In this document: piece after piece, positions 1 through 64,000 of the stretch | Position numbering within the stretch: the stretch's first letter is position 1 | Layout of the letters: each line of letters begins with the position of its first letter | Assembly: GCA_965198115.1 (NCBI GenBank) | Contig: OZ240241.1 | Span: 3,232,001 to 3,296,000 of the forward strand | DNA length: 64,000 nt | Direction of reading: 5' to 3' | Source of the DNA: Candidatus Latescibacterota bacterium | GTDB lineage: Bacteria > Latescibacterota > UBA2968 | Position numbers and translations under genes: made by a program | The notes under the pieces: model-generated | The model's database searches: none | What the model was told of the DNA's origin: nothing | What the model saw: only the letters and a program-made list of their open reading frames with translations

Positions 1-66
1 GAGCGCCCGCCTTCGCTCGACGGGACGCATCCGCCTGAACTGTCTCACCCATTCGGGAGCCCCTCA

Positions 67-1275
67 GTGACAAGCACGAGTCTCTTCGGATCGGTCGTCA
101 TCACACTCTTCGTTGCAGCCTCATCGGCTGGCGCAATCGAGCCTCCTCGTCCGCCAAAGCACGAATTCTCATTCGTCGTCCTCGGCGACAGTCAGTTCGA
201 GCACCCCAACGCCTTCAACCGAATCATCGACGAGGTGGTTCGACTCTATCCGTCGTTCGTCATTCAGGTCGGAGATATGATTCACTTCCCTGCGGACGAG
301 GGAGTAGCTCGAGCGAAATGGACACGATACAAAGCGCAAATCGCTCCACTCGAGGAAATCCCGTTCTATCCCGTCCCCGGCAACCACGACGTCACCGATT
401 CCACCCGGGGCGTCGGAGGAGAACCGATCTATCGCGAGATCTGGGGAGCCACCTACTACTCGTTCGACTATCGCAACGCCCATTTCATCATACTGAACAC
501 CGACGAAGGCGGCGCACAAGACATCACCGGAGACCAGCGGACGTGGCTGCTCAAGGATCTTCGAAAGGCACGTGGCAAGGATCACATCTTCGTCTTCTTC
601 CATCGCCCCATCTACACGCTCGCCAGCGAGAAGGCACTCCACGGTATCTTCGTCGAGCACAACGTCCGAGCGGTCTTCTACGGCCACCATCACCACTTGA
701 ATTTCCACGAGCGAGACGGCATCCCCTACTATATGACCACGGCGTCCACCGAAGCGGAAAACCCCTATGGGGAAGTTTCCGGGGTCTTCCACCATCAGCT
801 ACTCGTCACCGTTCGAAATGATGACTTCCGAGTCGCCGTCATCAAAGCCAACAGCGTGTTGCCGCCCGACATCGTGTCCGTCGACGACAACTCCGACTTA
901 TACCGGCTCCATCACGGATTTTTCAGCAAACGAGAAGCCCCCTTCGGCGACCTTACGAAAAGCGACGACGGATACACCATCACGCTGCTCACGAATAACC
1001 CCACCAGCCAGGACCTCGTCGCCTTCCTCGAATGGGAACTGCCCAACGCTCGATGGGGTGTCGCAGACAGCCGGGGAGTCAGAGTCGACCTCCCCTCTGG
1101 TACCCGGAATCATCCCGTGACCTTCAAACTGACGAGAAGGTATCCGTCGCCCCCTGAAGCATACCCGACCTGCGTCGCAAGATCCATCTATCTCACGCAC
1201 GACGGCGACGTCGTCCAAACCGAACACACGTTTCGCATCGTGGAGTCGCACCAAGCAGATGACGATGGGCCGTAA
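67..1275 (+). CDS. Secreted calcineurin-like metallophosphoesterase with C-terminal extension
   Basis: Signal peptide; GDSQ, VGDM, PGNHD, FFH and YGHHH metallophosphoesterase motifs. Confidence 0.85.
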   Translation: MTSTSLFGSVVITLFVAASSAGAIEPPRPPKHEFSFVVLGDSQFEHPNAFNRIIDEVVRLYPSFVIQVGDMIHFPADEGVARAKWTRYKAQIAPLEEIPFYPVPGNHDVTDSTRGVGGEPIYREIWGATYYSFDYRNAHFIILNTDEGGAQDITGDQRTWLLKDLRKARGKDHIFVFFHRPIYTLASEKALHGIFVEHNVRAVFYGHHHHLNFHERDGIPYYMTTASTEAENPYGEVSGVFHHQLLVTVRNDDFRVAVIKANSVLPPDIVSVDDNSDLYRLHHGFFSKREAPFGDLTKSDDGYTITLLTNNPTSQDLVAFLEWELPNARWGVADSRGVRVDLPSGTRNHPVTFKLTRRYPSPPEAYPTCVARSIYLTHDGDVVQTEHTFRIVESHQADDDGP

Positions 1276-1314
1276 TCATTCTCCCAGGCGATGGTCATCC
1301 TCATCAGACTTTGA

Positions 1315-1341
1315 AACTCTGTGTCCTCAATGAACTCAGTG
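1315..1341 (+). repeat. Intergenic 9-mer tandem repeat
   Basis: aactctgtg tcctcaatg aactcagtg. Confidence 0.6.
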
Positions 1342-1358
1342 GCGCTTCTACCCAATAG

Positions 1359-2144
1359 ATGTCCGATACCCTAAACCGCATCCGCATCGTCCTCGTCGAG
1401 CCCAACCAACCGGGCAACATCGGGTCCGTCGCCCGGGCGATGAAGAACGCCGGTCTCACGCGGCTCTACCTCGTCAGGTCCGTCGATCACACCTGCGGGG
1501 ACGCACGCAAGATGGCCCACGGCTCCGGCGAGATTCTCTACGGCGCCACCGTCACCGACACCCTCGATGAAGCCCTGGCCGGCACGATCCTCACCGTCGG
1601 GACATCCGCACGGACACGGAAAGATTTTGACGTGCTCTACGGTCCGACTGCCGTCGCGAAGCGCCTCGCCTCCATCCCTCCGGACGGAGAAGGCGCGCTC
1701 GTGTTCGGACGCGAGAAGCACGGCCTGACAAACGACGAGCTGGAAAGGTGCCAGGTCGTCTGCCGAATCCCGTCCGCCCACGCCTATCCGTCGCTCAACC
1801 TTTCCCAGGCCGTCCTGATAATGGGCTACGAGCTCTACAGAGCGGCGCTCGATCTGGACGAGCAACCAGACCTCCAGCTTGCTCCGCACGAACAAATCGA
1901 GGCGATGTACGAGCACGTGGCGCGCGGCCTCGATATGCTCGGTTTCAGCTCTCATCACCGGCCGGAGACCTTTATGCGATCCATCCGTCGTCTCTTCGGC
2001 CGGATCCAGCTGGAGAAGCGTGACGTCTCCACGCTCCACCGCATCTTCCGGCACATCGACCGGTTCGTCGCTCGCCACGACCTGGACGTCGAAAGGGACG
2101 GGCCGATGTCGCGTGCCAACCGAGCGGCCGACGAGCAGGAATAG
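1359..2144 (+). CDS. trmJ: tRNA (C32/U32-2'-O)-methyltransferase, TrmJ/LasT SPOUT family
   Basis: IVLVEPxxPGNIGSVARAMKN, LVFGREKHGLTNDEL and YPSLNLSQAV motifs. Confidence 0.9.
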   Translation: MSDTLNRIRIVLVEPNQPGNIGSVARAMKNAGLTRLYLVRSVDHTCGDARKMAHGSGEILYGATVTDTLDEALAGTILTVGTSARTRKDFDVLYGPTAVAKRLASIPPDGEGALVFGREKHGLTNDELERCQVVCRIPSAHAYPSLNLSQAVLIMGYELYRAALDLDEQPDLQLAPHEQIEAMYEHVARGLDMLGFSSHHRPETFMRSIRRLFGRIQLEKRDVSTLHRIFRHIDRFVARHDLDVERDGPMSRANRAADEQE

Positions 2145-2198
2145 AAATGGCCGGCCCCAAATGACGGGACCGGCCTTCAGATTTCGATGTCGCGATCT

Positions 2199-2711
2199 CT
2201 ACGCGGCTGAACCGGGTTTACGCATTTCCACACCGGCTCGATCGAGCAGCACCATTACCTTTCCGGGGTGCAATTCTCTATCGGCGGCGATCTCGTCGAC
2301 GGTCTTGCCGTCTTCGAGGTAAGCTTTGGCGATCTCGGCCTCCGTCACGCCCTGCTGATAGCCCTTCGTGCCATAAACACCCTCGTGCTTGGTGACCTCG
2401 ATGTCGTCTTCGACCGAAACCTGGCACGACAGGCGTAGATTCCCCTTCAACTGAATGAACCGGAATTTCTCAATCGCGCCTTTCGACGTTACCGCGCCCG
2501 GAGGACGCACTTCGACCGTGCAGGTCCCGCAGAGCCCATTTCCCTGGCAGTTCAGAAACTTCGAGATCCCGTTATAGAGATCGATGTCGTTCTCGATCGC
2601 GAGCGCCCGCAGATTCGTGTGTGGAGCACACTCGATCGTCTTGCCTTCGTTCGTGAAGGTCACCTTACACGTCGTTTTCTTAGGCGCCAATCTGTCTACC
2701 ACCGTCGGCAT
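2199..2711 (-). CDS. 2Fe-2S ferredoxin with C-terminal helix-turn-helix-like extension
   Basis: C-x4-C-x2-C (CQGNGLCGTC) plus RLSCQ; helical tail EIAKAYLEDGKTVDEIAA. Confidence 0.8.
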   Translation of the reverse strand: MPTVVDRLAPKKTTCKVTFTNEGKTIECAPHTNLRALAIENDIDLYNGISKFLNCQGNGLCGTCTVEVRPPGAVTSKGAIEKFRFIQLKGNLRLSCQVSVEDDIEVTKHEGVYGTKGYQQGVTEAEIAKAYLEDGKTVDEIAADRELHPGKVMVLLDRAGVEMRKPGSAA

Positions 2712-2831
2712 TTCTGCCCTCCCTCATCGGTCCCCCGTGCAGCCACGGGCCTTGCTCGCGAACGCCAAAAGGTAATTCGAGAGTGGATCATAGACAAGAA
2801 AAAAACAGCCATTTAGACGCGTGAACCCGCG

Positions 2832-2860
2832 TTGACAAGCCCTACCACCGAATCTATACT
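2832..2860 (+). promoter_or_regulatory. Sigma70 promoter, probably of the SSS gene at 6029, now separated from it by IS630 insertions
   Basis: TTGACA (2832-2837), 17 bp, TATACT (2855-2860); the IS begins at 2863. Confidence 0.65.
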
Positions 2861-2862
2861 TA

Positions 2863-4124
2863 GTACTCCTGTTCGCAAATACGGTGACGTATTCTAAGCA
2901 GACTTTGCCAAGGGCGTATCGTAGAACCTGAGTTTGTCGATCATCTCCGCGAGATCTGTTCGTGTGAACTTCCATTTGAAGGGTGTGGCGATACGTCCGT
3001 AGCGTTCCTGAAAACCGAGGATTCTTGCCTCAAGCTCTTCGAGCGATGCAAATTCGATAGGTGTCAGAGCCTTGCGTTTGAGGATCGAGAAGTAGATCTC
3101 GATCTGATTGAGCCAGCTTGCGTGGATCGGAAGGTGAACGGGGTGGATGTTTGGCCACTTCCCCTGGATACGGTCGATGCATGTTTGCCCTCGGTGCGAG
3201 GAGCCATTATCCACGATGAGGTAGACTTTCTTTGCCGAGCAATAGGGTTTCCGGCTCATGATCAGGCTCAGGAGCCGGTTGAAGGGCTCGATACCCGAAG
3301 AAGACTCACAGAGACCGAAGATTCGACCATTGTGCACGTCGAGAGCAGCCAGATAGGCCAGGGCTCCTTTCCGCTCGTATTCGTGTTTCAACGCGTGCCG
3401 CTCTGTTCGAGGCTGGCGGTAGGGTAACGTGCTTGCGAGCTCGTGCTTGAATACTGGTCTTTTCGTCGGCAGAAAGTACATATTCCCTCGGCCCTAAAGG
3501 CTTTCCTTGCCATTGGCGGTGATACAGATCAAGGACTCTACCTGCTTTGGTTTGGAAGTCCGGGTCCCGTGGGAAAATCCAGGAGCGATGATACCAAGGA
3601 CGAATCGCGTCCTCGTTCAACCAGCGCCAGACAGTGGCGCCGCTGATCTTGGCAACGAAGCCCCTTTGCACTGCCTCGGCGGCAATCTCGGAACAGCTGA
3701 ACCGCGAGAGCGGTATCCCGCTCTCGCTCGGTAGTTCACACGCCAGCGCCTTGATCTGAACGACCACCTGAGGGGGGAAAACCGGGCGGGCGCCCGGGAC
3801 GAGATCTATCTTCGAGTCCCGAAAGACGCTCTTCGAAAAAGCGCTTACGCCATTTGCTTACGATCGGACGCGGGACATCCAACCGTTGGGCGATAATCTT
3901 GTTGGATAATCCCTCGGCGGCGAGAAGCACGATTTTCGATCGGATCACTTGATAATACGATAACGTATATTGTCCAGCCATTCGCTCGAGGTCGACCCGT
4001 TCCTTCTCAGACAGTAGCACCACATAAGGCGAACGTCTTGGCATTGTTCTCCTCCTTTTGAAGGAGAACATAAGCTACAAATAATGTTCAGGACATACGT
4101 AATAATATTTATGAACCCATGCAC
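2863..4124 (-). mobile_element. IS630-family insertion sequence, copy 1 (1262 bp)
   Basis: HTH orfA plus DDE (ADEKT, DNGSSH, HASWLNQIE) split over three frames; imperfect IRs GTACTCCTGTTCGCAAATA/GTGCATGGGTTCATAAATA; TTA duplicated on both sides. Confidence 0.92.
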
Positions 4125-4127
4125 TTA

Positions 4128-4727
4128 GCGACATCCGGATCGACGAATGCCCTTGTTATGACTAGGTTTTCTTCTTAGGGCCTTCTTGAGCAGCTGAAAA
4201 TTCGACAGTAGCTCATTGTATTCGGACCGAATTGACCATTCGTCGAGGGAAGTCGTCTTATTGGACCCTCCAACTGGCGCGGGATCAAGCGCCTTTCCGA
4301 CTTCGCGAAGCCACGCTGAGTAGATCCTGCGCTGCGGCCCTTGTCGTGGTAGCTCGCGTGCCATTGTCACCAGTATCCGAGACTTGCTTGTATGGGGAGG
4401 CAGCACAACCACTCTGGACCGCCTCTCGATAGGAGTCCAGTAACGATCGCACAGGGAAGTGGTGCCACAAGATTCATTTCCAGCGAGTCAGCGTCGAATT
4501 TCTTCTCCGTGTAGTTGTCGATCGCCTCCCGAAAACACCCATCATCTCGATTTCGCGCGATCGCCGCATCCACGCTTTCCCAATCAAAGGCTCGCCCCTC
4601 AATGAGGTCTTCGGCCAGCCGGTAATCGTCATTGGGCGAAGCCTTGCTCGACAAAGGGGTCGTGTCGTCCCTTGTATCAAGGGCTTCCACCTTTGGTGAC
4701 TCACGGTCTTTTCCTGGGCCGGGCTCA
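4128..4727 (-). pseudogene. Fragment of an unknown gene trapped between inverted IS630 copies
   Basis: Protein-like minus-strand reading DDYRLAEDLIEGRAFDW...ILWHHFPVRSLLDSY across a frameshift; no start outside the IS. Confidence 0.4.
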
Positions 4728-5989
4728 TTGCATGGTTTCATAAACATTATTACGTATGTCCTGAACATTATTTGTAGCTTATGTTCTCCTTCAAAAGGAG
4801 GAGAACAATGCCAAGACGTTCGCCTTATGTGGTGCTACTGTCTGAGAAGGAACGGGTCGACCTCGAGCGAATGGCTGGACAATATACGTTATCGTATTAT
4901 AAAGTGATCCGATCGAAAATCGTGCTTCTCGCCGCCGAGGGATTATCCAACAAGATTATCGCCCAACGGTTGGATGTCCCGCGTCCGATCGTAAGCAAAT
5001 GGCGTAAGCGCTTTTTCGAAGAGCGTCTTTCGGGACTCGAAGATAGATCTCGTCCCGGGCGCCCGCCCGGTTTTCCCCCCTCAGGTGGTCGTTCAGATCA
5101 AGGCGCTGGCGTGTGAACTACCGAGCGAGAGCGGGATACCGCTCTCGCGGTTCAGCTGTTCCGAGATTGCCGCCGAGGCAGTGCAAAGGGGCTTCGTTGC
5201 CAAGATCAGCGGCGCCACTGTCTGGCGCTGGTTGAACGAGGACGCGATTCGTCCTTGGTATCATCGCTCCTGGATTTTCCCACGGGACCCGGACTTCCAA
5301 ACCAAAGCAGGTAGAGTCCTTGATCTGTATCACCGCCAATGGCAAGGAAAGCCTTTAGGGCCGAGGGAATATGTACTTTCTGCCGACGAAAAGACCAGTA
5401 TTCAAGCACGAGCTCGCAAGCACGTTACCCTACCGCCAGCCTCGAACAGAGCGGCACGCGTTGAAACACGAATACGAGCGGAAAGGAGCCCTGGCCTATC
5501 TGGCTGCTCTCGACGTGCACAATGGTCGAATCTTCGGTCTCTGTGAGTCTTCTTCGGGTATCGAGCCCTTCAACCGGCTCCTGAGCCTGATCATGAGCCG
5601 GAAACCCTATTGCTCGGCAAAGAAAGTCTACCTCATCGTGGATAATGGCTCCTCGCACCGAGGGCAAACATGCATCGACCGTATCCAGGGGAAGTGGCCA
5701 AACATCCACCCCGTTCACCTTCCGATCCACGCAAGCTGGCTCAATCAGATCGAGATCTACTTCTCGATCCTCAAACGCAAGGCTCTGACACCTATCGAAT
5801 TTGCATCGCTCGAAGAGCTTGAGGCAAGAATCCTCGGTTTTCAGGAACGCTACGGACGTATCGCCACACCCTTCAAATGGAAGTTCACACGAACAGATCT
5901 CGCGGAGATGATCGACAAACTCAGGTTCTACGATACGCCCTTGGCAAAGTCTGCTTAGAATACGTCACCGTATTTGCGAACAGGAGTAC
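4728..5989 (+). mobile_element. IS630-family insertion sequence, copy 2 (inverted relative to copy 1)
   Basis: Near-identical to copy 1; ATG 4808, TTTTCCCCCC slippery site 5071-5080, second frameshift ~5465; left IR has 3 substitutions. Confidence 0.92.
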
Positions 5990-6028
5990 TAAGCCAGCTT
6001 TTTCCCAGCCTTCCAAACCGGAGCATCT

Positions 6029-7531
6029 ATGTTCGGGCTTCACCCAGCAGATGTCGTCACCCTGAGCGTCTACCTCGTCGGGATCGTCATAGCCGGGCTG
6101 TGGGCCGCCCGCAAAGTCAAGGGAATGGCCGACTACTTTATGGGCGGGCGCTCGTTTGGCAAGGCGTTCATGATTATGCATTCCTTCGGCACGGGTACCC
6201 ACACCGATCAGGCCGTATCCGTCGCGGGCGCCAGCTACAAGCTGGGCCTCGGAGGCATCTGGTATCAGTGGCTTTACCTCTTCGCGACTCCGTTCTACTG
6301 GATCATCGCCCCGATCTTTCGGCGGCTCCGATGCATCACGGCCGCCGACTACTTCGCCGACCGATTCAGCCCGTCCCTCGAGTTTCTCTATACACTCTGG
6401 GGACTCTTCTATTTCGCGCTTCAGATCGGAACGATGTTGCTCGGGACGGGGAAAACCGCCTCGGCCATCACAGGCGGCGGCATCACCGAGTGGCAGGCCA
6501 TTTGGGTGATGACGATGCTCTTCCTGTCCTACGGGCTCCTCGGCGGACTTCCGGCGGCGATCGTCACCGATTTCATCCAGGGCATCTTCATCATTGTCCT
6601 CTCGTTCCTGCTCGTGCCCTTTGTCCTGAACCAGGTGGGCGGGTTCAGCGGGCTTCACGAGAAGGTTCCGGCCGAGATGTTCAGCCTGATCGCTCCCGGG
6701 GACCCTCCCGAAGGCTATGACCGCATCACACCCTTCTTCATCCTGATGATCGTCATCAACGCGCTGGTCGGGATCGTGGCGCAACCGCACGTCCTCGAGG
6801 GCACGGCAGCGGGAAAGACCGAACTCGAAGGCCGTGTCGGGTTCACCTACGGCAATATGATCAAACGTCTGTGCACGGTCGCCTGGTCCTTCACCGGCAT
6901 CGCTTGTGTCGCGATGTATCCCGGTCTCGTTGACCCCGAACACGCCTTTGGAATGGCTTCACGCGATCTGCTGCCCATTGGCCTGATCGGAATTATGCTC
7001 GCCTCGATGATCGCTGCCGTGATGTCGACGTGCGACTCGTTTATGGTGGACGGCGCCGCCCTGTTCGTCGAGAATTTCTACAAGCGTCACCTGAAGCCCG
7101 AAGAGTCCGAAAGTCATTACCTCAACATCGGTCGGATCGTATCGCTTGTCATCGTCGGAGGTGGGTTGTTCGTTGCCGACCAGTTCGTGTCGGTCGTCGA
7201 GATTATTCGATTCAGCTGGTCTTTCGTCGCTTTCTTCGGCATCGCATTCTGGGCAGGCATCGTCTGGCGCCGCTGCAACAGCCTGGGAGCCTGGGCGGGC
7301 ATCATCGTCTCCGGCCTGCTCTGGTATGTATCCGACTCCGTCTGGGAGTGGGAACTCCCCAGCCAGTATCTGCTCTACACGATTGGCGGCTTCGCCTCAC
7401 TCATCATCGTCAGCAAAATGACGCCACCGCTCCCCGAGGAAAAGCTCGATCGCTTCTACACCATCCTTCACACGCCCGTCGGCCAGGAACACAAGCTGAG
7501 AGAAGCCGGCATCACGGTCGTCCTCGAATAG
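6029..7531 (+). CDS. Sodium:solute symporter (SSS) family transporter
   Basis: DYFMGGRS, GGLPAAIVTDFIQG, AAVMSTCDS motifs; many TM segments. Confidence 0.92.
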   Translation: MFGLHPADVVTLSVYLVGIVIAGLWAARKVKGMADYFMGGRSFGKAFMIMHSFGTGTHTDQAVSVAGASYKLGLGGIWYQWLYLFATPFYWIIAPIFRRLRCITAADYFADRFSPSLEFLYTLWGLFYFALQIGTMLLGTGKTASAITGGGITEWQAIWVMTMLFLSYGLLGGLPAAIVTDFIQGIFIIVLSFLLVPFVLNQVGGFSGLHEKVPAEMFSLIAPGDPPEGYDRITPFFILMIVINALVGIVAQPHVLEGTAAGKTELEGRVGFTYGNMIKRLCTVAWSFTGIACVAMYPGLVDPEHAFGMASRDLLPIGLIGIMLASMIAAVMSTCDSFMVDGAALFVENFYKRHLKPEESESHYLNIGRIVSLVIVGGGLFVADQFVSVVEIIRFSWSFVAFFGIAFWAGIVWRRCNSLGAWAGIIVSGLLWYVSDSVWEWELPSQYLLYTIGGFASLIIVSKMTPPLPEEKLDRFYTILHTPVGQEHKLREAGITVVLE

Positions 7532-7544
7532 AAGGGAATCACGA

Positions 7545-7664
7545 ATGTTCGACCTCGAAATCAGAAAACCGAACAGACAGACCGTCGTCGGATTCATCGT
7601 CGCCTGGGTCTGTGTCATCGCCATTATGCTGATGACGATGCTCATCGCCCGGATTGGCGCGTAG
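7545..7664 (+). CDS. 39-aa single-TM small protein directly downstream of the SSS gene (absent from ORF track)
   Basis: GAAGGGA RBS; MFDLEIRKPNRQTVVGFIVAWVCVIAIMLMTMLIARIGA*. Confidence 0.7.
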   Translation: MFDLEIRKPNRQTVVGFIVAWVCVIAIMLMTMLIARIGA

Positions 7665-7666
7665 AC

Positions 7667-7777
7667 ATCGAGTATTGAGGATCGAGCATCGAGAATGTTC
7701 ACGTGGCATTATGCCATAAGGGTGAAGCCGTCTCTCCACTCTGGTCAATTTGTCAATAGTCACTGGTCAATGGTCAC
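7667..7777 (+). repeat. Two intergenic heptamer tandem arrays
   Basis: atcgagt attgagg atcgagc atcgaga (7667-7694); tggtcaa ttgtcaa tagtcac tggtcaa tggtcac (7742-7777). Confidence 0.7.
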
Positions 7778-8201
7778 TCCCAAGGTGCTCTTCCTCTGCA
7801 CCGGTAATTCCTGTCGCAGCCAAATGGCCGAAGGCTGGGCACGCCTGAAGGCCGACCGTCTCGACGTCTGGTCCGCCGGCATCGAGACCCACGGCCTCAA
7901 CCCAAACGCCGTTCACGTGATGAAGGAAGCCGGCGTCGACATCGCCGGCCATCGCTCCAAACACGTCGACGAACTCTCCGACATTGCTTTCGACTACGTC
8001 GTCACAGTCTGCGATCACGCAGCCGAACACTGTCCCGTCTTCACCGGAAGCGCCAAAGTCATCCACCAGCCGTTCGACGACCCTCCCCGTCTCGCGAAGG
8101 ATGCTCCCACGAGAGAGGATGCGCTCGCTCACTACCGGCGCGTCCGGGACGAGATCAAAACCTTCGTCGACACCCTGCCCGAATTTCTGGCAGACGATTA
8201 G
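7770..8201 (+). CDS. arsC: Thioredoxin-coupled arsenate reductase (LMW-PTP fold)
   Basis: [15 protein letters not shown]-loop, [16 protein letters not shown]. Confidence 0.9.
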
Positions 8202-8292
8202 CGGAACCGCCTTGCCCGATCGTCAGCGTCAGCCTATTTTCGTGCGCCCCTGCCCGTTTTTCAATGTTCTATCTTCAATTCCCTAATCTTCA

Positions 8293-8772
8293 ATGATCAG
8301 ACGCTACGAACCGCAAGACCTCGACCGTATCAAGGAGATCACTGTCATCTGTTTCGAGGGTGTTTCGATTGACCACAACATCGAAAAAACCTTCGGCCAG
8401 TTCTCGGAAACCGACTGGAAGGTGCGCAAAGCCGCCCATATGGACGATGACGTCGCGGCCAACGCCGAAGGCATCTTCGTTTACGAAGAGGAAGACATCG
8501 TCATCGGCTACATCACGACCCGAATCTTCCGCGAGGCATTGATCGGCCAGATTCTGAACCTCTCCGTGATCCCGGGACACCAGGGCAAGGGCATCGGCAA
8601 AGCCCTGATGAAGGCCGCCCTCGACTATTTCGAAGACGAGGGAATGAAAGTCGCCAAGATCGAAACCCTCGATCAGAACGACGTCGGCCAGAGCTTCTAT
8701 CCCAACGCCGGCTTCAAGGAAGTCGCCCGCCAGATCCACTACGCAATGCCTCTTTCGGACAGGAAGATCTGA
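8293..8772 (+). CDS. GNAT N-acetyltransferase
   Basis: VIPGHQGKGIGKALM acetyl-CoA motif A; FYPNAGF. Confidence 0.9.
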   Translation: MIRRYEPQDLDRIKEITVICFEGVSIDHNIEKTFGQFSETDWKVRKAAHMDDDVAANAEGIFVYEEEDIVIGYITTRIFREALIGQILNLSVIPGHQGKGIGKALMKAALDYFEDEGMKVAKIETLDQNDVGQSFYPNAGFKEVARQIHYAMPLSDRKI

Positions 8773-8803
8773 GGCGCGGGATCCGGGAACCGTCATCCGG
8801 CAA

Positions 8804-8846
8804 GAAAAAAGGCGCCCCACTCGATCTTCCGAGCAGGGCGCCTTCT
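8804..8846. terminator. Probable bidirectional intrinsic terminator
   Basis: aaaaaaggcgccc...gggcgccttct hairpin between convergent genes. Confidence 0.6.
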
Positions 8847-8945
8847 GTCTTCTGCAAATTTTGTGGGCTCTAACATCGGGCGAAGCCCGTCGTAACCGTC
8901 CACCGCCGACCGTCCACAGGGGCGCGCGGGATCTCACAGCAATCG

Positions 8946-9737
8946 CTACGGTCTCTCCCATACGAGTGGAAAATGCTCCCCGCGCATCAACTCCCCATCC
9001 TCCACCTCCACGAACTGCTTCATCACGTGGTCGCCGCTGGCCACGAACCTCGCCTCGTCCGTCATATAGTGGATGGCAATCGCCCGTCTCGGGCCTTCAC
9101 TTCGGTTTTCGTGTGATGCGTGCCAGGTCAACCCGTGGTGGTAATGCACCTCGCCTTTCCTGACCGGGCGTCTGACGACAGCCAGGTCGTGCCCTTCGAA
9201 AGTGTCAGGCATCGAATCGAACCCATCGAGACCACGAACAAAGCTGATCTGGTTTCCCCACTGGTGTGAGCCAGGAACCATACTCATACACCCGTTCGAC
9301 TCGTCCACGTCGTCCAGCGCGACCCAGGCGCTCACCTCCGTCATCGGTTTGATGATCCGCCACAGCGGCGCATCCTGATGCCACATGTTCACCCCACCCA
9401 GACGGGCCGGTTTGTACTGAATCTGATCGTGCCAGATTCGGAGCGCACTCGCGCCCGTCAGCTGGCCGATCTCCTCTGTGATCTTCTCGCTGCTCAGGAG
9501 AGCGCGATACGGTTCGCTCACTTCCCAGATGTTCACCACCTGCCAGACCGGTTCCTCCGGCTTCCGCCGGTTCAGATTCCGAAGTTCCACCGGCTGGGTT
9601 ACGTCGTCCCGGTCCCGACTCTCGATCACGCGCTTGAGCTCCTTGCGGAGGATGTTGACCTCCTCGACATCCAGCGCCTGCCCCCCGTTCAGGTATCCAT
9701 CGCGGTGGAATGCCTCGACCTGTTCGTCACTCAACAT
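8946..9737 (-). CDS. Phytanoyl-CoA dioxygenase (PhyH) family 2OG-Fe(II) oxygenase
   Basis: FHRDGYL, WHQD, WVALDD..NGCM..VPGSH, H..TWHAS..N.S..PRRA. Confidence 0.92.
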   Translation of the reverse strand: MLSDEQVEAFHRDGYLNGGQALDVEEVNILRKELKRVIESRDRDDVTQPVELRNLNRRKPEEPVWQVVNIWEVSEPYRALLSSEKITEEIGQLTGASALRIWHDQIQYKPARLGGVNMWHQDAPLWRIIKPMTEVSAWVALDDVDESNGCMSMVPGSHQWGNQISFVRGLDGFDSMPDTFEGHDLAVVRRPVRKGEVHYHHGLTWHASHENRSEGPRRAIAIHYMTDEARFVASGDHVMKQFVEVEDGELMRGEHFPLVWERP

Positions 9738-10007
9738 ACGATCTCCCGATCCCCATTGTCTGCGTCCTTCGTCCGGAGCTCGTCGAAGAGCCCCAGGGCC
9801 TCAGCAAGGTTCGCGTCATTTTCACCAAAGCCTCGCCCTTGCGCACCGCACTCTGCGTCGGAGCTTTCTTCGCCGTTGCAGATCCGTTACGCTTCTCTAC
9901 CAAAGGTAAAGCCCCGCGGTCACTTGAAGCAACCCCGGGGCTCCCGGCTTATTCTGTTCGTCTCTCAGGTGTTTCCGGCCCGGACAACGGATCGCGGTTC
10001 ACGCACC

Positions 10008-10340
10008 TCACTTCACCATCGAATCGATCTCCTGATGCACGCGAATGTCGCGGACCACGTCCACGAGCGTCTTGAAGGCGTGGGCGCCACCGTCGACGAT
10101 CAGCCTGCGCAGTGCGCCCAACTCCACGTCATCGTAGGTTCCGTGCAGCGCGATATCATCGAGGTAGGCCCGCTTGGCCTCCTCCGGCAATCGTGACAGA
10201 GCGTCGAGCAGTGCGAAAAAGCGATAGCACTTCTCGTCTTCCAAACAGCGTTTTGCGGCAGACAGGAGCTTGTGCTTCGATTTCAGCTCCGTCCCGAACC
10301 GCGAGGGCAGGGTCGTTAATGGGTGGCGGGGCAGGTTCAT
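10008..10340 (-). CDS. Hypothetical helical protein (110 aa)
   Basis: AGGAGG RBS, ATG start, sigma54-like promoter upstream; no recognised motif. Confidence 0.7.
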   Translation of the reverse strand: MNLPRHPLTTLPSRFGTELKSKHKLLSAAKRCLEDEKCYRFFALLDALSRLPEEAKRAYLDDIALHGTYDDVELGALRRLIVDGGAHAFKTLVDVVRDIRVHQEIDSMVK

Positions 10341-10380
10341 CTCATCCTCCTAAGGTTCACGGACTGACCACCAAAGGTTG

Positions 10381-10396
10381 AGCAATCCGCAGACCA
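10381..10396 (-). promoter_or_regulatory. Putative sigma54 -24/-12 promoter
   Basis: TGGTCT-GCGGA-TTGCT (GG-N10-GC) ~40 bp upstream of the gene. Confidence 0.5.
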
Positions 10397-10553
10397 GATC
10401 GAGATGCCTGCATCAAATTCCTATAAATCAGTCATTTACGTCAATCGTCCGGCTGTTCCCACCCGGCGCTCCAAGAAGATTCTTCCAGTGACAGCCCGGC
10501 AAAAGGAAACGCGCGCCGATTGCCCTTCTCACTTCTTCCTGCTCCCTTTTCCC

Positions 10554-10742
10554 TCAGTATGACATTGATTCCCGTCGCCCGAACAGAAGCCGATACCCGA
10601 AGTAAGCGAGCGCCACGACGACTGCCGCTTTGGCCGCGAACCACAGCAGCCCGACAACGGTCCCGATCAACATCATCAACACGCTGAATCCGACCACGAC
10701 GGCGGCGACCATCAGAAGCGCGCCGAAGAATTTGGCGATCAT
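10554..10742 (-). CDS. Small two-TM membrane protein co-transcribed with pspA
   Basis: GGAGG RBS; two hydrophobic helices; 10 bp downstream of pspA. Confidence 0.75.
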   Translation of the reverse strand: MIAKFFGALLMVAAVVVGFSVLMMLIGTVVGLLWFAAKAAVVVALAYFGYRLLFGRRESMSY

Positions 10743-10751
10743 CGTATCCTC

Positions 10752-11414
10752 CTACCCCTGCTTCGTCTTTTCGCGCAGGGCTGTCAGTTCCTCTTCCACA
10801 CGACGCTGGCGGGCCAGTCGCTCATAGTCGTCCCGGGGCGCAGCGTCCACGATTTCCTCATAGACTTCGGCAGCGATCTCTTTGCGCTCGACATCATCGA
10901 CCAACCGGTCGTAAGCACGAAACGGCTCGGTGTCGATCGTTCTTGGCCCGCTCTCGTCCGATCGGCTTCGTGACACGCGGGCACGACGGGCCACCAATGC
11001 GGGCCCCCGGGCCTTCGCCTCCTTGAGTTTCTCTCGAAGCGACGTCAATCGTTTCTTGAGATCCTCGGCAACCGACCCGGCCTCTTCGACGGCCTGCGCC
11101 TGACGCTCGATCGTCTGATCAGCCGCGAACTTCGCGTCGAGAAGAGCCCTGGCCTCATCGTCCTGGCCGGCTCGCACCGCTGCCTCCGCCTTTCGCTCCA
11201 GATCGGACGACAGGTCACGAACGCTCGCCAGGCGACGCTCCATCAATCGGTGGTTCGCGACCGCCCTGCTCGTTTCGGCAACAGCCGAATCGAGAGCCCG
11301 TTCCATATCGATCACCATCTGACTCAGAACCTTGGATGGGTCTTCAAATCGACTCAAGACCTCCTCGACTTCGGCACGGACGATGCGGCTCATTCTGCTG
11401 ATCGCTCCAGACAT
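10752..11414 (-). CDS. pspA: PspA/IM30 family protein
   Basis: EDPSKVLSQMVIDME, KAEAAVRAGQDDEARALL, VEEELTALR; AAGGAG RBS before ATG 11414. Confidence 0.88.
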   Translation of the reverse strand: MSGAISRMSRIVRAEVEEVLSRFEDPSKVLSQMVIDMERALDSAVAETSRAVANHRLMERRLASVRDLSSDLERKAEAAVRAGQDDEARALLDAKFAADQTIERQAQAVEEAGSVAEDLKKRLTSLREKLKEAKARGPALVARRARVSRSRSDESGPRTIDTEPFRAYDRLVDDVERKEIAAEVYEEIVDAAPRDDYERLARQRRVEEELTALREKTKQG

Positions 11415-11458
11415 TGGGTGCTCCTTTGAGAGTGGGCTCAGCGTTCCCCCGGTCCCTC

Positions 11459-11474
11459 TGCACCCCACGTGCCA
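11459..11474 (-). promoter_or_regulatory. Sigma54 promoter of pspA
   Basis: TGGCAC-GTGGG-GTGCA with AT-rich tract upstream (11500-11545). Confidence 0.65.
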
Positions 11475-11602
11475 CACCCGAACCAGACTATACAAAACGC
11501 CATAACTAGCTTTTTAATATGGTAATTACATAATTTACCTAATTTCCTGATCCGCCCGCAAAGCGGGCGGTAATCGCCAGGCGGGTGGCGTGATCCACCA
11601 AT

Positions 11603-11636
11603 AAAAAAGCCGACACGTCGAAGAAACGCGTCGGCT
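11603..11636 (-). terminator. Intrinsic terminator after xdhC
   Basis: agccgac...gtcggct stem followed by T6 on the minus strand. Confidence 0.65.
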
Positions 11637-11663
11637 CCAGCCCCACTGACTTCGTTGCCGCAA

Positions 11664-12764
11664 TCAGGTCACGGCTGACATCGATGCCACTTGATGGGCC
11701 GGTTTTCCCGCGGCTCGTCGCACGCGAATCAATTCACCGACCACACTCACGGCGATCTCCTCCGGATTGTCGGACCCGATGTCCAGCCCGATCGGTGCGT
11801 GCACTCCGTCGAGGCGCTCCCGAGGAATTCCCTTCGCTTCCAGCTCTTTCCACATCAGCGCGATCTTTCGTCGACTCCCCAGCATTCCCACGTAAGCCGC
11901 ATTGGTCTTGACCGCTTGCTCGACGATCGGTTTGTCGAACTGATGGCCCCGCGTCACGGCGCAGATATAGGCCAGATCGTCGATCGCGAGATGCTCGAAC
12001 GCCGTCTCCAAATCCAGAACGAGCGTCTCGTCCGCCATCGGGAATCGCTCTTTGTTCGCGAACATCGGCCGATCGTCCACGACCACGATGCGGAAGCCGA
12101 CGGTGGCGGCGATTCTGGCGATCGCGAACGAAACGTGTCCGCCCCCGAACAGATACAGCGTCGGCTCGGGGCAGATCGACTCAAGAAACACCTTCCGTGG
12201 AACGCCGGCCGGATCCTCGACATCGATCACTTTCAACAGATCTTCCGGAACCGTCTCCATCTCGGTGACCTCGTTCCGAACGATCTCGTCCAGCGCGTCC
12301 TCACCCAGCGACCCAGCGCACTTCCCATCCTCGCGGACCAACAGCTTCAGCGCACCGGCGTCCGATCCCTGTGACACCAGAGTGGCCAGGACGGCGGATG
12401 CGCGCTCTGCCCGAACAGCCGAAACCTCCCGGAAAATGGCCTCCGATGTCCCACTGACGACCGGCTCCGTGAAAACTTCGACGTTGCCCCCACAGTTCAG
12501 CCCGTTTTCGCCTGCGTGCTGCTCGGTGAGAATGAAGTTCTGCAACGAAGAACGCCCGCTGTCCATCACCTCTCGTGCTTCGGACCATACGTCCGCTTCC
12601 AGACAGCCACCACCGACCGTACCGATGATCGTACCGTCTCCCTGCACGAGCATCTTTGCCTTCTTGCTCATCGGAAGGCTGCCCTTGCTCGAGACAATCG
12701 TCGACATCGCCGCGGGTTCCCCCGACGCCATCAATCGCAGTGCTTCTTCGAACACGTCCTTCAT
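11664..12764 (-). CDS. xdhC: XdhC/CoxF family molybdoenzyme maturation factor
   Basis: GTVGGGCLEA, GLNCGG, FGGGHV, YVGMLGSRRK, APIGLDIG..PEEIAVS. Confidence 0.92.
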   Translation of the reverse strand: MKDVFEEALRLMASGEPAAMSTIVSSKGSLPMSKKAKMLVQGDGTIIGTVGGGCLEADVWSEAREVMDSGRSSLQNFILTEQHAGENGLNCGGNVEVFTEPVVSGTSEAIFREVSAVRAERASAVLATLVSQGSDAGALKLLVREDGKCAGSLGEDALDEIVRNEVTEMETVPEDLLKVIDVEDPAGVPRKVFLESICPEPTLYLFGGGHVSFAIARIAATVGFRIVVVDDRPMFANKERFPMADETLVLDLETAFEHLAIDDLAYICAVTRGHQFDKPIVEQAVKTNAAYVGMLGSRRKIALMWKELEAKGIPRERLDGVHAPIGLDIGSDNPEEIAVSVVGELIRVRRAAGKPAHQVASMSAVT

Positions 12765-12816
12765 AGCATCACATCCTTGCCTCGCCCGCTCTCCTCGAAG
12801 CGCCGGGCGGGACAGG

Positions 12817-13983
12817 CTACCGCCAAACGGAGCGCAACGTCTTGGCCAGTTCGATCAGACTCTCCAGGTTGTGTGCGGGCATAAAGTAGTTCAGATACGG
12901 CAACGCCGTCTTCATCCCCAGACAAAGCGGCTGGTAACCCGGACTTCCCAGAAGGGGATTCAGCCACATCAGCTTGTGGACGCGTCGACGGAGCCGCTCC
13001 ATCTCCTGCCGCATCAGCCCCGTATCGCCGCGGTCCCATCCGTCGCTCACGATGATCATCACCGTCTTCGACCGCAGCATATCCCGCGCGAAAAAGTCGT
13101 TGAACTCGCGAATGCAGCTGCCGATGTCGGTGCCGCCCGCCCAGTCGTGGACCTGATCCGCAACTTCCCGCAGCGACTCTTCCACGCCCTTGGTCTTCAG
13201 CAGACGCGAGATCACCGTCATCCGAGTTGAGAAGACGCCTACCTCGACATCCGGGATCTCACGCTTGATGGCATAGATAAATTGTATCAAAAATCGGCTG
13301 TAACAGTCCATCGAACCGCTGACGTCGCACAGCACCATCAGCTTCGTTTTCTTGATACGCTTGCGGCGACGCTCCAGTTCCACGCCGTCACGACCCATCA
13401 ACGCGTTCCGCCGCCACGTGCGACGGAAGTCGATCTCCCGCCCGGAGTTGTCGGGAAACCGCCTCCGACTCCGTCGGTTCGCGATGATGTTCACGATCTC
13501 GGCGATCACGCGACGCGCCTGCTCGATCTCCTTGTCGGACATCGCGGCCAGGTCCTTCTGCATCAGGACCTCGTCGGGGCTCCACCCGGGATCCTCGGTC
13601 TCCCCCTCGCCCTCCTCCGCCTCTTCTTCCTCGGTCGTGTCAGTCGTCTCCGCCATCTCCTCGAGCGCTTCCGTCAGGTCGTTCTCGTCCATCTCCTGAG
13701 GAACCTCGACTTCGACCATTTGAGACGTGACGTTCCAGAATGCGTCGAAGACCTGATCGAACATCTCGATGTCGTCGAACCGCGACACGAGCGTCGCTCT
13801 TGCGGCCGCATAGAAATCGTGCCGATTCGACATCTCGATATGGCCGACGCTGTGGCAAAGATCGATCAGATTTCCCGAATTGACCTCCACACCCGCACTG
13901 TGGAGTGACCGTGTGAAAGCCACAACCCGCCCGAGCATCGTCGATTGATCGATCTGTAAAGACAATATCCCGTCCTTCGTCAC
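12817..13983 (-). CDS. CoxE-like VWA-domain protein
   Basis: DVSGSM MIDAS, WAGGTDIG, SDGWDRGD, WLNPL. Confidence 0.9.
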   Translation of the reverse strand: MTKDGILSLQIDQSTMLGRVVAFTRSLHSAGVEVNSGNLIDLCHSVGHIEMSNRHDFYAAARATLVSRFDDIEMFDQVFDAFWNVTSQMVEVEVPQEMDENDLTEALEEMAETTDTTEEEEAEEGEGETEDPGWSPDEVLMQKDLAAMSDKEIEQARRVIAEIVNIIANRRSRRRFPDNSGREIDFRRTWRRNALMGRDGVELERRRKRIKKTKLMVLCDVSGSMDCYSRFLIQFIYAIKREIPDVEVGVFSTRMTVISRLLKTKGVEESLREVADQVHDWAGGTDIGSCIREFNDFFARDMLRSKTVMIIVSDGWDRGDTGLMRQEMERLRRRVHKLMWLNPLLGSPGYQPLCLGMKTALPYLNYFMPAHNLESLIELAKTLRSVWR

Positions 13984-14058
13984 GTAGGTATCGCGGACGG
14001 CCGTTACAAGGTCACCGCCGACCGCCCACCGTCCACTATCTTCTGTCCTCTGGTTTTC

Positions 14059-14982
14059 TCAAGCGGTCCGCGCCTGCTTCGTCACACGCTGACGCAACAT
14101 ATGGGCCTTCTCGATGATCTGGGCGAGACCGTCCTCTTGGACCTTCTCGATATCTTCCTTGTACTTCAGAATGCAGCCCAAGGTCGCGTCGACGGAACTC
14201 ACCTCCAGATCCTTCGTCTGCATCGACATCAGCGCCAGCGCCCAATCGATCGTTTCGGCGACACCCGGCTTTTTGTAAAAGTCCCGCGTGCGCATCAGTT
14301 GCATAAAACCGCAGATTTGGGCCGACAGCTCGGCCTGAATGTCCGGCACGCGCGACTCGATGATATCCATCTCCTTCTCGAACGTCGGATAATCGATCCA
14401 CAGGTAGAGGCAGCGCCGCTTGAGCGCATCGTGCAGTTCACGTGTTCGGTTGGACGTGAGAACCACGAAGGGTACCTGATGGGCGGAAACTGTTCCGATT
14501 TCGGGAATCGTAATCTGGAAGTCCGACAGCACTTCGAGCAGGAACGCCTCGAACTCTTCATCCGATCGATCGACCTCGTCGATCAACAAGACCGGCGTTG
14601 TTTCACCCTCATACTGAATCGCCTTGAGCAACGGACGCTCGAGCAGGAATTCGGGGCCGAAGATGTTTCGCCCGATCTCCTCCTTGTTCAGACCCCGGGC
14701 CTCTTCCAGCCTGAGTTCCAGCATCTGCCGAGGGTAATTCCATTCGTAGAGCGCCGTGTTCGCGTCGAGTCCCTCGTAGCACTGCAGCCGGATCAGTTCG
14801 GTACCCAGGATGCCGGCCATCACTTTGGCCACCTCCGTCTTACCGACACCCGGTTCACCCTCCAGGAAAATGGGCTTCCCCAACGCGACAGCGAGGTAGA
14901 TGGTCGTGGCCAGTGTCCGATCGGCGATATAGCCCTCCCCGCCGAATTTTACCTCCACATCTTCGATCGATTCGAACGTCAT
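14059..14982 (-). CDS. MoxR/CoxD family AAA+ ATPase
   Basis: GEPGVGKT Walker A, LLIDEVDR Walker B, DALKRRC. Confidence 0.92.
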   Translation of the reverse strand: MTFESIEDVEVKFGGEGYIADRTLATTIYLAVALGKPIFLEGEPGVGKTEVAKVMAGILGTELIRLQCYEGLDANTALYEWNYPRQMLELRLEEARGLNKEEIGRNIFGPEFLLERPLLKAIQYEGETTPVLLIDEVDRSDEEFEAFLLEVLSDFQITIPEIGTVSAHQVPFVVLTSNRTRELHDALKRRCLYLWIDYPTFEKEMDIIESRVPDIQAELSAQICGFMQLMRTRDFYKKPGVAETIDWALALMSMQTKDLEVSSVDATLGCILKYKEDIEKVQEDGLAQIIEKAHMLRQRVTKQARTA

Positions 14983-15013
14983 CCGAAATGAGTCCTTTCG
15001 CCTCTCCGACCGG

Positions 15014-15544
15014 TTACGGGCATCGCCCGGTTTTCTCGATCCACGCTTCGAGTGCCTCGCGAGTCGAGGGAAAAGCCAGTTCGTCCCAGGGGATCTCCTC
15101 GACCGGAAAGGCTTTCACATCCAAAGTTTCAGCATTCCCTCTTAGTTCGCCGTCAACGACACGGCCGTCGTAGACGATCAATACCACACGCTCACCACGG
15201 TAGGAGTAGACCCCTACGAGGTCAAGCACTTCAACCTTGAGACCGACCTCCTCCTCGGCTTCCCGAGCGGCTGCGACGGTCGTGGGCTCCCCCGCATCGG
15301 TGTAGCCCCCGGGGAACACCCACTTTCCATAGCCGGGTTCGATCGCACGTTTGAGCAGGACGACCCCATCCTCCCACGTCACGATCACGCCCGAGGCAAC
15401 TTTGGGGTCGACATAAAGAACCCACGCGCATCCCCTACACTGCTGGCGTGGGTGACCTTCGATTTCGGTCCACGCCAGCGGGGAGCCGCACCGCTCGCAA
15501 AACCAGGCGCGGTGGACCGGTTTGTGGGGGGGTTCTGATGCCAA
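15014..15544 (-). CDS. NUDIX hydrolase with N-terminal zinc ribbon (start uncertain, TTG 15544 assumed)
   Basis: FCERCG..CRGC; GGYTDAGEPTTVAAAREAEEEVG Nudix box. Confidence 0.88.
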   Translation of the reverse strand: MASEPPHKPVHRAWFCERCGSPLAWTEIEGHPRQQCRGCAWVLYVDPKVASGVIVTWEDGVVLLKRAIEPGYGKWVFPGGYTDAGEPTTVAAAREAEEEVGLKVEVLDLVGVYSYRGERVVLIVYDGRVVDGELRGNAETLDVKAFPVEEIPWDELAFPSTREALEAWIEKTGRCP

Positions 15545-15688
15545 GGGTCCGTCACAATATACCACAGGCCACTTGCCCGGCAAACCGGGAGACGCGGTAA
15601 CCGGGGCCACTTGTCGACGCAAAGAAATCAGGCAGGCACTCAGCGTGTGCCTGCCTGGCCGTGTCGTCATCGCCAACGGATACGCTCG

Positions 15689-17124
15689 CTACGGTTCAGC
15701 CGGCTGTTCTGTCGTCGTCCACCCCGCTGTCCAGTCATCCTCGTCGTTCATTGCACCAAGGAAGGTCACAGGGTCGAAGAATCCATCGTCCGGGGGCGTC
15801 GCGGCCCCGCTCAGCGCCGGCGAGCCCGACGACACCCGGAAATCGGGCACGGTCAAGTTGAAAGCATCCACGATCATCGGATCCGCCCCGAATTGGTTGC
15901 TCCCGTCTCCGATCGACCAGATTTCCTCGCTGAAGCCATCGTCGTCCGTGGCGAAGTTTCCCGCTGCGTTGAACAGAATCGTGTTCGCCAACGTGAGGGC
16001 ACCCCCGTCGGCTTGCGCGAACGTCGGCGCATTGTCTACGTCCACGCCCCCATTGTCGAAACCCGTCACGACGAAGTTCCTGAGTGTGGCAGCCGTGCCG
16101 CCTCGGAGCAGAACGCCGATGTCACCCTCGGGGCCGCTCGGATCCCCGATCAACGTCACGTTGTAGATCGTCGGGTTCGAACGGGGCGTGGCGTCGTTGT
16201 TGTTCGCGTCGTTGTCCGCCTCGATTCCGTTATCAGCATCATCGCCTCGCTGTTGCGCGATCCAGAACTGGCCCTTGCCAACCCATCCGTCCGTCCAGTC
16301 GAAGCTGTCGTCCCGAACACCGGTGCACAGCAGATGCTTTGCGTTCACCGTTCCACCGAAGAACTCGATTCCGTCGTCCTGGTTGAAGTGAACCTGTACG
16401 TAATCCACCAGTGTACCGGACCCCACTCCCTGGAAAGCGATGCCGTTCAGCTTGCTATCCAGGGCAAACTCGAAGCCCGCAAACTCGACGCGAAGGTAGC
16501 GCAAGATGCCGCTGTCATCCTCGGGGTCCGACCCGCCGTAGTGTCCCGTGTCCCCCTCACCCATCGCTGTCTCTCCGGTGTTGATCGGGGCGCGACCGTT
16601 CAGGACCAGACCGCCCCATTGTCCCCGCGCACGACTTCCTTCGGCTGCTTCGCTCGTCATCACGATCGGCGCTCCAGGCAGACCATCCGCGATCAGCTGG
16701 CCGTCCTGAGATACGACGAGTGTGCCCGTCGTTGCCGTCTCCCCATAGATCACGACGCCCGGAAGAACGATCAGCCTCGCTCCAGCCTCGACGAACACGG
16801 CCCCACGCAGCAGATACTCGCGATCGGACGTCAGCACTCTGTCTTCGGAAATCGCGCCCTCCAGAACCTCCAGTCGCCCACCGGCAGAACGTCTTCGTTG
16901 AACTGCCCCGTAAATTCGATGAAATCGCCGAACTGGACGATCCCGTCCCAGTCGATGTCGTAGGTCGGATGCGACCCTTCGAACTGACCGGCGAACAGGA
17001 TGAAATCCTCGAAGCTGATCGTGCCATCCGCATCGAAGTCGACCCGTGCAGGTTCGATCTGGGCGGAGGACGTCGCGACCAGGACGTAGAACGTTAAAAT
17101 CGTGGCGAAGAAGGTCCTTCTCAC
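15689..17124 (-). CDS. Secreted protein: dockerin/EF-hand-like pairs plus beta-helix-like domain; apparent frameshift ~16875
   Basis: Signal peptide, DFDADGTISFEDF repeats, then GQWGGL, DDSGILRYLRVEFAG, DDGIEFFGGTV; the two ORFs join if one G is added in a G run. Confidence 0.75.
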
Positions 17125-17367
17125 AATACGTATTCCTTCCACAGTGGATGGTTCCAGTCGTCTTTCGTGACCGCCGTCTCCAGTCGACATGGAGGTCGCG
17201 TTTCAGCCAGAATCTAAGACAAAATCGGATCGCTCTGTCCAGAAAGGGGGCGAAATCCTTACCAGCTGGTTTCCGAATCTTGTCCGGCCAGCCCCGATGG
17301 ACCTATAGTCAAAAACGCTGTGGGCAAGGTCAGGCGAAACGTCAACTCGATACGATAGGCGCATACT

Positions 17368-18324
17368 GTGAACGCGAGATCCGTTCTACCGAATCTGATT
17401 TTGTCAGCCTGTATGTCGTGCGGTGTTGCAGAGGGGGCCGACACGAAATTCAAGGGCTATGTGTTCGGCGACTACTATTACGTGGCGAGCGGGGCGCAGA
17501 AGGAGCAAAACGGGTTTCAGCTTCGCCGGGTCTACTTCACCACCGACATCAAGTGGAACAAACGCCTCAGCGGTAGATTTCGCCTCGAAGCATCCGACGC
17601 TGGATTCGGATCGAACGAAAAAATGACGCCTGTCGTCAAGGACGCCTGGTTGCGATACCGGCGGTCGGGCCAAACCATCGTGATGGGTTTGGCGCCGACA
17701 CCGACGTGGGATGTCTCCGAGAGCGTCTGGGGGTATCGAGCTGTCGAGAAGCTGCTGATGGACCTGAACAAGCTGGGGGCATCGAGGGACACCGGTGTTC
17801 GATTCACGATGCCCCTGAGCGAAAGGGCGACCCTCGATCTGATGTTCGGTAACGGCAACAGCAACAAGGCAGAAGGCGACAACGGCAAGAAGGCCTACGG
17901 TCGCCTCCACGTGAAGGCGACCAAGCAAGCGGGCGCTCTCCTCTACGCCGACTGGGAGAGTCGACCGGGCGATCAGGACCGTACCACCCTCGAAGGATTT
18001 CTCTATCGCTCCACCAAAAGGACTGCCGTAGGTGTCGAGGCCGTCTATCAGCGAAGGAAGGGCCCCACGGACGTGAACGTCATCGGTCTCTCCGTCCTGG
18101 GCAGGATGAAGACAAAGTCGGATTGGGGCGTCTACGGAAGGGTCGACTTCTTCGATCCGAACGACAACCGGGACGACGATCGCACCTTCTTCTTCATCGG
18201 CGGCGTCGACATCGAACCCACAGAAAGCGTGCACATCCTGCCCCACATTCTGGTCAAGTCGTTCGAGGACTCGACAGTCGACGCGGACGTGACTCCGAGG
18301 ATCACGCTCTACTACATCTTCTAA
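17368..18324 (+). CDS. Outer-membrane beta-barrel / porin-like protein
   Basis: Signal peptide, amphipathic strands, FQLRRVYFT, VKDAWL, terminal Phe (YYIF). Confidence 0.75.
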   Translation: MNARSVLPNLILSACMSCGVAEGADTKFKGYVFGDYYYVASGAQKEQNGFQLRRVYFTTDIKWNKRLSGRFRLEASDAGFGSNEKMTPVVKDAWLRYRRSGQTIVMGLAPTPTWDVSESVWGYRAVEKLLMDLNKLGASRDTGVRFTMPLSERATLDLMFGNGNSNKAEGDNGKKAYGRLHVKATKQAGALLYADWESRPGDQDRTTLEGFLYRSTKRTAVGVEAVYQRRKGPTDVNVIGLSVLGRMKTKSDWGVYGRVDFFDPNDNRDDDRTFFFIGGVDIEPTESVHILPHILVKSFEDSTVDADVTPRITLYYIF

Positions 18325-18396
18325 TCCAACACACCACGCACCAAAAGACTCGGTCACGATCGGCGGCGGTCGGATCTATGCAGGGGACGGAGTCGG

Positions 18397-18975
18397 TCAG
18401 GATCGGGCCGCAGCGGCAGCGCTGGTTTTGCGGGACAGGGCGACCTGCTCGCGACGGCGGTCGTGCCGTGTAGACTGTTCGATACTGCGATACTCGCCGA
18501 GCGTTTCGCTCAGCCGTTCCTGCATCAGCTGGCCCAACCGGTAGACGATCTTAAAACCGAGTGAGGGAGAGTGCGCGACCAGATCCATCAGATCGGCCTT
18601 GAAGAATCCGAGCACGTGGGAGCGCGCGACCGAAATGACCGACGCCGCACGAGGTTCGCCGTCGAGCAGTGACATCTCTCCGAACATTCGACCCGGCCCC
18701 AGTGTCGCCAGGAAGATGTCGTCCCCCGAATCATTCTCCAGAATCACTTCCGCTTCGCCCCCAACGAGGATGTAGAGTCCGGCTCCTGGCGCTCCCTCCT
18801 GCACAATCACGTCCTTGGGGAAGTAGTCGCGGCGGTGCAAAAGAGGGGTCAGCGTCTGAAGCTCGCTCTGGTCCAGCGTTTCGAACAGACGGACGCTCCG
18901 GATCACCTCCCGGATGTCATCCCCCTTCTCCTGAACGACGTCGTAGACGTTGCCCCATTCCTCGTCTTGCGGCAC
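18397..18975 (-). CDS. Cyclic-nucleotide-binding domain protein
   Basis: QEGAPG..LYI..G, FGEMSLLDGEPRAAS. Confidence 0.88.
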   Translation of the reverse strand: MPQDEEWGNVYDVVQEKGDDIREVIRSVRLFETLDQSELQTLTPLLHRRDYFPKDVIVQEGAPGAGLYILVGGEAEVILENDSGDDIFLATLGPGRMFGEMSLLDGEPRAASVISVARSHVLGFFKADLMDLVAHSPSLGFKIVYRLGQLMQERLSETLGEYRSIEQSTRHDRRREQVALSRKTSAAAAARS

Positions 18976-19112
18976 AGGCTATCCTTCGGCTCGGTTGGTT
19001 AGGTCGTCGTACTAAAAATAAGGTGGTCCAGCCGTTGATCCAACCCTCGCAAACAGAAAAGGACGGACTTGATCTGAGCCCGACCTCTCTCCACAACCTC
19101 GAATGCGTCCGG

Positions 19113-19550
19113 CTACACGTCCGCCAGAACCTGTTCCGTATGCGCTCGAGCGACGACATCGTCATACGCCTTCTCGACCTTGCCGTCCGTCCCGATCACA
19201 TACGTGATGCGCTTGGCCGAACCGTCGCTCTTGTCCTGACAGGCACCGTAGCTCAGACAAACCGCTCTTTCAGTGTCGCACAAGAGCGGATAAGGGAACG
19301 ACTGCTCGTCAGCAAACTTGGCGTTCGCTTCGACAGGGTCAGTACTCACACCCACAACCTGGATATTCTTTGCTTCGAAGTCTTGGATTCTGTCCCGGAA
19401 TCCGACACCCTCAGCCGTTCAGCCGCCGGTACTGGCGCGAGGATAGAACCACATCAGCACACGCTTCCCCGCGAAGTCCGACAGCGTGACCGTCTTACCC
19501 GTATGATCCTGAACCTCGAAGTCCGGCGCATTGTCACCCACGTTCAGCAT
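19113..19550 (-). CDS. bcp: BCP/PrxQ peroxiredoxin, selenoprotein (UGA at codon 44)
   Basis: MLNVGDNAPDF...WFYPRASTGG-TGA-TAEG..FRD..GVSTD; in-frame TGA (19419-19421) occupies the peroxidatic Cys position; GAGGA RBS. Confidence 0.88.
19380..19406 (-). promoter_or_regulatory. Putative bacterial SECIS hairpin
   Basis: GGATTC-CGGGACA-GAATCC stem-loop starting 15 nt after the UGA. Confidence 0.65.
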
Positions 19551-19708
19551 TGATTTCCTCCATCGACGGGCCTTCGCACCCGACACGCCATCGGGCGACG
19601 ATCTTCAACATAACACGGACTCTGGGGGGCGGCCAATCGCAAATCTGACTTGCTTGGGGACCCGTGACCGCTCATACTCCGTCTGTTCCCAGGCTACGGA
19701 GACTCACA

Positions 19709-20894
19709 GTGCGTATCGCCCACATTTCCGACTTTCATCTGCGACACCACCTGCCAGGTAACTCGCTGAACGGCAAGCGCCGCGGCCGTCTGATGGCCGA
19801 TCTCCTGGCTGAAGCGACGGATGAGATCAACGGGCTGGCAGCCGATCTGCTCGCGGTAACGGGGGATCTGATCGACTACCCTCTCTACGGGCTGGACGAC
19901 CCCGACCTCGGGGCGCGCGGGCTTGAAGAGATGAGACTCGTCAAGGAGATCCTCGACCGAGTCACCTGTCCCGTTGCCTGTCTCTACGGAAACCACGATC
20001 ATCCCGCGCAGTTTCGCGACCTCTTCAGCGAACAGCCGCTCGAACGCGACATCGACGGGTATCGCGTCATCACATTCCTCGATGACGAAGGCGAAGCCCA
20101 TCACCCGGAGCGCATAGACGACGAACGGAAGCGCTTCGACCAGGTCCTGAAGGACTCTGACGAACGCCCTCAGATTCACCTCCAGCACTATCAGGTCTGG
20201 CCGCATCACACGACCGGTTACCCGCACAGCTATCGTGACGCGCCGTCGCTCAAAAATGCGATCGTCCAAATCCGGTCGAGTCCGTCTCGTCCTGAGCGGC
20301 CACTATCACGGGGGCTACAACCTGTTCGAGGAAGAAGGCGTCGCATTCTCGACGGCCACGGCCTTCTGTGAGTTCCCCCACGCCTACCGCACGTACGATG
20401 TGGACGAAACCGGAATCGCCGAACGGGTCTACACCCTCGCCGACCGAATGACGCGCAAGCCGGCCATCCTCCTCGACCACGACGGGCTCCTCGACCCTCT
20501 GGCCGAATCACGCGCGGCCATCGGAGCCCTGAAGCGTCTCTCCGAAGCGGGCTACCTTCTGGTGGGAATCATTCGCCAACGATTGGGAACCACGCAAACC
20601 GTTCGAGAACTCGAAACCGGAAGCGACGGCCTTTTCGACAAGCTCAAGGATCAAGGGGTCGAAGTGAATGGCCTCATCACCCGGTTCGCGAAAGAGGAGG
20701 ATCCGAACACCCTCCTCGCGGGGTGTGAGCATCTGCTCGTCAGCCTTGCACACTCCACCCTCTTCACGGTTCTCGAAGACGAGGAAGCGGCCGGGCGCGA
20801 AGCCGGCATCGGAAAAGTCTACAGACTCGATCCAACCAACTCTGTCGAAGCATTCTGCGAGCACGCACGGGCCATCTGTGGAGCGGCCTCGTGA
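19709..20894 (+). CDS. Metallophosphoesterase fused to degenerate HAD (GmhB-like) domain; apparent +1 frameshift ~20266
   Basis: HISDFH, TGDL, GNHD, then SGHYH in the next frame, then AILLDHDG. Confidence 0.75.
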
Positions 20895-21502
20895 ACGGGC
20901 GGGTCACAGACACGTTGATACCGCTCGGGCTCGTCATCGGGCTACACGCCGCGGCGATCGGCGTCATCACACGCGGCTACCTCGGCGATTTTCACACGGA
21001 CGTGCGATTCCCGGCAGAGGAGACGATCGATCGAGCGGGCGAGGTGGAAACGATCCTCCATCACGCGCTCCAAACCGATGTCCACCAGGCGCTCGCGTCG
21101 GTTCTGGCGGCATCACACAATGAGCGTTTGCTTCGCCGATCGGTTCGACGCGTGGCTTACCTGATCCTCTCGAACACCGTGCTCACGCGATCGGGAGCCG
21201 CGACTACATTCGCCGCAAGAGCTCCCGTCCGCTTCGCAAGCGGTCAGACCTCCAAAGGGTTCGAAGCGGCATCACGCAGGTTGTTCGGGCTCCCTTCCAG
21301 CCGTCTCTCCATCGGCGAATTGGCCCTCTTGTGCCGCACGGCCGTCACCGGTCATCTACCCCCGGCCCCCGACGAGGCACTACGTGTTCGCAATCGCCTG
21401 ATCGATCGACTCGAGTCACGCGGCGTGCTCTCGAGAGCCGATGTCGATCGCGAACACGCCCGTCCCCTTACCCTCGCCCCCGACCCGAGCCCGATCTACT
21501 GA
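20891..21502 (+). CDS. Membrane-anchored degenerate transglycosylase-like protein
   Basis: GFEAASRRLFG..SRLSIGELALL and ALRVRNRLI resemble GT51 C-terminal motifs; no EDxxF. Confidence 0.55.
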   Translation: MNGRVTDTLIPLGLVIGLHAAAIGVITRGYLGDFHTDVRFPAEETIDRAGEVETILHHALQTDVHQALASVLAASHNERLLRRSVRRVAYLILSNTVLTRSGAATTFAARAPVRFASGQTSKGFEAASRRLFGLPSSRLSIGELALLCRTAVTGHLPPAPDEALRVRNRLIDRLESRGVLSRADVDREHARPLTLAPDPSPIY

Positions 21503-21585
21503 CGCCGTGCGTGTGCTCAGTACAGGGGCGAGCGCAACACATTGTTTTCACAAGGCTTAAATGCATTCGATCGCCCTTGGGCGAC

Positions 21586-22098
21586 CTACAGCTTCTTGTA
21601 ATAGGTCACATCCTCCCGTCGGATATCGAATCCCGCCTTCTCGTAGGCTCGCCTGGCCGGCGCGTGCCCTTCGTCCAGCCCCGTCTGGACGCTCGCGTAC
21701 TTGAGCCCTTCTCGCCGGAACAGATCGAGCACGACACCATACATCGCCGAACCCACACCCGACCCCTGAGTGCGGGGGTCGACGGCATTGTTTCCGATCG
21801 TGCCGAGAAAACGGTCCCGGTCGATTCGAAACGTGATGAAACCCACGATGCCGTCGTTGTCGTGCTCGACCACGAGCATCCACGCTGGATTGTGGACAAA
21901 ATGGGAGCGAATCTGATCCGCCTTCCGGTCTTTCCACGTGGGACTCAGATCGTCGTGCATCTCCTTGCCCATAATATTCGTAAAGCTGTCGTGGATACGC
22001 TCCCAGGCCTGCTTCGCAATATCACAGGCTGCATCGACGTCCGTCTCGTCCGCCTGCCGTATTGTATAGCCCTTCATCAGTTCGACCGAACGAAACAT
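21586..22098 (-). CDS. GNAT N-acetyltransferase
   Basis: AVDPRTQGSGVG, ARRAYEKAGF. Confidence 0.88.
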   Translation of the reverse strand: MFRSVELMKGYTIRQADETDVDAACDIAKQAWERIHDSFTNIMGKEMHDDLSPTWKDRKADQIRSHFVHNPAWMLVVEHDNDGIVGFITFRIDRDRFLGTIGNNAVDPRTQGSGVGSAMYGVVLDLFRREGLKYASVQTGLDEGHAPARRAYEKAGFDIRREDVTYYKKL

Positions 22099-22262
22099 CG
22101 TAGTCCCTTCGCAATTGACTTCGCGCGCGGCCGCTCTATTTTGAAGCTCGTTAGAGACGCGGTTCCACGTGACTGGCAAACACACAGTCCGCGCTCGACC
22201 CGCATCGTGTTCACTTCGCGTCTTCGTGCCTTCGTGTTCCCAACTCTGTATCGAGGCTATCT

Positions 22263-23027
22263 ATGAAACTAGGTTTCGTGACCTACCAAATCGGCAAGGA
22301 TATGGACGTCCCCACGATCATCGACGTCTGCCAGAAGACGGGTTTCCAGGGCGTTGAACTCCGAACGACGCACGCCCACGGCGTCGAATCCACACTCTCT
22401 GCCGAGGAACGACAAAAGGTGCGCAAGCAATTCGAAGACGGGGGCGTCGAAATCGCGGGGATCGGATCCGCCTTCGAGTACCACGCACTCGAAGAAGATT
22501 TGGTGAAAGAGAATATCGCGGGCACGATCGAATCGGCAAAGCTCGCCGCCGACCTCGGCTGCCCGGGCGTGAAGGTCAGACCGAACGGGCTACAGGTCGA
22601 CAACGGGGTACCCGAGGAGAAGACGCTCGAGCAGATCGGTCTCTCGATCCGCGAATGCGGGCAGGCGGCCGCAGACCTGGGTGTCGCCATTCGTGTTGAG
22701 GTCCACGGTCGTGAGACCAGCCGCCCGGACCGAATGCGGGCCATTATGGATCACGCCGACCACGACAACGTTCACATCTGCTGGAACTCCAACTTCAACG
22801 AAGTCGTCGACGGCACGATCGATGAAGCCTGGAATCTCCTCGGCCACCTGATCGGCCTCGTCCACATCACCGAGCTCTGGAAACCGGAGTATCCCTGGGC
22901 CGACTTATTCGCCCGCCTCGCGGCATCGGGCTACGAAGGATACACGCTCGCCGAGATCCCCCCCAACGACGACCCTGAGCGGGTCCTTCATTATTACAAG
23001 GCGCTATGGGACGCCTATCAACCTTAG
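22263..23027 (+). CDS. Sugar phosphate isomerase/epimerase (xylose-isomerase-like TIM barrel)
   Basis: GFQGVELR, VEVHG, LVHI, GYEGYTLAE. Confidence 0.88.
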   Translation: MKLGFVTYQIGKDMDVPTIIDVCQKTGFQGVELRTTHAHGVESTLSAEERQKVRKQFEDGGVEIAGIGSAFEYHALEEDLVKENIAGTIESAKLAADLGCPGVKVRPNGLQVDNGVPEEKTLEQIGLSIRECGQAAADLGVAIRVEVHGRETSRPDRMRAIMDHADHDNVHICWNSNFNEVVDGTIDEAWNLLGHLIGLVHITELWKPEYPWADLFARLAASGYEGYTLAEIPPNDDPERVLHYYKALWDAYQP

Positions 23028-23101
23028 AGCCGATTGGGAAATCAGGGTCATAGGAAATTGATTAATTCCACATTTCCTATCCGCATAGTGCGCTGCTCTT
23101 A

Positions 23102-24394
23102 GGGTTCGGAATAAATAAACGGTCGATCTCAATGTTGAGCCATTGGCCGGATCGTGTAGTTCCAGTCGCCGTGGAAATCGTGCGGAGTGAGATCGATTTG
23201 GGTCATCTGTTCATCGGTCACCTTGACCCCGTTAGGGTAGGGTCGCTTGTCGATCTCGGAGCGTACTCGGAGACCGGCTTGAGTGGTCGTTCCGGCAATG
23301 AGATTCACGGTTGCAGCCAGGCTGACCAGGGGCTTGCCTCGCCAGTTCATAGCGATGAAGGAGAACAGGCGATGTTCGATCTTGTTCCACTTACTAGTGC
23401 CAGGAGGGTAGTGGCATACGGTGATCGTCAGGCCAGTGCGATTCGCAAAGCGCTGCAGCTCCCACTTCCACAGCCGCGTCTTGGCGCCGTTGCTGCCGCC
23501 TGCGTCCGCCGTGATTAGCAGATGCGTCGAAGTGCCGTAGGCGGGCCGTCCCATGTTCTTCCACCAACTTCGGATCGCATTCACGGCGAAGCTGGCCGTG
23601 TCGTGATCGATACCGACACTTACCCAGCCTTCATCACGGCTCAGATCATACACTCCATAAGGGATCGCCTTGCCCTGAGCAGGCACTATGAAATCGTGTA
23701 CCTTCACACGCTCCGGGTCTCCCTTGGGTCGCCATTCTCGGCCAGGATTCTTGAAGTCGCCGATCAACTCTTTCTTCTTGGTGTCCACCGAGATAACGGG
23801 AAGGCCCTGCTGCTGCTGCTGGCTAATCCGATCATCGAGGTAAACGAACTGAGCGTCCCGATCCGGGTGTGCAGATCCCTCCCTTGTCTTCCGATTCGCC
23901 TGCAGCGTGTAATCGTGTTCGTGCAGGAGATTGGCAACGATCCTGGGGCTCACCGAATGCCCCATCGCTTGCAACTCGGCGGCCAGTTTGCGAGTGCTCT
24001 TCGATGTCCATCTCAGAGGATTGTCGTCAGGCGACCCCGCAGTCGTTGGCTCGACCAGATCATTCAGGTCCTGCCACAGCGTCGGGTCCGTGTCGGCCTT
24101 CCGCTTACGACCGCCGCCTGGACGCCGGATGCGAGCCGGGTCCAAAGGTTCGTCCGACCTCAACTCCTGAATGCCACGAAAGATCCGCTCTCTGGACATT
24201 CCTGTCGCCAGAGCCACAATCGCGATCCCACCGTGACCCAACGCTTCGGCTTCCGTGGCGGCCCACAGACGACGCGTGCGTTCCGTCAGCACCGGAGCCA
24301 AGGCTTCATACTTCGTTCGGAGAGTTTCGACGTCCACACTCCGAGCGTAAGATCATTACCTTGAAAAGTGCAGCACTTATTTCGTGGCAAACCC
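23102..24394 (-). mobile_element. ISAzo13-family IS, copy 1 (intact transposase 23129-24337)
   Basis: ISVDTKKKE, ITADAGGSNG, PPGTSKWNKIEHRLF; ends GGGTTCGGAATAAATAA/GGGTTTGCCACGAAATAA; TTA duplication. Confidence 0.93.
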
Positions 24395-24567
24395 TTAGTC
24401 ACTCTCCAACGAATTCATCAGGCAACCCGGCAGGCCACCTCTCGATCCGAGGGTTGTAAATCGGCTACCATCATACACGGACACGCCACCGGTGCGTTTG
24501 CCGAACCAAAGGTAGGCCTTAGTGCTTTCCGTGGTGGCAAAAACCGTAGTGTCCGAGAGTGGACTGA

Positions 24568-25317
24568 ATGGCTAAACGAAAGAAAGGGACCAAGCGGCGA
24601 CTCGCCGATCTCTACATCGTGGGGATCGGCATTCACGGACGTCGTCACCTTACCTGGGAAGCTGAGAACGCACTCCGCGAAAGCCGCATTGTTCTGGATG
24701 AGACCGGTCAGATTGAGATGACGAAGGAACTCAATCCCAACACAGTCGATATGGCACCTCTCTATTGGACGGGTGAAGAGAGAGAGGTCGTCTACGAGCG
24801 ACTCGTAAAGAGAGCGCTTGACGAAATTGAGATCGGGCCGGGTGTCGCAGTGGTCACCTATGGGCACCCGCTCTTTTTCGACGATATCAACCACCAGCTA
24901 CTTCGACGCTGTCGAAGACGCAAGCTTGACTGTGTCATCGTCCCGGGTATTTCGTGCCTGGATACACTGAGCGTCGATCTCGAGATCGACTACGGCGATG
25001 GCCTACAGGTTTACGAAGCGACGGACCTCGTAGATAACGGTTATCCACTCAACCCCCACGTGCACACACTCATCCTTCAGCTGGGGGAATTCAATCACTC
25101 AGAGACGTCCGATACCCTGGACCCGGCTCCGGGACGTTTGAAAAAATTGGTCGCTTTTCTTCGCAAGACCTATCGGAGAGACCAGAAAGTGGTGATCTGC
25201 TACAGCAATGACGGCTCGGAGGGCTTGTTCCTGAAGACCAGGCTCCATCGGCTGGACAGCCATTGGAGAAAGATCTTCCCGGGGACGACTCTGTATGTCC
25301 CACCTGCGGAGATTTGA
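24568..25317 (+). CDS. Borosin-type SAM-dependent peptide alpha-N-methyltransferase (tetrapyrrole methylase fold)
   Basis: VGIGI, YWTGEEREVVY (Y-x5-R-x3-Y), YGHP, PGISCLD.L..DL.ID, YEATD, TTLYVPP match OphMA/SonM motifs as recalled. Confidence 0.8.
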   Translation: MAKRKKGTKRRLADLYIVGIGIHGRRHLTWEAENALRESRIVLDETGQIEMTKELNPNTVDMAPLYWTGEEREVVYERLVKRALDEIEIGPGVAVVTYGHPLFFDDINHQLLRRCRRRKLDCVIVPGISCLDTLSVDLEIDYGDGLQVYEATDLVDNGYPLNPHVHTLILQLGEFNHSETSDTLDPAPGRLKKLVAFLRKTYRRDQKVVICYSNDGSEGLFLKTRLHRLDSHWRKIFPGTTLYVPPAEI

Positions 25318-25386
25318 ACCACCCTTGGGTCTGGCCAAATCCCGCCACACGCCTCAGACGTCAGCAACCCACAATCTTCCCGGGTC

Positions 25387-25784
25387 ATGAAAACGCGTTC
25401 GACTCTCAGCCTGCTCGGCCTCCCACTCATCTTCCTTGCTTCCACATACGCCCCCCTCGATCTGACGCAAGCCGATCGCATCCTCGTCGCCGTTGCCCTC
25501 ACCGCCGCGATGCTGTGGACGCTCGAACCGGCGACGACCCGGGCGCCTGGGGGTCGCAGAACGAGCAGGACACGCGCCCCCTCGCTCCGTTCGCCGAAAT
25601 CCCGATGGTCGAGCCCGATCAGCTGGCCGAGCTCTGGAAACCGGAGTATCCCTGGGCCGACTTATTCGCCCGCCTCGCGGCATCGGGCTACGAAGGAGAC
25701 ACCCTCGCCGAGATCCCCCCTAACGACGATCCCGAGCGGGTCCTGCACTACTACAAGGCGCTCTGGAACGCGTATCAACCGTAG
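25387..25784 (+). pseudogene. Mosaic of duplicated fragments of three neighbouring genes
   Basis: 25387-25531 ~ 32101-32245; 25530-25617 ~ 33846-33933; 25627-25784 ~ 22870-23027. Confidence 0.92.
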
Positions 25785-25822
25785 ACATCGGGGAATGGGG
25801 GAATGACATAGAACCATCCACC

Positions 25823-26341
25823 CTATGATTCCGCCATTCCTCGATGCTCTGCTTCCTCTTCTACTGACGGGCCGGCGTTCGCCTCGGGCGTCTCCGCCAT
25901 AACAGTGTCGGAGACCTGAGTCTGTAGATCACCCATTGCCGGTGAGGGCGTGAGATCCGGAACGCCGGGCACGACTCGACGTATTTCCTCCATCAACCGC
26001 AGTGGTTCGAAGGGTTTCGCCAGGATCCCACGGACGCCCAATCCCAAGAGTTGTTTGGCCACCACATCCGAGACGAATCCGGACACCACAATGATCGGCA
26101 GCATCAGTCGCCTTCGCTGAAGTGCTTCCAACAGATCGATACCGCTCGGCCCAATCATATGGATGTCGAGCAGCATCAACCCGACCTCCTCTTTCTCGAG
26201 CACGTCGATAGCCTTCACCGCGCTCGGCGCTTGTAGTGGATGATATCCAGCTGCACGCAGAATCTTCGACAAAAGTGTACGAACCTGACGGTCATCGTCT
26301 ACGATCAAGATTCGTCGTTGGCTCTCCGTGTATCTGGGCAT
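25823..26341 (-). CDS. Single-domain response regulator with acidic tail
   Basis: ILIVDDD, LLDIHM, VVSG, AKPF. Confidence 0.9.
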   Translation of the reverse strand: MPRYTESQRRILIVDDDRQVRTLLSKILRAAGYHPLQAPSAVKAIDVLEKEEVGLMLLDIHMIGPSGIDLLEALQRRRLMLPIIVVSGFVSDVVAKQLLGLGVRGILAKPFEPLRLMEEIRRVVPGVPDLTPSPAMGDLQTQVSDTVMAETPEANAGPSVEEEAEHRGMAES

Positions 26342-26370
26342 TTTGTGGCTCCTCTCTCTGACGGGTCAAC

Positions 26371-27639
26371 TCAGGCTCCAAGTTCCGACAGAAAGGCATC
26401 CGCCTTTTCGAGATCCTGCCTGGCAGTCTGGATGATGCCATCCAGGAACCTGCCACCGAGGGCAAAGCGTTTAACCACGGACTCGTCAATCTCCGACACC
26501 AGGTCTTCCTGCTTCTCCTCGACACTTAATCGATGGCACAGCACGTCCGCGAGGTGGATTAAACACACCATTCGTTGGTATCGACAGGTTCGCCAAGGCT
26601 CGTGGTGGAACAGGATGGCGTCCTGAACCGCTTCAGGGAGTTTCCATTCCCCGGCCAGGTGCCCACCCACGTCGGAATGAGTTAAACCCAGCACATCGGA
26701 TTCGTGTCTGGCGATCGTTCTTCGGTCGTCACCAACCTTCTCGAGAACCGGTTTGTAGTAGTATCCAAAGTATTGACCCAGAACGATCTGGCCGATGTCG
26801 TGGAGCATCCCGGCCAGGTAAGCCGACTCGCTCTCCATCTGAAGAAGCTTAGCGAGACTTCGAGCCACAAACGCTGTTCCAACCGAGTGCCTCCAGAACT
26901 CGCTGGCGTCAAAGGACGTCCCACTGTCGCTCTTGCCCAGACCTTCGATCACCTGAATCGACGCGACCAGGTTGGCGATTTCCTGCAAGCCGAGTAGAGT
27001 CACTGCGAGTTTGAGTGAGTCGATTCGGTTTCGAAAACCGAAGCAGGTGGAGTTGGCCAGTTTGAAGACCGTCGCAAGAAGACCTGGGTCCAGCTGAATG
27101 CGTTCGGCGATCTCGTCGCAGGACGCACCCTGTCGGGACAGTGACGTGATATCCACATAGGTGGATGGGAGCGTCGGCAATCCTTCGATCTCGCGTACAC
27201 GCTGAATCACGCTCGCCTCGATGTCATCCTTGGTCGCGATGGCACCGGACGTCAACACGCTGTGGACCCTCTCCTGCAATACCTCCTGCCCAAAGGGCTT
27301 GGCGAGGTAGGACTGTGCGCCTGCGTTCCGTGCCTTGACCACGCCTTCCTCCGATGGCTTGGCCGCTGTCAGAATCACAGGAATGTCGTTGTACTTCGGG
27401 CTGAGACCCACGAGTTCCGTCAACCGGAGACCATCGCCCGGAACGTCGATGTCGGCGATGATCGCGTGAGGGGGAGTCTGCCGAAGTCGATCCACCGCCG
27501 TGAGTGTATCCGTCGCTACATCTGGCACGTAGGTCTCCGATAGCATATCGGAGATCACCTGGCCGAAGCGGGGTCGGTCGACGACCAGGATCCGTTTCTT
27601 GTCGAACGTGCGCTGGGTTCGAGATCCAATTGCGACCAT
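26371..27639 (-). CDS. Receiver-HDOD domain signalling protein
   Basis: N-terminal REC (YLAKPF); LPTLP, DPGL..LANS, FWRHS, GMLHDIG, HSDVG..W.LP. Confidence 0.9.
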   Translation of the reverse strand: MVAIGSRTQRTFDKKRILVVDRPRFGQVISDMLSETYVPDVATDTLTAVDRLRQTPPHAIIADIDVPGDGLRLTELVGLSPKYNDIPVILTAAKPSEEGVVKARNAGAQSYLAKPFGQEVLQERVHSVLTSGAIATKDDIEASVIQRVREIEGLPTLPSTYVDITSLSRQGASCDEIAERIQLDPGLLATVFKLANSTCFGFRNRIDSLKLAVTLLGLQEIANLVASIQVIEGLGKSDSGTSFDASEFWRHSVGTAFVARSLAKLLQMESESAYLAGMLHDIGQIVLGQYFGYYYKPVLEKVGDDRRTIARHESDVLGLTHSDVGGHLAGEWKLPEAVQDAILFHHEPWRTCRYQRMVCLIHLADVLCHRLSVEEKQEDLVSEIDESVVKRFALGGRFLDGIIQTARQDLEKADAFLSELGA

Positions 27640-27989
27640 ACGATCACTCCACACCGGAACACGTCTTGAAAGGATTCGGGAAATCTGGGGGAAGGCTGAT
27701 GAACAGCAGTCGAACTGCGGAGGTGTGTTTGCAACTCGTGTGCCTGTGACAACAACGGGACACAAGCCGAGCAACGAGAGGGGGTTACTGCGATTGGTCG
27801 CTGAGATGGATCAGGCGTGTAGAATCAGAATCTGGTTCACTCCGATAGATCGATTTGTGACAGGCATCCAGAGCCTTATGAGGCGCGGTTTCCGGTTCAG
27901 CGGACTGGAACGAAATGATCCTGACCTATTGGAAAAGAGGCATTCGAGGATGTCATTCGGAAAGAATCTTGACCACTTACCGGCACTAA

Positions 27990-29280
27990 GGGTTTGCCAC
28001 GAAATAAGTGCTGCACTTTTCAAGGTAATGATCTTACGCTCGGAGTGTGGACGTCGAAACTCTCCGAACGAAGTATGAAGCCTTGGCTCCGGTGCTGACG
28101 GAACGCACGCGTCGTCTGTGGGCCGCCACGGAAGCCGAAGCGTTGGGTCACGGTGGGATCGCGATTGTGGCTCTGGCGACAGGAATGTCCAGAGAGCGGA
28201 TCTTTCGTGGCATTCAGGAGTTGAGGTCGGACGAACCTTTGGACCCGGCTCGCATCCGGCGTCCAGGCGGCGGTCGTAAGCGGAAGGCCGACACGGACCC
28301 GACGCTGTGGCAGGACCTGAATGATCTGGTCGAGCCAACGACTGCGGGGTCGCCTGACGACAATCCTCTGAGATGGACATCGAAGAGCACTCGCAAACTG
28401 GCCGCCGAGTTGCAAGCGATGGGGCATTCGGTGAGCCCCAGGATCGTTGCCAATCTCCTGCACGAACACGATTACACGCTGCAGGCGAATCGGAAGACAA
28501 GGGAGGGATCTGCACACCCGGATCGGGACGCTCAGTTCGTTTACCTCGATGATCGGATTAGCCAGCAGCAGCAGCAGGGCCTTCCCGTTATCTCGGTGGA
28601 CACCAAGAAGAAAGAGTTGATCGGCGACTTCAAGAATCCTGGCCGAGAATGGCGACCCAAGGGAGACCCGGAGCGTGTGAAGGTACACGATTTCATAGTG
28701 CCTGCTCAGGGCAAGGCGATCCCTTATGGAGTGTATGATCTGAGCCGTGATGAAGGCTGGGTAAGTGTCGGTATCGATCACGACACGGCCAGCTTCGCCG
28801 TGAATGCGATCCGAAGTTGGTGGAAGAACATGGGACGGCCCGCCTACGGCACTTCGACGCATCTGCTAATCACGGCGGACGCAGGCGGCAGCAACGGCGC
28901 CAAGACGCGGCTGTGGAAGTGGGAGCTGCAGCGCTTTGCGAATCGCACTGGCCTGACGATCACCGTATGCCACTACCCTCCTGGCACTAGTAAGTGGAAC
29001 AAGATCGAACATCGCCTGTTCTCCTTCATCGCTATGAACTGGCAAGGCAAGCCCCTGGTCAGCCTGGCTGCAACCGTGAATCTCATTGCCGGAACGACCA
29101 CTCAAGCCGGTCTCCGAGTACGCTCCGAGATCGACAAGCGACCCTACCCTAACGGGGTCAAGGTGACCGATGAACAGATGACCCAAATCGATCTCACTCC
29201 GCACGATTTCCACGGCGACTGGAACTACACGATCCGGCCAATGGCTCAACATTGAGATCGACCTTATTTATTCCGAACCC
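27990..29280 (+). mobile_element. ISAzo13-family IS, copy 2 (transposase 28047-29255)
   Basis: Near-identical to copy 1 (one R/Q change, 2-bp indel near the right end). Confidence 0.93.
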
Positions 29281-29283
29281 TTA

Positions 29284-31943
29284 GTACTCCTGTTCGCAAA
29301 TACGGTGACGTATTCTAAGCAGACTTTGCCAAGGGCGTATCGTAGAACCTGAGTTTGTCGATCATCTCCGCGAGATCTGTTCGTGTGAACTTCCATTTGA
29401 AGGGTGTGGCGATACGTCCGTAGCGTTCCTGAAAACCGAGGATTCTTGCCTCAAGCTCTTCGAGCGATGCAAATTCGATAGGTGTCAGAGCCTTGCGTTT
29501 GAGGATCGAGAAGTAGATCTCGATCTGATTGAGCCAGCTTGCGTGGATCGGAAGGTGAACGGGGTGGATGTTTGGCCACTTCCCCTGGATACGGTCGATG
29601 CATGTTTGCCCTCGGTGCGAGGAGCCATTATCCACGATGAGGTAGACTTTCTTTGCCGAGCAATAGGGTTTCCGGCTCATGATCAGGCTCAGGAGCCGGT
29701 TGAAGGGCTCGATACCCGAAGAAGACTCACAGAGACCGAAGATTCGACCATTGTGCACGTCGAGAGCAGCCAGATAGGCCAGGGCTCCTTTCCGCTCGTA
29801 TTCGTGTTTCAACGCGTGCCGCTCTGTTCGAGGCTGGCGGTAGGGTAACGTGCTTGCGAGCTCGTGCTTGAATACTGGTCTTTTCGTCGGCAGAAAGTAC
29901 ATATTCCCTCGGCCCTAAAGGCTTTCCTTGCCATTGGCGGTGATACAGATCAAGGACTCTACCTGCTTTGGTTTGGAAGTCCGGGTCCCGTGGGAAAATC
30001 CAGGAGCGATGATACCAAGGACGAATCGCGTCCTCGTTCAACCAGCGCCAGACAGTGGCGCCGCTGATCTTGGCAACGAAGCCCCTTTGCACTGCCTCGG
30101 CGGCAATCTCGGAACAGCTGAACCGCGAGAGCGGTATCCCGCTCTCGCTCGGTAGTTCACACGCCAGCGCCTTGATCTGAACGACCACCTGAGGGGGGAA
30201 AACCGGGCGGGCGCCCGGGACGAGATCTATCTTCGAGTCCCGAAAGACGCTCTTCGAAAAAGCGCTTACGCCATTTGCTTACGATCGGACGCGGGGGTCA
30301 AGTCCCATAGTCAGTTGAAAACTCATCGGGCCCCGTAGTTTGGTCAGGCTCTCTTTTGAGCATTCTGTTCGTTGTCGAGATTCAGATCTTTGTTCAGTGC
30401 TTGCCTGAGTAGGGGAAGATGTTTGTATCCGCTCACGCGTCGCAGGCGAGGTTCGATGTCGAGGAGTGCGGCAGCCACCCATCTGTGTCTCTGGGGAGAG
30501 TTGTTCCAGCGTCTGACCTTCCGAGTGAGCTCGCCGGTCCTGCTGTTGAGGGCTTCGATGCAGTTGGTGGTTCGGAAGCTTCGTTTCAGGAATGGGAGCA
30601 TACCCAGCCGGTGGAGGGTCAGGGTTTCCTCCAGGCCTTCCTCGAGGCTCGTTACGGCAGACTGATTCATCAGCTTCAGTTCGGGTTTAAGTGATTCGAG
30701 TGCGGCCTTTGCCTCCTCGTAGGTGTCGCAGTCATAGGCTTTCTGGAGCTTCCGTCGAACTCTTGGACGTTCCCTCTCCGGGAGATAGCTGACGACATTC
30801 TCGCGCTTGTGCCACTGACAGCGATGAACGCGCACATACCCTTTGAGGGCTTTGGTGACAGCACTGCGGAGTCCCTTTGAGCCGTCAAGCACAACGAGAA
30901 GGCCCTGGTCGTAGCACAGGCCTCTCCGGATGAGGTCCTGGATCAGCTGGCGGCAGATCCGTTCGTTCTCCGTCGCCGATTCGACGAAGCCCAGGGGGAT
31001 CTTCTGGCCGTCCATCGTGACCCCCGGAGCGATCACGATCTCTTCGTCGGCAAAGCTCTTTCCGTCAATGAACAGGGTCACGAAGCCGTAGTCGTCGAGG
31101 GGACGCTCCTGGAACTGCTTCAGCTTCTTCGCGGTGGCTTTGATGAACCGCCGCGAGACGGAGGACGCTGAGATACCAAACGCTTCTGGAACCGATTCGG
31201 CACAGGCCTTGTAGTTGCGGCACGAGATCCCCTTGAGAACACGAAGCAACAGCCCCTCGTCCGTCTTCTTGGGCGTCTGTAGAGCCCGGTATGCAGCCAG
31301 GGAAACCTCTGCGTCGGCCTCGACGTCGCGCACCCGGGGAACGTCTAACGGGAGCTTCTGGCCATCAGATACACGGATCCCTTCTGGCTTCCCCACCGAC
31401 GATGCGCCTGCTCCGAACCTTTGCGCGCATACCGAACGCCTGCGAGCTGCTCGACCTCCTGCTGGAGGAGGTCTGCCACTGCCTCCAGACCCAACGGGAT
31501 CAACGCCTGGATCACCGACAAACGCGTCTCCAAATCGATGACATCGCCCTCAACCTTGACTTCACCATCGCCTACAAATAGCTTCTCCATCTGGGCTCCT
31601 TTCTTACGGGTATACGCTCCTACACGTCTACCCAACGTAAGTTTGGAGCCCTCTAAGTTTCAACTACGATAGGCACAACACCGACGCGGGACATCCAACC
31701 GTTGGGCGATAATCTTGTTGGATAATCCCTCGGCGGCGAGAAGCACGATTTTCGATCGGATCACTTGATAATACGGTAACGTATATTGTCCAGCCATTCG
31801 CTCGACGAGGTCGACCCGTTCCTTCTCAGACAGTAGCACCACATAAGGCGAACGTCTTGGCATTGTTCTCCTCCTTTTGAAGGAGAACATAAGCTACAAA
31901 TAATGTTCAGAACATACGTAATAATATTTATGAACCCATGCAC
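29284..31943 (-). mobile_element. IS630-family IS, copy 3, interrupted by an IS256-family element
   Basis: Same ends and ORFs as copies 1/2; orfA split at 30295/31683. Confidence 0.92.
30296..31682 (-). mobile_element. IS256-family IS (transposase 31590-30344, frameshift ~31368)
   Basis: 8-bp TSD GACGCGGG (30288-30295, 31683-31690); IRs GGT...AGTTGAAA; FIDGK, LDGSKGL, RCQWHKREN, TTNCIE. Confidence 0.92.
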
Positions 31944-31965
31944 TAAGCCTCGTCCTATCCCCAAA

Positions 31966-32052
31966 ACCTCAGTGATCTCAGTGCCTGCCTGCCGGAGGAG
32001 GTGGGTCCTCAGTGCCCGTCCTGAGTAGGCTGCGCTGCAGCCTTACCGAAGG
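31966..32052 (+). repeat. 9-mer (ctcagtg) array with embedded short palindromic elements
   Basis: acctcagtg atctcagtg ... tcctcagtg; taggctgc-gct-gcagcctta hairpin. Confidence 0.5.
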
Positions 32053-32100
32053 AGCCTTTTTCTTCTCCGTCACACGCCACCAAGGCCTATCTTGGCACCA

Positions 32101-33456
32101 ATGAACCTGCGTGTTCTCTTCAGCCTTCTGAGTCTTCTCCTCATCGCCTGCGTTTCGGCGTTTGCGCCCCTCGATCTGACGCAAGACGATCGCATCCTCG
32201 TCGCCGTTGCCCTCACCGCCGCGATGCTGTGGACGCTCGAACCGGTCCCGATCGAGTGGACCGCGCTCGCGCTGTTGTTCGCCCTGCCCGCGCTCGGGCT
32301 CGTGACCTTTGAACAGGCCTTCGCCTCTTTCGGGGGAAAGGCGATGTGGCTCGTCATCGCCGGAATGGTCCTCAGCTCGCTGATCACCGAAACCCAGCTC
32401 GCGGGCCGACTGTCCAGATGGATTGCCGGACGCGCTGGCCACGCTGGCTTCATCCTCGTCCTGCACGTCATCGGTCTGATCCTGGCCGTGCTCATCCCAT
32501 CCGGCGTCGTGCGTGTGCTCATTATTATGCCTGTCATCGTCCGGTTGCTGGAGGATCTCGGCGAACGACCGGGTTCGAAAACGTCGGCCGCTATCGTCCT
32601 CTCCATCGTGTGTGCGACTTACTACGGGGGAACCGGCGTCCTCACCGCTTCCGTTCCGAACCTCGTAGTGATGGGCGTGCTCGAATCGCGCGGCACGCTC
32701 GTCTACTGGGCGAACTGGGCGCTCCATATGTTTCCCGTCATCGGGCTTCTCCGTGTCGCGATCGGGGCCGGATTCGTCTACTTGCTTTTTCGCCCACAAC
32801 CGCTTGCGAAGCGCGCATCATCGCCCCCTCCTGAACCGATGGGGCACAGGGAGATCACCGGGCTCATCTTGCTCGGTCTGGCGATTGGATTCTGGTCCAC
32901 CGATATCATCCACGGCATCCATCCGGCCCTCGTCGGTCTCGGCATTGCCGTTTGCTGTTTTCTCCCTCGCGTAGGCCCCCTACATATCAACGTCTTGCGA
33001 AAGATCAATTTCCCCATCGTCGTCTACATCGGAAGCGTATTCGCCATTGGTGAGGCGATGGAAGTCGTCGGCACGAGCGGTCGCATGGCAAGCGCCTTGG
33101 CCCGAGCCATCGACCTTACAGGATCGGCGGGCGAGCAGCTGTCGGCCATCACGTGGGCAGTCGCTCCCTTCAATTTCCTCGTCGACACCGCAGTCGTCGC
33201 CGGCGTCCTGACCCCCGCCCTGCTCGACCTCGGCGTCGGAGCGGGGCTTACGACGACCCAGGTCGGACTCGCCGTGGCCGTCGGCACCGGACTCGTCTTC
33301 ATCCCCTACCAGGGTGCCCCGTTCATCCTCGCCTACAGCTTTCAATACGTCAGAATGAGCCAGTTCATCGCCTTGATGGCCCTGATCTGTCTCGTCCATC
33401 TCCTTCTGCTCGTCCCGCTCAACCTGGTTTACTGGCGGTGGCTCGGTCTGTTCTGA
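32101..33456 (+). CDS. SLC13/DASS family anion permease
   Basis: WTLEPVP, LIPSGVVR, GGTGVLTASVPNL, IPYQGAP; many TM segments. Confidence 0.85.
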   Translation: MNLRVLFSLLSLLLIACVSAFAPLDLTQDDRILVAVALTAAMLWTLEPVPIEWTALALLFALPALGLVTFEQAFASFGGKAMWLVIAGMVLSSLITETQLAGRLSRWIAGRAGHAGFILVLHVIGLILAVLIPSGVVRVLIIMPVIVRLLEDLGERPGSKTSAAIVLSIVCATYYGGTGVLTASVPNLVVMGVLESRGTLVYWANWALHMFPVIGLLRVAIGAGFVYLLFRPQPLAKRASSPPPEPMGHREITGLILLGLAIGFWSTDIIHGIHPALVGLGIAVCCFLPRVGPLHINVLRKINFPIVVYIGSVFAIGEAMEVVGTSGRMASALARAIDLTGSAGEQLSAITWAVAPFNFLVDTAVVAGVLTPALLDLGVGAGLTTTQVGLAVAVGTGLVFIPYQGAPFILAYSFQYVRMSQFIALMALICLVHLLLLVPLNLVYWRWLGLF

Positions 33457-33463
33457 CCGATCC

Positions 33464-33492
33464 TTGACAGGCAGAAGTCGCACGGGTACTAT
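33464..33492 (+). promoter_or_regulatory. Sigma70 promoter of the iorA-like gene
   Basis: TTGACA, 17 bp, TACTAT. Confidence 0.65.
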
Positions 33493-33530
33493 CTCCTCAG
33501 TCCATCATCGTACCCATCGGAGACAATTCA

Positions 33531-35147
33531 ATGTCACGACAGAATGTCAATGGCGAGCAGGCGCTCGCGTGGGGGGCCGTCGAGGCGGGTGTGTCCGTCG
33601 TATCGGGCTATCCCGGATCGCCCGGCACGAACACATTCAACGCCCTCCAGGAGATGAGCAAGGATCACGGCCATCATACCGAGTGGTGCCTGAACGAAAA
33701 GATTGCCCTCGACATCGGGGTCGGCTCATCCCAGGGCGGAAAACGCGCCCTCGTGTGCTTGAAAAGCGTCGGGATGAACGTCGCCCTCGACACCCTGATG
33801 GTGGTCAATATGACCGGCGCCCACGCAGGGCTCGTCGTCCTGATGGGCGACGACCCGGGCGCCTGGGGGTCGCAGAACGAGCAGGACACGCGCCCCCTCG
33901 CACCGTTCGCCGAGATTCCGATGGTCGAGCCCGCGAGCCCCGCCGAGGGCCGCGCGACGATGAAGTGGGCGTTCGATTACTCTGAAAAACATCGGACGAT
34001 CGTCATCGTCCGCATCACCCGGAGCTACAGCGTCCAGATCGAAGAAGTGGACGCCCTCGACGCGCCGAAAACCAAACCGTCCCTCGACCCCGCTCGCGAG
34101 CCGTGGCGATTCGTCTCCGCTCTGAAAACAGTCGATCGCAGCCACAGGCGACTTCATAAAAAGCTGGCCGCGATCCGATCCGAATTCGATTCGAGCGACC
34201 TCAACACCGTGTCGGGTTCGGGGGTGAAGGGCATCATCACGACCGGATTCGTCCACACCAAGTTCCTCGAAGCCGTCGAGGGCGCCGACCTCTCCGACGT
34301 CGCAGTCCTGAAGGTCGGCACCCTGTATCCACTGCCCGAAAAAACGATCGGTGACTTCCTCGTAGACCGTGATGAGGTCGTCGTGTTCGAAGAGGTCGAT
34401 CCCTACCTCGAGGACGCCATCAAAACCATCGGCTACGACGTTGGCGCGAAGGCGAAGATCCTCGGCAAGCGAACGGGCGACGTCAACTGGGTCGGCGAGT
34501 TGTTCCGCTGGCATATGCAGGAGACACTACGGTCGTTCGCCCCGGGATTTTCGCCAGCGAAGGAATTCACAGAAGAGAATTGGGAAGAGGAGAAACCGTT
34601 CAGGAAGGGCCACTGCTCGGGTTGCCCCTACGTCGAGATCATCAAGGCGTTCCGTGATGAAGCCGGGAAGCTCGGGCAGAACCCCTTCCTCGCGGGCGAC
34701 CCGGGATGTCTCGTCATCGCCGCCGAATACCTCGACACGAAGCTTTGTATGGGGTCCGCCCTCGGGGTAGCCTCTGGACTCAACTCGTCTGGTGTCAACG
34801 AAAGGACCGTGGCGGTCATCGGCGATTCGGCCTTCTACCACGGCGGACTGCCAGCGCTCGTTCAGGCCAAAGCCACGAACGCCAACACCCTCATCCTCAT
34901 CCTCGACAACGGGGGCGCGCTCACCACGGGCGGCCAGCCAACACCGGACGAGGGCATCGACCTGGGCGACAACACAGGCCCCCAAGTAGGCATCGACACC
35001 ATCGCCCGCGCCTGCAGAGTCGACCCCATCTGGGAAGTCGCGGAAACGGATTCCGACGAACGAATGCGGGAAGTCTTCCGCGAAGCCCTTCAGAACGACA
35101 CACTGAGTATGGTCATCCTGCGGAAGGCGTGTAAGCCGGTCGATTGA
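33531..35147 (+). CDS. iorA: Indolepyruvate ferredoxin oxidoreductase alpha-subunit-like TPP enzyme
   Basis: GYPGSP, NEKIAL, KSVGMNVALD, DDPG..SQNEQD, CSGCP, GDSAFYH..LDN. Confidence 0.82.
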   Translation: MSRQNVNGEQALAWGAVEAGVSVVSGYPGSPGTNTFNALQEMSKDHGHHTEWCLNEKIALDIGVGSSQGGKRALVCLKSVGMNVALDTLMVVNMTGAHAGLVVLMGDDPGAWGSQNEQDTRPLAPFAEIPMVEPASPAEGRATMKWAFDYSEKHRTIVIVRITRSYSVQIEEVDALDAPKTKPSLDPAREPWRFVSALKTVDRSHRRLHKKLAAIRSEFDSSDLNTVSGSGVKGIITTGFVHTKFLEAVEGADLSDVAVLKVGTLYPLPEKTIGDFLVDRDEVVVFEEVDPYLEDAIKTIGYDVGAKAKILGKRTGDVNWVGELFRWHMQETLRSFAPGFSPAKEFTEENWEEEKPFRKGHCSGCPYVEIIKAFRDEAGKLGQNPFLAGDPGCLVIAAEYLDTKLCMGSALGVASGLNSSGVNERTVAVIGDSAFYHGGLPALVQAKATNANTLILILDNGGALTTGGQPTPDEGIDLGDNTGPQVGIDTIARACRVDPIWEVAETDSDERMREVFREALQNDTLSMVILRKACKPVD

Positions 35148-35207
35148 CACGAGCGGGCGAAGGGGCGATAGGGCGTGGCATGGAAATGGTCAATATCAGG
35201 TTACGAG

Positions 35208-35241
35208 AGAAGCCCCCTTTGGGTATACCAGAGGGGGCTTA
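35208..35241. terminator. Hairpin between convergent genes
   Basis: aagccccctttgg...ccagagggggctt. Confidence 0.6.
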
Positions 35242-35320
35242 CTTATTGTGATAGACCGAGCAGGGTCACTTCGAGTGGAGTCGAGAAGTCCTCCCCTCAA
35301 CCTCAGTTCTCTCAGTGTCC

Positions 35321-36634
35321 TCAGTGGCTGCCCTGTTTTTGGTAGTGTTCTCCCACCTTCCTGAACGCCTCGACGAATTGATCCACAACGCCATCCGCAG
35401 GATCTGTCAGCACAGGTAACGTCAGCATCCGCGCCAGCGCCTCGCGTGTTTGGGGGAACTCGTCAGGTTCGTACCCTTCGTAGCCTTCCCACAGCGGACC
35501 GCGTCCGTGGGTGTAAAGATCGAACCCGCGCGCGAACAACGGCATCATATGGTAGGGCTGATGGCCGCTCGGTCCGATGCGATCGGGCACGACGGCTCCC
35601 TCCTTGACATTCACGCCTTCGGCCTTCAGCGCCGCGCAATAGTCCGCCCGCGGCAATCCGCCCAGGTCCTCCGGCCAATAGCGTGCCTGCATTCCGCTGT
35701 ACCAGCCACCCGGCTCCGCTTTCGGGTAGACGTAGAGCGGATCGATCCCGGGAACGTCCTCGAGCCCCTGGTTCAGGGCTCTCGCGTAAGCGGAACGCTT
35801 TTCGTTCTGCTCTTGAACGCGCGTCAACTGCACTTTCGCGATCGCCAGTCCCAACGGATGCGCCCGAAAGTTCATCCCCAGCCCGAACGGTGCCAGCTGA
35901 GCGTGTCTAGAATCCTTCAGCTCATCCGCCAGACCCTCCCGACCCCCGTGCGCGAACAGGAGCACGCGCTCGTAGAGATAGCGATCCATCGTCGCCACCA
36001 TTCCAGCCTCGCCTCCACACACCGGCTTGCCGCTGCCCGGTACCCCCTGGAAGCTGAACGCCCCCATCGCACCGATCGTCCCGACGCACCTTCCGTCGAA
36101 CTTCGCACCGTGCGCGTGCGAACAATCCTCGACCACCGGGATGCCGTGGCGATCGGCCACATCCATAATCCCGGCCAGGTCGCAGATGTTGCCACCCCAG
36201 TGAACGGCCACGATCGCCTTCGTATGCTTCGTGATCCGTCGCTCGACATCTTCGGGGTCGATCAGGAACGTCTTCGGGTCGATCTCGGCGAACACGGGAC
36301 GCGCGCCCAGCTGATACGTCGGCGCCACCGAACAGATCCACGTAAAGTTCGGATGAATCACCTCGTCACCCGGCCCGACACCCAGCGCGAAATAGGCCGA
36401 CCACAGCGTCGACGTCCCGTTGTGCTGTGACACGGCGTAGTTCGCACCGATCATCTCGGCGAACGCACCCTCCACGTCGCGCGCCAGCTTCTGCCCCTCC
36501 GACCAGACCGCATTCGTCGCAACCGTCCGCTCGACCTCCGCCACCATCGCCGCCGTCATCCCCCCCCACCGATCCAGCTCGTCGATCGTCACAGCCTTGG
36601 GTCCACCCTGTGATGCCAGTTTCTCAGCCATCAT
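35321..36634 (-). CDS. DegT/DnrJ/EryC1/StrS PLP-dependent aminotransferase
   Basis: NGTS, GVGPGDEVI, VEDCSHAHGA, FSFQ...K...GEAG. Confidence 0.92.
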   Translation of the reverse strand: MMAEKLASQGGPKAVTIDELDRWGGMTAAMVAEVERTVATNAVWSEGQKLARDVEGAFAEMIGANYAVSQHNGTSTLWSAYFALGVGPGDEVIHPNFTWICSVAPTYQLGARPVFAEIDPKTFLIDPEDVERRITKHTKAIVAVHWGGNICDLAGIMDVADRHGIPVVEDCSHAHGAKFDGRCVGTIGAMGAFSFQGVPGSGKPVCGGEAGMVATMDRYLYERVLLFAHGGREGLADELKDSRHAQLAPFGLGMNFRAHPLGLAIAKVQLTRVQEQNEKRSAYARALNQGLEDVPGIDPLYVYPKAEPGGWYSGMQARYWPEDLGGLPRADYCAALKAEGVNVKEGAVVPDRIGPSGHQPYHMMPLFARGFDLYTHGRGPLWEGYEGYEPDEFPQTREALARMLTLPVLTDPADGVVDQFVEAFRKVGEHYQKQGSH

Positions 36635-36652
36635 TCACTCCAGAAACTAAAG

Positions 36653-36800
36653 TCGAGTTCCGAGTTCAGAGGTATTGCAAGAAGACACAGGGGCGAAGCC
36701 GTCGCTCGTCTACCGTCCACTGTCTACCGTCCACGGGTTCGCGGCCGGGAGGCCGCTCCCACCAGTTTGTTTCCGTTCGTGTATTTCGTGTTTTTCGTGG
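36653..36800 (+). repeat. Cluster of 7-mer and 9-mer tandem repeats at the recombinase-region edge
   Basis: tcgagtt ccgagtt; cgtctac cgtccac tgtctac cgtccac; ccgttcgtg tatttcgtg tttttcgtg. Confidence 0.7.
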
Positions 36801-38635
36801 CTCCTGTCTTGGAGTTTTGGTACCAGTTGGATGTTCAAACCCATCGACAGAGAGAAAGGCTGCCGAGAGTTTACGTGGATTCACCCGGTAATCCAAGACC
36901 ATCTCACCCCCCGGATGTAGATGAATCCGCTCGACACAGGCGTGGATGATGGCCTTGCGCATTCGAAACTGCTTAAGCTGATCCTCTGAGTAGCTTCTAT
37001 TCTTTACGAGAAAAGATGGAACCGTATCGTCGACATCGACTAGCGAGAGGATTCCATCGCCCGCAAACGTCAGCGCGTGGGCGAGACCATCCTTAAGTGC
37101 GTCGGCCCCCTCGCGCGCATCCAGCTTGGCAGTTATCTGATGAATCTCTTGATCCAGGTGCACGCCTTCTGCTTGGATCCTGTCCACTTGCTTTTGATAC
37201 CGGCTTCCCGTCAGCGTTCCAGATACGTACGCAAAATCCGCTCGCTCAACATGTCCTGCAAGACCGTCCCTCTTCTTTTTCAGACTTTCGAGTCGCTGCG
37301 CCATCGCTTCTCCGCCTTCTGAATCGAACTGTTCCTGCCAGATCGCCAGGATTTTCTCGGGCTTCATCAGCATCCGATGCACTTGTGCGGACACTCGCTG
37401 ATTCACGTCCGATATTTTTTGGCTGGGCGCGCTGCACCTCTTTCCGAACTGATCGAATCTGGCGTTGCAGTAGAGCCGGCCATCGATCAGGTTCGACCGT
37501 TGGCCATACATCCCCCGTCCACCCCCTCGGTATCCTCGGTCCTCTTCGTGACAGACTCCGCAACGAAGAAGCTTGCCAACAGATACTCGGTCGCGTCGGT
37601 GCGGGTGCCTTGCGACTTCTTGCCGTCCTTGGCCGCAGGCTGTGCCTTTTGCCAGGTGGCGTCGTCGATGATCCCGGGCACCGAGCAGGAGACCCATTCG
37701 GATCTGGGCTTCAGCCGTTGTTTTTTCCGACCCGTCAGCGGGTCCTGCTCATACGCGTATTTGCTGTAGTTGAAGACTCCCTTGTAGGTCTCCGAAGATA
37801 GCACGCCCCGCACGTGCTGCGGTCGCCACGGCACACCTTTATTGGTCAGGGTGCCTTGCGCATCGAGAGTCAGGGCGATCCGGTAGGTCGCCACACCTCG
37901 CAGACACATCTCAAACATACTGCGGACCACCTTGGCCTTCTCATCATCAACGACGAGCCGCGAACGCGAGCCCTGCTTGCCGCGAGCCGAGTCGCCTGTT
38001 AGCTCCAGCCGATAGCCGAAAGGGGTGCAACCGCCCGGCCAGTGACCATGTTCGGCTGCCGCAAGTTTGCCCTGGATCATCCGTCGGTGGCGCGTGTCAG
38101 AATCAGCTTCGACGATCGATAGCCTAATGGACGTCTCCAGCTTCTCCGGATCGAGCCAGCCCTCATTTATGGTGTAAATCAGCGCGTCCAATTCCAAAAG
38201 GACGGCCGTAAACTCGCCTCTCTGACGGGCCTTCTCGGCACTACCGGCTTTGAGCCTTATCAGACGATCAAGGAACGTCGACCGCAGCACCGACAACTTG
38301 CCGGCAGTTCGTAACTCCTTCGCCGTCTCCAGCAGAACACGCCCGGCTGGACGTTCCCAAAGCGGATACCGTTCTGCCGATACCCCAAGATCGAGCAAGA
38401 TGGTATGGGAGTCGTCCACGAACACCGTCTCGGCTGACTGCTGTTTGGCAGGCGTCCGCTTCCCGCCGTCGTAGACGACCAGGGAATCGAACCGGTGCAG
38501 GGGCCACTGGTTCTGTTCGGCGTCTTCGTTCAGCGCACGGATGTTGCCAAGATGCGTCTCGGCTGCTCGCTGCTCGGCGGACGAAGAACGGTGGTAGGAT
38601 AGGATGACTGCATTCTGTGGCAAGGTAGTCTGCAT
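36666..38635 (-). CDS. Large serine recombinase (resolvase + recombinase + Zn-ribbon + coiled coil); apparent frameshift ~37577
   Basis: YHRSS catalytic motif, DRLIR, GHWPGG.TPFGY, IIDDATWQKAQ, then LRCGVC...YC...C; GGAGG RBS before ATG 38635. Confidence 0.85.
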
Positions 38636-38652
38636 TCGGGCCTCCATCGGTA

Positions 38653-39291
38653 TCAGGGGGTTATCACTTTCGGCTGTAGCCAATTTGACTGATTCTTCGA
38701 CGTCTGTCTCGTGATTTCCTGGTGCATCCACAGGATTCCGGGCACAAACAGGTTCCTGTGCTGAATGGGGTCAATCCAGCCCATCCATTTCGGAAAGCTA
38801 CCATCCGACATGAGGGCAATACCATAGACAGCCACTGTAATTCCAAACAGGAGACCCAGGATACTTGCGAGGCCTATCTCAATCTGTCTCACTGCGAAAG
38901 TGGCAAGGAACAGCATTTCTTTGTCTGCTGTCGAAGCGGCTGCCCAACTGTCCACCATCTGTTTGAGCGCTATGCCATCAACGGCCTGTAGGGCTCCCGC
39001 TACTGATAGACTCGACCCAGCGCCAACGACGCCCAAGTAAGCCCAACTCGCGCCATCACCGTTAGACATCAGTCTCGACAGGAAAACCAGGGCGACCACG
39101 ATCAATATTATGCCGAACAGCTGCATCAAGTGGCTAGCTATCCAAGGGCGGTTGGCGGCATATTCCGTGAAGGCAGCCACCGGGTCGTTCGGATCAGCAT
39201 TCGATGGACGCAAGAAGGTTCCTACAAACAGGGTCAAGGCTCCGGCAACAGCAGCTACAGCACACATCTTATAGGTGTTGTGTTCAGACAT
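38653..39291 (-). CDS. Multi-pass membrane protein (DUF4386-like), C-terminus probably truncated
   Basis: About 5 TM segments; hydrophobic pattern is lost after FPKWMGW. Confidence 0.6.
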   Translation of the reverse strand: MSEHNTYKMCAVAAVAGALTLFVGTFLRPSNADPNDPVAAFTEYAANRPWIASHLMQLFGIILIVVALVFLSRLMSNGDGASWAYLGVVGAGSSLSVAGALQAVDGIALKQMVDSWAAASTADKEMLFLATFAVRQIEIGLASILGLLFGITVAVYGIALMSDGSFPKWMGWIDPIQHRNLFVPGILWMHQEITRQTSKNQSNWLQPKVITP

Positions 39292-39317
39292 TTACTTAGC
39301 TCCATGATTAATGGCAT

Positions 39318-39410
39318 TCACTGGCTCGCGTTGACGGTCACGCTGCCGGTGTCGGTGAACTTGCTGGCGTTGCTGAGGAGGTTGATCACCTTGGCGCTTT
39401 GTCGGTGAGC
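39318..39410 (-). pseudogene. Histidine kinase HATPase N-box remnant
   Basis: Reads VINLLSNASKFTDTGSVTV. Confidence 0.65.
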
Positions 39411-39449
39411 CTGGCCGATACATCCTGCTTCTGTTTCAGGCCTCCCGTA

Positions 39450-40778
39450 TCAAAGAGGCCCGAACGCTGCCGCAAAGATGAGGAAATCCGGGAAGGAAAC
39501 CACTGAATCGCTGTTGAGATCGAACTTCGTGTTGAACACGTCACTATCCGAATCTGATCCGAAAGCACCTGCGAATTCCAGGAAGTCAGCGAAGTCTACC
39601 CTCCCATCCCCGTTGAAGTCGGAAGTGGGCATTGCTGAATCGTCTAGTTCCTGGAGCCATCAACGAATCTGATGCGATGGTTCTCACGATCGGCTATGTA
39701 GAGCCCGGAGGTGTGCGCGAACACGCTTCTTGGAAAGTTTAGTGCCGTTTCGGTCGGCGGCACGCCATCTCCGGAAAACCCGCGTTCTCCATTGCCGACG
39801 ACGGTCGTCAATGTACCTCCAGGCGAGACTCGCCTGATTCGGTTATTTTCACGATCGGCAATGTAAATGGTCCCGTCCGCCTGGACTGAGATTCCTCGTA
39901 CACGAGTCGTGCTCCCGTCGGTGGCCGGGCCGCCATCGCCGAGAAAGCCGGACATGCCGTTCCCGGCAACCGTCGAAATCACGCCATCCAATCCGACCGC
40001 ACGGATCCTCAGGTTCTGTCGATCCGAGACGTAGAGCACGCCCGTCGAATCGAACCCTACGCCGACCGGCCCGTTCAGGGTGGCCTCGGTCGCCGGGGCG
40101 CCATCCCCGGAAAACGAAGCCTGACCGGTTCCCACGACCGTCGTTATCGTCCCATCTGCAGCAATGCGTCGTACGCGATGGTTGTTCGTGTCGGCGACGA
40201 AGATATTGCCGTTCGCGTCGACGGTCACACCGTGGGGTCGGTTCAGGGTAGCCTCTGTCGAGGATCCCCCGTCACCCGAAAAAATCGTCACTGCCCGTAC
40301 CGGCCACGGTGACGATCGTGCCGTCCAAAGCAATCCTTCTGAGCCGGTGGTTCCGCGTGTCGCAGACCAGAATTTCACCGGACAACATCACGAAGATCCC
40401 GTGGGGCGTGTTCAAAGATGCTTCAGTGGCAGGACCGCCCTCTCCTCCAAATCCAGCCGTGCCGTTTCCCGCGACGGTTGTGATCGTGCCCGCTCCATCG
40501 ACGACGCGGATTCGATGATTGCTTGTATCCGCGATGTAGATCGCGCCCGCTGAATCGACAAAGACGGCAGACGGTCGGTTCAGGGCCGCTTGCATTGCCG
40601 GGCCTCCGTCACCGTTGAAACCCCCCTCCCCGTTTCCTGCGATCGTCGTAATCACTGAGGCGTGTGAGGTCGCAACGAGGACGTTCACAGTCACCCACCA
40701 CAATGCCAGCACGTTCACCCCCAAGCGAAAGCAGCCGGAGCCATTCAGCGGCCCCGGCTGTTTCAGCTTTGACATCAA
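39450..40778 (-). CDS. Secreted NHL-repeat protein with C-terminal dockerin/EF-hand-like pair; apparent frameshifts ~40280 and ~39657
   Basis: Repeated AGNG..GF.GDGGPA..A.LN.P and IYIAD..NHRIR units; DFNGDGRVDFADFLEF and DLNSDSVVSFPDFLIF. Confidence 0.82.
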
Positions 40779-40791
40779 TCAACCGTTTCGG

Positions 40792-43306
40792 TCACTTCAG
40801 TAACATCATCTTGCGGACGTCCCGGAAACCGTCCGTGGTCATCTGGACGTAGTAAATCCCGGAGGAGATGCCCACTGCGTCGAACGACACCGTATAGCTG
40901 CCCGCGTCTTGGCGTGAATCTACCAGCGTCCGCACCTTCTGACCCAGAGCGTTGAAGATGGTCAATCTCACCGGCCCGTCTTGACCGACGTCGTAGTGAA
41001 TCTGCGTCGTCGGATTGAACGGGTTGGGATAGTTCTGGTGCAGCGCCGTACTCAGGGATCGGGACGAAAAGCGTACGTTCAGGTCGACGATCGCGACCGG
41101 CATGAGATCCGAATCGAAAAACAGCCCACCGAACTCGATCGCCGTTGGAGGCTGTTCAGTGAAGATCAGATTTATCTGATCACTGGACCTGAATCCTCTA
41201 TCTAGGGCAAGTCGAGCGTGTCCGGGCACTTCGGAAACAAAGGCGAGACGTTCTCCCCGATGCTCGATGGCCACGAGGTGGGTCCCGGAATCGAAGGCGA
41301 TTTCGATGTCTGCGCCCGCGATGTCCTGTCCTCTTTCGATCGAGAGAGGAAGCAGAAGGTTCGACCCGTTCTCGGCCCATTCCCCGAAGGCAATCGTGGG
41401 AGTCCGACTTGGCCGGAGTGCAGGGACCTCGCCATTCCACTGAACGACAACCTTGCCGGCCGCATCCAGAACCGATCTGCCCGTTATATCCACCCGAGCA
41501 CCTACGGCCAGGTCCAGGTCGTTCTGGAAGCCGCCTCGAATCGGGATACTTCCCCAGGTCCCGATCACCCGACCACCCCCCTCCGCCAGCTGTGCAAGGT
41601 AGTAGCCGTTTGCGCCGATTCTACGGAATCGGAAAGCGTCACCGCTTGTGACCGTCACCTGAGCGGTCCCGTCGCTTCCCGTCAAGCCAGACCACGCGAA
41701 GTCAGGCGCAACCCCAGAGATTGAGCGCGCGAACGATAGGACCAGGCCGGACAAATCACGGTCAGGTTTTCCAATCTGCCCACGGATTTCGCCAGAAGGG
41801 TTCGCTGCAGTGTGCACGTTCAGGTAGAGGTTTCCCATCATCAGCTCACCGATGAGGTCGCTCGTGAGCGAGGACGCATCCGAAGCAGCCCAGGTGCCAG
41901 CTGCCGAATTGCCGTCAAATGAATCACCGATATCGCGGACGACTCCGCCATTCGTGCCAGCAGGCGCGTTGTGGAAGTGAGCAGCGGTGAAGTCATCCGT
42001 GAGTCCGTCGACGGTGACCCAATACTGGAGGCCGGACCCGTCCCACAGGAAGCCGGCTGTCCCGGAACCATCGCCCTCGACTGCGGGGTTCTCCTGGTCG
42101 CCGTCCAAGCCGGCGATGAACCCGACACCGGATGATGCGGTCAACTGACCGCGAATTTCCCCTGAGGGGTTTTCAGAAGTGTGCACGTTGAGGTAAAGAT
42201 TCCCTGCCAGCAATTCCTTAATCAGCGTGGCGGTCAGCGGAGAATCGTCGTCCGGCTTCCACGTCCCGACGACCGTGTTGCCCACGAACTCGTCCGTGAT
42301 ACCACGCACGACCCCGCCGGTTGCCCCGGCCGCTCCGTTGTGGAAATGGGCGCCGGTCAACGGTCCCGTCAGCCCCGTGACCGTCAAACGAAAGGCAACA
42401 TTGGTTCCGTCGAACGTGATGACCGCGGTCCCGGATCCATCAACCGTCACTGACGGGACTTCCTCGTCCCCGCTAAGGCGGGAAATCATCCGAACACCGG
42501 CGACCATTTCGACCTGTCCGCGAACCTCCCCGCCCGCGTTCTCCGCTGTATGAATGTTGATGTAGATATTTCCCGCCAGCAGCTCTCCGAGGAGCTCAGA
42601 CGTCAGATCTGCGGTCCCCCAGACACCGATTCCCGTATTGCCCGAGAACGACGCATCAATCCCGTGTACTACCCCGCCGTTCGCGCCGGCCGGCGCGTTG
42701 TGGAAATGGGCGCCCGTGATCGAGCCGGTCAGGTCGTCGACTGTCACCCAGTAGTGCAGACCGTCGCCATCGAGAATCATGGCGGCCGACCCCGATCCCG
42801 AACCACTCGAGCCCGACACCTCCTGATCGACCGTCAAATCCCCCCAGAAGCCTACACCCGTAGCGACCAGAACCTGGCCTCGTATCTCGCCTCCCGGATT
42901 GTTCGCTGTATGGATGTTCACGTAGATATTGCCGGCGAGGAGGTCGCCGATCATCTCGCTCGTGAGACCGTCGGTCGATCGCCAGATCCCGCGGGCAGTA
43001 TTGCCTGAAAAGGAGTCCCCGATACCGTACACGACGCCGGTTGCCCCGGCGGCGGCGCCGTGAAAGTGGGCACCTGTGATGTCGCCGGAAAGCCCCGTCA
43101 CTGTGATCACAAATTGAAGCCCTTCGTCGTCGAGGCGGAAGGCTCCCGTACCCGTCCCATCCGTCGTCGTGGCCGGTACTTCCTGATCGCCGTCCAGAGT
43201 CGCCGTAAAGAACGTCGTCGAAGCAGACGTGGCGGCCCCCTCAATGTCCACGCTCGCCGAAACAACCGCGGTTTCGTGAGCGGCGAAACTTGTGCCTATT
43301 GTAATT
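40792..43306 (-). pseudogene. 4x CHRD protein with cohesin-like domain and C-terminal FlgD/T9SS-type domain, 5'-truncated by ISL3
   Basis: Four L.G.QEV..HFH..Y.N.HT..NP.GEIRGQ repeats; QNYPNPFNP...SSGIYY...RKMMLLK; frame open up to the IS, no signal peptide. Confidence 0.85.
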
Positions 43307-44724
43307 GGCTCTATCCGGGTTTCTCAACGGTGAAACTATAGAATGACAAGGTCATAGATCGTTCCCTACGCTTGGTTGTGTGTGTAGGACAATCAAAGCG
43401 AAGGGGGTGCGACCTATGACCGGGAGCAGATTACTATCGAAACTGCTGAGATTCAAGGGGTTCCGTGTTGTCAGCTGGTGGTTTGAGGGGAGAAGCTGTT
43501 TCGTCATCGCCGTAAAGCCACATAAGAATGGTTGTTGTTGTCCGGAGTGCGGCCGTCGAGGTAAAATCGTCCGCACAATGCCCCATCCGCGTCGGTGGCG
43601 TGACATTCCGGTGTGCGGGTGGAGGGTCTGGCTTCTCTACCATCCTCGGGAGATTCGGTGTCCTACCCACGGTCGTGTGGTCGAGGAGATTCCGTGGGCG
43701 GAGCGGTTCTCTCGGGTGACGTATCGCTTCGAGTATGCCATGCTGCGCTACTGCCAGACCATGACGCAGAAGGCGGCGTCCGAGTTACTGCGCATCTCTG
43801 CCTCGACGCTGTCGGATCTCCTTCACCGATCCATCACGCGGCTTCGTGAAGGTCATCGTATCCGAGGGCTCAAAACCATCGGGATCGACGAGATCTCCTA
43901 CGCCAAGCGTCACAGGTACGCCACGCTCGTTTACGATCTGGACCGCTCCTGCGTGGTGTGGGTTGGCCGCGGCAGGGCGCGTAAAACGATCGATCGGTTC
44001 TTCACAGAGGCTCTCAGTCCCTACCGGAGATCCAAGATCGAGTGGGCCTGCTGCGACATGAGCGAAGCTTACATCGGAGCCATCCAGGAACACTGTCCGA
44101 ATGCCAAGCTGGTCCTCGATCGCTTTCACATCGTCAAGGCTCTCAATGCCGCCGTTGACGAGGTCCGTAAGGACCAGTGGCGTAAAGCTGCCCCGGATGA
44201 GCGCAAAGCCATGAAGGGCCTCCGATGGCTCCTCTACCGGCACTCAGCGACACGCTCCAGAGGGGATACTCGGACACTCAAAGCACTGGAGAAGGCGAAC
44301 TACCGAATCTATAGAGCCTGGAGACTCAAGGACGAGTTCGAGCAGTTCTGGGAATACAAAGCGCCCTGGGCTGCCGAACGCTTCCTGAAATGCTGGACGA
44401 CGTCCGCACTCAGAAGTCGACGTGAACCCCTGCGAAAGTTCGTCAGGACCCTGCGACAGCACTTCTTCGGCGTCCTCGCATTCGTGAACACGCGTCTTAC
44501 CAACGCCATCGCCGAAGGCCTCAACCGAATCGTCCAAATCGTCAAGAACCGAGCCAGCGGATTCCGCACACTCGACGCATTCAACGATATGATCTTCCTT
44601 ACCGTCGGAGACATAAACATCCCTGAGCAGATTCCGAAGAGGTTCCGCACACTCTAACCGCGCCCATGCCAGGAACCACGGCACCTTCACCCACTTCATC
44701 TCGTTGAGAGATCCGGATATAGCC
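43307..44724 (+). mobile_element. ISL3-family IS, copy 1
   Basis: Ends GGCTCTATCCGG/CCGGATATAGCC; CPECG zinc finger, IGIDE, CDMS, DRFH, TNAIAEGLN. Confidence 0.93.
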
Positions 44725-44814
44725 AAATAAATGGCTGATATTCCGATCACCTCAAAGCAGCTATCCTCTCACGAGTTCTTCCCTCAGCAGGAGACAAAAT
44801 AACTTTGCCATCTG

Positions 44815-45065
44815 CAACCGGACCGCAGGTCGAAGCCGGGAAGATGGCCGCCTGATTTCTTTTACACACCTATTGACCTGAGCTCAGACAACCCACCACT
44901 CGGTTGCTGAGCTGTTGAGATGATTTCTGTTCCCCGTCCCTGTGTCCTCTTCGGACAGGATGAACTCCTTGCCCTGAGCCCACCCGGTGTTTCGTGAATA
45001 GGACTATCTCACGGGAAGTGTAGGGTCGCCCTTTCTCTTTTTCCACACCTATTAATCATAGCTCC
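44815..45065. mobile_element. Two IS256-like terminal remnants
   Basis: ...GKMAA* then ttttacacacctattgacctgagctc; related ttttccacacctattaatcatagctc ~180 bp downstream. Confidence 0.4.
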
Positions 45066-45145
45066 ATCGAAGACCTGCGCCTCGCACTCTGGTCCACCCC
45101 ATGCTGCACTCTGTCCTAAAAGAGACTTCATCTGAGGATCGGACA

Positions 45146-45202
45146 GTCATGACCTCCGGCAAAGCCGGAGGCTTGAAAACTTGTGAACCGCTCAAAGCGG
45201 TT
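45146..45202. mobile_element. IS200/IS605-type end hairpins without tnpA
   Basis: cctccggc-aaa-gccggagg and aaccgc-tcaaa-gcggtt hairpins. Confidence 0.55.
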
Positions 45203-45503
45203 GGACTCTGAGTCGCCACGCAAGACGTCGTAGAACACATCTTGTCTTGGGGGGGTTATTGACCACACACTCCCATTGCCGTTACCAGTCGTCCTATTTA
45301 TTCGTAACTAATTGTCGTGCAGTAAATTATGCGATTCATGCAGTTGGCATCAGGACTTGGATAAGCAAGGTGGAGAAGATGGCAAAGTTATTTTGTCTCC
45401 TGCTGAGGGAAGAACTCGTGAGAGGATAGCTGAGATCGGAATATCAGTATATTTATTATGTGAAGGGCCGACAATACAAAGGACGCCGACTAGAGACGGC
45501 GCC

Positions 45504-46509
45504 CTCTCGATGTATCCGTTCTCCCACGGGCTGCCCGGCTCGATGAACAAAGTTCCGACCTCCAACCTCGAGAGCCAGTCCCGAACCGCTTTGGCTACAA
45601 ACTCCGGCCCGTTATCCGATCTGATGTGTTTCGGGACACCATACCTCAGCATCAGCTTCGCCAACGTCCGCAGAACGTCCCGTGATGTTTGCTTGCGAGC
45701 GACCTCGATGGTCAGGCACTCACGCGTGTATTCATCCACGACTGTCAGGAACTTCAACGGCCTCCCTTCACGTGTGCGATCGAACACGAAGTCGTAGGCC
45801 CAGACGTGGTTACGATGCTCGGGTCTGAGTCTGATGCAGGAGCCGTCGTTGAGCCAAAGTCGACCCCGCTTCGGCTGCCTAGCGGGCACCTTCAGCCCCT
45901 CCTGACGCCAGATCCGCTCCACCCGCTTGTGGTTCACCCGCCAGCCATCGGTCCTAAGAAGAGCCGTGATTCGACGGTAGCCATAACGTCCATATTCGCT
46001 GGCCAGAGAGACGATGTTCGCGGTCAGGACGGTCTCGCCGTCCGCCACCTTGAGCGTGTATCGCTGGGTACGGCGCACCTGACCCAGCACACGGCACGCC
46101 CGACGCTCCGAGACAGCCAGGGCCTCACGCACGTGCCCGACCGCCTTCCTTCGCCGCGTCGGGCTCAGAAGTTTCCCCGGGACACCTCCTTGAGAATCGA
46201 GATATCCAGGGCCTGGTCGGCCACAAGACGTTTCAGACGCCCGTTCTCTTGCTCCAGCTCCTTCAGCCGGCGGACCTGGTCGACCTCCATACCGCCGTAT
46301 TCCTTGCGCCACCGGTAATAGGTCTGTTCGCTGACGCCAAGCTCACGCGAGACCTCGCCGACCGTCTTGCCTTACGATATACGAATCTCTGCCTGACGGA
46401 GATGTCCGATGATCTGCTCCGCTGTGTATCGCTTCCTGGCCATTCGGCCCCCTTTCTATGTTCCGATATCCTAACTTTAGGAATGGGAACAATCCAGGGG
46501 GGCAGGTCA
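45504..46509 (-). mobile_element. Truncated IS3-family element (orfA 46443-46165 with internal TAA; orfB cut after PWENGYIE)
   Basis: TGACCTGCCCCCC end; YGYRRI, WAYDF, IRSDNGPEF. Confidence 0.88.
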
Positions 46510-47850
46510 GGAGCAGATGGGCACGGTGAGTCGGGCGAACTTCGCCAGATCGCCACAGTTGTGGAAGCTGCGTAAGAAACTGATCGAGTGTCTTTCGACC
46601 GGGTCCTTCGACGATGCTATCGGTCGAGACCAGGGCTGCCAGCGCAGCTTGGGCATCACGCAGCCGATGCAGAATCGCCACAGGGTCAAGCTGCAGACAC
46701 AGCTCTCGGAGGATCTCCTTGGTGTCATTCTGTGGACCGCGGGGTGATTTACAAGGCGCTCGCATGGCGTTCTCGGGCGATCGTAAGTCCTCTTTACTTT
46801 GGCACCTTGATGCGTCTTACTGAGCAGTTTAGACGATGGCTGAAAGAAATTCACGTGAAGACGGGCAGCCTGGTACAAATGGCCAAGTGCTTGAGCAGCA
46901 ACTACACCTGAGAATCTACCGTGGCCTGCGATGCGTCGGACGACCGCACCATTCTTCTGTTCCACCCATGCCTAGTCATTCTTGCGATAGGGCCGGGAGC
47001 GCGTGAACTCAATGCGATGCGATTTGCAGAACGCCAGTAGCGTGTCGTTGATAAAGGCACTGTCGTTATCGGAGTCGATACCTTTGACTGGGAACGGAAC
47101 TTGCCGAAAAAGAGCCTGCAGCCCCTCGACAACGAGGGACTGCTCCCGTGCCAGCAGTGGCAGGCACTCTGTCCATCCAGAGCAGATGTCTGTCACGACT
47201 AGCGTATGGATGACGGATCCGGCCATGGATCCGCCGCAATGTGCAACGAAGTCAATTTCCAACCAACCAGGATCCGGCTGATTCCAGTCGGCGAATGTTC
47301 GAACGGGAACCTTGTTGCTGACTTTCGAAGTCTGGCGACGTTTTCTCCGGCCTTGTGCCTTGCCCCGAATCGGTGCGAGCAACCGATCAATGGTAGCTGC
47401 ACTGACGGTTTGCAGTCTCGACCGCACGTCGGGATCAAGATCCAAATGGCCGTGACGCTCCATTGCATCGATGAGATCTGGCAATATTGCTTTCAGCCGC
47501 TTGCCACAGATTCGATCCGACGCCTCCCACGTTAGGATCAGGGCTTCTTTCACCGCTTCGTCGTAGACTCGCCGGCCGTTGGTGTGCTTCAGCTGTGGGC
47601 GCCCATTAACCGAGCGACAGCATAGAAGCCGAGTCGCGTGTTTGCGGTGATAGCCACTCACGGCTACAAACTCGTCGAGGATTCGGTGTTTTCTCCCTCT
47701 TCGATGACTCGAGGTATCGACGCCCCAGAGCCTCAACGAGCTCCTGTCTGGTGTTCGTACTGATTCTTCTGCCCATCGCTTGCCTCCAATTTGGGTAACA
47801 ATTCCTTTGAGGCAACAATCTTTGCTTGGTAACACAATCCCTGAGGCCAT
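46510..47850 (-). mobile_element. Integrase-core (ISNCY-type) transposase pseudogene, interrupted by IS3
   Basis: ILDEFVAVSGYHRKHA, EIDFVAHCG, DSDNDSAF, SRPYRKND*AWVEQKN; frameshifts and in-frame TAG; tandem ggtaaca..tgaggc end repeats 47793-47848. Confidence 0.85.
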
Positions 47851-47942
47851 GGGTGTGATGGGTGGTGGCCGGGCCATCCAGTTGATGCGTTTAGATCGTG
47901 GCAGGATGCGTTGTTCGTAGTGTGGGGCGTTCTGGGTTGTCA

Positions 47943-48074
47943 TTATGGGTTCTGAGCGACCCTGGTTTTGCCCTTCCTGGCGGTTTTCGAGTGTTCGAGC
48001 CGATAGCTGGGGAGGTTGAGCTCGAGGATCACGCAGTGATGGACGAGGCGGTCGATGGCCGCTGCGGTGGTCAT
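47943..48074 (-). pseudogene. IS21 istB 3' remnant
   Basis: MTTAAAIDRLVHHCVILELNLPSYR. Confidence 0.75.
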
Positions 48075-48081
48075 CTAAATA

Positions 48082-48192
48082 TGCGTGTTCAATCCCCCGG
48101 CTTCCCACACCATCCACGCCGGTGACACCCTGGTGGTCATTGGAAAAGGCGCTGATCTGAAGAAACTGGAAATCGATTGTTCCAGTCGCTGA
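48082..48192 (+). pseudogene. TrkA-C/RCK-C domain 3' remnant
   Basis: FNPPASHTIHAGDTLVVIG...*. Confidence 0.65.
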
Positions 48193-48370
48193 GGAGAGTC
48201 CGAAGTGTGGGAGGCGCCTCAGGTGCCGAATTCGACGACTCACTACTCCTTGTCCGCACGCATCAGGGGCTCGGGTGATTGCGCCGGGGGATTCATGCTC
48301 CGCAGTCCAAGACAGGAAGCCTGTCGAGGGGAGCCGGACTCACGTGGTCCCGTGATGCGTGAGGTCTGAC

Positions 48371-49231
48371 CTACGACGCAGTTTCAGCGTGTCTCCCACC
48401 GAGGATATTCAGAATACGGTCGCTTGTCGACGGCAACTCTTTTTCCGGGATCGGGACCCGATTCATCCAACCGAAGCGTTTCCACGCCCAGCTGATGGCG
48501 TACTGTGAGTGGATGAGATATCGTGTTCGATCGGATGTGTTCGGCGCGCCTCGATGCCAGCACTGAGGGTCCTGGATGTAGATGTCGCCCGCTTTGCAGA
48601 AGATGGATACGGGTTCGTTCCCTTCGAAGGAAGGATGGTCCTGATCGTTCGGGTCTTTTCCGGACCAGTGGCTGCCAGGAACGTATTGAGTCGGTCCCTG
48701 TTCGAGCGTGTCGATGTCGGTGAGCGCCATCTGGACTGTAATCCAGAGCACGGGAGGCCGGATGCGTCGGTCGTGACGGGGAACGTCTTCCGGAACGGGG
48801 AAATGGACGGCGCCGTCGACGTGCCACCGTTCGATGGCTAAACCGGGGAGATTCCGAAGAACGTTCTGGCCACAGAATTTACAATCCTGCCCGACGATCG
48901 CCTCTGCGAGTCCCAAAATCGGTTCCCGAACAAGCATATCCCGGAACATGGAATCTAATTCGATCGTGTTTCGAAGGATGAAAGGAAGGGCTTCGCCTGT
49001 TTTGTCGTTCTTGAACGTTTGGACGTAGTGCCTGTCGCTCAAGTCCAGGTTCTCCCTTGCCGCGAGCACCGGATCGTCTAGGAGTTCATCCGTTCGATCC
49101 TTCAGAGCTGAAATTTCTTCGGGCTCGAGCACGCCAGGAATGTAGACGAACCCATCTCGGTGAAAGGTGTCGACGATCTCTTTTGTTTCTGTTTCGTCGA
49201 ACGATTCTCCTGCGCGAATCGGACCAGCCAT
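48371..49231 (-). CDS. PhyH family dioxygenase; ISL3 inserted 6 bp upstream of the ATG
   Basis: FHRDGF, WHVD, GPTQYVPGSH, WHRGAPN.S.RTR. Confidence 0.88.
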   Translation of the reverse strand: MAGPIRAGESFDETETKEIVDTFHRDGFVYIPGVLEPEEISALKDRTDELLDDPVLAARENLDLSDRHYVQTFKNDKTGEALPFILRNTIELDSMFRDMLVREPILGLAEAIVGQDCKFCGQNVLRNLPGLAIERWHVDGAVHFPVPEDVPRHDRRIRPPVLWITVQMALTDIDTLEQGPTQYVPGSHWSGKDPNDQDHPSFEGNEPVSIFCKAGDIYIQDPQCWHRGAPNTSDRTRYLIHSQYAISWAWKRFGWMNRVPIPEKELPSTSDRILNILGGRHAETAS

Positions 49232-49237
49232 AAATTC

Positions 49238-50657
49238 GGCTCTATCCGGGTTTCTCAACGGTGAAACTATAGAATGACAAGGTCATAGATCGTTCCCTAC
49301 GCTTGGTTGTGTGTGTAGGACAATCAAAGCGAAGGGGGTGCGACCTATGACCGGGAGCAGATTACTATCGAAACTGCTGAGATTCAAGGGGTTCCGTGTT
49401 GTCAGCTGGTGGTTTGAGGGGAGAAGCTGTTTCGTCATCGCCGTAAAGCCACATAAGAATGGTTGTTGTTGTCCGGAGTGCGGCCGTCGAGGTAAAATCG
49501 TCCGCACAATGCCCCATCCGCGTCGGTGGCGTGACATTCCGGTGTGCGGGTGGAGGGTCTGGCTTCTCTACCATCCTCGGGAGATTCGGTGTCCTACCCA
49601 CGGTCGTGTGGTCGAGGAGATTCCGTGGGCGGAGCGGTTCTCTCGGGTGACGTATCGCTTCGAGTATGCCATGCTGCGCTACTGCCAGACCATGACGCAG
49701 AAGGCGGCGTCCGAGTTGCTGCGCATCTCTGCCTCGACGCTGTCGGATCTCCTTCACCGATCCATCACGCGGCTTCGTGAAGGTCATCGTATCCGAGGGC
49801 TCAAAACCATCGGGATCGACGAGATCTCCTACGCCAAGCGTCACAGGTACGCCACGCTCGTTTACGATCTGGACCGCTCCTGCGTGGTGTGGGTTGGCCG
49901 CGGCAGGGCGCGTAAAACGATCGATCGGTTCTTCACAGAGGCTCTCAGTCCCTACCGGAGATCCAAGATCGAGTGGGCCTGCTGCGACATGAGCGAAGCT
50001 TACATCGGAGCCATCCAGGAACACTGTCCGAATGCCAAGCTGGTCCTCGATCGCTTTCACATCGTCAAGGCTCTCAATGCCGCCGTTGACGAGGTCCGTA
50101 AGGACCAGTGGCGTAAAGCTGCCCCGGATGAGCGCAAAGCCATGAAGGGCCTCCGATGGCTCCTCTACCGGCACTCAGCGACACGCTCCAGAGGGGATAC
50201 TCGGACACTCAAAGCACTGGAGAAGGCGAACTACCGAATCTATAGAGCCTGGAGACTCAAGGACGAGTTCGAGCAGTTCTGGGAATACAAAGCGCCCTGG
50301 GCTGCCGAACGCTTCCTGAAATGCTGGACGACGTCCGCACTCAGAAGTCGACTTGAACCCCTGCGAAAGTTCGTCAGGACCCTGCGACAGCACTTCTTCG
50401 GCGTCCTCGCATTCGTGAACACGCGTCTTACCAACGCCATCGCCGAAGGCCTCAACCGAATCGTCCAAATCGTCAAGAACCGAGCCAGCGGATTCCGCAC
50501 ACTCGACGCATTCAACGATATGATCTTCCTTACCGTCGGAGACATAAACATCCCTGAGCAGATTCCGAAGAGGTTCCGCACACGCTAACCGCGCCCCCAT
50601 GCCAGGAACCACGGCACCTTCACCCACTTCATCTCGTTGAGAGATCCGGATATAGCC
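49238..50657 (+). mobile_element. ISL3-family IS, copy 2
   Basis: Same ends and transposase as copy 1. Confidence 0.93.
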
Positions 50658-50665
50658 TTTTTTTT

Positions 50666-52085
50666 GGCTCTATCCGGGTTTCTCAACGGTGAAACTATAG
50701 AATGACAAGGTCATAGATCGTTCCCTACGCTTGGTTGTGTGTGTAGGACAATCAAAGCGAAGGGGGTGCGACCTATGACCGGGAGCAGATTACTATCGAA
50801 ACTGCTGAGATTCAAGGGGTTCCGTGTTGTCAGCTGGTGGTTTGAGGGGAGAAGCTGTTTCGTCATCGCCGTAAAGCCACATAAGAATGGTTGTTGTTGT
50901 CCGGAGTGCGGCCGTCGAGGTAAAATCGTCCGCACAATGCCCCATCCGCGTCGGTGGCGTGACATTCCGGTGTGCGGGTGGAGGGTCTGGCTTCTCTACC
51001 ATCCTCGGGAGATTCGGTGTCCTACCCACGGTCGTGTGGTCGAGGAGATTCCGTGGGCGGAGCGGTTCTCTCGGGTGACGTATCGCTTCGAGTATGCCAT
51101 GCTGCGCTACTGCCAGACCATGACGCAGAAGGCGGCGTCCGAGTTGCTGCGCATCTCTGCCTCGACGCTGTCGGATCTCCTTCACCGATCCATCACGCGG
51201 CTTCGTGAAGGTCATCGTATCCGAGGGCTCAAAACCATCGGGATCGACGAGATCTCCTACGCCAAGCGTCACAGGTACGCCACGCTCGTTTACGATCTGG
51301 ACCGCTCCTGCGTGGTGTGGGTTGGCCGCGGCAGGGCGCGTAAAACGATCGATCGGTTCTTCACAGAGGCTCTCAGTCCCTACCGGAGATCCAAGATCGA
51401 GTGGGCCTGCTGCGACATGAGCGAAGCTTACATCGGAGCCATCCAGGAACACTGTCCGAATGCCAAGCTGGTCCTCGATCGCTTTCACATCGTCAAGGCT
51501 CTCAATGCCGCCGTTGACGAGGTCCGTAAGGACCAGTGGCGTAAAGCTGCCCCGGATGAGCGCAAAGCCATGAAGGGCCTCCGATGGCTCCTCTACCGGC
51601 ACTCAGCGACACGCTCCAGAGGGGATACTCGGACACTCAAAGCACTGGAGAAGGCGAACTACCGAATCTATAGAGCCTGGAGACTCAAGGACGAGTTCGA
51701 GCAGTTCTGGGAATACAAAGCGCCCTGGGCTGCCGAACGCTTCCTGAAATGCTGGACGACGTCCGCACTCAGAAGTCGACTTGAACCCCTGCGAAAGTTC
51801 GTCAGGACCCTGCGACAGCACTTCTTCGGCGTCCTCGCATTCGTGAACACGCGTCTTACCAACGCCATCGCCGAAGGCCTCAACCGAATCGTCCAAATCG
51901 TCAAGAACCGAGCCAGCGGATTCCGCACACTCGACGCATTCAACGATATGATCTTCCTTACCGTCGGAGACATAAACATCCCTGAGCAGATTCCGAAGAG
52001 GTTCCGCACACGCTAACCGCGCCCCCATGCCAGGAACCACGGCACCTTCACCCACTTCAGCTCGTTGAGAGATCCGGATATAGCC
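50666..52085 (+). mobile_element. ISL3-family IS, copy 3, tandem with copy 2
   Basis: Separated from copy 2 by T8; identical protein. Confidence 0.93.
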
Positions 52086-52169
52086 TTTTTTATGTCATAT
52101 CGGTTCCGTTCAGAGAAGGACCGATGATGGCCCTTGTTCAACCACGCTCACACCGCAGCAGGGAACCGA

Positions 52170-52976
52170 ATGACCGACGACGCCGTAGAAATCTACTCCA
52201 TCGGCACCGAACTCCTGCTCGGCCAGATACAAGACACCAACGCCTTCTGGATGGCTCAGCAGGTTGCGCGACTCGGCGCCCACACACGACGAATCTCGAT
52301 CCTCGACGACGACGTCGACGATCTCCTCGTCGTTTTACAAGACGCCATCGATCGTAACACACGCATCCTCATCACAACGGGTGGGCTTGGCCCCACACCC
52401 GACGACCTGACCGTCGAGGTCATCGCACGCCTCAAGGGCGTCGACGTCGTCGTGAACGAAGAACTCGTCGAGCGGTTCATGCAGACGCGCGAAATCTCCC
52501 GTCGTGAGGATGTCCGTCCCGGCCTCATCAAAATGGCCAGCTCGCCGGAGGGCTCCGTGGTCCATCCCAACCCGGCAGGCGTTGCGCCCTGCGTCGAAAC
52601 CCGGATCGGTGACACCACCATCTATAACCTGCCCGGTCCGCCTCGCGAGGTACAGGCCCTGTTCGATCAATGTCTCGAGGGGCCGATCGCCGACATCGCC
52701 TCCGGCGATCGAGTGACGCTTCGTGTCGCCGTCAACCTTCCCGAGTCGGAATTGGGCCCCATCCTGCACGAGGTGATGGAACGACACCCCAACACCTACG
52801 TCAAAGCGTATGTCGCCCTCCGTGAGCGAATCGAGGGCGGACAACGTCTGCCCGTCGATATCGTCGCGCACGATGTCGATGACACGACCGCCAAAGCATT
52901 GCTCGACGATGCGCTCGCGACCTTCACCGTCCTCGTCGCCCAGAAGGACCGCACCGTCGAGCATCTCACCGAGTGA
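52170..52976 (+). CDS. CinA N-terminal-like (MoCF-binding) protein lacking the C-terminal PncC domain
   Basis: IGTELLLGQIQDTN, TTGGLGPTPDDLT, LPGPPREV. Confidence 0.88.
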   Translation: MTDDAVEIYSIGTELLLGQIQDTNAFWMAQQVARLGAHTRRISILDDDVDDLLVVLQDAIDRNTRILITTGGLGPTPDDLTVEVIARLKGVDVVVNEELVERFMQTREISRREDVRPGLIKMASSPEGSVVHPNPAGVAPCVETRIGDTTIYNLPGPPREVQALFDQCLEGPIADIASGDRVTLRVAVNLPESELGPILHEVMERHPNTYVKAYVALRERIEGGQRLPVDIVAHDVDDTTAKALLDDALATFTVLVAQKDRTVEHLTE

Positions 52977-52992
52977 TCACTGGAGGCAACGA

Positions 52993-53181
52993 ATGCCGTT
53001 CGTCAACGTCCGTATGCTCGAAGGTCGTTCCCACGATCAGAAACGACGCCTCGTCAAAGCAATCACCGATGCGATGGCCGACATCTGCGATGCCAAGCCC
53101 GAAGGAACGATGATCGTCATCGATGAGGTCCCCAGAGATCACTGGGCACGCGGTGGCGTCCTGATATCGGAACGCACCTGA
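52993..53181 (+). CDS. 4-oxalocrotonate tautomerase family protein
   Basis: GGAGG RBS; MPFVNV..EGRS.DQKRRL..WARGG with Pro1. Confidence 0.92.
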   Translation: MPFVNVRMLEGRSHDQKRRLVKAITDAMADICDAKPEGTMIVIDEVPRDHWARGGVLISERT

Positions 53182-53354
53182 CCGAGCCTGGCTCGGGTCG
53201 ATTATTCCCCCTGTCCCACAGCACCAGAGATCGTCCAAGGTCGTCCCTGTCCGCCTGCGATCCCCGAGTTAAAAAGTCTTTGGGGAACCGATGGCCTGAT
53301 CAACCCGTTTAACGGTCAGCCGGCTGTCGGACGCTCCCCTTTTATCCTGCTGGC

Positions 53355-53383
53355 TTGACACACATGGGCCCCCAGTCTATATT
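53355..53383 (+). promoter_or_regulatory. Sigma70 promoter of the TPR-mdh operon
   Basis: TTGACA, 17 bp, TATATT. Confidence 0.7.
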
Positions 53384-53456
53384 GGCCGCGCAAGTCCCTA
53401 TCAAACAAGAACTAATGTCGAAGAAGATCTCTGATCGTCTGAGAAAGGAGCCGTCC

Positions 53457-54698
53457 ATGCTCGCCCTCAAACGACCCGCCGCTTGGGTTGTGGCAGCGCT
53501 CTTTACGATGGGTCTGTTCACCAGCGACACCTCTGCCCAGGTCAGGGTCAGGAGCGCAAAAGTGGCCATGTCGTCGGCCAAGAACTACATCCAGCAACGG
53601 GTGCCCGACAAAGCCTTCGAGATGCTCGAGATCGCCATCAAGCTCAAGCCCGACCACCACGAGGCGCACTTCATGCTGGGCGCGATTTATGCCGAGCGGG
53701 AAATGATCGACGAGATGAACAAGCAGTTCGAGATCGTCATGGCCCACAAAAAAGGGAAGAAGTACTACAAAAAGGGAGTCAAAACAGCCGGAGCCAGTGA
53801 TTTCATGTTCGGGGGGATCCGTTACACCCGCGAGACGCTCTGGCGCCAGAACTTCAACACAGGCGTGCGATCGCTCAACGGAGGGAAGCTCCACGCGGCC
53901 ATCGCGAACTTCCTGACCGCTGCGCAGGTCGACCCGACCAACCCGGGGTCCTTCAGCGCGATAGGCAAAGTCTACATCAACATGGGGCGCGACAGTCTCG
54001 ACACCGCGATCTCCTACTACAACAAAGCACTTGCTCTCGACAGCACGATGGTCGAAGCCTACGCCGACATGGGAATAGCTTTTCTCAACAACGGGCGACA
54101 CGCGGAAGCTGAGGTCAATCTGAAGAAGGCTCACGACTTGCAGCCGGAGAACATCAGCATCTGCCGAGCCTTATCAAGCGCGCAATGGGCGCAAAACAAG
54201 AGGGAGGCGGCTACAGCGACCGCCGAGTTGGCACTTTCAGCAGCACCCGAAGATCCTAAAGTCCTCTCGCTCGTGGGTGGTCTGCTCACCGACATGCGCG
54301 AATTCGAAAAGGCCATAGTCCACCTCGAAAAGGCCTTGGAGAAGGAACCGGAAGATGCCGACATCAAGTTCAACCTCGCCAATGCCTACCTCGGAACGGG
54401 CAACCTCGACCAGGCGGAGGGGCTCTTCCTGAAGTCGATCGAGACCGACCCCAACGACCATCAGGCCATTTACCAGCTCGGATCCATCTACGACAAGTCA
54501 GAAAAGTTCGACGAGGCCATTTCGATGTTCGAGAGAGTGACGAGCCTCAAGCCGCAGTGGCCTCAAGGTTGGGACGCCCTCTACAAAGCCTACGCACACA
54601 AGTCGGCCGTGACGGAGGGTGACGCCGCGAGGAATGCGGCAAAGAAGGCAGAAGAGGCGCTCAACGTCTACACCGCGCTTTCGGGTAGCGGCGAATAG
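53457..54698 (+). CDS. Secreted TPR-repeat protein
   Basis: AAGGAG RBS, signal peptide, multiple TPR units. Confidence 0.88.
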   Translation: MLALKRPAAWVVAALFTMGLFTSDTSAQVRVRSAKVAMSSAKNYIQQRVPDKAFEMLEIAIKLKPDHHEAHFMLGAIYAEREMIDEMNKQFEIVMAHKKGKKYYKKGVKTAGASDFMFGGIRYTRETLWRQNFNTGVRSLNGGKLHAAIANFLTAAQVDPTNPGSFSAIGKVYINMGRDSLDTAISYYNKALALDSTMVEAYADMGIAFLNNGRHAEAEVNLKKAHDLQPENISICRALSSAQWAQNKREAATATAELALSAAPEDPKVLSLVGGLLTDMREFEKAIVHLEKALEKEPEDADIKFNLANAYLGTGNLDQAEGLFLKSIETDPNDHQAIYQLGSIYDKSEKFDEAISMFERVTSLKPQWPQGWDALYKAYAHKSAVTEGDAARNAAKKAEEALNVYTALSGSGE

Positions 54699-54719
54699 TA
54701 CTCAGGGGAGGGGAACAGC

Positions 54720-55727
54720 GTGTATCTCACGAACGACAAGGTAGTGGTTCTCGGGGCTGCCGGCGCGATCGGCTCCAATCTCGCACAGACGCTCCTGGCG
54801 TCGGGCACGGCTGGAACCGTTTGCATGTACGATCCGTTCGAGCCGGGTCTCGAAGGTGCCGCGGAAGAGATCTTCCACTGCGGTTTTCCAGGGGCCGACG
54901 TCACCTGGACGACCGACATCGCACAGGCGCTCGATGGCGCATCCTACATCATCACCTCGGGTGGCGCGCCCCGTAAAGAAGGCATGACACGCGAAGACCT
55001 GCTCCGCGACAACGCCCAGATCGCCAAAGGATTGGGTCTCGACATCAAAGCCAACTGTCCGAATGCGAAATTTGCCATCGTCATCTTCAACCCCGCCGAC
55101 ATCACAGGTCTCACCGCCCTCGTCCACTCGGGTCTTGCGCCGACCAGGGTAGGCACCCTTGCCGCGCTAGACAGCACGCGTCTCCAGTCCGCGCTGGCCA
55201 AACACTTCGATGTTCTGCAATACAAAGTCACAGGGTGTCGGACCTACGGAGGCCACGGCGAGCAAATGGCCGTCTTCCAAGGCGGAATCGAGATCGACGG
55301 TGTCGGACTCGACGCCATCCTCGATGGCGGACAGGCCAACGGAAAGACAATGTCGGCGGACGAATGGAAAGACATTCAGGAACGTGTGACACAGGGGGGT
55401 GCCGCCATCATCAAGCTTCGCGGTCGGTCTTCGTTTCAGTCACCCGCACAGCAGAGCGTTTTGATGCTTCGCGGCATTCTGGGCGAAGCCTACGACTGGC
55501 CTACGGGGTGCTACGTCAGCGGCGGTGACTTCGACCAAATCATGATGGCCATGCCGGCCAAGCTCTCGACGGCCGGCGCCGAATGGCAGATGCCCGAGGG
55601 GTCTTCCGAGGACCTGGCCGCTCTCAAAGAGTCCTACAATCACCTTGTCGAACTGCGCAACGAAGTCATCGAAGCCGGCATCCTGCCCCCGCTCGATGCG
55701 TGGAAGGATGCAAACCCGAATCTGTAG
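54720..55727 (+). CDS. mdh: Malate dehydrogenase
   Basis: GAAGAIG, GAPRKEGMTREDLL..N, NPAD, LDSTR, GGHGE, RGRSS. Confidence 0.88.
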   Translation: MYLTNDKVVVLGAAGAIGSNLAQTLLASGTAGTVCMYDPFEPGLEGAAEEIFHCGFPGADVTWTTDIAQALDGASYIITSGGAPRKEGMTREDLLRDNAQIAKGLGLDIKANCPNAKFAIVIFNPADITGLTALVHSGLAPTRVGTLAALDSTRLQSALAKHFDVLQYKVTGCRTYGGHGEQMAVFQGGIEIDGVGLDAILDGGQANGKTMSADEWKDIQERVTQGGAAIIKLRGRSSFQSPAQQSVLMLRGILGEAYDWPTGCYVSGGDFDQIMMAMPAKLSTAGAEWQMPEGSSEDLAALKESYNHLVELRNEVIEAGILPPLDAWKDANPNL

Positions 55728-55750
55728 GCACGCGTTATCGAACACTTCGA

Positions 55751-55792
55751 AGGAGCGGTGCGCAACCGACGAGGTTGCCCCGCTCCTGTTTT
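55751..55792 (+). terminator. Intrinsic terminator after mdh
   Basis: aggagcgg...ccgctcct followed by gtttt. Confidence 0.6.
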
Positions 55793-55839
55793 ACGTTGTT
55801 GCACGTCTGGCGAGAAGCCAGGCCAGCGGATAGACCGGA

Positions 55840-56988
55840 ATGCCCCAATACGATCTGCTCGTCAAACGAGGGACCTTGATCGATCCCGCCAGCGGTCTTA
55901 CCGGCGTAGGTCGCGACATCGCCATCACGGGCGATCGCATCGCCAGGGTGGCCGAGGAGATTTACGAAGAAGAAGCCGCGACCGTCATCGATGCCAGCGA
56001 TGTCTACGTGTCGCCGGGATGGATCGACCTTCACGTCCACGTGTGGGACGGTGTCGCCGACCTCGCGATCCCGGGCGATCCCAATTGCGTCGGCAAGGGT
56101 GTCACGACGGCTTTCGACGCCGGATCTGCCGGCGCCGACACGTATCCCGGATTCCAAAAGTACGTCATCGACGTCAGCGCGACGAGGGTCAAAGCCTTCC
56201 TCCACATTTCTTCGCAGGGCCAGCTCACCAAGAACATCGGCGAACTGACCGACTTGAGATACGCCGACGTCGACCGAGCTGTCAAGATGTGCGAGGCTTA
56301 CAAAGACGACATCGTCGGCGTGAAGATTCGGATGAGTCGAAACATCGTGGGAGAGAACGGCAAGGAGGGGCTGAAGCGTGCACGCGAGGTCTGCGAAGCC
56401 ACCGGGCTCCCGTTGATGCTCCATCCCAACGCGAGCCCGCTCTCACTGTCGGCCATGCTCGACGAAATGCGGGTGGGAGATGTCATGACGCATTGCTTCC
56501 ACAAGAGCGACACGGGCGTCATCGACGAAGAAGGGACTGTTCGTCCCGAAGCGGTCAAGGCAGTGGAGGAAGGCGGGATTCTGTTCGACGTCGGCCACGG
56601 CGCAGGCAGCTTCGCCTTCGAGATCGCAGAGATGGCGATGGGACAGAGTCTTCACCCCGGGACCATCTCGAGCGACCTCCACAAGTACAACGTCCAAGGC
56701 CCGGTTTACTCCCTCGCGCTTACGATGTCGAAATTTCTGCACCTCGGTCTGTCGCTCGAGGAAGTGATTCGAAAAGTCACCGTTGCCCCGGCAGAGGCGA
56801 TGGGCATGCTCAACGAGATAGGCGTCATTCGGGAAGGATCGTGTGCGGACCTGACGCTTTTCAACGTCGCGGAGGGGACTTTCGAACTGCGCGACGCCAT
56901 CGGTCACACGCGAACGGGAGAGCGTTCGATCGAACACGTCTCCACGATACGCGGCGGCCGGATTTACGCGCCGGGTGTGTTCGACTAA
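55840..56988 (+). CDS. Amidohydrolase/deacetylase (dihydroorotase-like) metallohydrolase
   Basis: PGWIDLHVH, DAGSAG, DVGHGAGSF, TISSDLH. Confidence 0.88.
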   Translation: MPQYDLLVKRGTLIDPASGLTGVGRDIAITGDRIARVAEEIYEEEAATVIDASDVYVSPGWIDLHVHVWDGVADLAIPGDPNCVGKGVTTAFDAGSAGADTYPGFQKYVIDVSATRVKAFLHISSQGQLTKNIGELTDLRYADVDRAVKMCEAYKDDIVGVKIRMSRNIVGENGKEGLKRAREVCEATGLPLMLHPNASPLSLSAMLDEMRVGDVMTHCFHKSDTGVIDEEGTVRPEAVKAVEEGGILFDVGHGAGSFAFEIAEMAMGQSLHPGTISSDLHKYNVQGPVYSLALTMSKFLHLGLSLEEVIRKVTVAPAEAMGMLNEIGVIREGSCADLTLFNVAEGTFELRDAIGHTRTGERSIEHVSTIRGGRIYAPGVFD

Positions 56989-56991
56989 GCG

Positions 56992-57757
56992 CTAGGTCGA
57001 GGCCAGCGTAGCCGGACCCGTCTCGCACCCCTTGACCAGGTAGCCGCCACAGGAAATGCTGGAAACCATGTTCTCGGGCTTGTCTGCGAGGAATCGATCG
57101 ACGGCAGCTGTCGCCCCGGCACAGCTGATCCCCCCGTAGTCGTCGCACAGAATGATGCCGCCTTCGTTCATCCTCGGGTAGAAGAACGACAGGCTGTCAC
57201 CCGTCGGCTGCGCGAGGTCGACGTCGATGTGGACGAACGAAAATCGTCGATCCTCCACATCGCTGAATCGATCTGGAATCCAGCCCTTGTAGTATTCGAC
57301 GGAAGGGAAATCACTTAAAGCTTCCTGAACCGTCGCGACGGTGACGGCGAGATCGCCGCCCCGCCAATGTCCACCGTCGGCGACATCAGGTTCGGAGAGT
57401 CCCTCGAACGAATCGAAAACGTGGTGGGTTCGGGGCAAAGACGAACGCTCGTTCGCAGCGCAGATACGAACTCGCTCCGCGATACACACCACACTCTGCG
57501 GTGTCGCCCGGAATCGCGTGAGTAAGACGCAGCAACTGATGCAGTAACCAGCGGCGCTCGGTGTTCAACCATCCCATCTCCGCAAAGCGGGCGAGGTAGG
57601 CGTTGAACCCGTCGTCGTGCCACCAGTCCATTTCCGGCAGCTTGAATCGGTAGCCCGGCACGAGCAACTTGCCGAGATACATCATCAAATAAAACCGGAA
57701 GAAACGGCGATGCCGGGACTCCAGCAATTTGGGCAGTCCGCGGATCAAACGAGACAT
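56992..57757 (-). CDS. TylF/MycF O-methyltransferase; apparent frameshift ~57463
   Basis: GDTAECGVYRG, FDSFEG, VHIDVD, DDYG split over two frames. Confidence 0.82.
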
Positions 57758-57847
57758 AGACGATTCCTCAACACAGCAGACCGATCATTCGACTGACTAT
57801 AGGCCTTTCCCCTGACTTGGAAAACAGGCCACGCCAAAGGAGGATGC

Positions 57848-58933
57848 ATGCTCTACTCACCCGTCGGTCACAGCAAGTGGGAACTCGACACACCGGCCCT
57901 GTTGATCGATCTCGATAAACTCGAGCGTAACATCGCGGCCATGGCGTCTCGCTGTGAGGAGAACGGCGTCGACTGGCGGCCTCATACGAAGGGCCACAAA
58001 AACCCCGCCATCGCGCACGCCTGCATCGAGGCTGGCGCAATCGGCGTCACCTGTGCCAAACTCGGGGAAGCCGAGGTCATGGCCGCCGCCGGCATCCGGG
58101 ACATCCTCGTTGCCAACGAGGTCGTCGGAGACCAGAAGGTGCGACGCCTAGCGGGTGTTCAGCGTCGATCGAGTGTGATGTGCGCCGTCGACGATCCGTT
58201 TCACATCCAGCAGATCGGGTCGGCGGCAACCGATGCGGGTGTCTCCGTGCGTGTGCTCGTCGACGTCGACGTCGGGATGAACCGGTGTGGTGTCCCGCCC
58301 GGTGCGCCCGCCGCCGACCTGGCAGAACAGGCCGAAGCAACCGACGGCATCGCCTTCGCAGGCATCATGGGCTACGAAGGACACGCCATGAAATTGCCCG
58401 ACAACGAAAAGAAGGCCGAGGTCGAGCGTGACTCCGCGATGCTCCGCGACACGATCGAGGACATTCAATCACGGGGACTCAAGGTCGGGATCGTCAGCGC
58501 CGGCGGCACGGGAACGTTGTCTTTCACGCCCCAGCAGGAAGGCGTTACGGAGATTCAGGCTGGCGGCGGCGTACTCATGGACACGGTATATCGTGACGTG
58601 CTGAACGTTCCGCATCTTGAGTGTGCCCTGGGCCTGCTCGTCACGGTCATCAGTCACGCGACTCCGGAGCGCGCCGTCATCGACGCAGGGCGCAAGACGA
58701 TGCACCCCGCCGTCGAATTCGTCGACCAGGACGACGTCGAAATGGGTGGCCTCTCGGCCGAACACGGCAACCTGAAGGTCGGGCCCAATGCGAATCTGAA
58801 GGTCGGCCAGAAGCTCGAACTCACCTCCGGCTATGGAGACGACACAATCTTCCTCCACAACGAGGTTTACGGGATCAGAAACGATCACGTCGAAGTCGTG
58901 TGGGATATCCCCGGCCGTGGCAAGCTGCACTGA
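57848..58933 (+). CDS. DSD1/D-threonine aldolase family fold-III PLP enzyme
   Basis: DTPALLID, RPHTKGHK, MGYEGH, GGTG, DAGRK, LSAEHG. Confidence 0.9.
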   Translation: MLYSPVGHSKWELDTPALLIDLDKLERNIAAMASRCEENGVDWRPHTKGHKNPAIAHACIEAGAIGVTCAKLGEAEVMAAAGIRDILVANEVVGDQKVRRLAGVQRRSSVMCAVDDPFHIQQIGSAATDAGVSVRVLVDVDVGMNRCGVPPGAPAADLAEQAEATDGIAFAGIMGYEGHAMKLPDNEKKAEVERDSAMLRDTIEDIQSRGLKVGIVSAGGTGTLSFTPQQEGVTEIQAGGGVLMDTVYRDVLNVPHLECALGLLVTVISHATPERAVIDAGRKTMHPAVEFVDQDDVEMGGLSAEHGNLKVGPNANLKVGQKLELTSGYGDDTIFLHNEVYGIRNDHVEVVWDIPGRGKLH

Positions 58934-59025
58934 GCGGCATCATTTTCCACCAGAATGATGTTTCGTTCAGGTAGCGGCTTACCTAATTCGCGAATTATCA
59001 AGGGTTAATCTTCGCTCCCGGAAAG

Positions 59026-59041
59026 TGGCACCAGGCTTGCT
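59026..59041 (+). promoter_or_regulatory. Consensus sigma54 promoter
   Basis: TGGCAC-CAGGC-TTGCT. Confidence 0.78.
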
Positions 59042-59143
59042 CCCTGCGATCCTGACTGCGGATTCCCCCTTCGGCCCCGATTCGAGAGTCGTTCGACTCA
59101 AGAGTCGACCGAATCCGCCGATCAGGAAAATAGGAGAGCGACC

Positions 59144-59332
59144 TTGGATTACCTTCTCGTCACATTCATCTTCCTGGCCGTGACCATCCTGGCCGGCTTG
59201 TGCCTGTTCGTGATCGAGTATCAGAACAGCCGCACACGCCGTCTCAACCAGGTTTGGTCAGCCCGCCTCGGGGCGTTGTCTGCGCAGCCACGACCCGCCG
59301 ACGGACCCCAGAACGAACAACACGCGGCGTAG
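59144..59332 (+). CDS. Small single-TM protein
   Basis: TAGGAG RBS, TTG start, N-terminal hydrophobic helix. Confidence 0.65.
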   Translation: MDYLLVTFIFLAVTILAGLCLFVIEYQNSRTRRLNQVWSARLGALSAQPRPADGPQNEQHAA

Positions 59333-59366
59333 CGACACACGCTCTTCAGAACACGGAGAACCCTGC

Positions 59367-60311
59367 TTGAATTGCCTCGTTACGGGTGGTGCAGGCTTCA
59401 TCGGTCATAACCTCGTTCGGAATCTGCTCGACAGAGGTCACGCGGTACGCGTGCTCGACAACTATGCCACGGGCAAACGCAAGAACCTCGATCCCTATCT
59501 AAACAACATCGACTTTGTCGAAGGAGATCTCAGAGACTTCGACGTCGTCCGTGAGTCCGCTCGCGATATGGAAGTGATCTTCCATCAGGGTGCGCTCGCA
59601 TCTGTTCCCCGGTCGATCAAAGACCCCATCACTTCCAGCCAGGTCAACATCAACGGGACGCTTCACGTACTCGAAGCTGCGCGCCACCACGACGTGCGCA
59701 GAGTCGTTTACGCGTCATCCTCCTCCGTCTATGGCCACAATCCCAAGCTACCCAAACACGAAGGGATGGTCCCTGCCCCCGTTTCACCTTACGCGGTCAG
59801 CAAACTGGCCGGTGAGCAATACTGTAGGGTCTTCGCGCAGATTTACCACCTCGAGACCGTCGCCCTCCGCTACTTCAACGTCTTCGGACCCGGCCAGGAC
59901 CTCCACTCGCCTTACGCGGCCGTGATGCCGCTGTTCGCGGCAGGCTTCCTGAACGGGACACCCATCACCGTCAACGGCGACGGTGAACAGTCCCGCGACT
60001 TCACGTTCATCGACAACGTCGTTCAGGCTAATCTCTGTGCGGCAACAGCCCGCGAAGCCTCCGGGGGCGCCTTCAACGTCGCTTGTGGCCAGCGTACGAC
60101 GCTCAACCAGGTCCTCGACCACCTCCGCACGATGACCGAGGTCGATACCGAAGTCGTCTACGGTCCCGATCGTCCCGGCGACGTGAAGCATTCGCTCGCC
60201 GACATCGACCGGGCAAAAACCGTCCTCAGCTACACGCCGTCCGTTCCTCTCGAAGCCGGCCTCCGCTCGACCGTCGAATACTACCGATCCCTCGTCGGCA
60301 ACGCCGGCTGA
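59367..60311 (+). CDS. NAD-dependent nucleotide-sugar epimerase (WbpP-like SDR)
   Basis: TGGAGFIG, SSSSVYG, YAVSK, LRYFNVFGP. Confidence 0.93.
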   Translation: MNCLVTGGAGFIGHNLVRNLLDRGHAVRVLDNYATGKRKNLDPYLNNIDFVEGDLRDFDVVRESARDMEVIFHQGALASVPRSIKDPITSSQVNINGTLHVLEAARHHDVRRVVYASSSSVYGHNPKLPKHEGMVPAPVSPYAVSKLAGEQYCRVFAQIYHLETVALRYFNVFGPGQDLHSPYAAVMPLFAAGFLNGTPITVNGDGEQSRDFTFIDNVVQANLCAATAREASGGAFNVACGQRTTLNQVLDHLRTMTEVDTEVVYGPDRPGDVKHSLADIDRAKTVLSYTPSVPLEAGLRSTVEYYRSLVGNAG

Positions 60312-60528
60312 TTCTCGACTCCATACGGAACCAATCAGTAGGACTGGCCTCCCGGCCAGGAAACCCTGCCGCGAATCACACTCCCCATTTCTTTCGCAGC
60401 CGGGAGACTGTTCCCACCGCATCCTCATCGCCTGTGAAGTGGATTCGTGTTCCCTCGCGTGCTCACAGCAGACAATCTCCGATCCAAATGGGGTTGACCG
60501 GGATAGGGTTCTCACCCACTATCCCGAC

Positions 60529-62037
60529 ATGGCCGCCTCCCACTTGAATCGACGGATGATCCTCATCGGGCTCGATTGCGTCCCACCCGAGTTGCTGTTC
60601 GATCGCTTTCGCGACGACCTGCCGAACATCACTTCCCTCGTCGATCGCGGGCTTTCCGCCCCGCTGAAAAGCACGATTCCTCCCATTACGATTCCGGCGT
60701 GGATGTGCATGATGACCGGCAAGGACCCGGGCACCCTCGGCATCTACGGTCTTCGAAATCGACAGGCCCACGACTATCGACCCCTGGCGGTAGCGAACGC
60801 TCGCCACGTGCTCGAACCCACGATCTGGGATACAGTCGGCGGTGCCGGCGGCCAGGTCATCCTCGTCGGTGTGCCTCAGACCTATCCGCCCCCCAAGATC
60901 AACGGCGTCCTCGTATCGTCGTTCCTCGCCCCCAGCACCGAGTCGATCTTCACGCATCCACCCGAACTGAAAGAGGAAATCGCACGCATTACCCCGGACT
61001 ATATGATCGATGTGCCCGACTTCCGCTCCGACGACAGGGACCGCATCCTTGCCGACATCCACGACATGACCGAGAAGCGGTTTCGATTGTTTCGCCACTT
61101 CCTGTCAACCCGCGACTGGCGGTTCGCGATGCTCGTGGAAATGGGCACCGACCGCATCCACCACGCCTTCTGGCGATTCCTCGACGAGACGCACCGCGAC
61201 CATCAACCCGAATCGCCCTACGCCAACGCAATTCTCGACTACTACCGCGCGATCGATACCGAGGTCGGACAGACGCTCGACCTCATCGACGAGGAAACGA
61301 TCGTCGCCATCGTCTCCGACCACGGCGCTAAACGCATCGACGGCGGCTTCTGCGTCAACGAATGGCTGATCGAACGAGGCGACCTCGTACTGAACCAACG
61401 TCCTCTAACGATCACACCCCTGCAGCTTGACAACATCGACTGGTCGCGCACAAAGGCGTGGGGCGAGGGCGGATACTATGCGCGCATCTTTCTGAACGTC
61501 GAAGACAGGGAACCCGAGGGTCAGATCCCCAAGGTCGACTACGAGCGGACGCGAGATGCAATCGCCGCCGCGATAGAATCCGTTCCAGGACCCGACGGAC
61601 GGACATTGGCGACGATCGCGCATCGGCCCGACCGCATATACCGTCAAGTGCGAGGTCATCCCCCCGACCTCATCGTCCATCTGGACGACCTCTACCTGCG
61701 CTCGATCGGATCGATCGGTCACGGACGTCTTTTCATCGAGGGCAACGACGCCGGGCCCGACGACGCCAATCACGCACAGCACGGCGTCTTCGCCGTCGCG
61801 GGGCCTGGGATAGATCCCAAGAGGATCGACGAAATGGACATACTCGATGTCGCGCCAACGCTATTGGAACAGATGGGGCTCGGGATTCCGGAGGACGTGC
61901 AAGGCCGGAGCGTGATCGCGAAGGTCGCCCACTCGTCGGAGCCCGCGGCCGAAAACGCGGAGGAGACAGAGAGCGTCTACACAGAAGAGGAGCAGCAAGC
62001 GGTCGAGGAACGCCTCAGATCCCTGGGTTACCTTTAG
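60529..62037 (+). CDS. Alkaline phosphatase superfamily phosphodiesterase/nucleotide pyrophosphatase
   Basis: IGLD, STIPPITIPAW, DRIHH, SDHG, ERLRSLGYL. Confidence 0.88.
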   Translation: MAASHLNRRMILIGLDCVPPELLFDRFRDDLPNITSLVDRGLSAPLKSTIPPITIPAWMCMMTGKDPGTLGIYGLRNRQAHDYRPLAVANARHVLEPTIWDTVGGAGGQVILVGVPQTYPPPKINGVLVSSFLAPSTESIFTHPPELKEEIARITPDYMIDVPDFRSDDRDRILADIHDMTEKRFRLFRHFLSTRDWRFAMLVEMGTDRIHHAFWRFLDETHRDHQPESPYANAILDYYRAIDTEVGQTLDLIDEETIVAIVSDHGAKRIDGGFCVNEWLIERGDLVLNQRPLTITPLQLDNIDWSRTKAWGEGGYYARIFLNVEDREPEGQIPKVDYERTRDAIAAAIESVPGPDGRTLATIAHRPDRIYRQVRGHPPDLIVHLDDLYLRSIGSIGHGRLFIEGNDAGPDDANHAQHGVFAVAGPGIDPKRIDEMDILDVAPTLLEQMGLGIPEDVQGRSVIAKVAHSSEPAAENAEETESVYTEEEQQAVEERLRSLGYL

Positions 62038-62069
62038 TCATCTGTCTGCGAATCATCACGGAGGATCCG

Positions 62070-62810
62070 ATGCCGAACGAGATACACAACACCGCCGAAA
62101 TGGGCTCGGGCACGACCGTCGGGCACTATGCTGTCGTATCCGAGCACGTCATCATCGGAAACGGCTGCCGGATCGGCCATCACGCCATCATCCATCCCAA
62201 CACCGTTGTGGGCGACGGCTGCGTCATCGACGACGGGGCCGTCATCGGCAAGCCACCGCTTCGGTCTGCCGCAATGGACATCGAGCCCGGCAGCGACCTA
62301 CCGGGGCTCGAGATTGCAAACGGAACCGTCGTCGGCACGGGGGCGATTCTGTTTCGGGGATCGACGATCGGAAGCGGTAGCCTCGTCGCCGACCTGGCGT
62401 CGGTTCGGGAGAACACGAGAATCGGCGAAAGAACGATAATCGGTCGCGCGTCGGCGATCGAAAACCAGGTCACGATCGGCGATCGATGCAAGGTCGAAGC
62501 AGGGTGTTTTATCTGCGCCTTCAGCGTGATCGAAGACGACTGCTTCGTCGCCCCCGAGGTCACCTTCACGAACGACAATTTCCTCGGCCGAACGGAAGAG
62601 CGGAAGAAGCACTATGCCGGACCAACACTTCGCCGCGGGGCCAGGGTCGGCGCCAACGCTACGATCCTACCCGGGAAGGTCCTCGAGCCCGATGCCCTTG
62701 CTGCCGCCGGCGCGGTCGTGACACGAAATGTTCCTAAACGCGAGATTTTCAAGGGAGTTCCGGCAAAACCCCACGGCTCTGTACCCCCCGAACAATTAGT
62801 CGGTGAGTAG
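62070..62810 (+). CDS. Hexapeptide-repeat sugar N-acetyltransferase (WbpD-like)
   Basis: GGAGG RBS; left-handed beta-helix repeats; FTND, GANATILPG, GVPAK. Confidence 0.88.
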   Translation: MPNEIHNTAEMGSGTTVGHYAVVSEHVIIGNGCRIGHHAIIHPNTVVGDGCVIDDGAVIGKPPLRSAAMDIEPGSDLPGLEIANGTVVGTGAILFRGSTIGSGSLVADLASVRENTRIGERTIIGRASAIENQVTIGDRCKVEAGCFICAFSVIEDDCFVAPEVTFTNDNFLGRTEERKKHYAGPTLRRGARVGANATILPGKVLEPDALAAAGAVVTRNVPKREIFKGVPAKPHGSVPPEQLVGE

Positions 62811-63125
62811 GAACCTTTTTCCCTGCACCACGACGCCCTGAAAGGCGCCTCTCCAATCCATTATTGACTTAAGTATAACTAAAACAATCATTTATATATA
62901 TTAGGCTCGTTCCCTCGAACGCAGGGGAACGGGCCGATTTTCGTGGTATCGCGATTGCACTACGGCGTGAGGGCTAAGGCGATCAAGAGATCCGCCGATA
63001 CTGAAAAGAGACGGGATTCCGACGGAACGGCACCACCCCGCCCGGCCGTTCTCATCTTCGAGTAGCCGAAACTTGCTGGAATGTATCCATTCCCGCCGCC
63101 AGAGGCGTGGAAGGAGGTCGCTGTG

Positions 63126-64000
63126 GTGTTTAGGAAGACACTGCGTCTTCTGGGGCTGATTCTTTTCGCCTACATCCTCACACAGGTGGATGTCGGGAAG
63201 GTCGTGGCGGTCTATCGCGACAGTGACCTCGTCCCTCTGGCTCTCGTGGTCTTGCTCTTCTACCCGACGATCTGGTTCAGGTCGCTACGCTGGCAGCGTC
63301 TTCTCCCCAAGTCCGGCGCCAGGCTCACTCAGAAACAGCTCTTCCGGTCTTACTTGGCCAGCTACTTCGCTGGTACCATCACACCGGGCCGGGTCGGAGA
63401 GCTCAGCCGCGTCGGCTATCTCCGCGCGCACGACGTTCCGATATGGGAATCGGCATTCAGCACGGTCGCAGACCGAGCGCTCGATATCGCCGCCCTCGGG
63501 CTTCTCGCGATGATGGGAGCGATCGTTCTCCTCGACGGCTGGAGCCCCTGGGTCCTCACCTTCGGAACGGCCATCGGCTGTGTGACAATCGCCCTGACGT
63601 GGCGACGAGGGATCGAAAGGGTGCCCGCCCTCATTCGACGACTGCTGCCGCAAAGATGGGGGGAGCGTCTTCACGACCCGGCCAACGCGCTCGTCCAAGG
63701 ACTCGGAAACAACCGCGCCATCGTAGGATCCGCCGTCGGCTGGACAGCCCTCAGCTGGGGGCTTGTCTGCATACAGGTCCTGTTGATGGCCGGCGCCCTC
63801 CACATCGAGGCGGACGCCGCACAGCTCGTCGGCGCCTACAGCCTGGCTGCGGTCGTCGGAGCATTGCCGATCACTGTCGCCGGCGTGGGCACGAGAGATG
63901 CGGCGCTCGTCATCACGTTCGGGTTGGCCGGCCTGCCGGCCGAAACCGCGATCGCGTTCTCATCGGGCGTTCTGCTCCTCTACGTCTTTCAGGGAATCCT
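63126..64000 (+). CDS. Lysylphosphatidylglycerol-synthase TM (flippase-like) protein, runs off the window end; absent from ORF track
   Basis: AAGGAGG RBS, GTG start; RSLRWQRLL, TPGRVGELSR, LPITVAGVGTRD. Confidence 0.85.
   Translation, partial: MFRKTLRLLGLILFAYILTQVDVGKVVAVYRDSDLVPLALVVLLFYPTIWFRSLRWQRLLPKSGARLTQKQLFRSYLASYFAGTITPGRVGELSRVGYLRAHDVPIWESAFSTVADRALDIAALGLLAMMGAIVLLDGWSPWVLTFGTAIGCVTIALTWRRGIERVPALIRRLLPQRWGERLHDPANALVQGLGNNRAIVGSAVGWTALSWGLVCIQVLLMAGALHIEADAAQLVGAYSLAAVVGALPITVAGVGTRDAALVITFGLAGLPAETAIAFSSGVLLLYVFQGI

Follow-up and report, generated by a model that had tools for sequence, protein, structure and literature searches.

How did one intergenic slot come to stand twice in a row, each time with different cargo, the two joined by a mosaic of three neighbouring genes? 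The locus lies in the 8.43-Mb genome (G000) of a Candidatus Latescibacterota bacterium, of which a stretch of 64,000 nucleotides, here called the window, was analysed. It is proposed, with a probability of roughly 0.65, that the allele of a related strain came in with one end paired by homology and the other joined illegitimately with template switching, much as in homology-facilitated illegitimate recombination (HFIR), followed by a 1.6-kb microhomology deletion. The structure likely records a rare accident of recombination at a hotspot of gene exchange and not the working of a dedicated mobile-cassette machine. The features concerned are listed by position in the window.

22263..23027, plus strand: intact isomerase of the TIM-barrel sugar-isomerase family (PF01261), left core flank
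22839..22874, unstranded: imperfect palindrome inside the isomerase, with a 5-bp inverted repeat (22839-43/22870-74)
22870..22940, plus strand: 71-bp isomerase stretch with two identical copies (pairwise comparison)
22941..23027, plus strand: isomerase tail, allele A, the expressed copy
23102..24394, minus strand: ISAzo13-family insertion sequence (IS; PF07592) with an intact 3-bp target duplication
24568..25317, plus strand: cargo A, a stand-alone borosin-like (SonM-like) SAM methyltransferase (PF00590; SonM E 7e-16)
25387..25452, plus strand: SLC13/DASS head, allele A, diverged from head B
25453..25531, plus strand: 79-bp SLC13 stretch in two copies, ending at the GG deletion junction
25530..25617, plus strand: 88-bp internal fragment of iorA, second allele
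25615..25631, minus strand: inverted isomerase patch
25627..25784, plus strand: orphan isomerase 3' end, the 71-bp repeat plus tail allele B
25823..27636, minus strand: cargo B, a single-domain response regulator and a REC-HDOD gene (PF00072, PF08668)
27990..31950 (right end approximate), unstranded: IS cluster between the REC-HDOD and SLC13 genes
32101..33456, plus strand: intact SLC13/DASS transporter with head allele B (PF00939/PF03600), right core flank
33531..35147, plus strand: intact iorA-like gene for an oxidoreductase alpha subunit (below the TIGR03336 cut-off, E 6e-123)

The preliminary description had the order of these genes right but omitted the IS cluster, and its three duplicated pieces, with their coordinates and difference counts, were all reproduced on recomputation. 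The SLC13 copies (25387-25531 and 32101-32245) differ at 29 of their first 66 bases and then at 1 of 79 (Fisher p 3e-11), the isomerase copies (22870-23028 and 25627-25785) at 0 of 71 and then at 12 of 87, ten of them synonymous (Fisher p 6e-4), and the iorA pieces (25530-25617 and 33846-33933), joined to SLC13 via a common GG, at 3 of 88, all synonymous. Every piece matches its local partner only in the whole genome. The repeat unit measures 2757 bp, and subtraction of the 1293-bp IS and its 3-bp target duplication leaves 1461 bp, the ~1.46 kb given beforehand for the added piece. Identity drops sharply at both slot borders, where 0-1% divergence adjoins 14-44%, and of the 15 differences that the tail and the iorA piece show together, 13 are synonymous (binomial p 3e-7), which argues for an allelic rather than a decayed origin. 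These comparisons support the earlier claim that two diverged alleles of one slot stand in tandem, one presumably delivered from another lineage. That the locus was instead duplicated in place, decayed and received its cargos separately, with no incoming allele, is extremely unlikely: template-switch duplications can arise without donor DNA, as described for one system (PMC1428787), and tail B does carry two amino-acid changes, but a dead copy would not gain such an excess of synonymous changes, nor would it put near-identity directly beside such divergence.

Both cargos are retained and each core gene has one intact copy. An orthologue of the isomerase occurs in 38 of 40 relatives (E<=1e-30); the SLC13 transporter scores below the TIGR00785 cut-off and is identical to its same-genus orthologue over the first 12 residues. 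The orphan isomerase end has Asp in place of Tyr at a conserved aromatic site, which among 20 distinct matches is Tyr in 18, Phe in 1 and Asp in the orphan copy alone. The duplication junctions fall within coding sequence, a promoter and terminator scan gave signals at chance level, and the mosaic scar itself is likely without function.

An assembly chimera of two strains, each contributing one allele, is a highly improbable source of the structure. Both novel junctions, inverted patch included, are found letter-exact and at single-copy depth in the short-read contigs of two runs of one sample, possibly the source, although the junction contigs hold 28-30 letters on the short side, just below the 31-letter bridging rule; a further run, X3, contained little of the stretch and was excluded. 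A 59-mer shared by the SLC13 copies has about twice the depth of its neighbours (22 against 8.5-10.6 in one run, 9 against 3.4-4.5 in the other), and the tail-B contig stands at single depth (10.6 and 4.47) rather than at a two-path sum (13.5 and 10.2). Speaking for a chimera, no short-read contig covers tail A between 22900 and the IS, and in these contigs the 71-bp stretch leads only into tail B; in addition the upstream contig has a depth of 3.5 against 10 for the mosaic in run X1, and contamination of the assembly is estimated at 5.1%. A low-depth short path beside an IS at 700x would be of the kind dropped by contig cleaning. As the repeats are longer than the word length, neither excision nor single alleles can be phased in these contigs.

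The 9 bp between the iorA fragment and the orphan isomerase end (25618-25626), previously taken for a plain linker, proved to be templated. Together with the flanking 3-bp and 5-bp microhomologies they form a 17-bp stretch (25615-25631) that is the reverse complement of isomerase positions 22839-22855 at 16 of 17 bases, or at 20 of 22 if extended into iorA, the template lying 15-31 bp upstream of the breakpoint. Random 9-mers matched likewise near either breakpoint in 7 of 20,000 trials, and untemplated filler was rejected as an explanation. The left arm of the imperfect palindrome is the template of the patch and the right arm is the duplication breakpoint; the bottom-strand stem is predicted at -5.7 kcal/mol, a weak value that has no shuffle control. 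To judge from these matches the patch is a template-switch footprint. A tandem inversion duplication is a direct duplication with a central inverted segment that arises at a short palindrome, its copies all coming from one chromosome, and quasi-palindrome template switching is a related known process. The locus has the direct duplication and a central inverted segment of 17 bp at an imperfect palindrome, but its copies are different alleles with different cargo.

Why such a join should occur here may be approached through relatives, which are all of other species, the genus of the source being represented in the genome search by G000 and G001 only. Judged by these genomes, much of the order has a hotspot between isomerase and SLC13, with conserved flanks and variable cargo between species rather than between strains. 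The 17 measured slots span 0.3-10 kb and that of G028 about 25 kb, and their cargo includes restriction-modification genes. A DapA/NanA-like gene, which is the putative ancestral cargo, occupies the slot in G001, G002, G009, G010 and G025 and comes next after the isomerase in 6 of 11 loci from metagenomes; in G000 it has no close match (best long match 30%), and a search of both alleles for its remnants gave no more than a weak alignment ahead of SLC13 allele B. In genus g4 the isomerase and SLC13 genes are not linked, the trees of the two differ in an informal comparison, and allele switches lie inside the flanking genes in G000 and at the isomerase end of G035. The slot had been described as free of integrases, and a profile search agrees: between the isomerase and iorA in G000 no integrase or site-specific recombinase was found, IS transposases being present, and the nearest recombinase lies past 36666 inside a partly multi-copy element, so that the recombinase and att sites of an integron or integrative element are not in evidence. 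Among 50 ORFs from relatives' slots (9 + 41, short ORFs and 6 G044 ORFs being left out) there was one transposase and no integrase family.

A parallel case was found in a genus of the sister family, where a slot gene is present in two divergent copies in 5 of 15 genomes. Directly behind the isomerase, G027 and G035 have in common a 2.2-kb insert that consists of a divergent slot-gene allele and 110 bp of the next gene. Identity between G035 and G030, at 96-99% before the insert, falls to 79-95% inside it and is back at 95-99% over the distal gene copy, and the two slot-gene copies fall in different clades of a tree. This is a second, independent event with the geometry seen in G000, its divergent copy lying next to the isomerase. 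The G035 junction showed no inverted patch.

Cargo A is, by its sequence, a borosin-like methyltransferase that may catalyse backbone N-methylation. Its GC3 is 0.64, against 0.76-0.79 in the flanking core genes, and its best solved-structure matches are SonM, dbOphM and OphA. The residues Y58, R67, Y71 and Y93 of SonM align to Y66, R72, Y76 and Y98, and three tyrosines are invariant in 13 aligned sequences. The earlier name borosin methyltransferase thus holds as far as family and active site go, but no precursor peptide gene adjoins it, the non-IS DNA around the gene amounting to only 70, 170 and 69 bp. The genome has no match to PF07746, which we take to be a proxy for the borosin-binding domain of precursors. 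The split borosin SonM, as described in PMC8429565, is likewise a TP-methylase-family enzyme with the four aligned active-site residues, and cargo A differs from it in lacking the adjoining precursor gene. Relatives had been expected to carry the methyltransferase between the isomerase and SLC13, and none of 40 does (0/40, all other species); elsewhere there are three distant loci at ~50% identity, none beside either flank gene, and the best homologue reaches 67%. Cargo B has 12 matches in its own genome and 7 in the same-genus genome, with no REC-HDOD match in any relative's slot. The ISAzo13-family element at 23102..24394 has 73 near-identical genome copies and would be a later insertion. 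The IS cluster contains a second ISAzo13, inverted with respect to the first and flanked by unmatched 3-mers, and an IS630-type element with a nested IS256-family element. An inversion between the two ISAzo13 copies was considered and set aside, as the flanking 3-mers fit either orientation and the present one is the simpler tandem.

Allele A, with the methyltransferase, is somewhat more probably the newcomer, since its cargo is absent from 40 relatives, since allele B retains more of the ancestral flank and since in the sister-genus case it is the divergent copy that adjoins the isomerase. Of 66 head bases, 44 agree with G001 in allele B and 35 in allele A, and the post-stop bases match at 6 of 10 for allele B and 2 of 10 for allele A. 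The claim that the methyltransferase allele is the added piece is hence favoured, but its direction is not fixed, tails A and B being about equally near G001 (70/87 and 71/87).

It is envisaged that the integrase-free hotspot first exchanged its alleles through recombination within the core genes on either side, such that each allele has its own isomerase tail and SLC13 head. A donor segment spanning isomerase, methyltransferase and the region into iorA would then have found its anchor within the isomerase or upstream of it. At the far end of this segment two switches would have fused it to the resident isomerase, 71 bp ahead of the allele boundary, one across the imperfect palindrome, leaving the inverted patch, and one onto iorA via a short imperfect match; the junction is seen and the mechanism is deduced from it. 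A deletion between GG microhomologies, its junction also seen and its place in the order presumed, would next have trimmed the SLC13-iorA repeat from ~1.8 kb to 79 + 88 bp, ~1.6 kb now being missing ahead of the iorA fragment, and at this length collapse would be rare. The insertion sequences would have come later, with the orphan pieces starting to decay. With regard to natural transformation, the route of entry that HFIR would imply, the genome has dprA, and its comEC match is split across two frames.

The crossover in the 71-bp identity that was suggested earlier does give the observed string, but the same string also results from a linear donor with its anchor at any point upstream, or from an allele-B circle that comes in via the SLC13 repeat. 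In general terms, one allele may have been made circular by the template-switched join, either in the donor or once taken up, and then have entered by a single crossover, as allele A via the 71-bp repeat (the preliminary model) or as allele B via the SLC13 repeat. This is rather unlikely. Either route should yield exactly the observed string, and the repeats are 99-100% identical where crossover is needed; against this, the target of 71-79 bp is short for RecA recombination, no circle was seen, and the G027/G035 insert is without a duplicated isomerase piece. The linear addition is preferred, and the core-gene fragments, once regarded as homology arms, look like leftovers of its template-switched join and the later deletion and not like arms made for the purpose.

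Were these fragments the built-in arms of a repeatable, integrase-free cassette system capable of excision and re-insertion, one would point to the repeated accretion at the slot in the sister genus (5/15), to the intact repeats that permit collapse and to the open reading frames of both single-allele products. Such a system is nonetheless very unlikely, as a second isomerase tail occurs in 0 of 52 other genomes of the order, no motif is common to the G000 and G035 junctions, three-gene stitching was seen at this locus alone among 90 low-copy local repeats, and the orphan tail is without the conserved aromatic residue. Re-excision through the 71-bp repeat is conceivable, but there are three repeats (71, 79 and 88 bp) and no collapse was observed. 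A broader view would make the isomerase 3' end a standing integrase-free docking site across the order, with slot alleles joining behind it time and again, the palindrome promoting the join, the leftover repeats collapsing to either allele as a reversible switch and cargo travelling as small circles of core-gene fragments; this is quite unlikely.

In metagenome contigs, scanned for relatives of the same species, an exact-pattern scan gave 0 matches and a protein-based scan 11 loci, none close. A search for shorter isomerase proteins gave 4 matches, one being this mosaic and none informative. Separately, an 8.1-Mb contig encodes P0064, a 77-aa C-terminal isomerase protein that may represent either a copy of the tail or a disrupted gene.

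The mosaic demonstrates no new machinery or biological function, and literature searches gave no paper on the locus itself or on scars in this combination. HFIR has been invoked for the T6SS immunity-gene arrays of Vibrio cholerae, which as described (PMC5361080) likewise gain a new module by a conserved upstream anchor, move older content downstream and leave orphan gene fragments at the join with no integrase. In keeping with HFIR, the locus has an illegitimate joint with 3-bp and 5-bp microhomologies and a longer imperfect match into iorA, and added DNA from another lineage by its synonymous excess and sharp identity steps. The isomerase is seamless, which would fit a homologous anchor on the other side, at a crossover that the genomes of other species do not place. 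Relative to the arrays of that account (PMC5361080), the flanks are housekeeping genes, the cargos are unrelated rather than effector-immunity pairs, none of the other allele's cargo was replaced, and a two-switch inverted patch is accompanied by a second, deletion junction.

Hotspots free of mobile elements are described (PMC5635113) as renewing their content through double homologous recombination within the core genes beside them, and replacement flexible genomic islands have also been described (PMC4033161). Both accounts share with this slot the fixed core flanks, variable cargo and allele switches within flanking genes, but there one allele replaces another, whereas here two are kept in tandem. 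The template-switch junctions of E. coli amplification (PMC1428787) likewise combine a short microhomology with a nearby imperfect match and, as in tandem inversion duplication, a direct duplication with an inverted piece and two switches; the inverted piece described there is ~8 kb rather than 17 bp, and here the repeat copies are different alleles. Merodiploids of transformed Streptococcus pneumoniae (PMC3784515) are also tandem duplications with two alleles after uptake of related DNA, their reported junctions being kilobase IS repeats around ~100-900 kb, in contrast to a microhomology junction and a unit of a few kb. SPDIR similarly leaves a short templated patch between two microhomologies, as microindels at one site, whereas this patch bridges two sites kilobases apart. 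Flank recombination has support for additive transfer in general (PMC11375855). As a rule, integrase-free additive integration is deduced from gene order; this natural chromosome retains base-level scars, namely core-gene allele borders, a template-switched join and a trimming deletion, and so offers a clean worked example of how a replacement hotspot grows. One signature to search for may be a short inverted patch whose template lies next to the breakpoint.

A genome-wide search for similar mosaics had been proposed; in a scan of G000 this locus alone among the 90 low-copy local repeats was seen to join three neighbouring genes, and eight other repeat loci at high sensitivity gave no three-gene mosaic and no junction inversion. 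A two-piece repeat at G000:4824034, examined as a second mosaic, lies among transposon genes, looks like an internally deleted IS and was rejected. Of three G000 repeat loci compared with G001, two are largely or wholly absent from that genome and one has single-copy syntenic genes between its copies.

Two versions of one slot, the interval between the isomerase and SLC13 core genes, stand in tandem in G000, an 8.43-Mb, single-contig genome of 59% GC with many insertion sequences; the window covers G000:C1:3232001-3296000. Allele A, adjoining the isomerase, carries a methyltransferase and allele B a REC/REC-HDOD pair, each with its own tail (isomerase 3' end) and head (SLC13 5' end). The mosaic joining them is real, a well-preserved scar left by the additive integration of an allele at a hotspot without integrase. 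It spans 25387-25785 and consists of pieces of three neighbouring genes, SLC13, iorA and the isomerase. The SLC13 5' end differs from the intact copy at 29 of 66 bases and then at 1 of 79, and is joined via GG to 88 bp of iorA with three changes, all synonymous; the isomerase 3' end is identical over 71 bp, after which 12 of 87 positions differ, 10 of these synonymously. These comparisons bear out the three duplicated pieces and the divergence reported for them in the preliminary description, and the identity steps within the SLC13 and isomerase copies are significant (p 3e-11 and p 6e-4). The synonymous excess among the differences (13/15, p 3e-7) shows that divergence took place between working alleles and not in dead copies. 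The orphan isomerase tail has Asp at a position occupied by Tyr or Phe in 19 of 20 distinct matches, which suggests that the structure is old enough for decay to have begun. The iorA piece, the inverted patch described below and the isomerase tail share one open frame (25530-25784), which the SLC13 head enters out of frame; the encoded 89-aa chimera, listed in a database as predicted protein P0077, is probably non-functional.

The question whether the duplication is an assembly artefact was addressed with short-read contigs from a single sample, which may be the source, sequenced in two runs, and the structure is judged to be real. Both junctions (25502-25559 and 25556-25656) occur in the contigs of the two runs without differences and at the depth of neighbouring sequence, although both junction contigs fall 1-3 letters under the tool's bridging rule, and an SLC13 word common to both copies has about double depth. 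An artefact would fit the lack of short-read contig cover from 22900 up to the IS and the merging of the 71-bp stretch with tail B. However, the depth of the tail-B contig, 10.6 and 4.47, is that of a single copy and not the 13.5 and 10.2 that two entering paths would add up to, and the missing cover is therefore read here as the loss of a short path beside the 700x IS.

The 9-bp linker recorded in the preliminary description is present, but it is part of a template-switch footprint that had been missed. Positions 25615-25631 match isomerase positions 22839-22855 in reverse complement (16/17), and the match reaches imperfectly into the iorA piece (20/22). The 17-mer occurs four times genome-wide, itself counted, with at most one mismatch, and in 20,000 trials with random linkers such a match close to either breakpoint arose 7 times. 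An imperfect palindrome (22839-22874), with a weak predicted stem (-5.7 kcal/mol), holds both sites: its left arm is the template and its right arm the breakpoint. Two polymerase switches would have been involved, the first across the palindrome and the second onto iorA. For amplification in E. coli, PMC1428787 describes junctions at microhomology and, in one instance, a duplication that has two junctions and contains an inverted piece.

The methyltransferase, with an ISAzo13 copy upstream, has SonM, dbOphM and OphA as its best solved matches, and SonM residues Y58, R67, Y71 and Y93, as named in PMC8429565, align with Y66, R72, Y76 and Y98. Since neither a nearby precursor nor a second copy in G000 was found, it is called borosin-like, any role in a borosin pathway being putative. 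At another extracted locus (L079:5328-6726) a 50%-identical homologue lies directly 3' of a short acidic, proline-rich tandem-repeat ORF, a possible substrate peptide for this methyltransferase subfamily. Cargo B comprises a response regulator and the REC-HDOD gene, with an IS cluster beyond the pair; REC-HDOD homologues occur in 10 of 40 relatives, with 12 matches within G000. Two nearly identical, mutually inverted ISAzo13 copies (23102-24394 and 27990-29280) flank the methyltransferase, mosaic and REC pair, and the 3.6-kb block between them could therefore be inverted or be mobilised as a composite. At the second copy, as at 13 of the 45 examined, the flanking 3-mers are unmatched, a hint of an adjacent deletion that may have removed the ancestral slot gene.

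The mode of the scar works like homology-facilitated illegitimate recombination (HFIR) plus template switching. As outlined in PMC5361080 for Vibrio immunity arrays, HFIR is proposed to combine a conserved upstream anchor with an illegitimate far end, older content being displaced downstream, the same geometry as in G000 and in the G027/G035 case below. The slot also resembles a hotspot type, described in PMC5635113, that turns over via recombination in flanking core genes. The added unit would likely first have spanned the whole of SLC13 into iorA; a deletion at GG (about 1.6 kb) would have shortened the long repeat, and only the trimmed form would have survived. Either allele may have been the newcomer: a circle of allele B entering through SLC13 gives the identical string. 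Allele B looks more native in its match to G001, the sole same-genus relative: the first 12 residues of its SLC13 are those of G001, its head matches at 44/66 bases versus 35/66 for A, and its post-stop bases at 6/10 versus 2/10, while the tails tie (71/87 for B, 70/87 for A). Allele A, judging from the GC3 of its methyltransferase (0.64) and its absence from relatives, is more foreign. Entry by transformation is possible, given that G000 has dprA and a comEC match in two frames (PF03772; G000:C1:826316-827105), the latter a pseudogene or an assembly indel. Nothing points to dedicated machinery. A PF07508 recombinase-domain gene and adjoining ORF (36666-38731), partly multi-copy in the genome, apparently bear no relation to the slot.

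G000 contains 90 low-copy local repeats, three of them from this locus, and several others are partial gene copies of 84-90% identity. None of eight other repeat loci probed has a three-gene mosaic or junction inversion. Individual repeats are as follows.

L093:3142-3453 and 13451-13763 (G000 257141/267450): 313-bp, 85%-identical copy of a PhyH-family gene 3' end, 10 kb apart, with its end at an IS; the intervening genes are mostly single-copy and in synteny with G001; the pair may be a truncated heteroallelic duplication.
L094:3503-4655 and 12237-12825 (G000 284502/293236): 508-codon gene and its partial copy 8.7 kb downstream, 87-90% identical, the copy lacking about 550 bp internally.
G000 1839463/1849120, 3342287/3349757 and 6709686/6712374: further partial gene copies (84-88%) with other genes or IS between.

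The isomerase and SLC13 genes each have matches in 38 of 40 relatives, adjoining in most genera and unlinked in genus g4. The methyltransferase, which the preliminary description had proposed to seek in relatives' slots, is encoded by none of the 40. A DapA/NanA-like gene, with no close match in G000, occupies the slot in G001, G002, G009, G010 and G025, and pieces of it lie in those of G005, G007 and G039. Slot length is 0.3-10.2 kb (17 measured) and about 25 kb in G028; cargo includes restriction-modification, GmrSD, kinase-phosphatase-helicase and other genes. The slot had been described as integrase-free, and in agreement with this the scans of relatives detected no integrase family, either in 9 slot ORFs or in 41 of the 56 in a second list (the other 15 being 4 from the first scan, 5 copies of an acetyltransferase gene and 6 ORFs of G044 matching G028 sizes). 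In 52 further genomes from the order no second isomerase tail was found. P0064, a 77-aa isomerase C-terminal piece on the 8.1-Mb contig of a closer relative, could stem from a further duplicated tail or from a broken gene. Source labels place G001 proteins in Gemmatimonadota and a more distant homologue in Candidatus Latescibacteria.

G027 and G035, of the sister-family genus g7, share a single event that is one independent parallel to that of G000 in the same slot. All 15 g7 genomes examined (2 slots seen in part) have as resident slot gene one for a conserved 634-aa protein without a Pfam match (L028:4842-6743). Two divergent copies of a slot gene are present in five of the 15 (G027, G035, G034, G045 and G028). 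In G027 and G035 an insert of about 2.2 kb directly 3' of the isomerase contains a divergent allele of a 634-aa gene together with 110 bp from the gene after it, followed by a native-like copy; no inverted patch was found at the G035 insert. G035 is 96-99% identical to G030 over the isomerase and 95-99% over the distal copy, against 79-95% within the insert. The closest grouping of the proximal copies is with G031 (98/98) and that of the distal copies with G030, G033 and G037 (100/99); the last isomerase codons of G035 are closer to G031 than to G030, a type shared with G034 and G040. Restriction-modification-type cargo (BamHI-like, MmeI-like, GmrSD, DNA methylases) recurs in g7 slots L045, L046, L051, L053 and L107, making this slot a candidate defence hotspot. 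In G028 a 10-kb, defence-like module of kinase, PP2C phosphatase and helicase, with no integrase seen, lies directly 3' of the isomerase (L050:2400-11998), and G044 has size-matched ORFs at the same position (L106:3267-12865).

Follow-up and report, generated by a model that had tools for sequence, protein, structure and literature searches.

A divergent borosin-like methyltransferase, likely acquired horizontally, in a Latescibacterota genome

The locus and the acquisition of the gene

The window, i.e. the whole stretch of 64,000 nucleotides analysed here, derives from the genome of a Candidatus Latescibacterota bacterium, which consists of one contig of 8.43 Mb and is rated 100% complete. 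It contains an intact gene for a borosin-like methyltransferase, located together with insertion sequences (IS) and receiver-domain (REC) genes between host genes which mark the borders of an insertion. In the following list, BBD denotes the borosin-binding domain.

22263..23027 (+): host AP_endonuc_2 gene (isomerase-like TIM barrel); left border of the insertion
23098..24399 (-): first copy (copy 1) of an ISAzo13-family element, flanked by a TTA/TTA pair of its own; transposase at 23129-24337
24568..25317 (+): borosin-like SAM-dependent methyltransferase, 249 aa, intact and stand-alone (no BBD, core or MazG)
24763..24795 (+): Y66-W67-T-G-E-E-R72-x3-Y76 within the enzyme, equivalents of SonM Y58/R67/Y71 plus the YWTG signature of its clade (alignment)
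24859..24885 (+): Y98-GHPLFF-D105-D106 motif within the enzyme (alignment and clade residue counts)
25387..25785 (+): scar of host-gene fragments
25823..26341 (-): receiver-domain protein of a native paralogous family
26371..27774 (-): REC-HDOD protein
27985..29284 (+): second copy (copy 2) of the ISAzo13-family element, in the opposite orientation to the first
29277..31947 (-): other insertion sequences present in multiple copies, with DDE_3 and Mutator-family transposases
32104..35147 (+): right border of the insertion, formed by host genes for a CitMHS/Na-sulphate transporter and a TPP-dependent oxidoreductase

The open reading frame of the enzyme comprises 249 codons of protein with zero internal stops. 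Short-read contigs cover positions 24371-25502 with 0 differences (two runs of one sample), although this agreement is not independent support, since the sample may be the assembly's own source. No sigma-70 promoter or terminator match was found at 24300-25900 of the window, and no Rfam match at 20000-36000. No RNA dataset was listed as containing the gene, which carries no information about its expression.

In the genomes of two relatives (G001 and G002), the genes for the isomerase, the DHDPS-family protein, the transporter and the oxidoreductase follow one another without interruption. In the source genome, approximately 9 kb composed of IS, the methyltransferase, the scar, the REC and REC-HDOD genes and further IS replaces the DHDPS-family gene, for which no orthologue was found in this genome (best match 32%). 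The methyltransferase gene was found in none of the 167 other genomes of the phylum, nor in 60 relatives. By eye, the DNA directly after its stop codon is similar to the leader of the transporter gene itself, and the enzyme thus looks like a single-gene insertion. The sequence-only reading had proposed a mobile single-gene borosin. Acquisition as a single gene by horizontal transfer is indeed likely, judging from this distribution and from the insertion into an operon that is contiguous in the relatives, but self-mobility is unsupported, as the flanking ISAzo13-family element has 74 full, near-identical copies in the genome. The outer flanks of the two copies in the window match (TTA/TTA), and the element generally targets TTA/TAA; given the copy number and the separate TTA/TTA flanks of copy 1, however, a composite transposon cannot be claimed. 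The GC3 of the enzyme gene (0.64) is lower than that of two host genes (0.73 and 0.76) but similar to that of the REC genes (0.62 and 0.69), and was therefore left out as evidence of foreign origin. Phage records and viral contigs gave no match to the enzyme, and plasmids gave distant matches throughout, at 34% identity or less.

The signalling genes downstream had been suggested as a functional context for the enzyme, a link which is not supported: they are native paralogues (the source genome encodes four paralogues of the REC-HDOD protein at E<1e-100), and no REC homologue stands beside the enzyme in any of the 16 clade locus records. They were accordingly rejected as partners. The 139-aa open reading frame at 25387-25806 was likewise rejected as a precursor, being a scar of host-gene pieces. 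These pieces comprise the 5' end of the transporter gene (25406-25531), a fragment of the oxidoreductase gene (25530-25617) and the 3' end of the isomerase gene (25606-25785), at 84-98% identity to the neighbouring host genes, in permuted order and with overlaps of 2 and 12 nt at the joins; the scar resembles what would be left of a duplicated operon after its collapse. The source genome also displays a large IS expansion, represented in the window at 23098-31947, with dozens of DDE_3- and Mutator-type copies in addition to those of ISAzo13, and its 8.4 Mb compare with about 3.6-6.5 Mb in its own family.

A borosin-type enzyme in a separate lineage

The enzyme resembles borosin enzymes much more closely than chance would allow. 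Its sole Pfam family is TP_methylase, of the PF00590 superfamily common to the tetrapyrrole methylases (CysG/CobA, CbiF and RsmI) and the YabN methylase-MazG fusion (NF052436). In a phmmer search of the PDB, SonM was the best match (E 7e-16), and the solved-structure matches at E<=0.01 were borosin enzymes in 25 cases out of 25. A family profile derived from 49 close homologues of the window enzyme assigned 123 bits to dbOphM, compared to at most 28 bits for tetrapyrrole methylases of the cobalamin and RsmI types. The predicted fold (AlphaFold, pLDDT 94.3) is that of a borosin methyltransferase, nearer to SonM/OphMA (Z 28.6 and 28.2; for SonM, Z 28.6, TM 0.87 and rmsd 1.8 Å over 234 aligned residues) than to the tetrapyrrole methylases CysG/CobA, CbiF and RsmI (Z at most 17.7). 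The enzyme scores far below every equivalog cut-off of the latter (CysG/CobA/Cbi and RsmI), and its weak YabN match (56 bits versus a cut-off of 525) extends over the N-terminal half of that model, the methylase half, for which a SonM-like control obtains 46 bits. No MazG domain is fused to the enzyme; a host MazG-like gene lies elsewhere, at 3,597,668 of the source genome. The earlier assignment to the borosin type, rather than to the CobA/CysG type, was thus upheld by the profile scores, the fold comparison and the tree split given below.

Y66, R72, Y76 and the Y98-GHP motif align with SonM Y58, R67, Y71 and Y93, at an overall identity of 26%, and the second borosin motif, DCLFAD (the second model of the BorosinMT rule), reads DTLSVD, with 3 of 6 positions equal when the motif letters are compared. 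The description of an intact, stand-alone enzyme with borosin motifs stands. Its basic N-terminus (MAKRKKGTKRR), also remarked upon earlier, is present as noted but is shared by only 9 of 64 clade proteins, and with a median pI of 6.8 in the clade, neither a basic surface nor a basic N-terminus is a family trait.

With the query counted, the homologue search yielded 53 proteins, which are mostly 233-284 aa long and 36-67% identical, and a wider search added 150 rows. In a FastTree analysis of 226 rows, the window enzyme falls within a clade of 75 rows (support 0.989), whereas SonM-like, OphMA-like, Legionella, haloarchaeal and BBD-fused enzymes form a separate clade of 97 rows (0.999), the group labels having been checked. 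A smaller tree of 36 rows, in which homologues of characterised enzymes serve as markers and no YabN row is included (a full-length YabN over the cut-off was not found for use as an outgroup), places the window enzyme outside the SonM/OphMA-like group (100/98) and apart from the CysG/RsmI-type outgroups (100/99); its deep branches are weak (52/93 for the clade and 79/97 for the canonical-like group). Members of the clade are 214-284 aa long, BBD-free, and carry the signature YWTG…YGHPxFFDD. Among longer proteins, two distant fusions but no fused form of the clade were encountered, which is weak evidence, and further sampling near genomes with the enzyme contributed one half gene (L087), the rest being canonical-type matches. 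This lineage of 75 sequences is what is new in the present analysis, the orphan status itself having already been published.

In comparing the 75 clade rows with the 97 canonical-like rows, both of which include near-duplicates, the two tyrosines are found to be preserved (Y66 in 74/75 versus 91/97, Y76 in 74/75 versus 92/97), while the catalytic arginine (R72) is kept in 26/75 versus 91/97 and the Trp of the SonM bottom lock in 0/75 versus 69/97. D105 occurs in 71/75 clade rows versus 8/97, and W67 (70/75), R40 (71/75) and T133 are also near-invariant in the clade. The arginine is retained in all members of the 10-row branch of the window enzyme, yet in only 1 of 15 rows of another branch, the repeat-linked one described below.

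Such a profile raises the alternative of a borosin-like fold with changed chemistry, whereby the enzyme would methylate a side chain (e.g. the Lys or Asp/Glu of [DE]IKxP), a peptide terminus or a small molecule. The variable arginine, the missing lock Trp, the new near-invariant residues and a YabN methylase-half score a little above that of the SonM-like control all favour it. Both backbone-gripping tyrosines are nevertheless present in nearly every row, the window enzyme and its branch keep R72, and the predicted structure fits closely on SonM, so that this alternative appears quite improbable.

The type IV split borosin SonM/SonA of Shewanella oneidensis (PDB 7LTC; PMC8429565) likewise employs a stand-alone methyltransferase of ~250 aa, with the same predicted fold. 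Mutants of SonM at Y58, R67, Y71 and Y93, equivalents of which are all present in the window enzyme, were reported to be slowed 2- to 100-fold or, in the case of R67A, inactive (PMC8429565). The two systems differ in that the YGHPGVF and DCLFAD-type motifs of the SonM type correspond to YGHPxFFDD and DTLSxD in the window lineage, where the lock Trp is absent and the arginine variable. SonM/SonA also has a BBD precursor, of which there is none at the window locus or at the 14 clade loci.

Partner genes of relatives and the search for a precursor

The gene context of the relatives was scanned at 25 loci, which include 14 distinct loci of the clade, many of them short. A custom BBD profile matched at none of these 14. 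In one branch, however, unannotated Pro-rich open reading frames with [DE]IKxP repeats are located directly upstream of the enzyme in three of four loci, all three from gammaproteobacterial metagenome-assembled genomes:

L002:2760-2960: Pro-rich [DE]IKxP open reading frame, unannotated, 66 aa, 4 units
L003:7328-7900: Pro-rich [DE]IKxP open reading frame, unannotated, 190 aa, 18 units
L006:4213-4485: Pro-rich [DE]IKxP open reading frame, unannotated, 90 aa, 6 units

Among the repeat units, third codon positions vary while the residues are constant, and a purine-rich leader precedes each frame. The L006 enzyme is a partial gene, placed in the branch by 67-70% identity; the fourth locus, L024, was assigned to the branch only by eye and carries a glycine-zipper peptide in place of the repeats. 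From their sequence and position, the three repeat frames are candidate BBD-less precursors.

A different partner accompanies the enzyme in L010, L014 and L017, the branch nearest to the window enzyme with known context (SH-aLRT 95, quick tree); the closest relative, P0002, has no known gene context. In 3/3 of these loci, a membrane receptor with a class III cyclase-like domain starts at most 15 nt downstream of the enzyme's stop codon:

L010:2344-3834: cyclase-like receptor
L017:2117-3652: cyclase-like receptor
L014:8690-10711: receptor with a degenerate cyclase and a TIR domain

The layout of the receptor family is a transmembrane segment, an outer domain of no known family, a second transmembrane segment and the cyclase-like domain. 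Pfam and NCBIfam do not recognise the family as cyclases, and only four homologues were found (P0208-P0211). In a fold comparison, the cytoplasmic part of P0210 resembles the cyclase Cya2 (Z 16.8, rmsd 3.5 Å, 182 aligned residues), and an Atlas search with P0210 gave leads to cyclases at scores of only 0.82-0.90. L010, L017 and P0210 carry what we take to be both metal-binding aspartates of class III cyclases, which are degenerate in L014. PADLOC returned no match for the enzyme and only TIR matches for the L014 receptor, which leaves a defence role without support.

The other seven clade loci hold SET-domain proteins (two loci), unrelated or uncharacterised membrane proteins (three) or little context; by eye, the membrane proteins of L005 and L018 look alike. 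The SET-domain proteins adjoin enzymes of one sub-branch, downstream in one case and upstream in the other (L008:1408-1887 and L013:2855-3271). Membrane TPR proteins flank the enzyme, often convergently, at the gammaproteobacterial loci L002, L003, L013, L015, L052 and L087, and such proteins may simply be abundant in these genomes.

The frequency of signalling and protein-modifying neighbours suggests a further possibility, namely that the lineage left peptide natural products and became a protein modifier in signalling. It would methylate backbone amides within flexible regions of ordinary proteins such as the cyclase-like receptor, and in the source genome a host protein. The 14 distinct loci have no BBD and, in 11 cases, no repeat peptide; their neighbours include the receptor (three loci), SET-domain proteins (two, L008 and L011/L013) and a GNAT protein (L014), and two of the four receptor homologues are presumed to lie on the same contigs as the clade enzymes P0004 and P0041, with which they agree in the length of their longest contigs (434,524 and 4,017). 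The receptor itself has no conserved flexible tail to serve as a core and was not found in the source genome. Furthermore, canonical borosin clusters also carry membrane cyclases, with GGDEF domains in 56% of them (Imani et al., 10.1101/2021.12.24.474128), yet methylate a small precursor, and adjacency to a receptor does not therefore name the substrate. A role of the enzyme as a modifier of signalling proteins thus seems unlikely.

At the window locus itself, the three spacers at 23028-23098, 24398-24567 and 25318-25386 hold no candidate precursor frame, even with the upstream IS removed in silico, in agreement with the earlier observation that none lies nearby. In terms of the borosin gene cluster types (0-X), the locus is not such a cluster, since both a BBD and a fused or neighbouring core peptide were absent on testing. 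A precursor encoded at a distance had been proposed instead. The source genome gave no match to LigA, and a custom BBD profile constructed from 25 segments of relatives found nothing better than E 0.02, in what is presumably a nitrile hydratase alpha-like protein. As a control, the profile recovered four held-out BBDs at E<1e-6 (L055, L056, L058 and L063); it missed the fused BBD of L062 (E 2) and detected none at the Bradyrhizobium locus L060 or the Legionella locus L061. A distant BBD precursor was thus not found in this genome. Nor did searches of it reveal a [DE]IKxP repeat peptide, the receptor of the nearest branch or, apart from weak GNAT matches, the relatives' other partner genes, and no convincing precursor was identified among its 54 repeat-containing open reading frames, most of which are DNA repeats in several frames. 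Besides the window enzyme it codes for one other PF00590 protein, which we take to be of the CysG type.

That the enzyme is a true borosin and modifies, in trans, a precursor from another part of the genome is, in light of these searches, a doubtful explanation. Distal and BBD-less Legionellales precursors have been discussed (10.1101/2024.01.09.574750), and a short precursor without repeats would escape detection here. Against this, neither a BBD nor a repeat candidate emerged, and the lone arrival of the enzyme in the phylum implies that a resident precursor would earlier have had no enzyme. The opposite suspicion, that close homologues keep an adjacent precursor which was simply lost at this locus, proved half right: relatives do have adjacent partner genes, but these are not BBD precursors.

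Proposed function and relation to known borosins

The explanation we favour, with a probability of roughly one half, is that the window encodes an intact, likely horizontally acquired and divergent borosin-like methyltransferase, a predicted backbone methylase which is probably stranded without its native partner. By analogy with SonM and OphMA, it probably works like a borosin methyltransferase and would methylate the backbone amide nitrogens of a peptide in extended form, with SAM as the methyl donor. Y66, R72 and Y76 would grip the backbone of the peptide and stabilise the amide once deprotonated; this amide would then attack the SAM methyl group, with Y98 aiding SAM binding. Borosin enzymes of solved structure use a BBD leader for docking. 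The window lineage, by contrast, may read its substrate directly in the groove, with specificity possibly provided by D105/D106 and W67. The upstream [DE]IKxP peptide would serve as substrate in the repeat-linked branch, while the branch of the window enzyme appears to travel with the class III cyclase-like receptor, in a layout like that of the published borosin-GGDEF pairing. The window copy seems to have arrived without this receptor, and would thus likely have no dedicated substrate.

The strongest counterpoints to this stranded backbone methylase are that the arginine is lost in the very branch for which substrates can be proposed, and that the contexts are few, with 14 distinct loci in all. 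As R67A inactivates SonM (PMC8429565), retention of the arginine in 1 of 15 rows renders backbone methylation less certain in the repeat-linked branch. The absence of the bottom-lock Trp throughout the clade also weighs against it, as does the possible escape of a precursor with neither BBD nor repeats; the intact frame and full set of key residues fit a recent arrival but also continued use.

A bolder reading, which is tentative and improbable on present evidence, views the clade as a deep borosin offshoot which dropped the docking domain, lost the arginine in many members and became a leader-independent backbone methylase. One branch would modify Pro-rich [DE]IKxP repeat peptides, a new substrate class, and that of the window enzyme would tune the membrane class III nucleotide-cyclase (or TIR) receptor. 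If true, bacterial signalling would make use of backbone N-methylation to regulate proteins.

Neither orphan status nor mobility nor proximity to signalling genes is new among borosins. Lee et al. reported 733 borosin enzymes without a called precursor, and also described horizontal transfer, groups that branch deeply and Legionellales clusters without a BBD (10.1101/2024.01.09.574750), and Imani et al. described the association with GGDEF domains. The window lineage has BBD loss, orphan status and horizontal transfer in common with the former, but the Legionella plasmid enzyme L061, the only one in our trees, falls outside its clade, and the BBD-less state of the two therefore looks separate in origin. 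Repeat cores mark the precursors of split borosins of types V-VIII (RceA DVIELSSGGEL, SliA TEVX and AinA DVDV; 10.1101/2021.12.24.474128), which, like L002, L003 and L006, have a repeat precursor with an acid-aliphatic dipeptide beside the enzyme. Those enzymes carry a fused BBD, unlike the window lineage; the clade repeats differ in being Pro/Lys-rich, and the window copy has no repeat partner. SonM-type clusters often hold a membrane GGDEF cyclase, whereas the neighbour in the nearest relatives is adenylyl/guanylyl-like, of class III. In the borosin literature searched, no description was found of the clade, its repeats or the class III cyclase pairing; supplementary datasets may list the enzymes, and the motif is not text-searchable.

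There is demand for borosin enzymes as tools to methylate peptide backbones, and a small, stand-alone, BBD-less lineage could methylate peptides without a leader. The three pairs of repeat peptide and enzyme offer a direct test, including whether the "essential" arginine can be lost, and the receptor pairing parallels the unexplained borosin-GGDEF link as a second, independent case. The window copy, its partners missing, is the least informative member of the clade.

The survey also encountered other borosin-like arrangements. A separate actinobacterial-type group (L007 and L019-L026) has small BBD precursors ending in (V/I)(I/L)RM(L/I/A)xx; its enzymes also read YGHPxVFDD, with the Arg sometimes replaced by Gln. 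In L055, L056 and L088, type-0-like enzymes are apparently split into a BBD-containing protein of 230-280 aa followed by an adjacent methyltransferase frame. Another deep-branching borosin-like enzyme, with no BBD match nearby and followed by a 73-aa helical frame, is located on the Bradyrhizobium plasmid of L060 (NZ_CP022220.1) and on six similar plasmids. Borosin-like domains are further fused to a radical SAM domain (P0076) and to DUF6065 (P0203, of the pair P0100/P0203) and, by eye, to a 2OG-Fe oxygenase (P0085) and an asparaginase-like domain (P0150).
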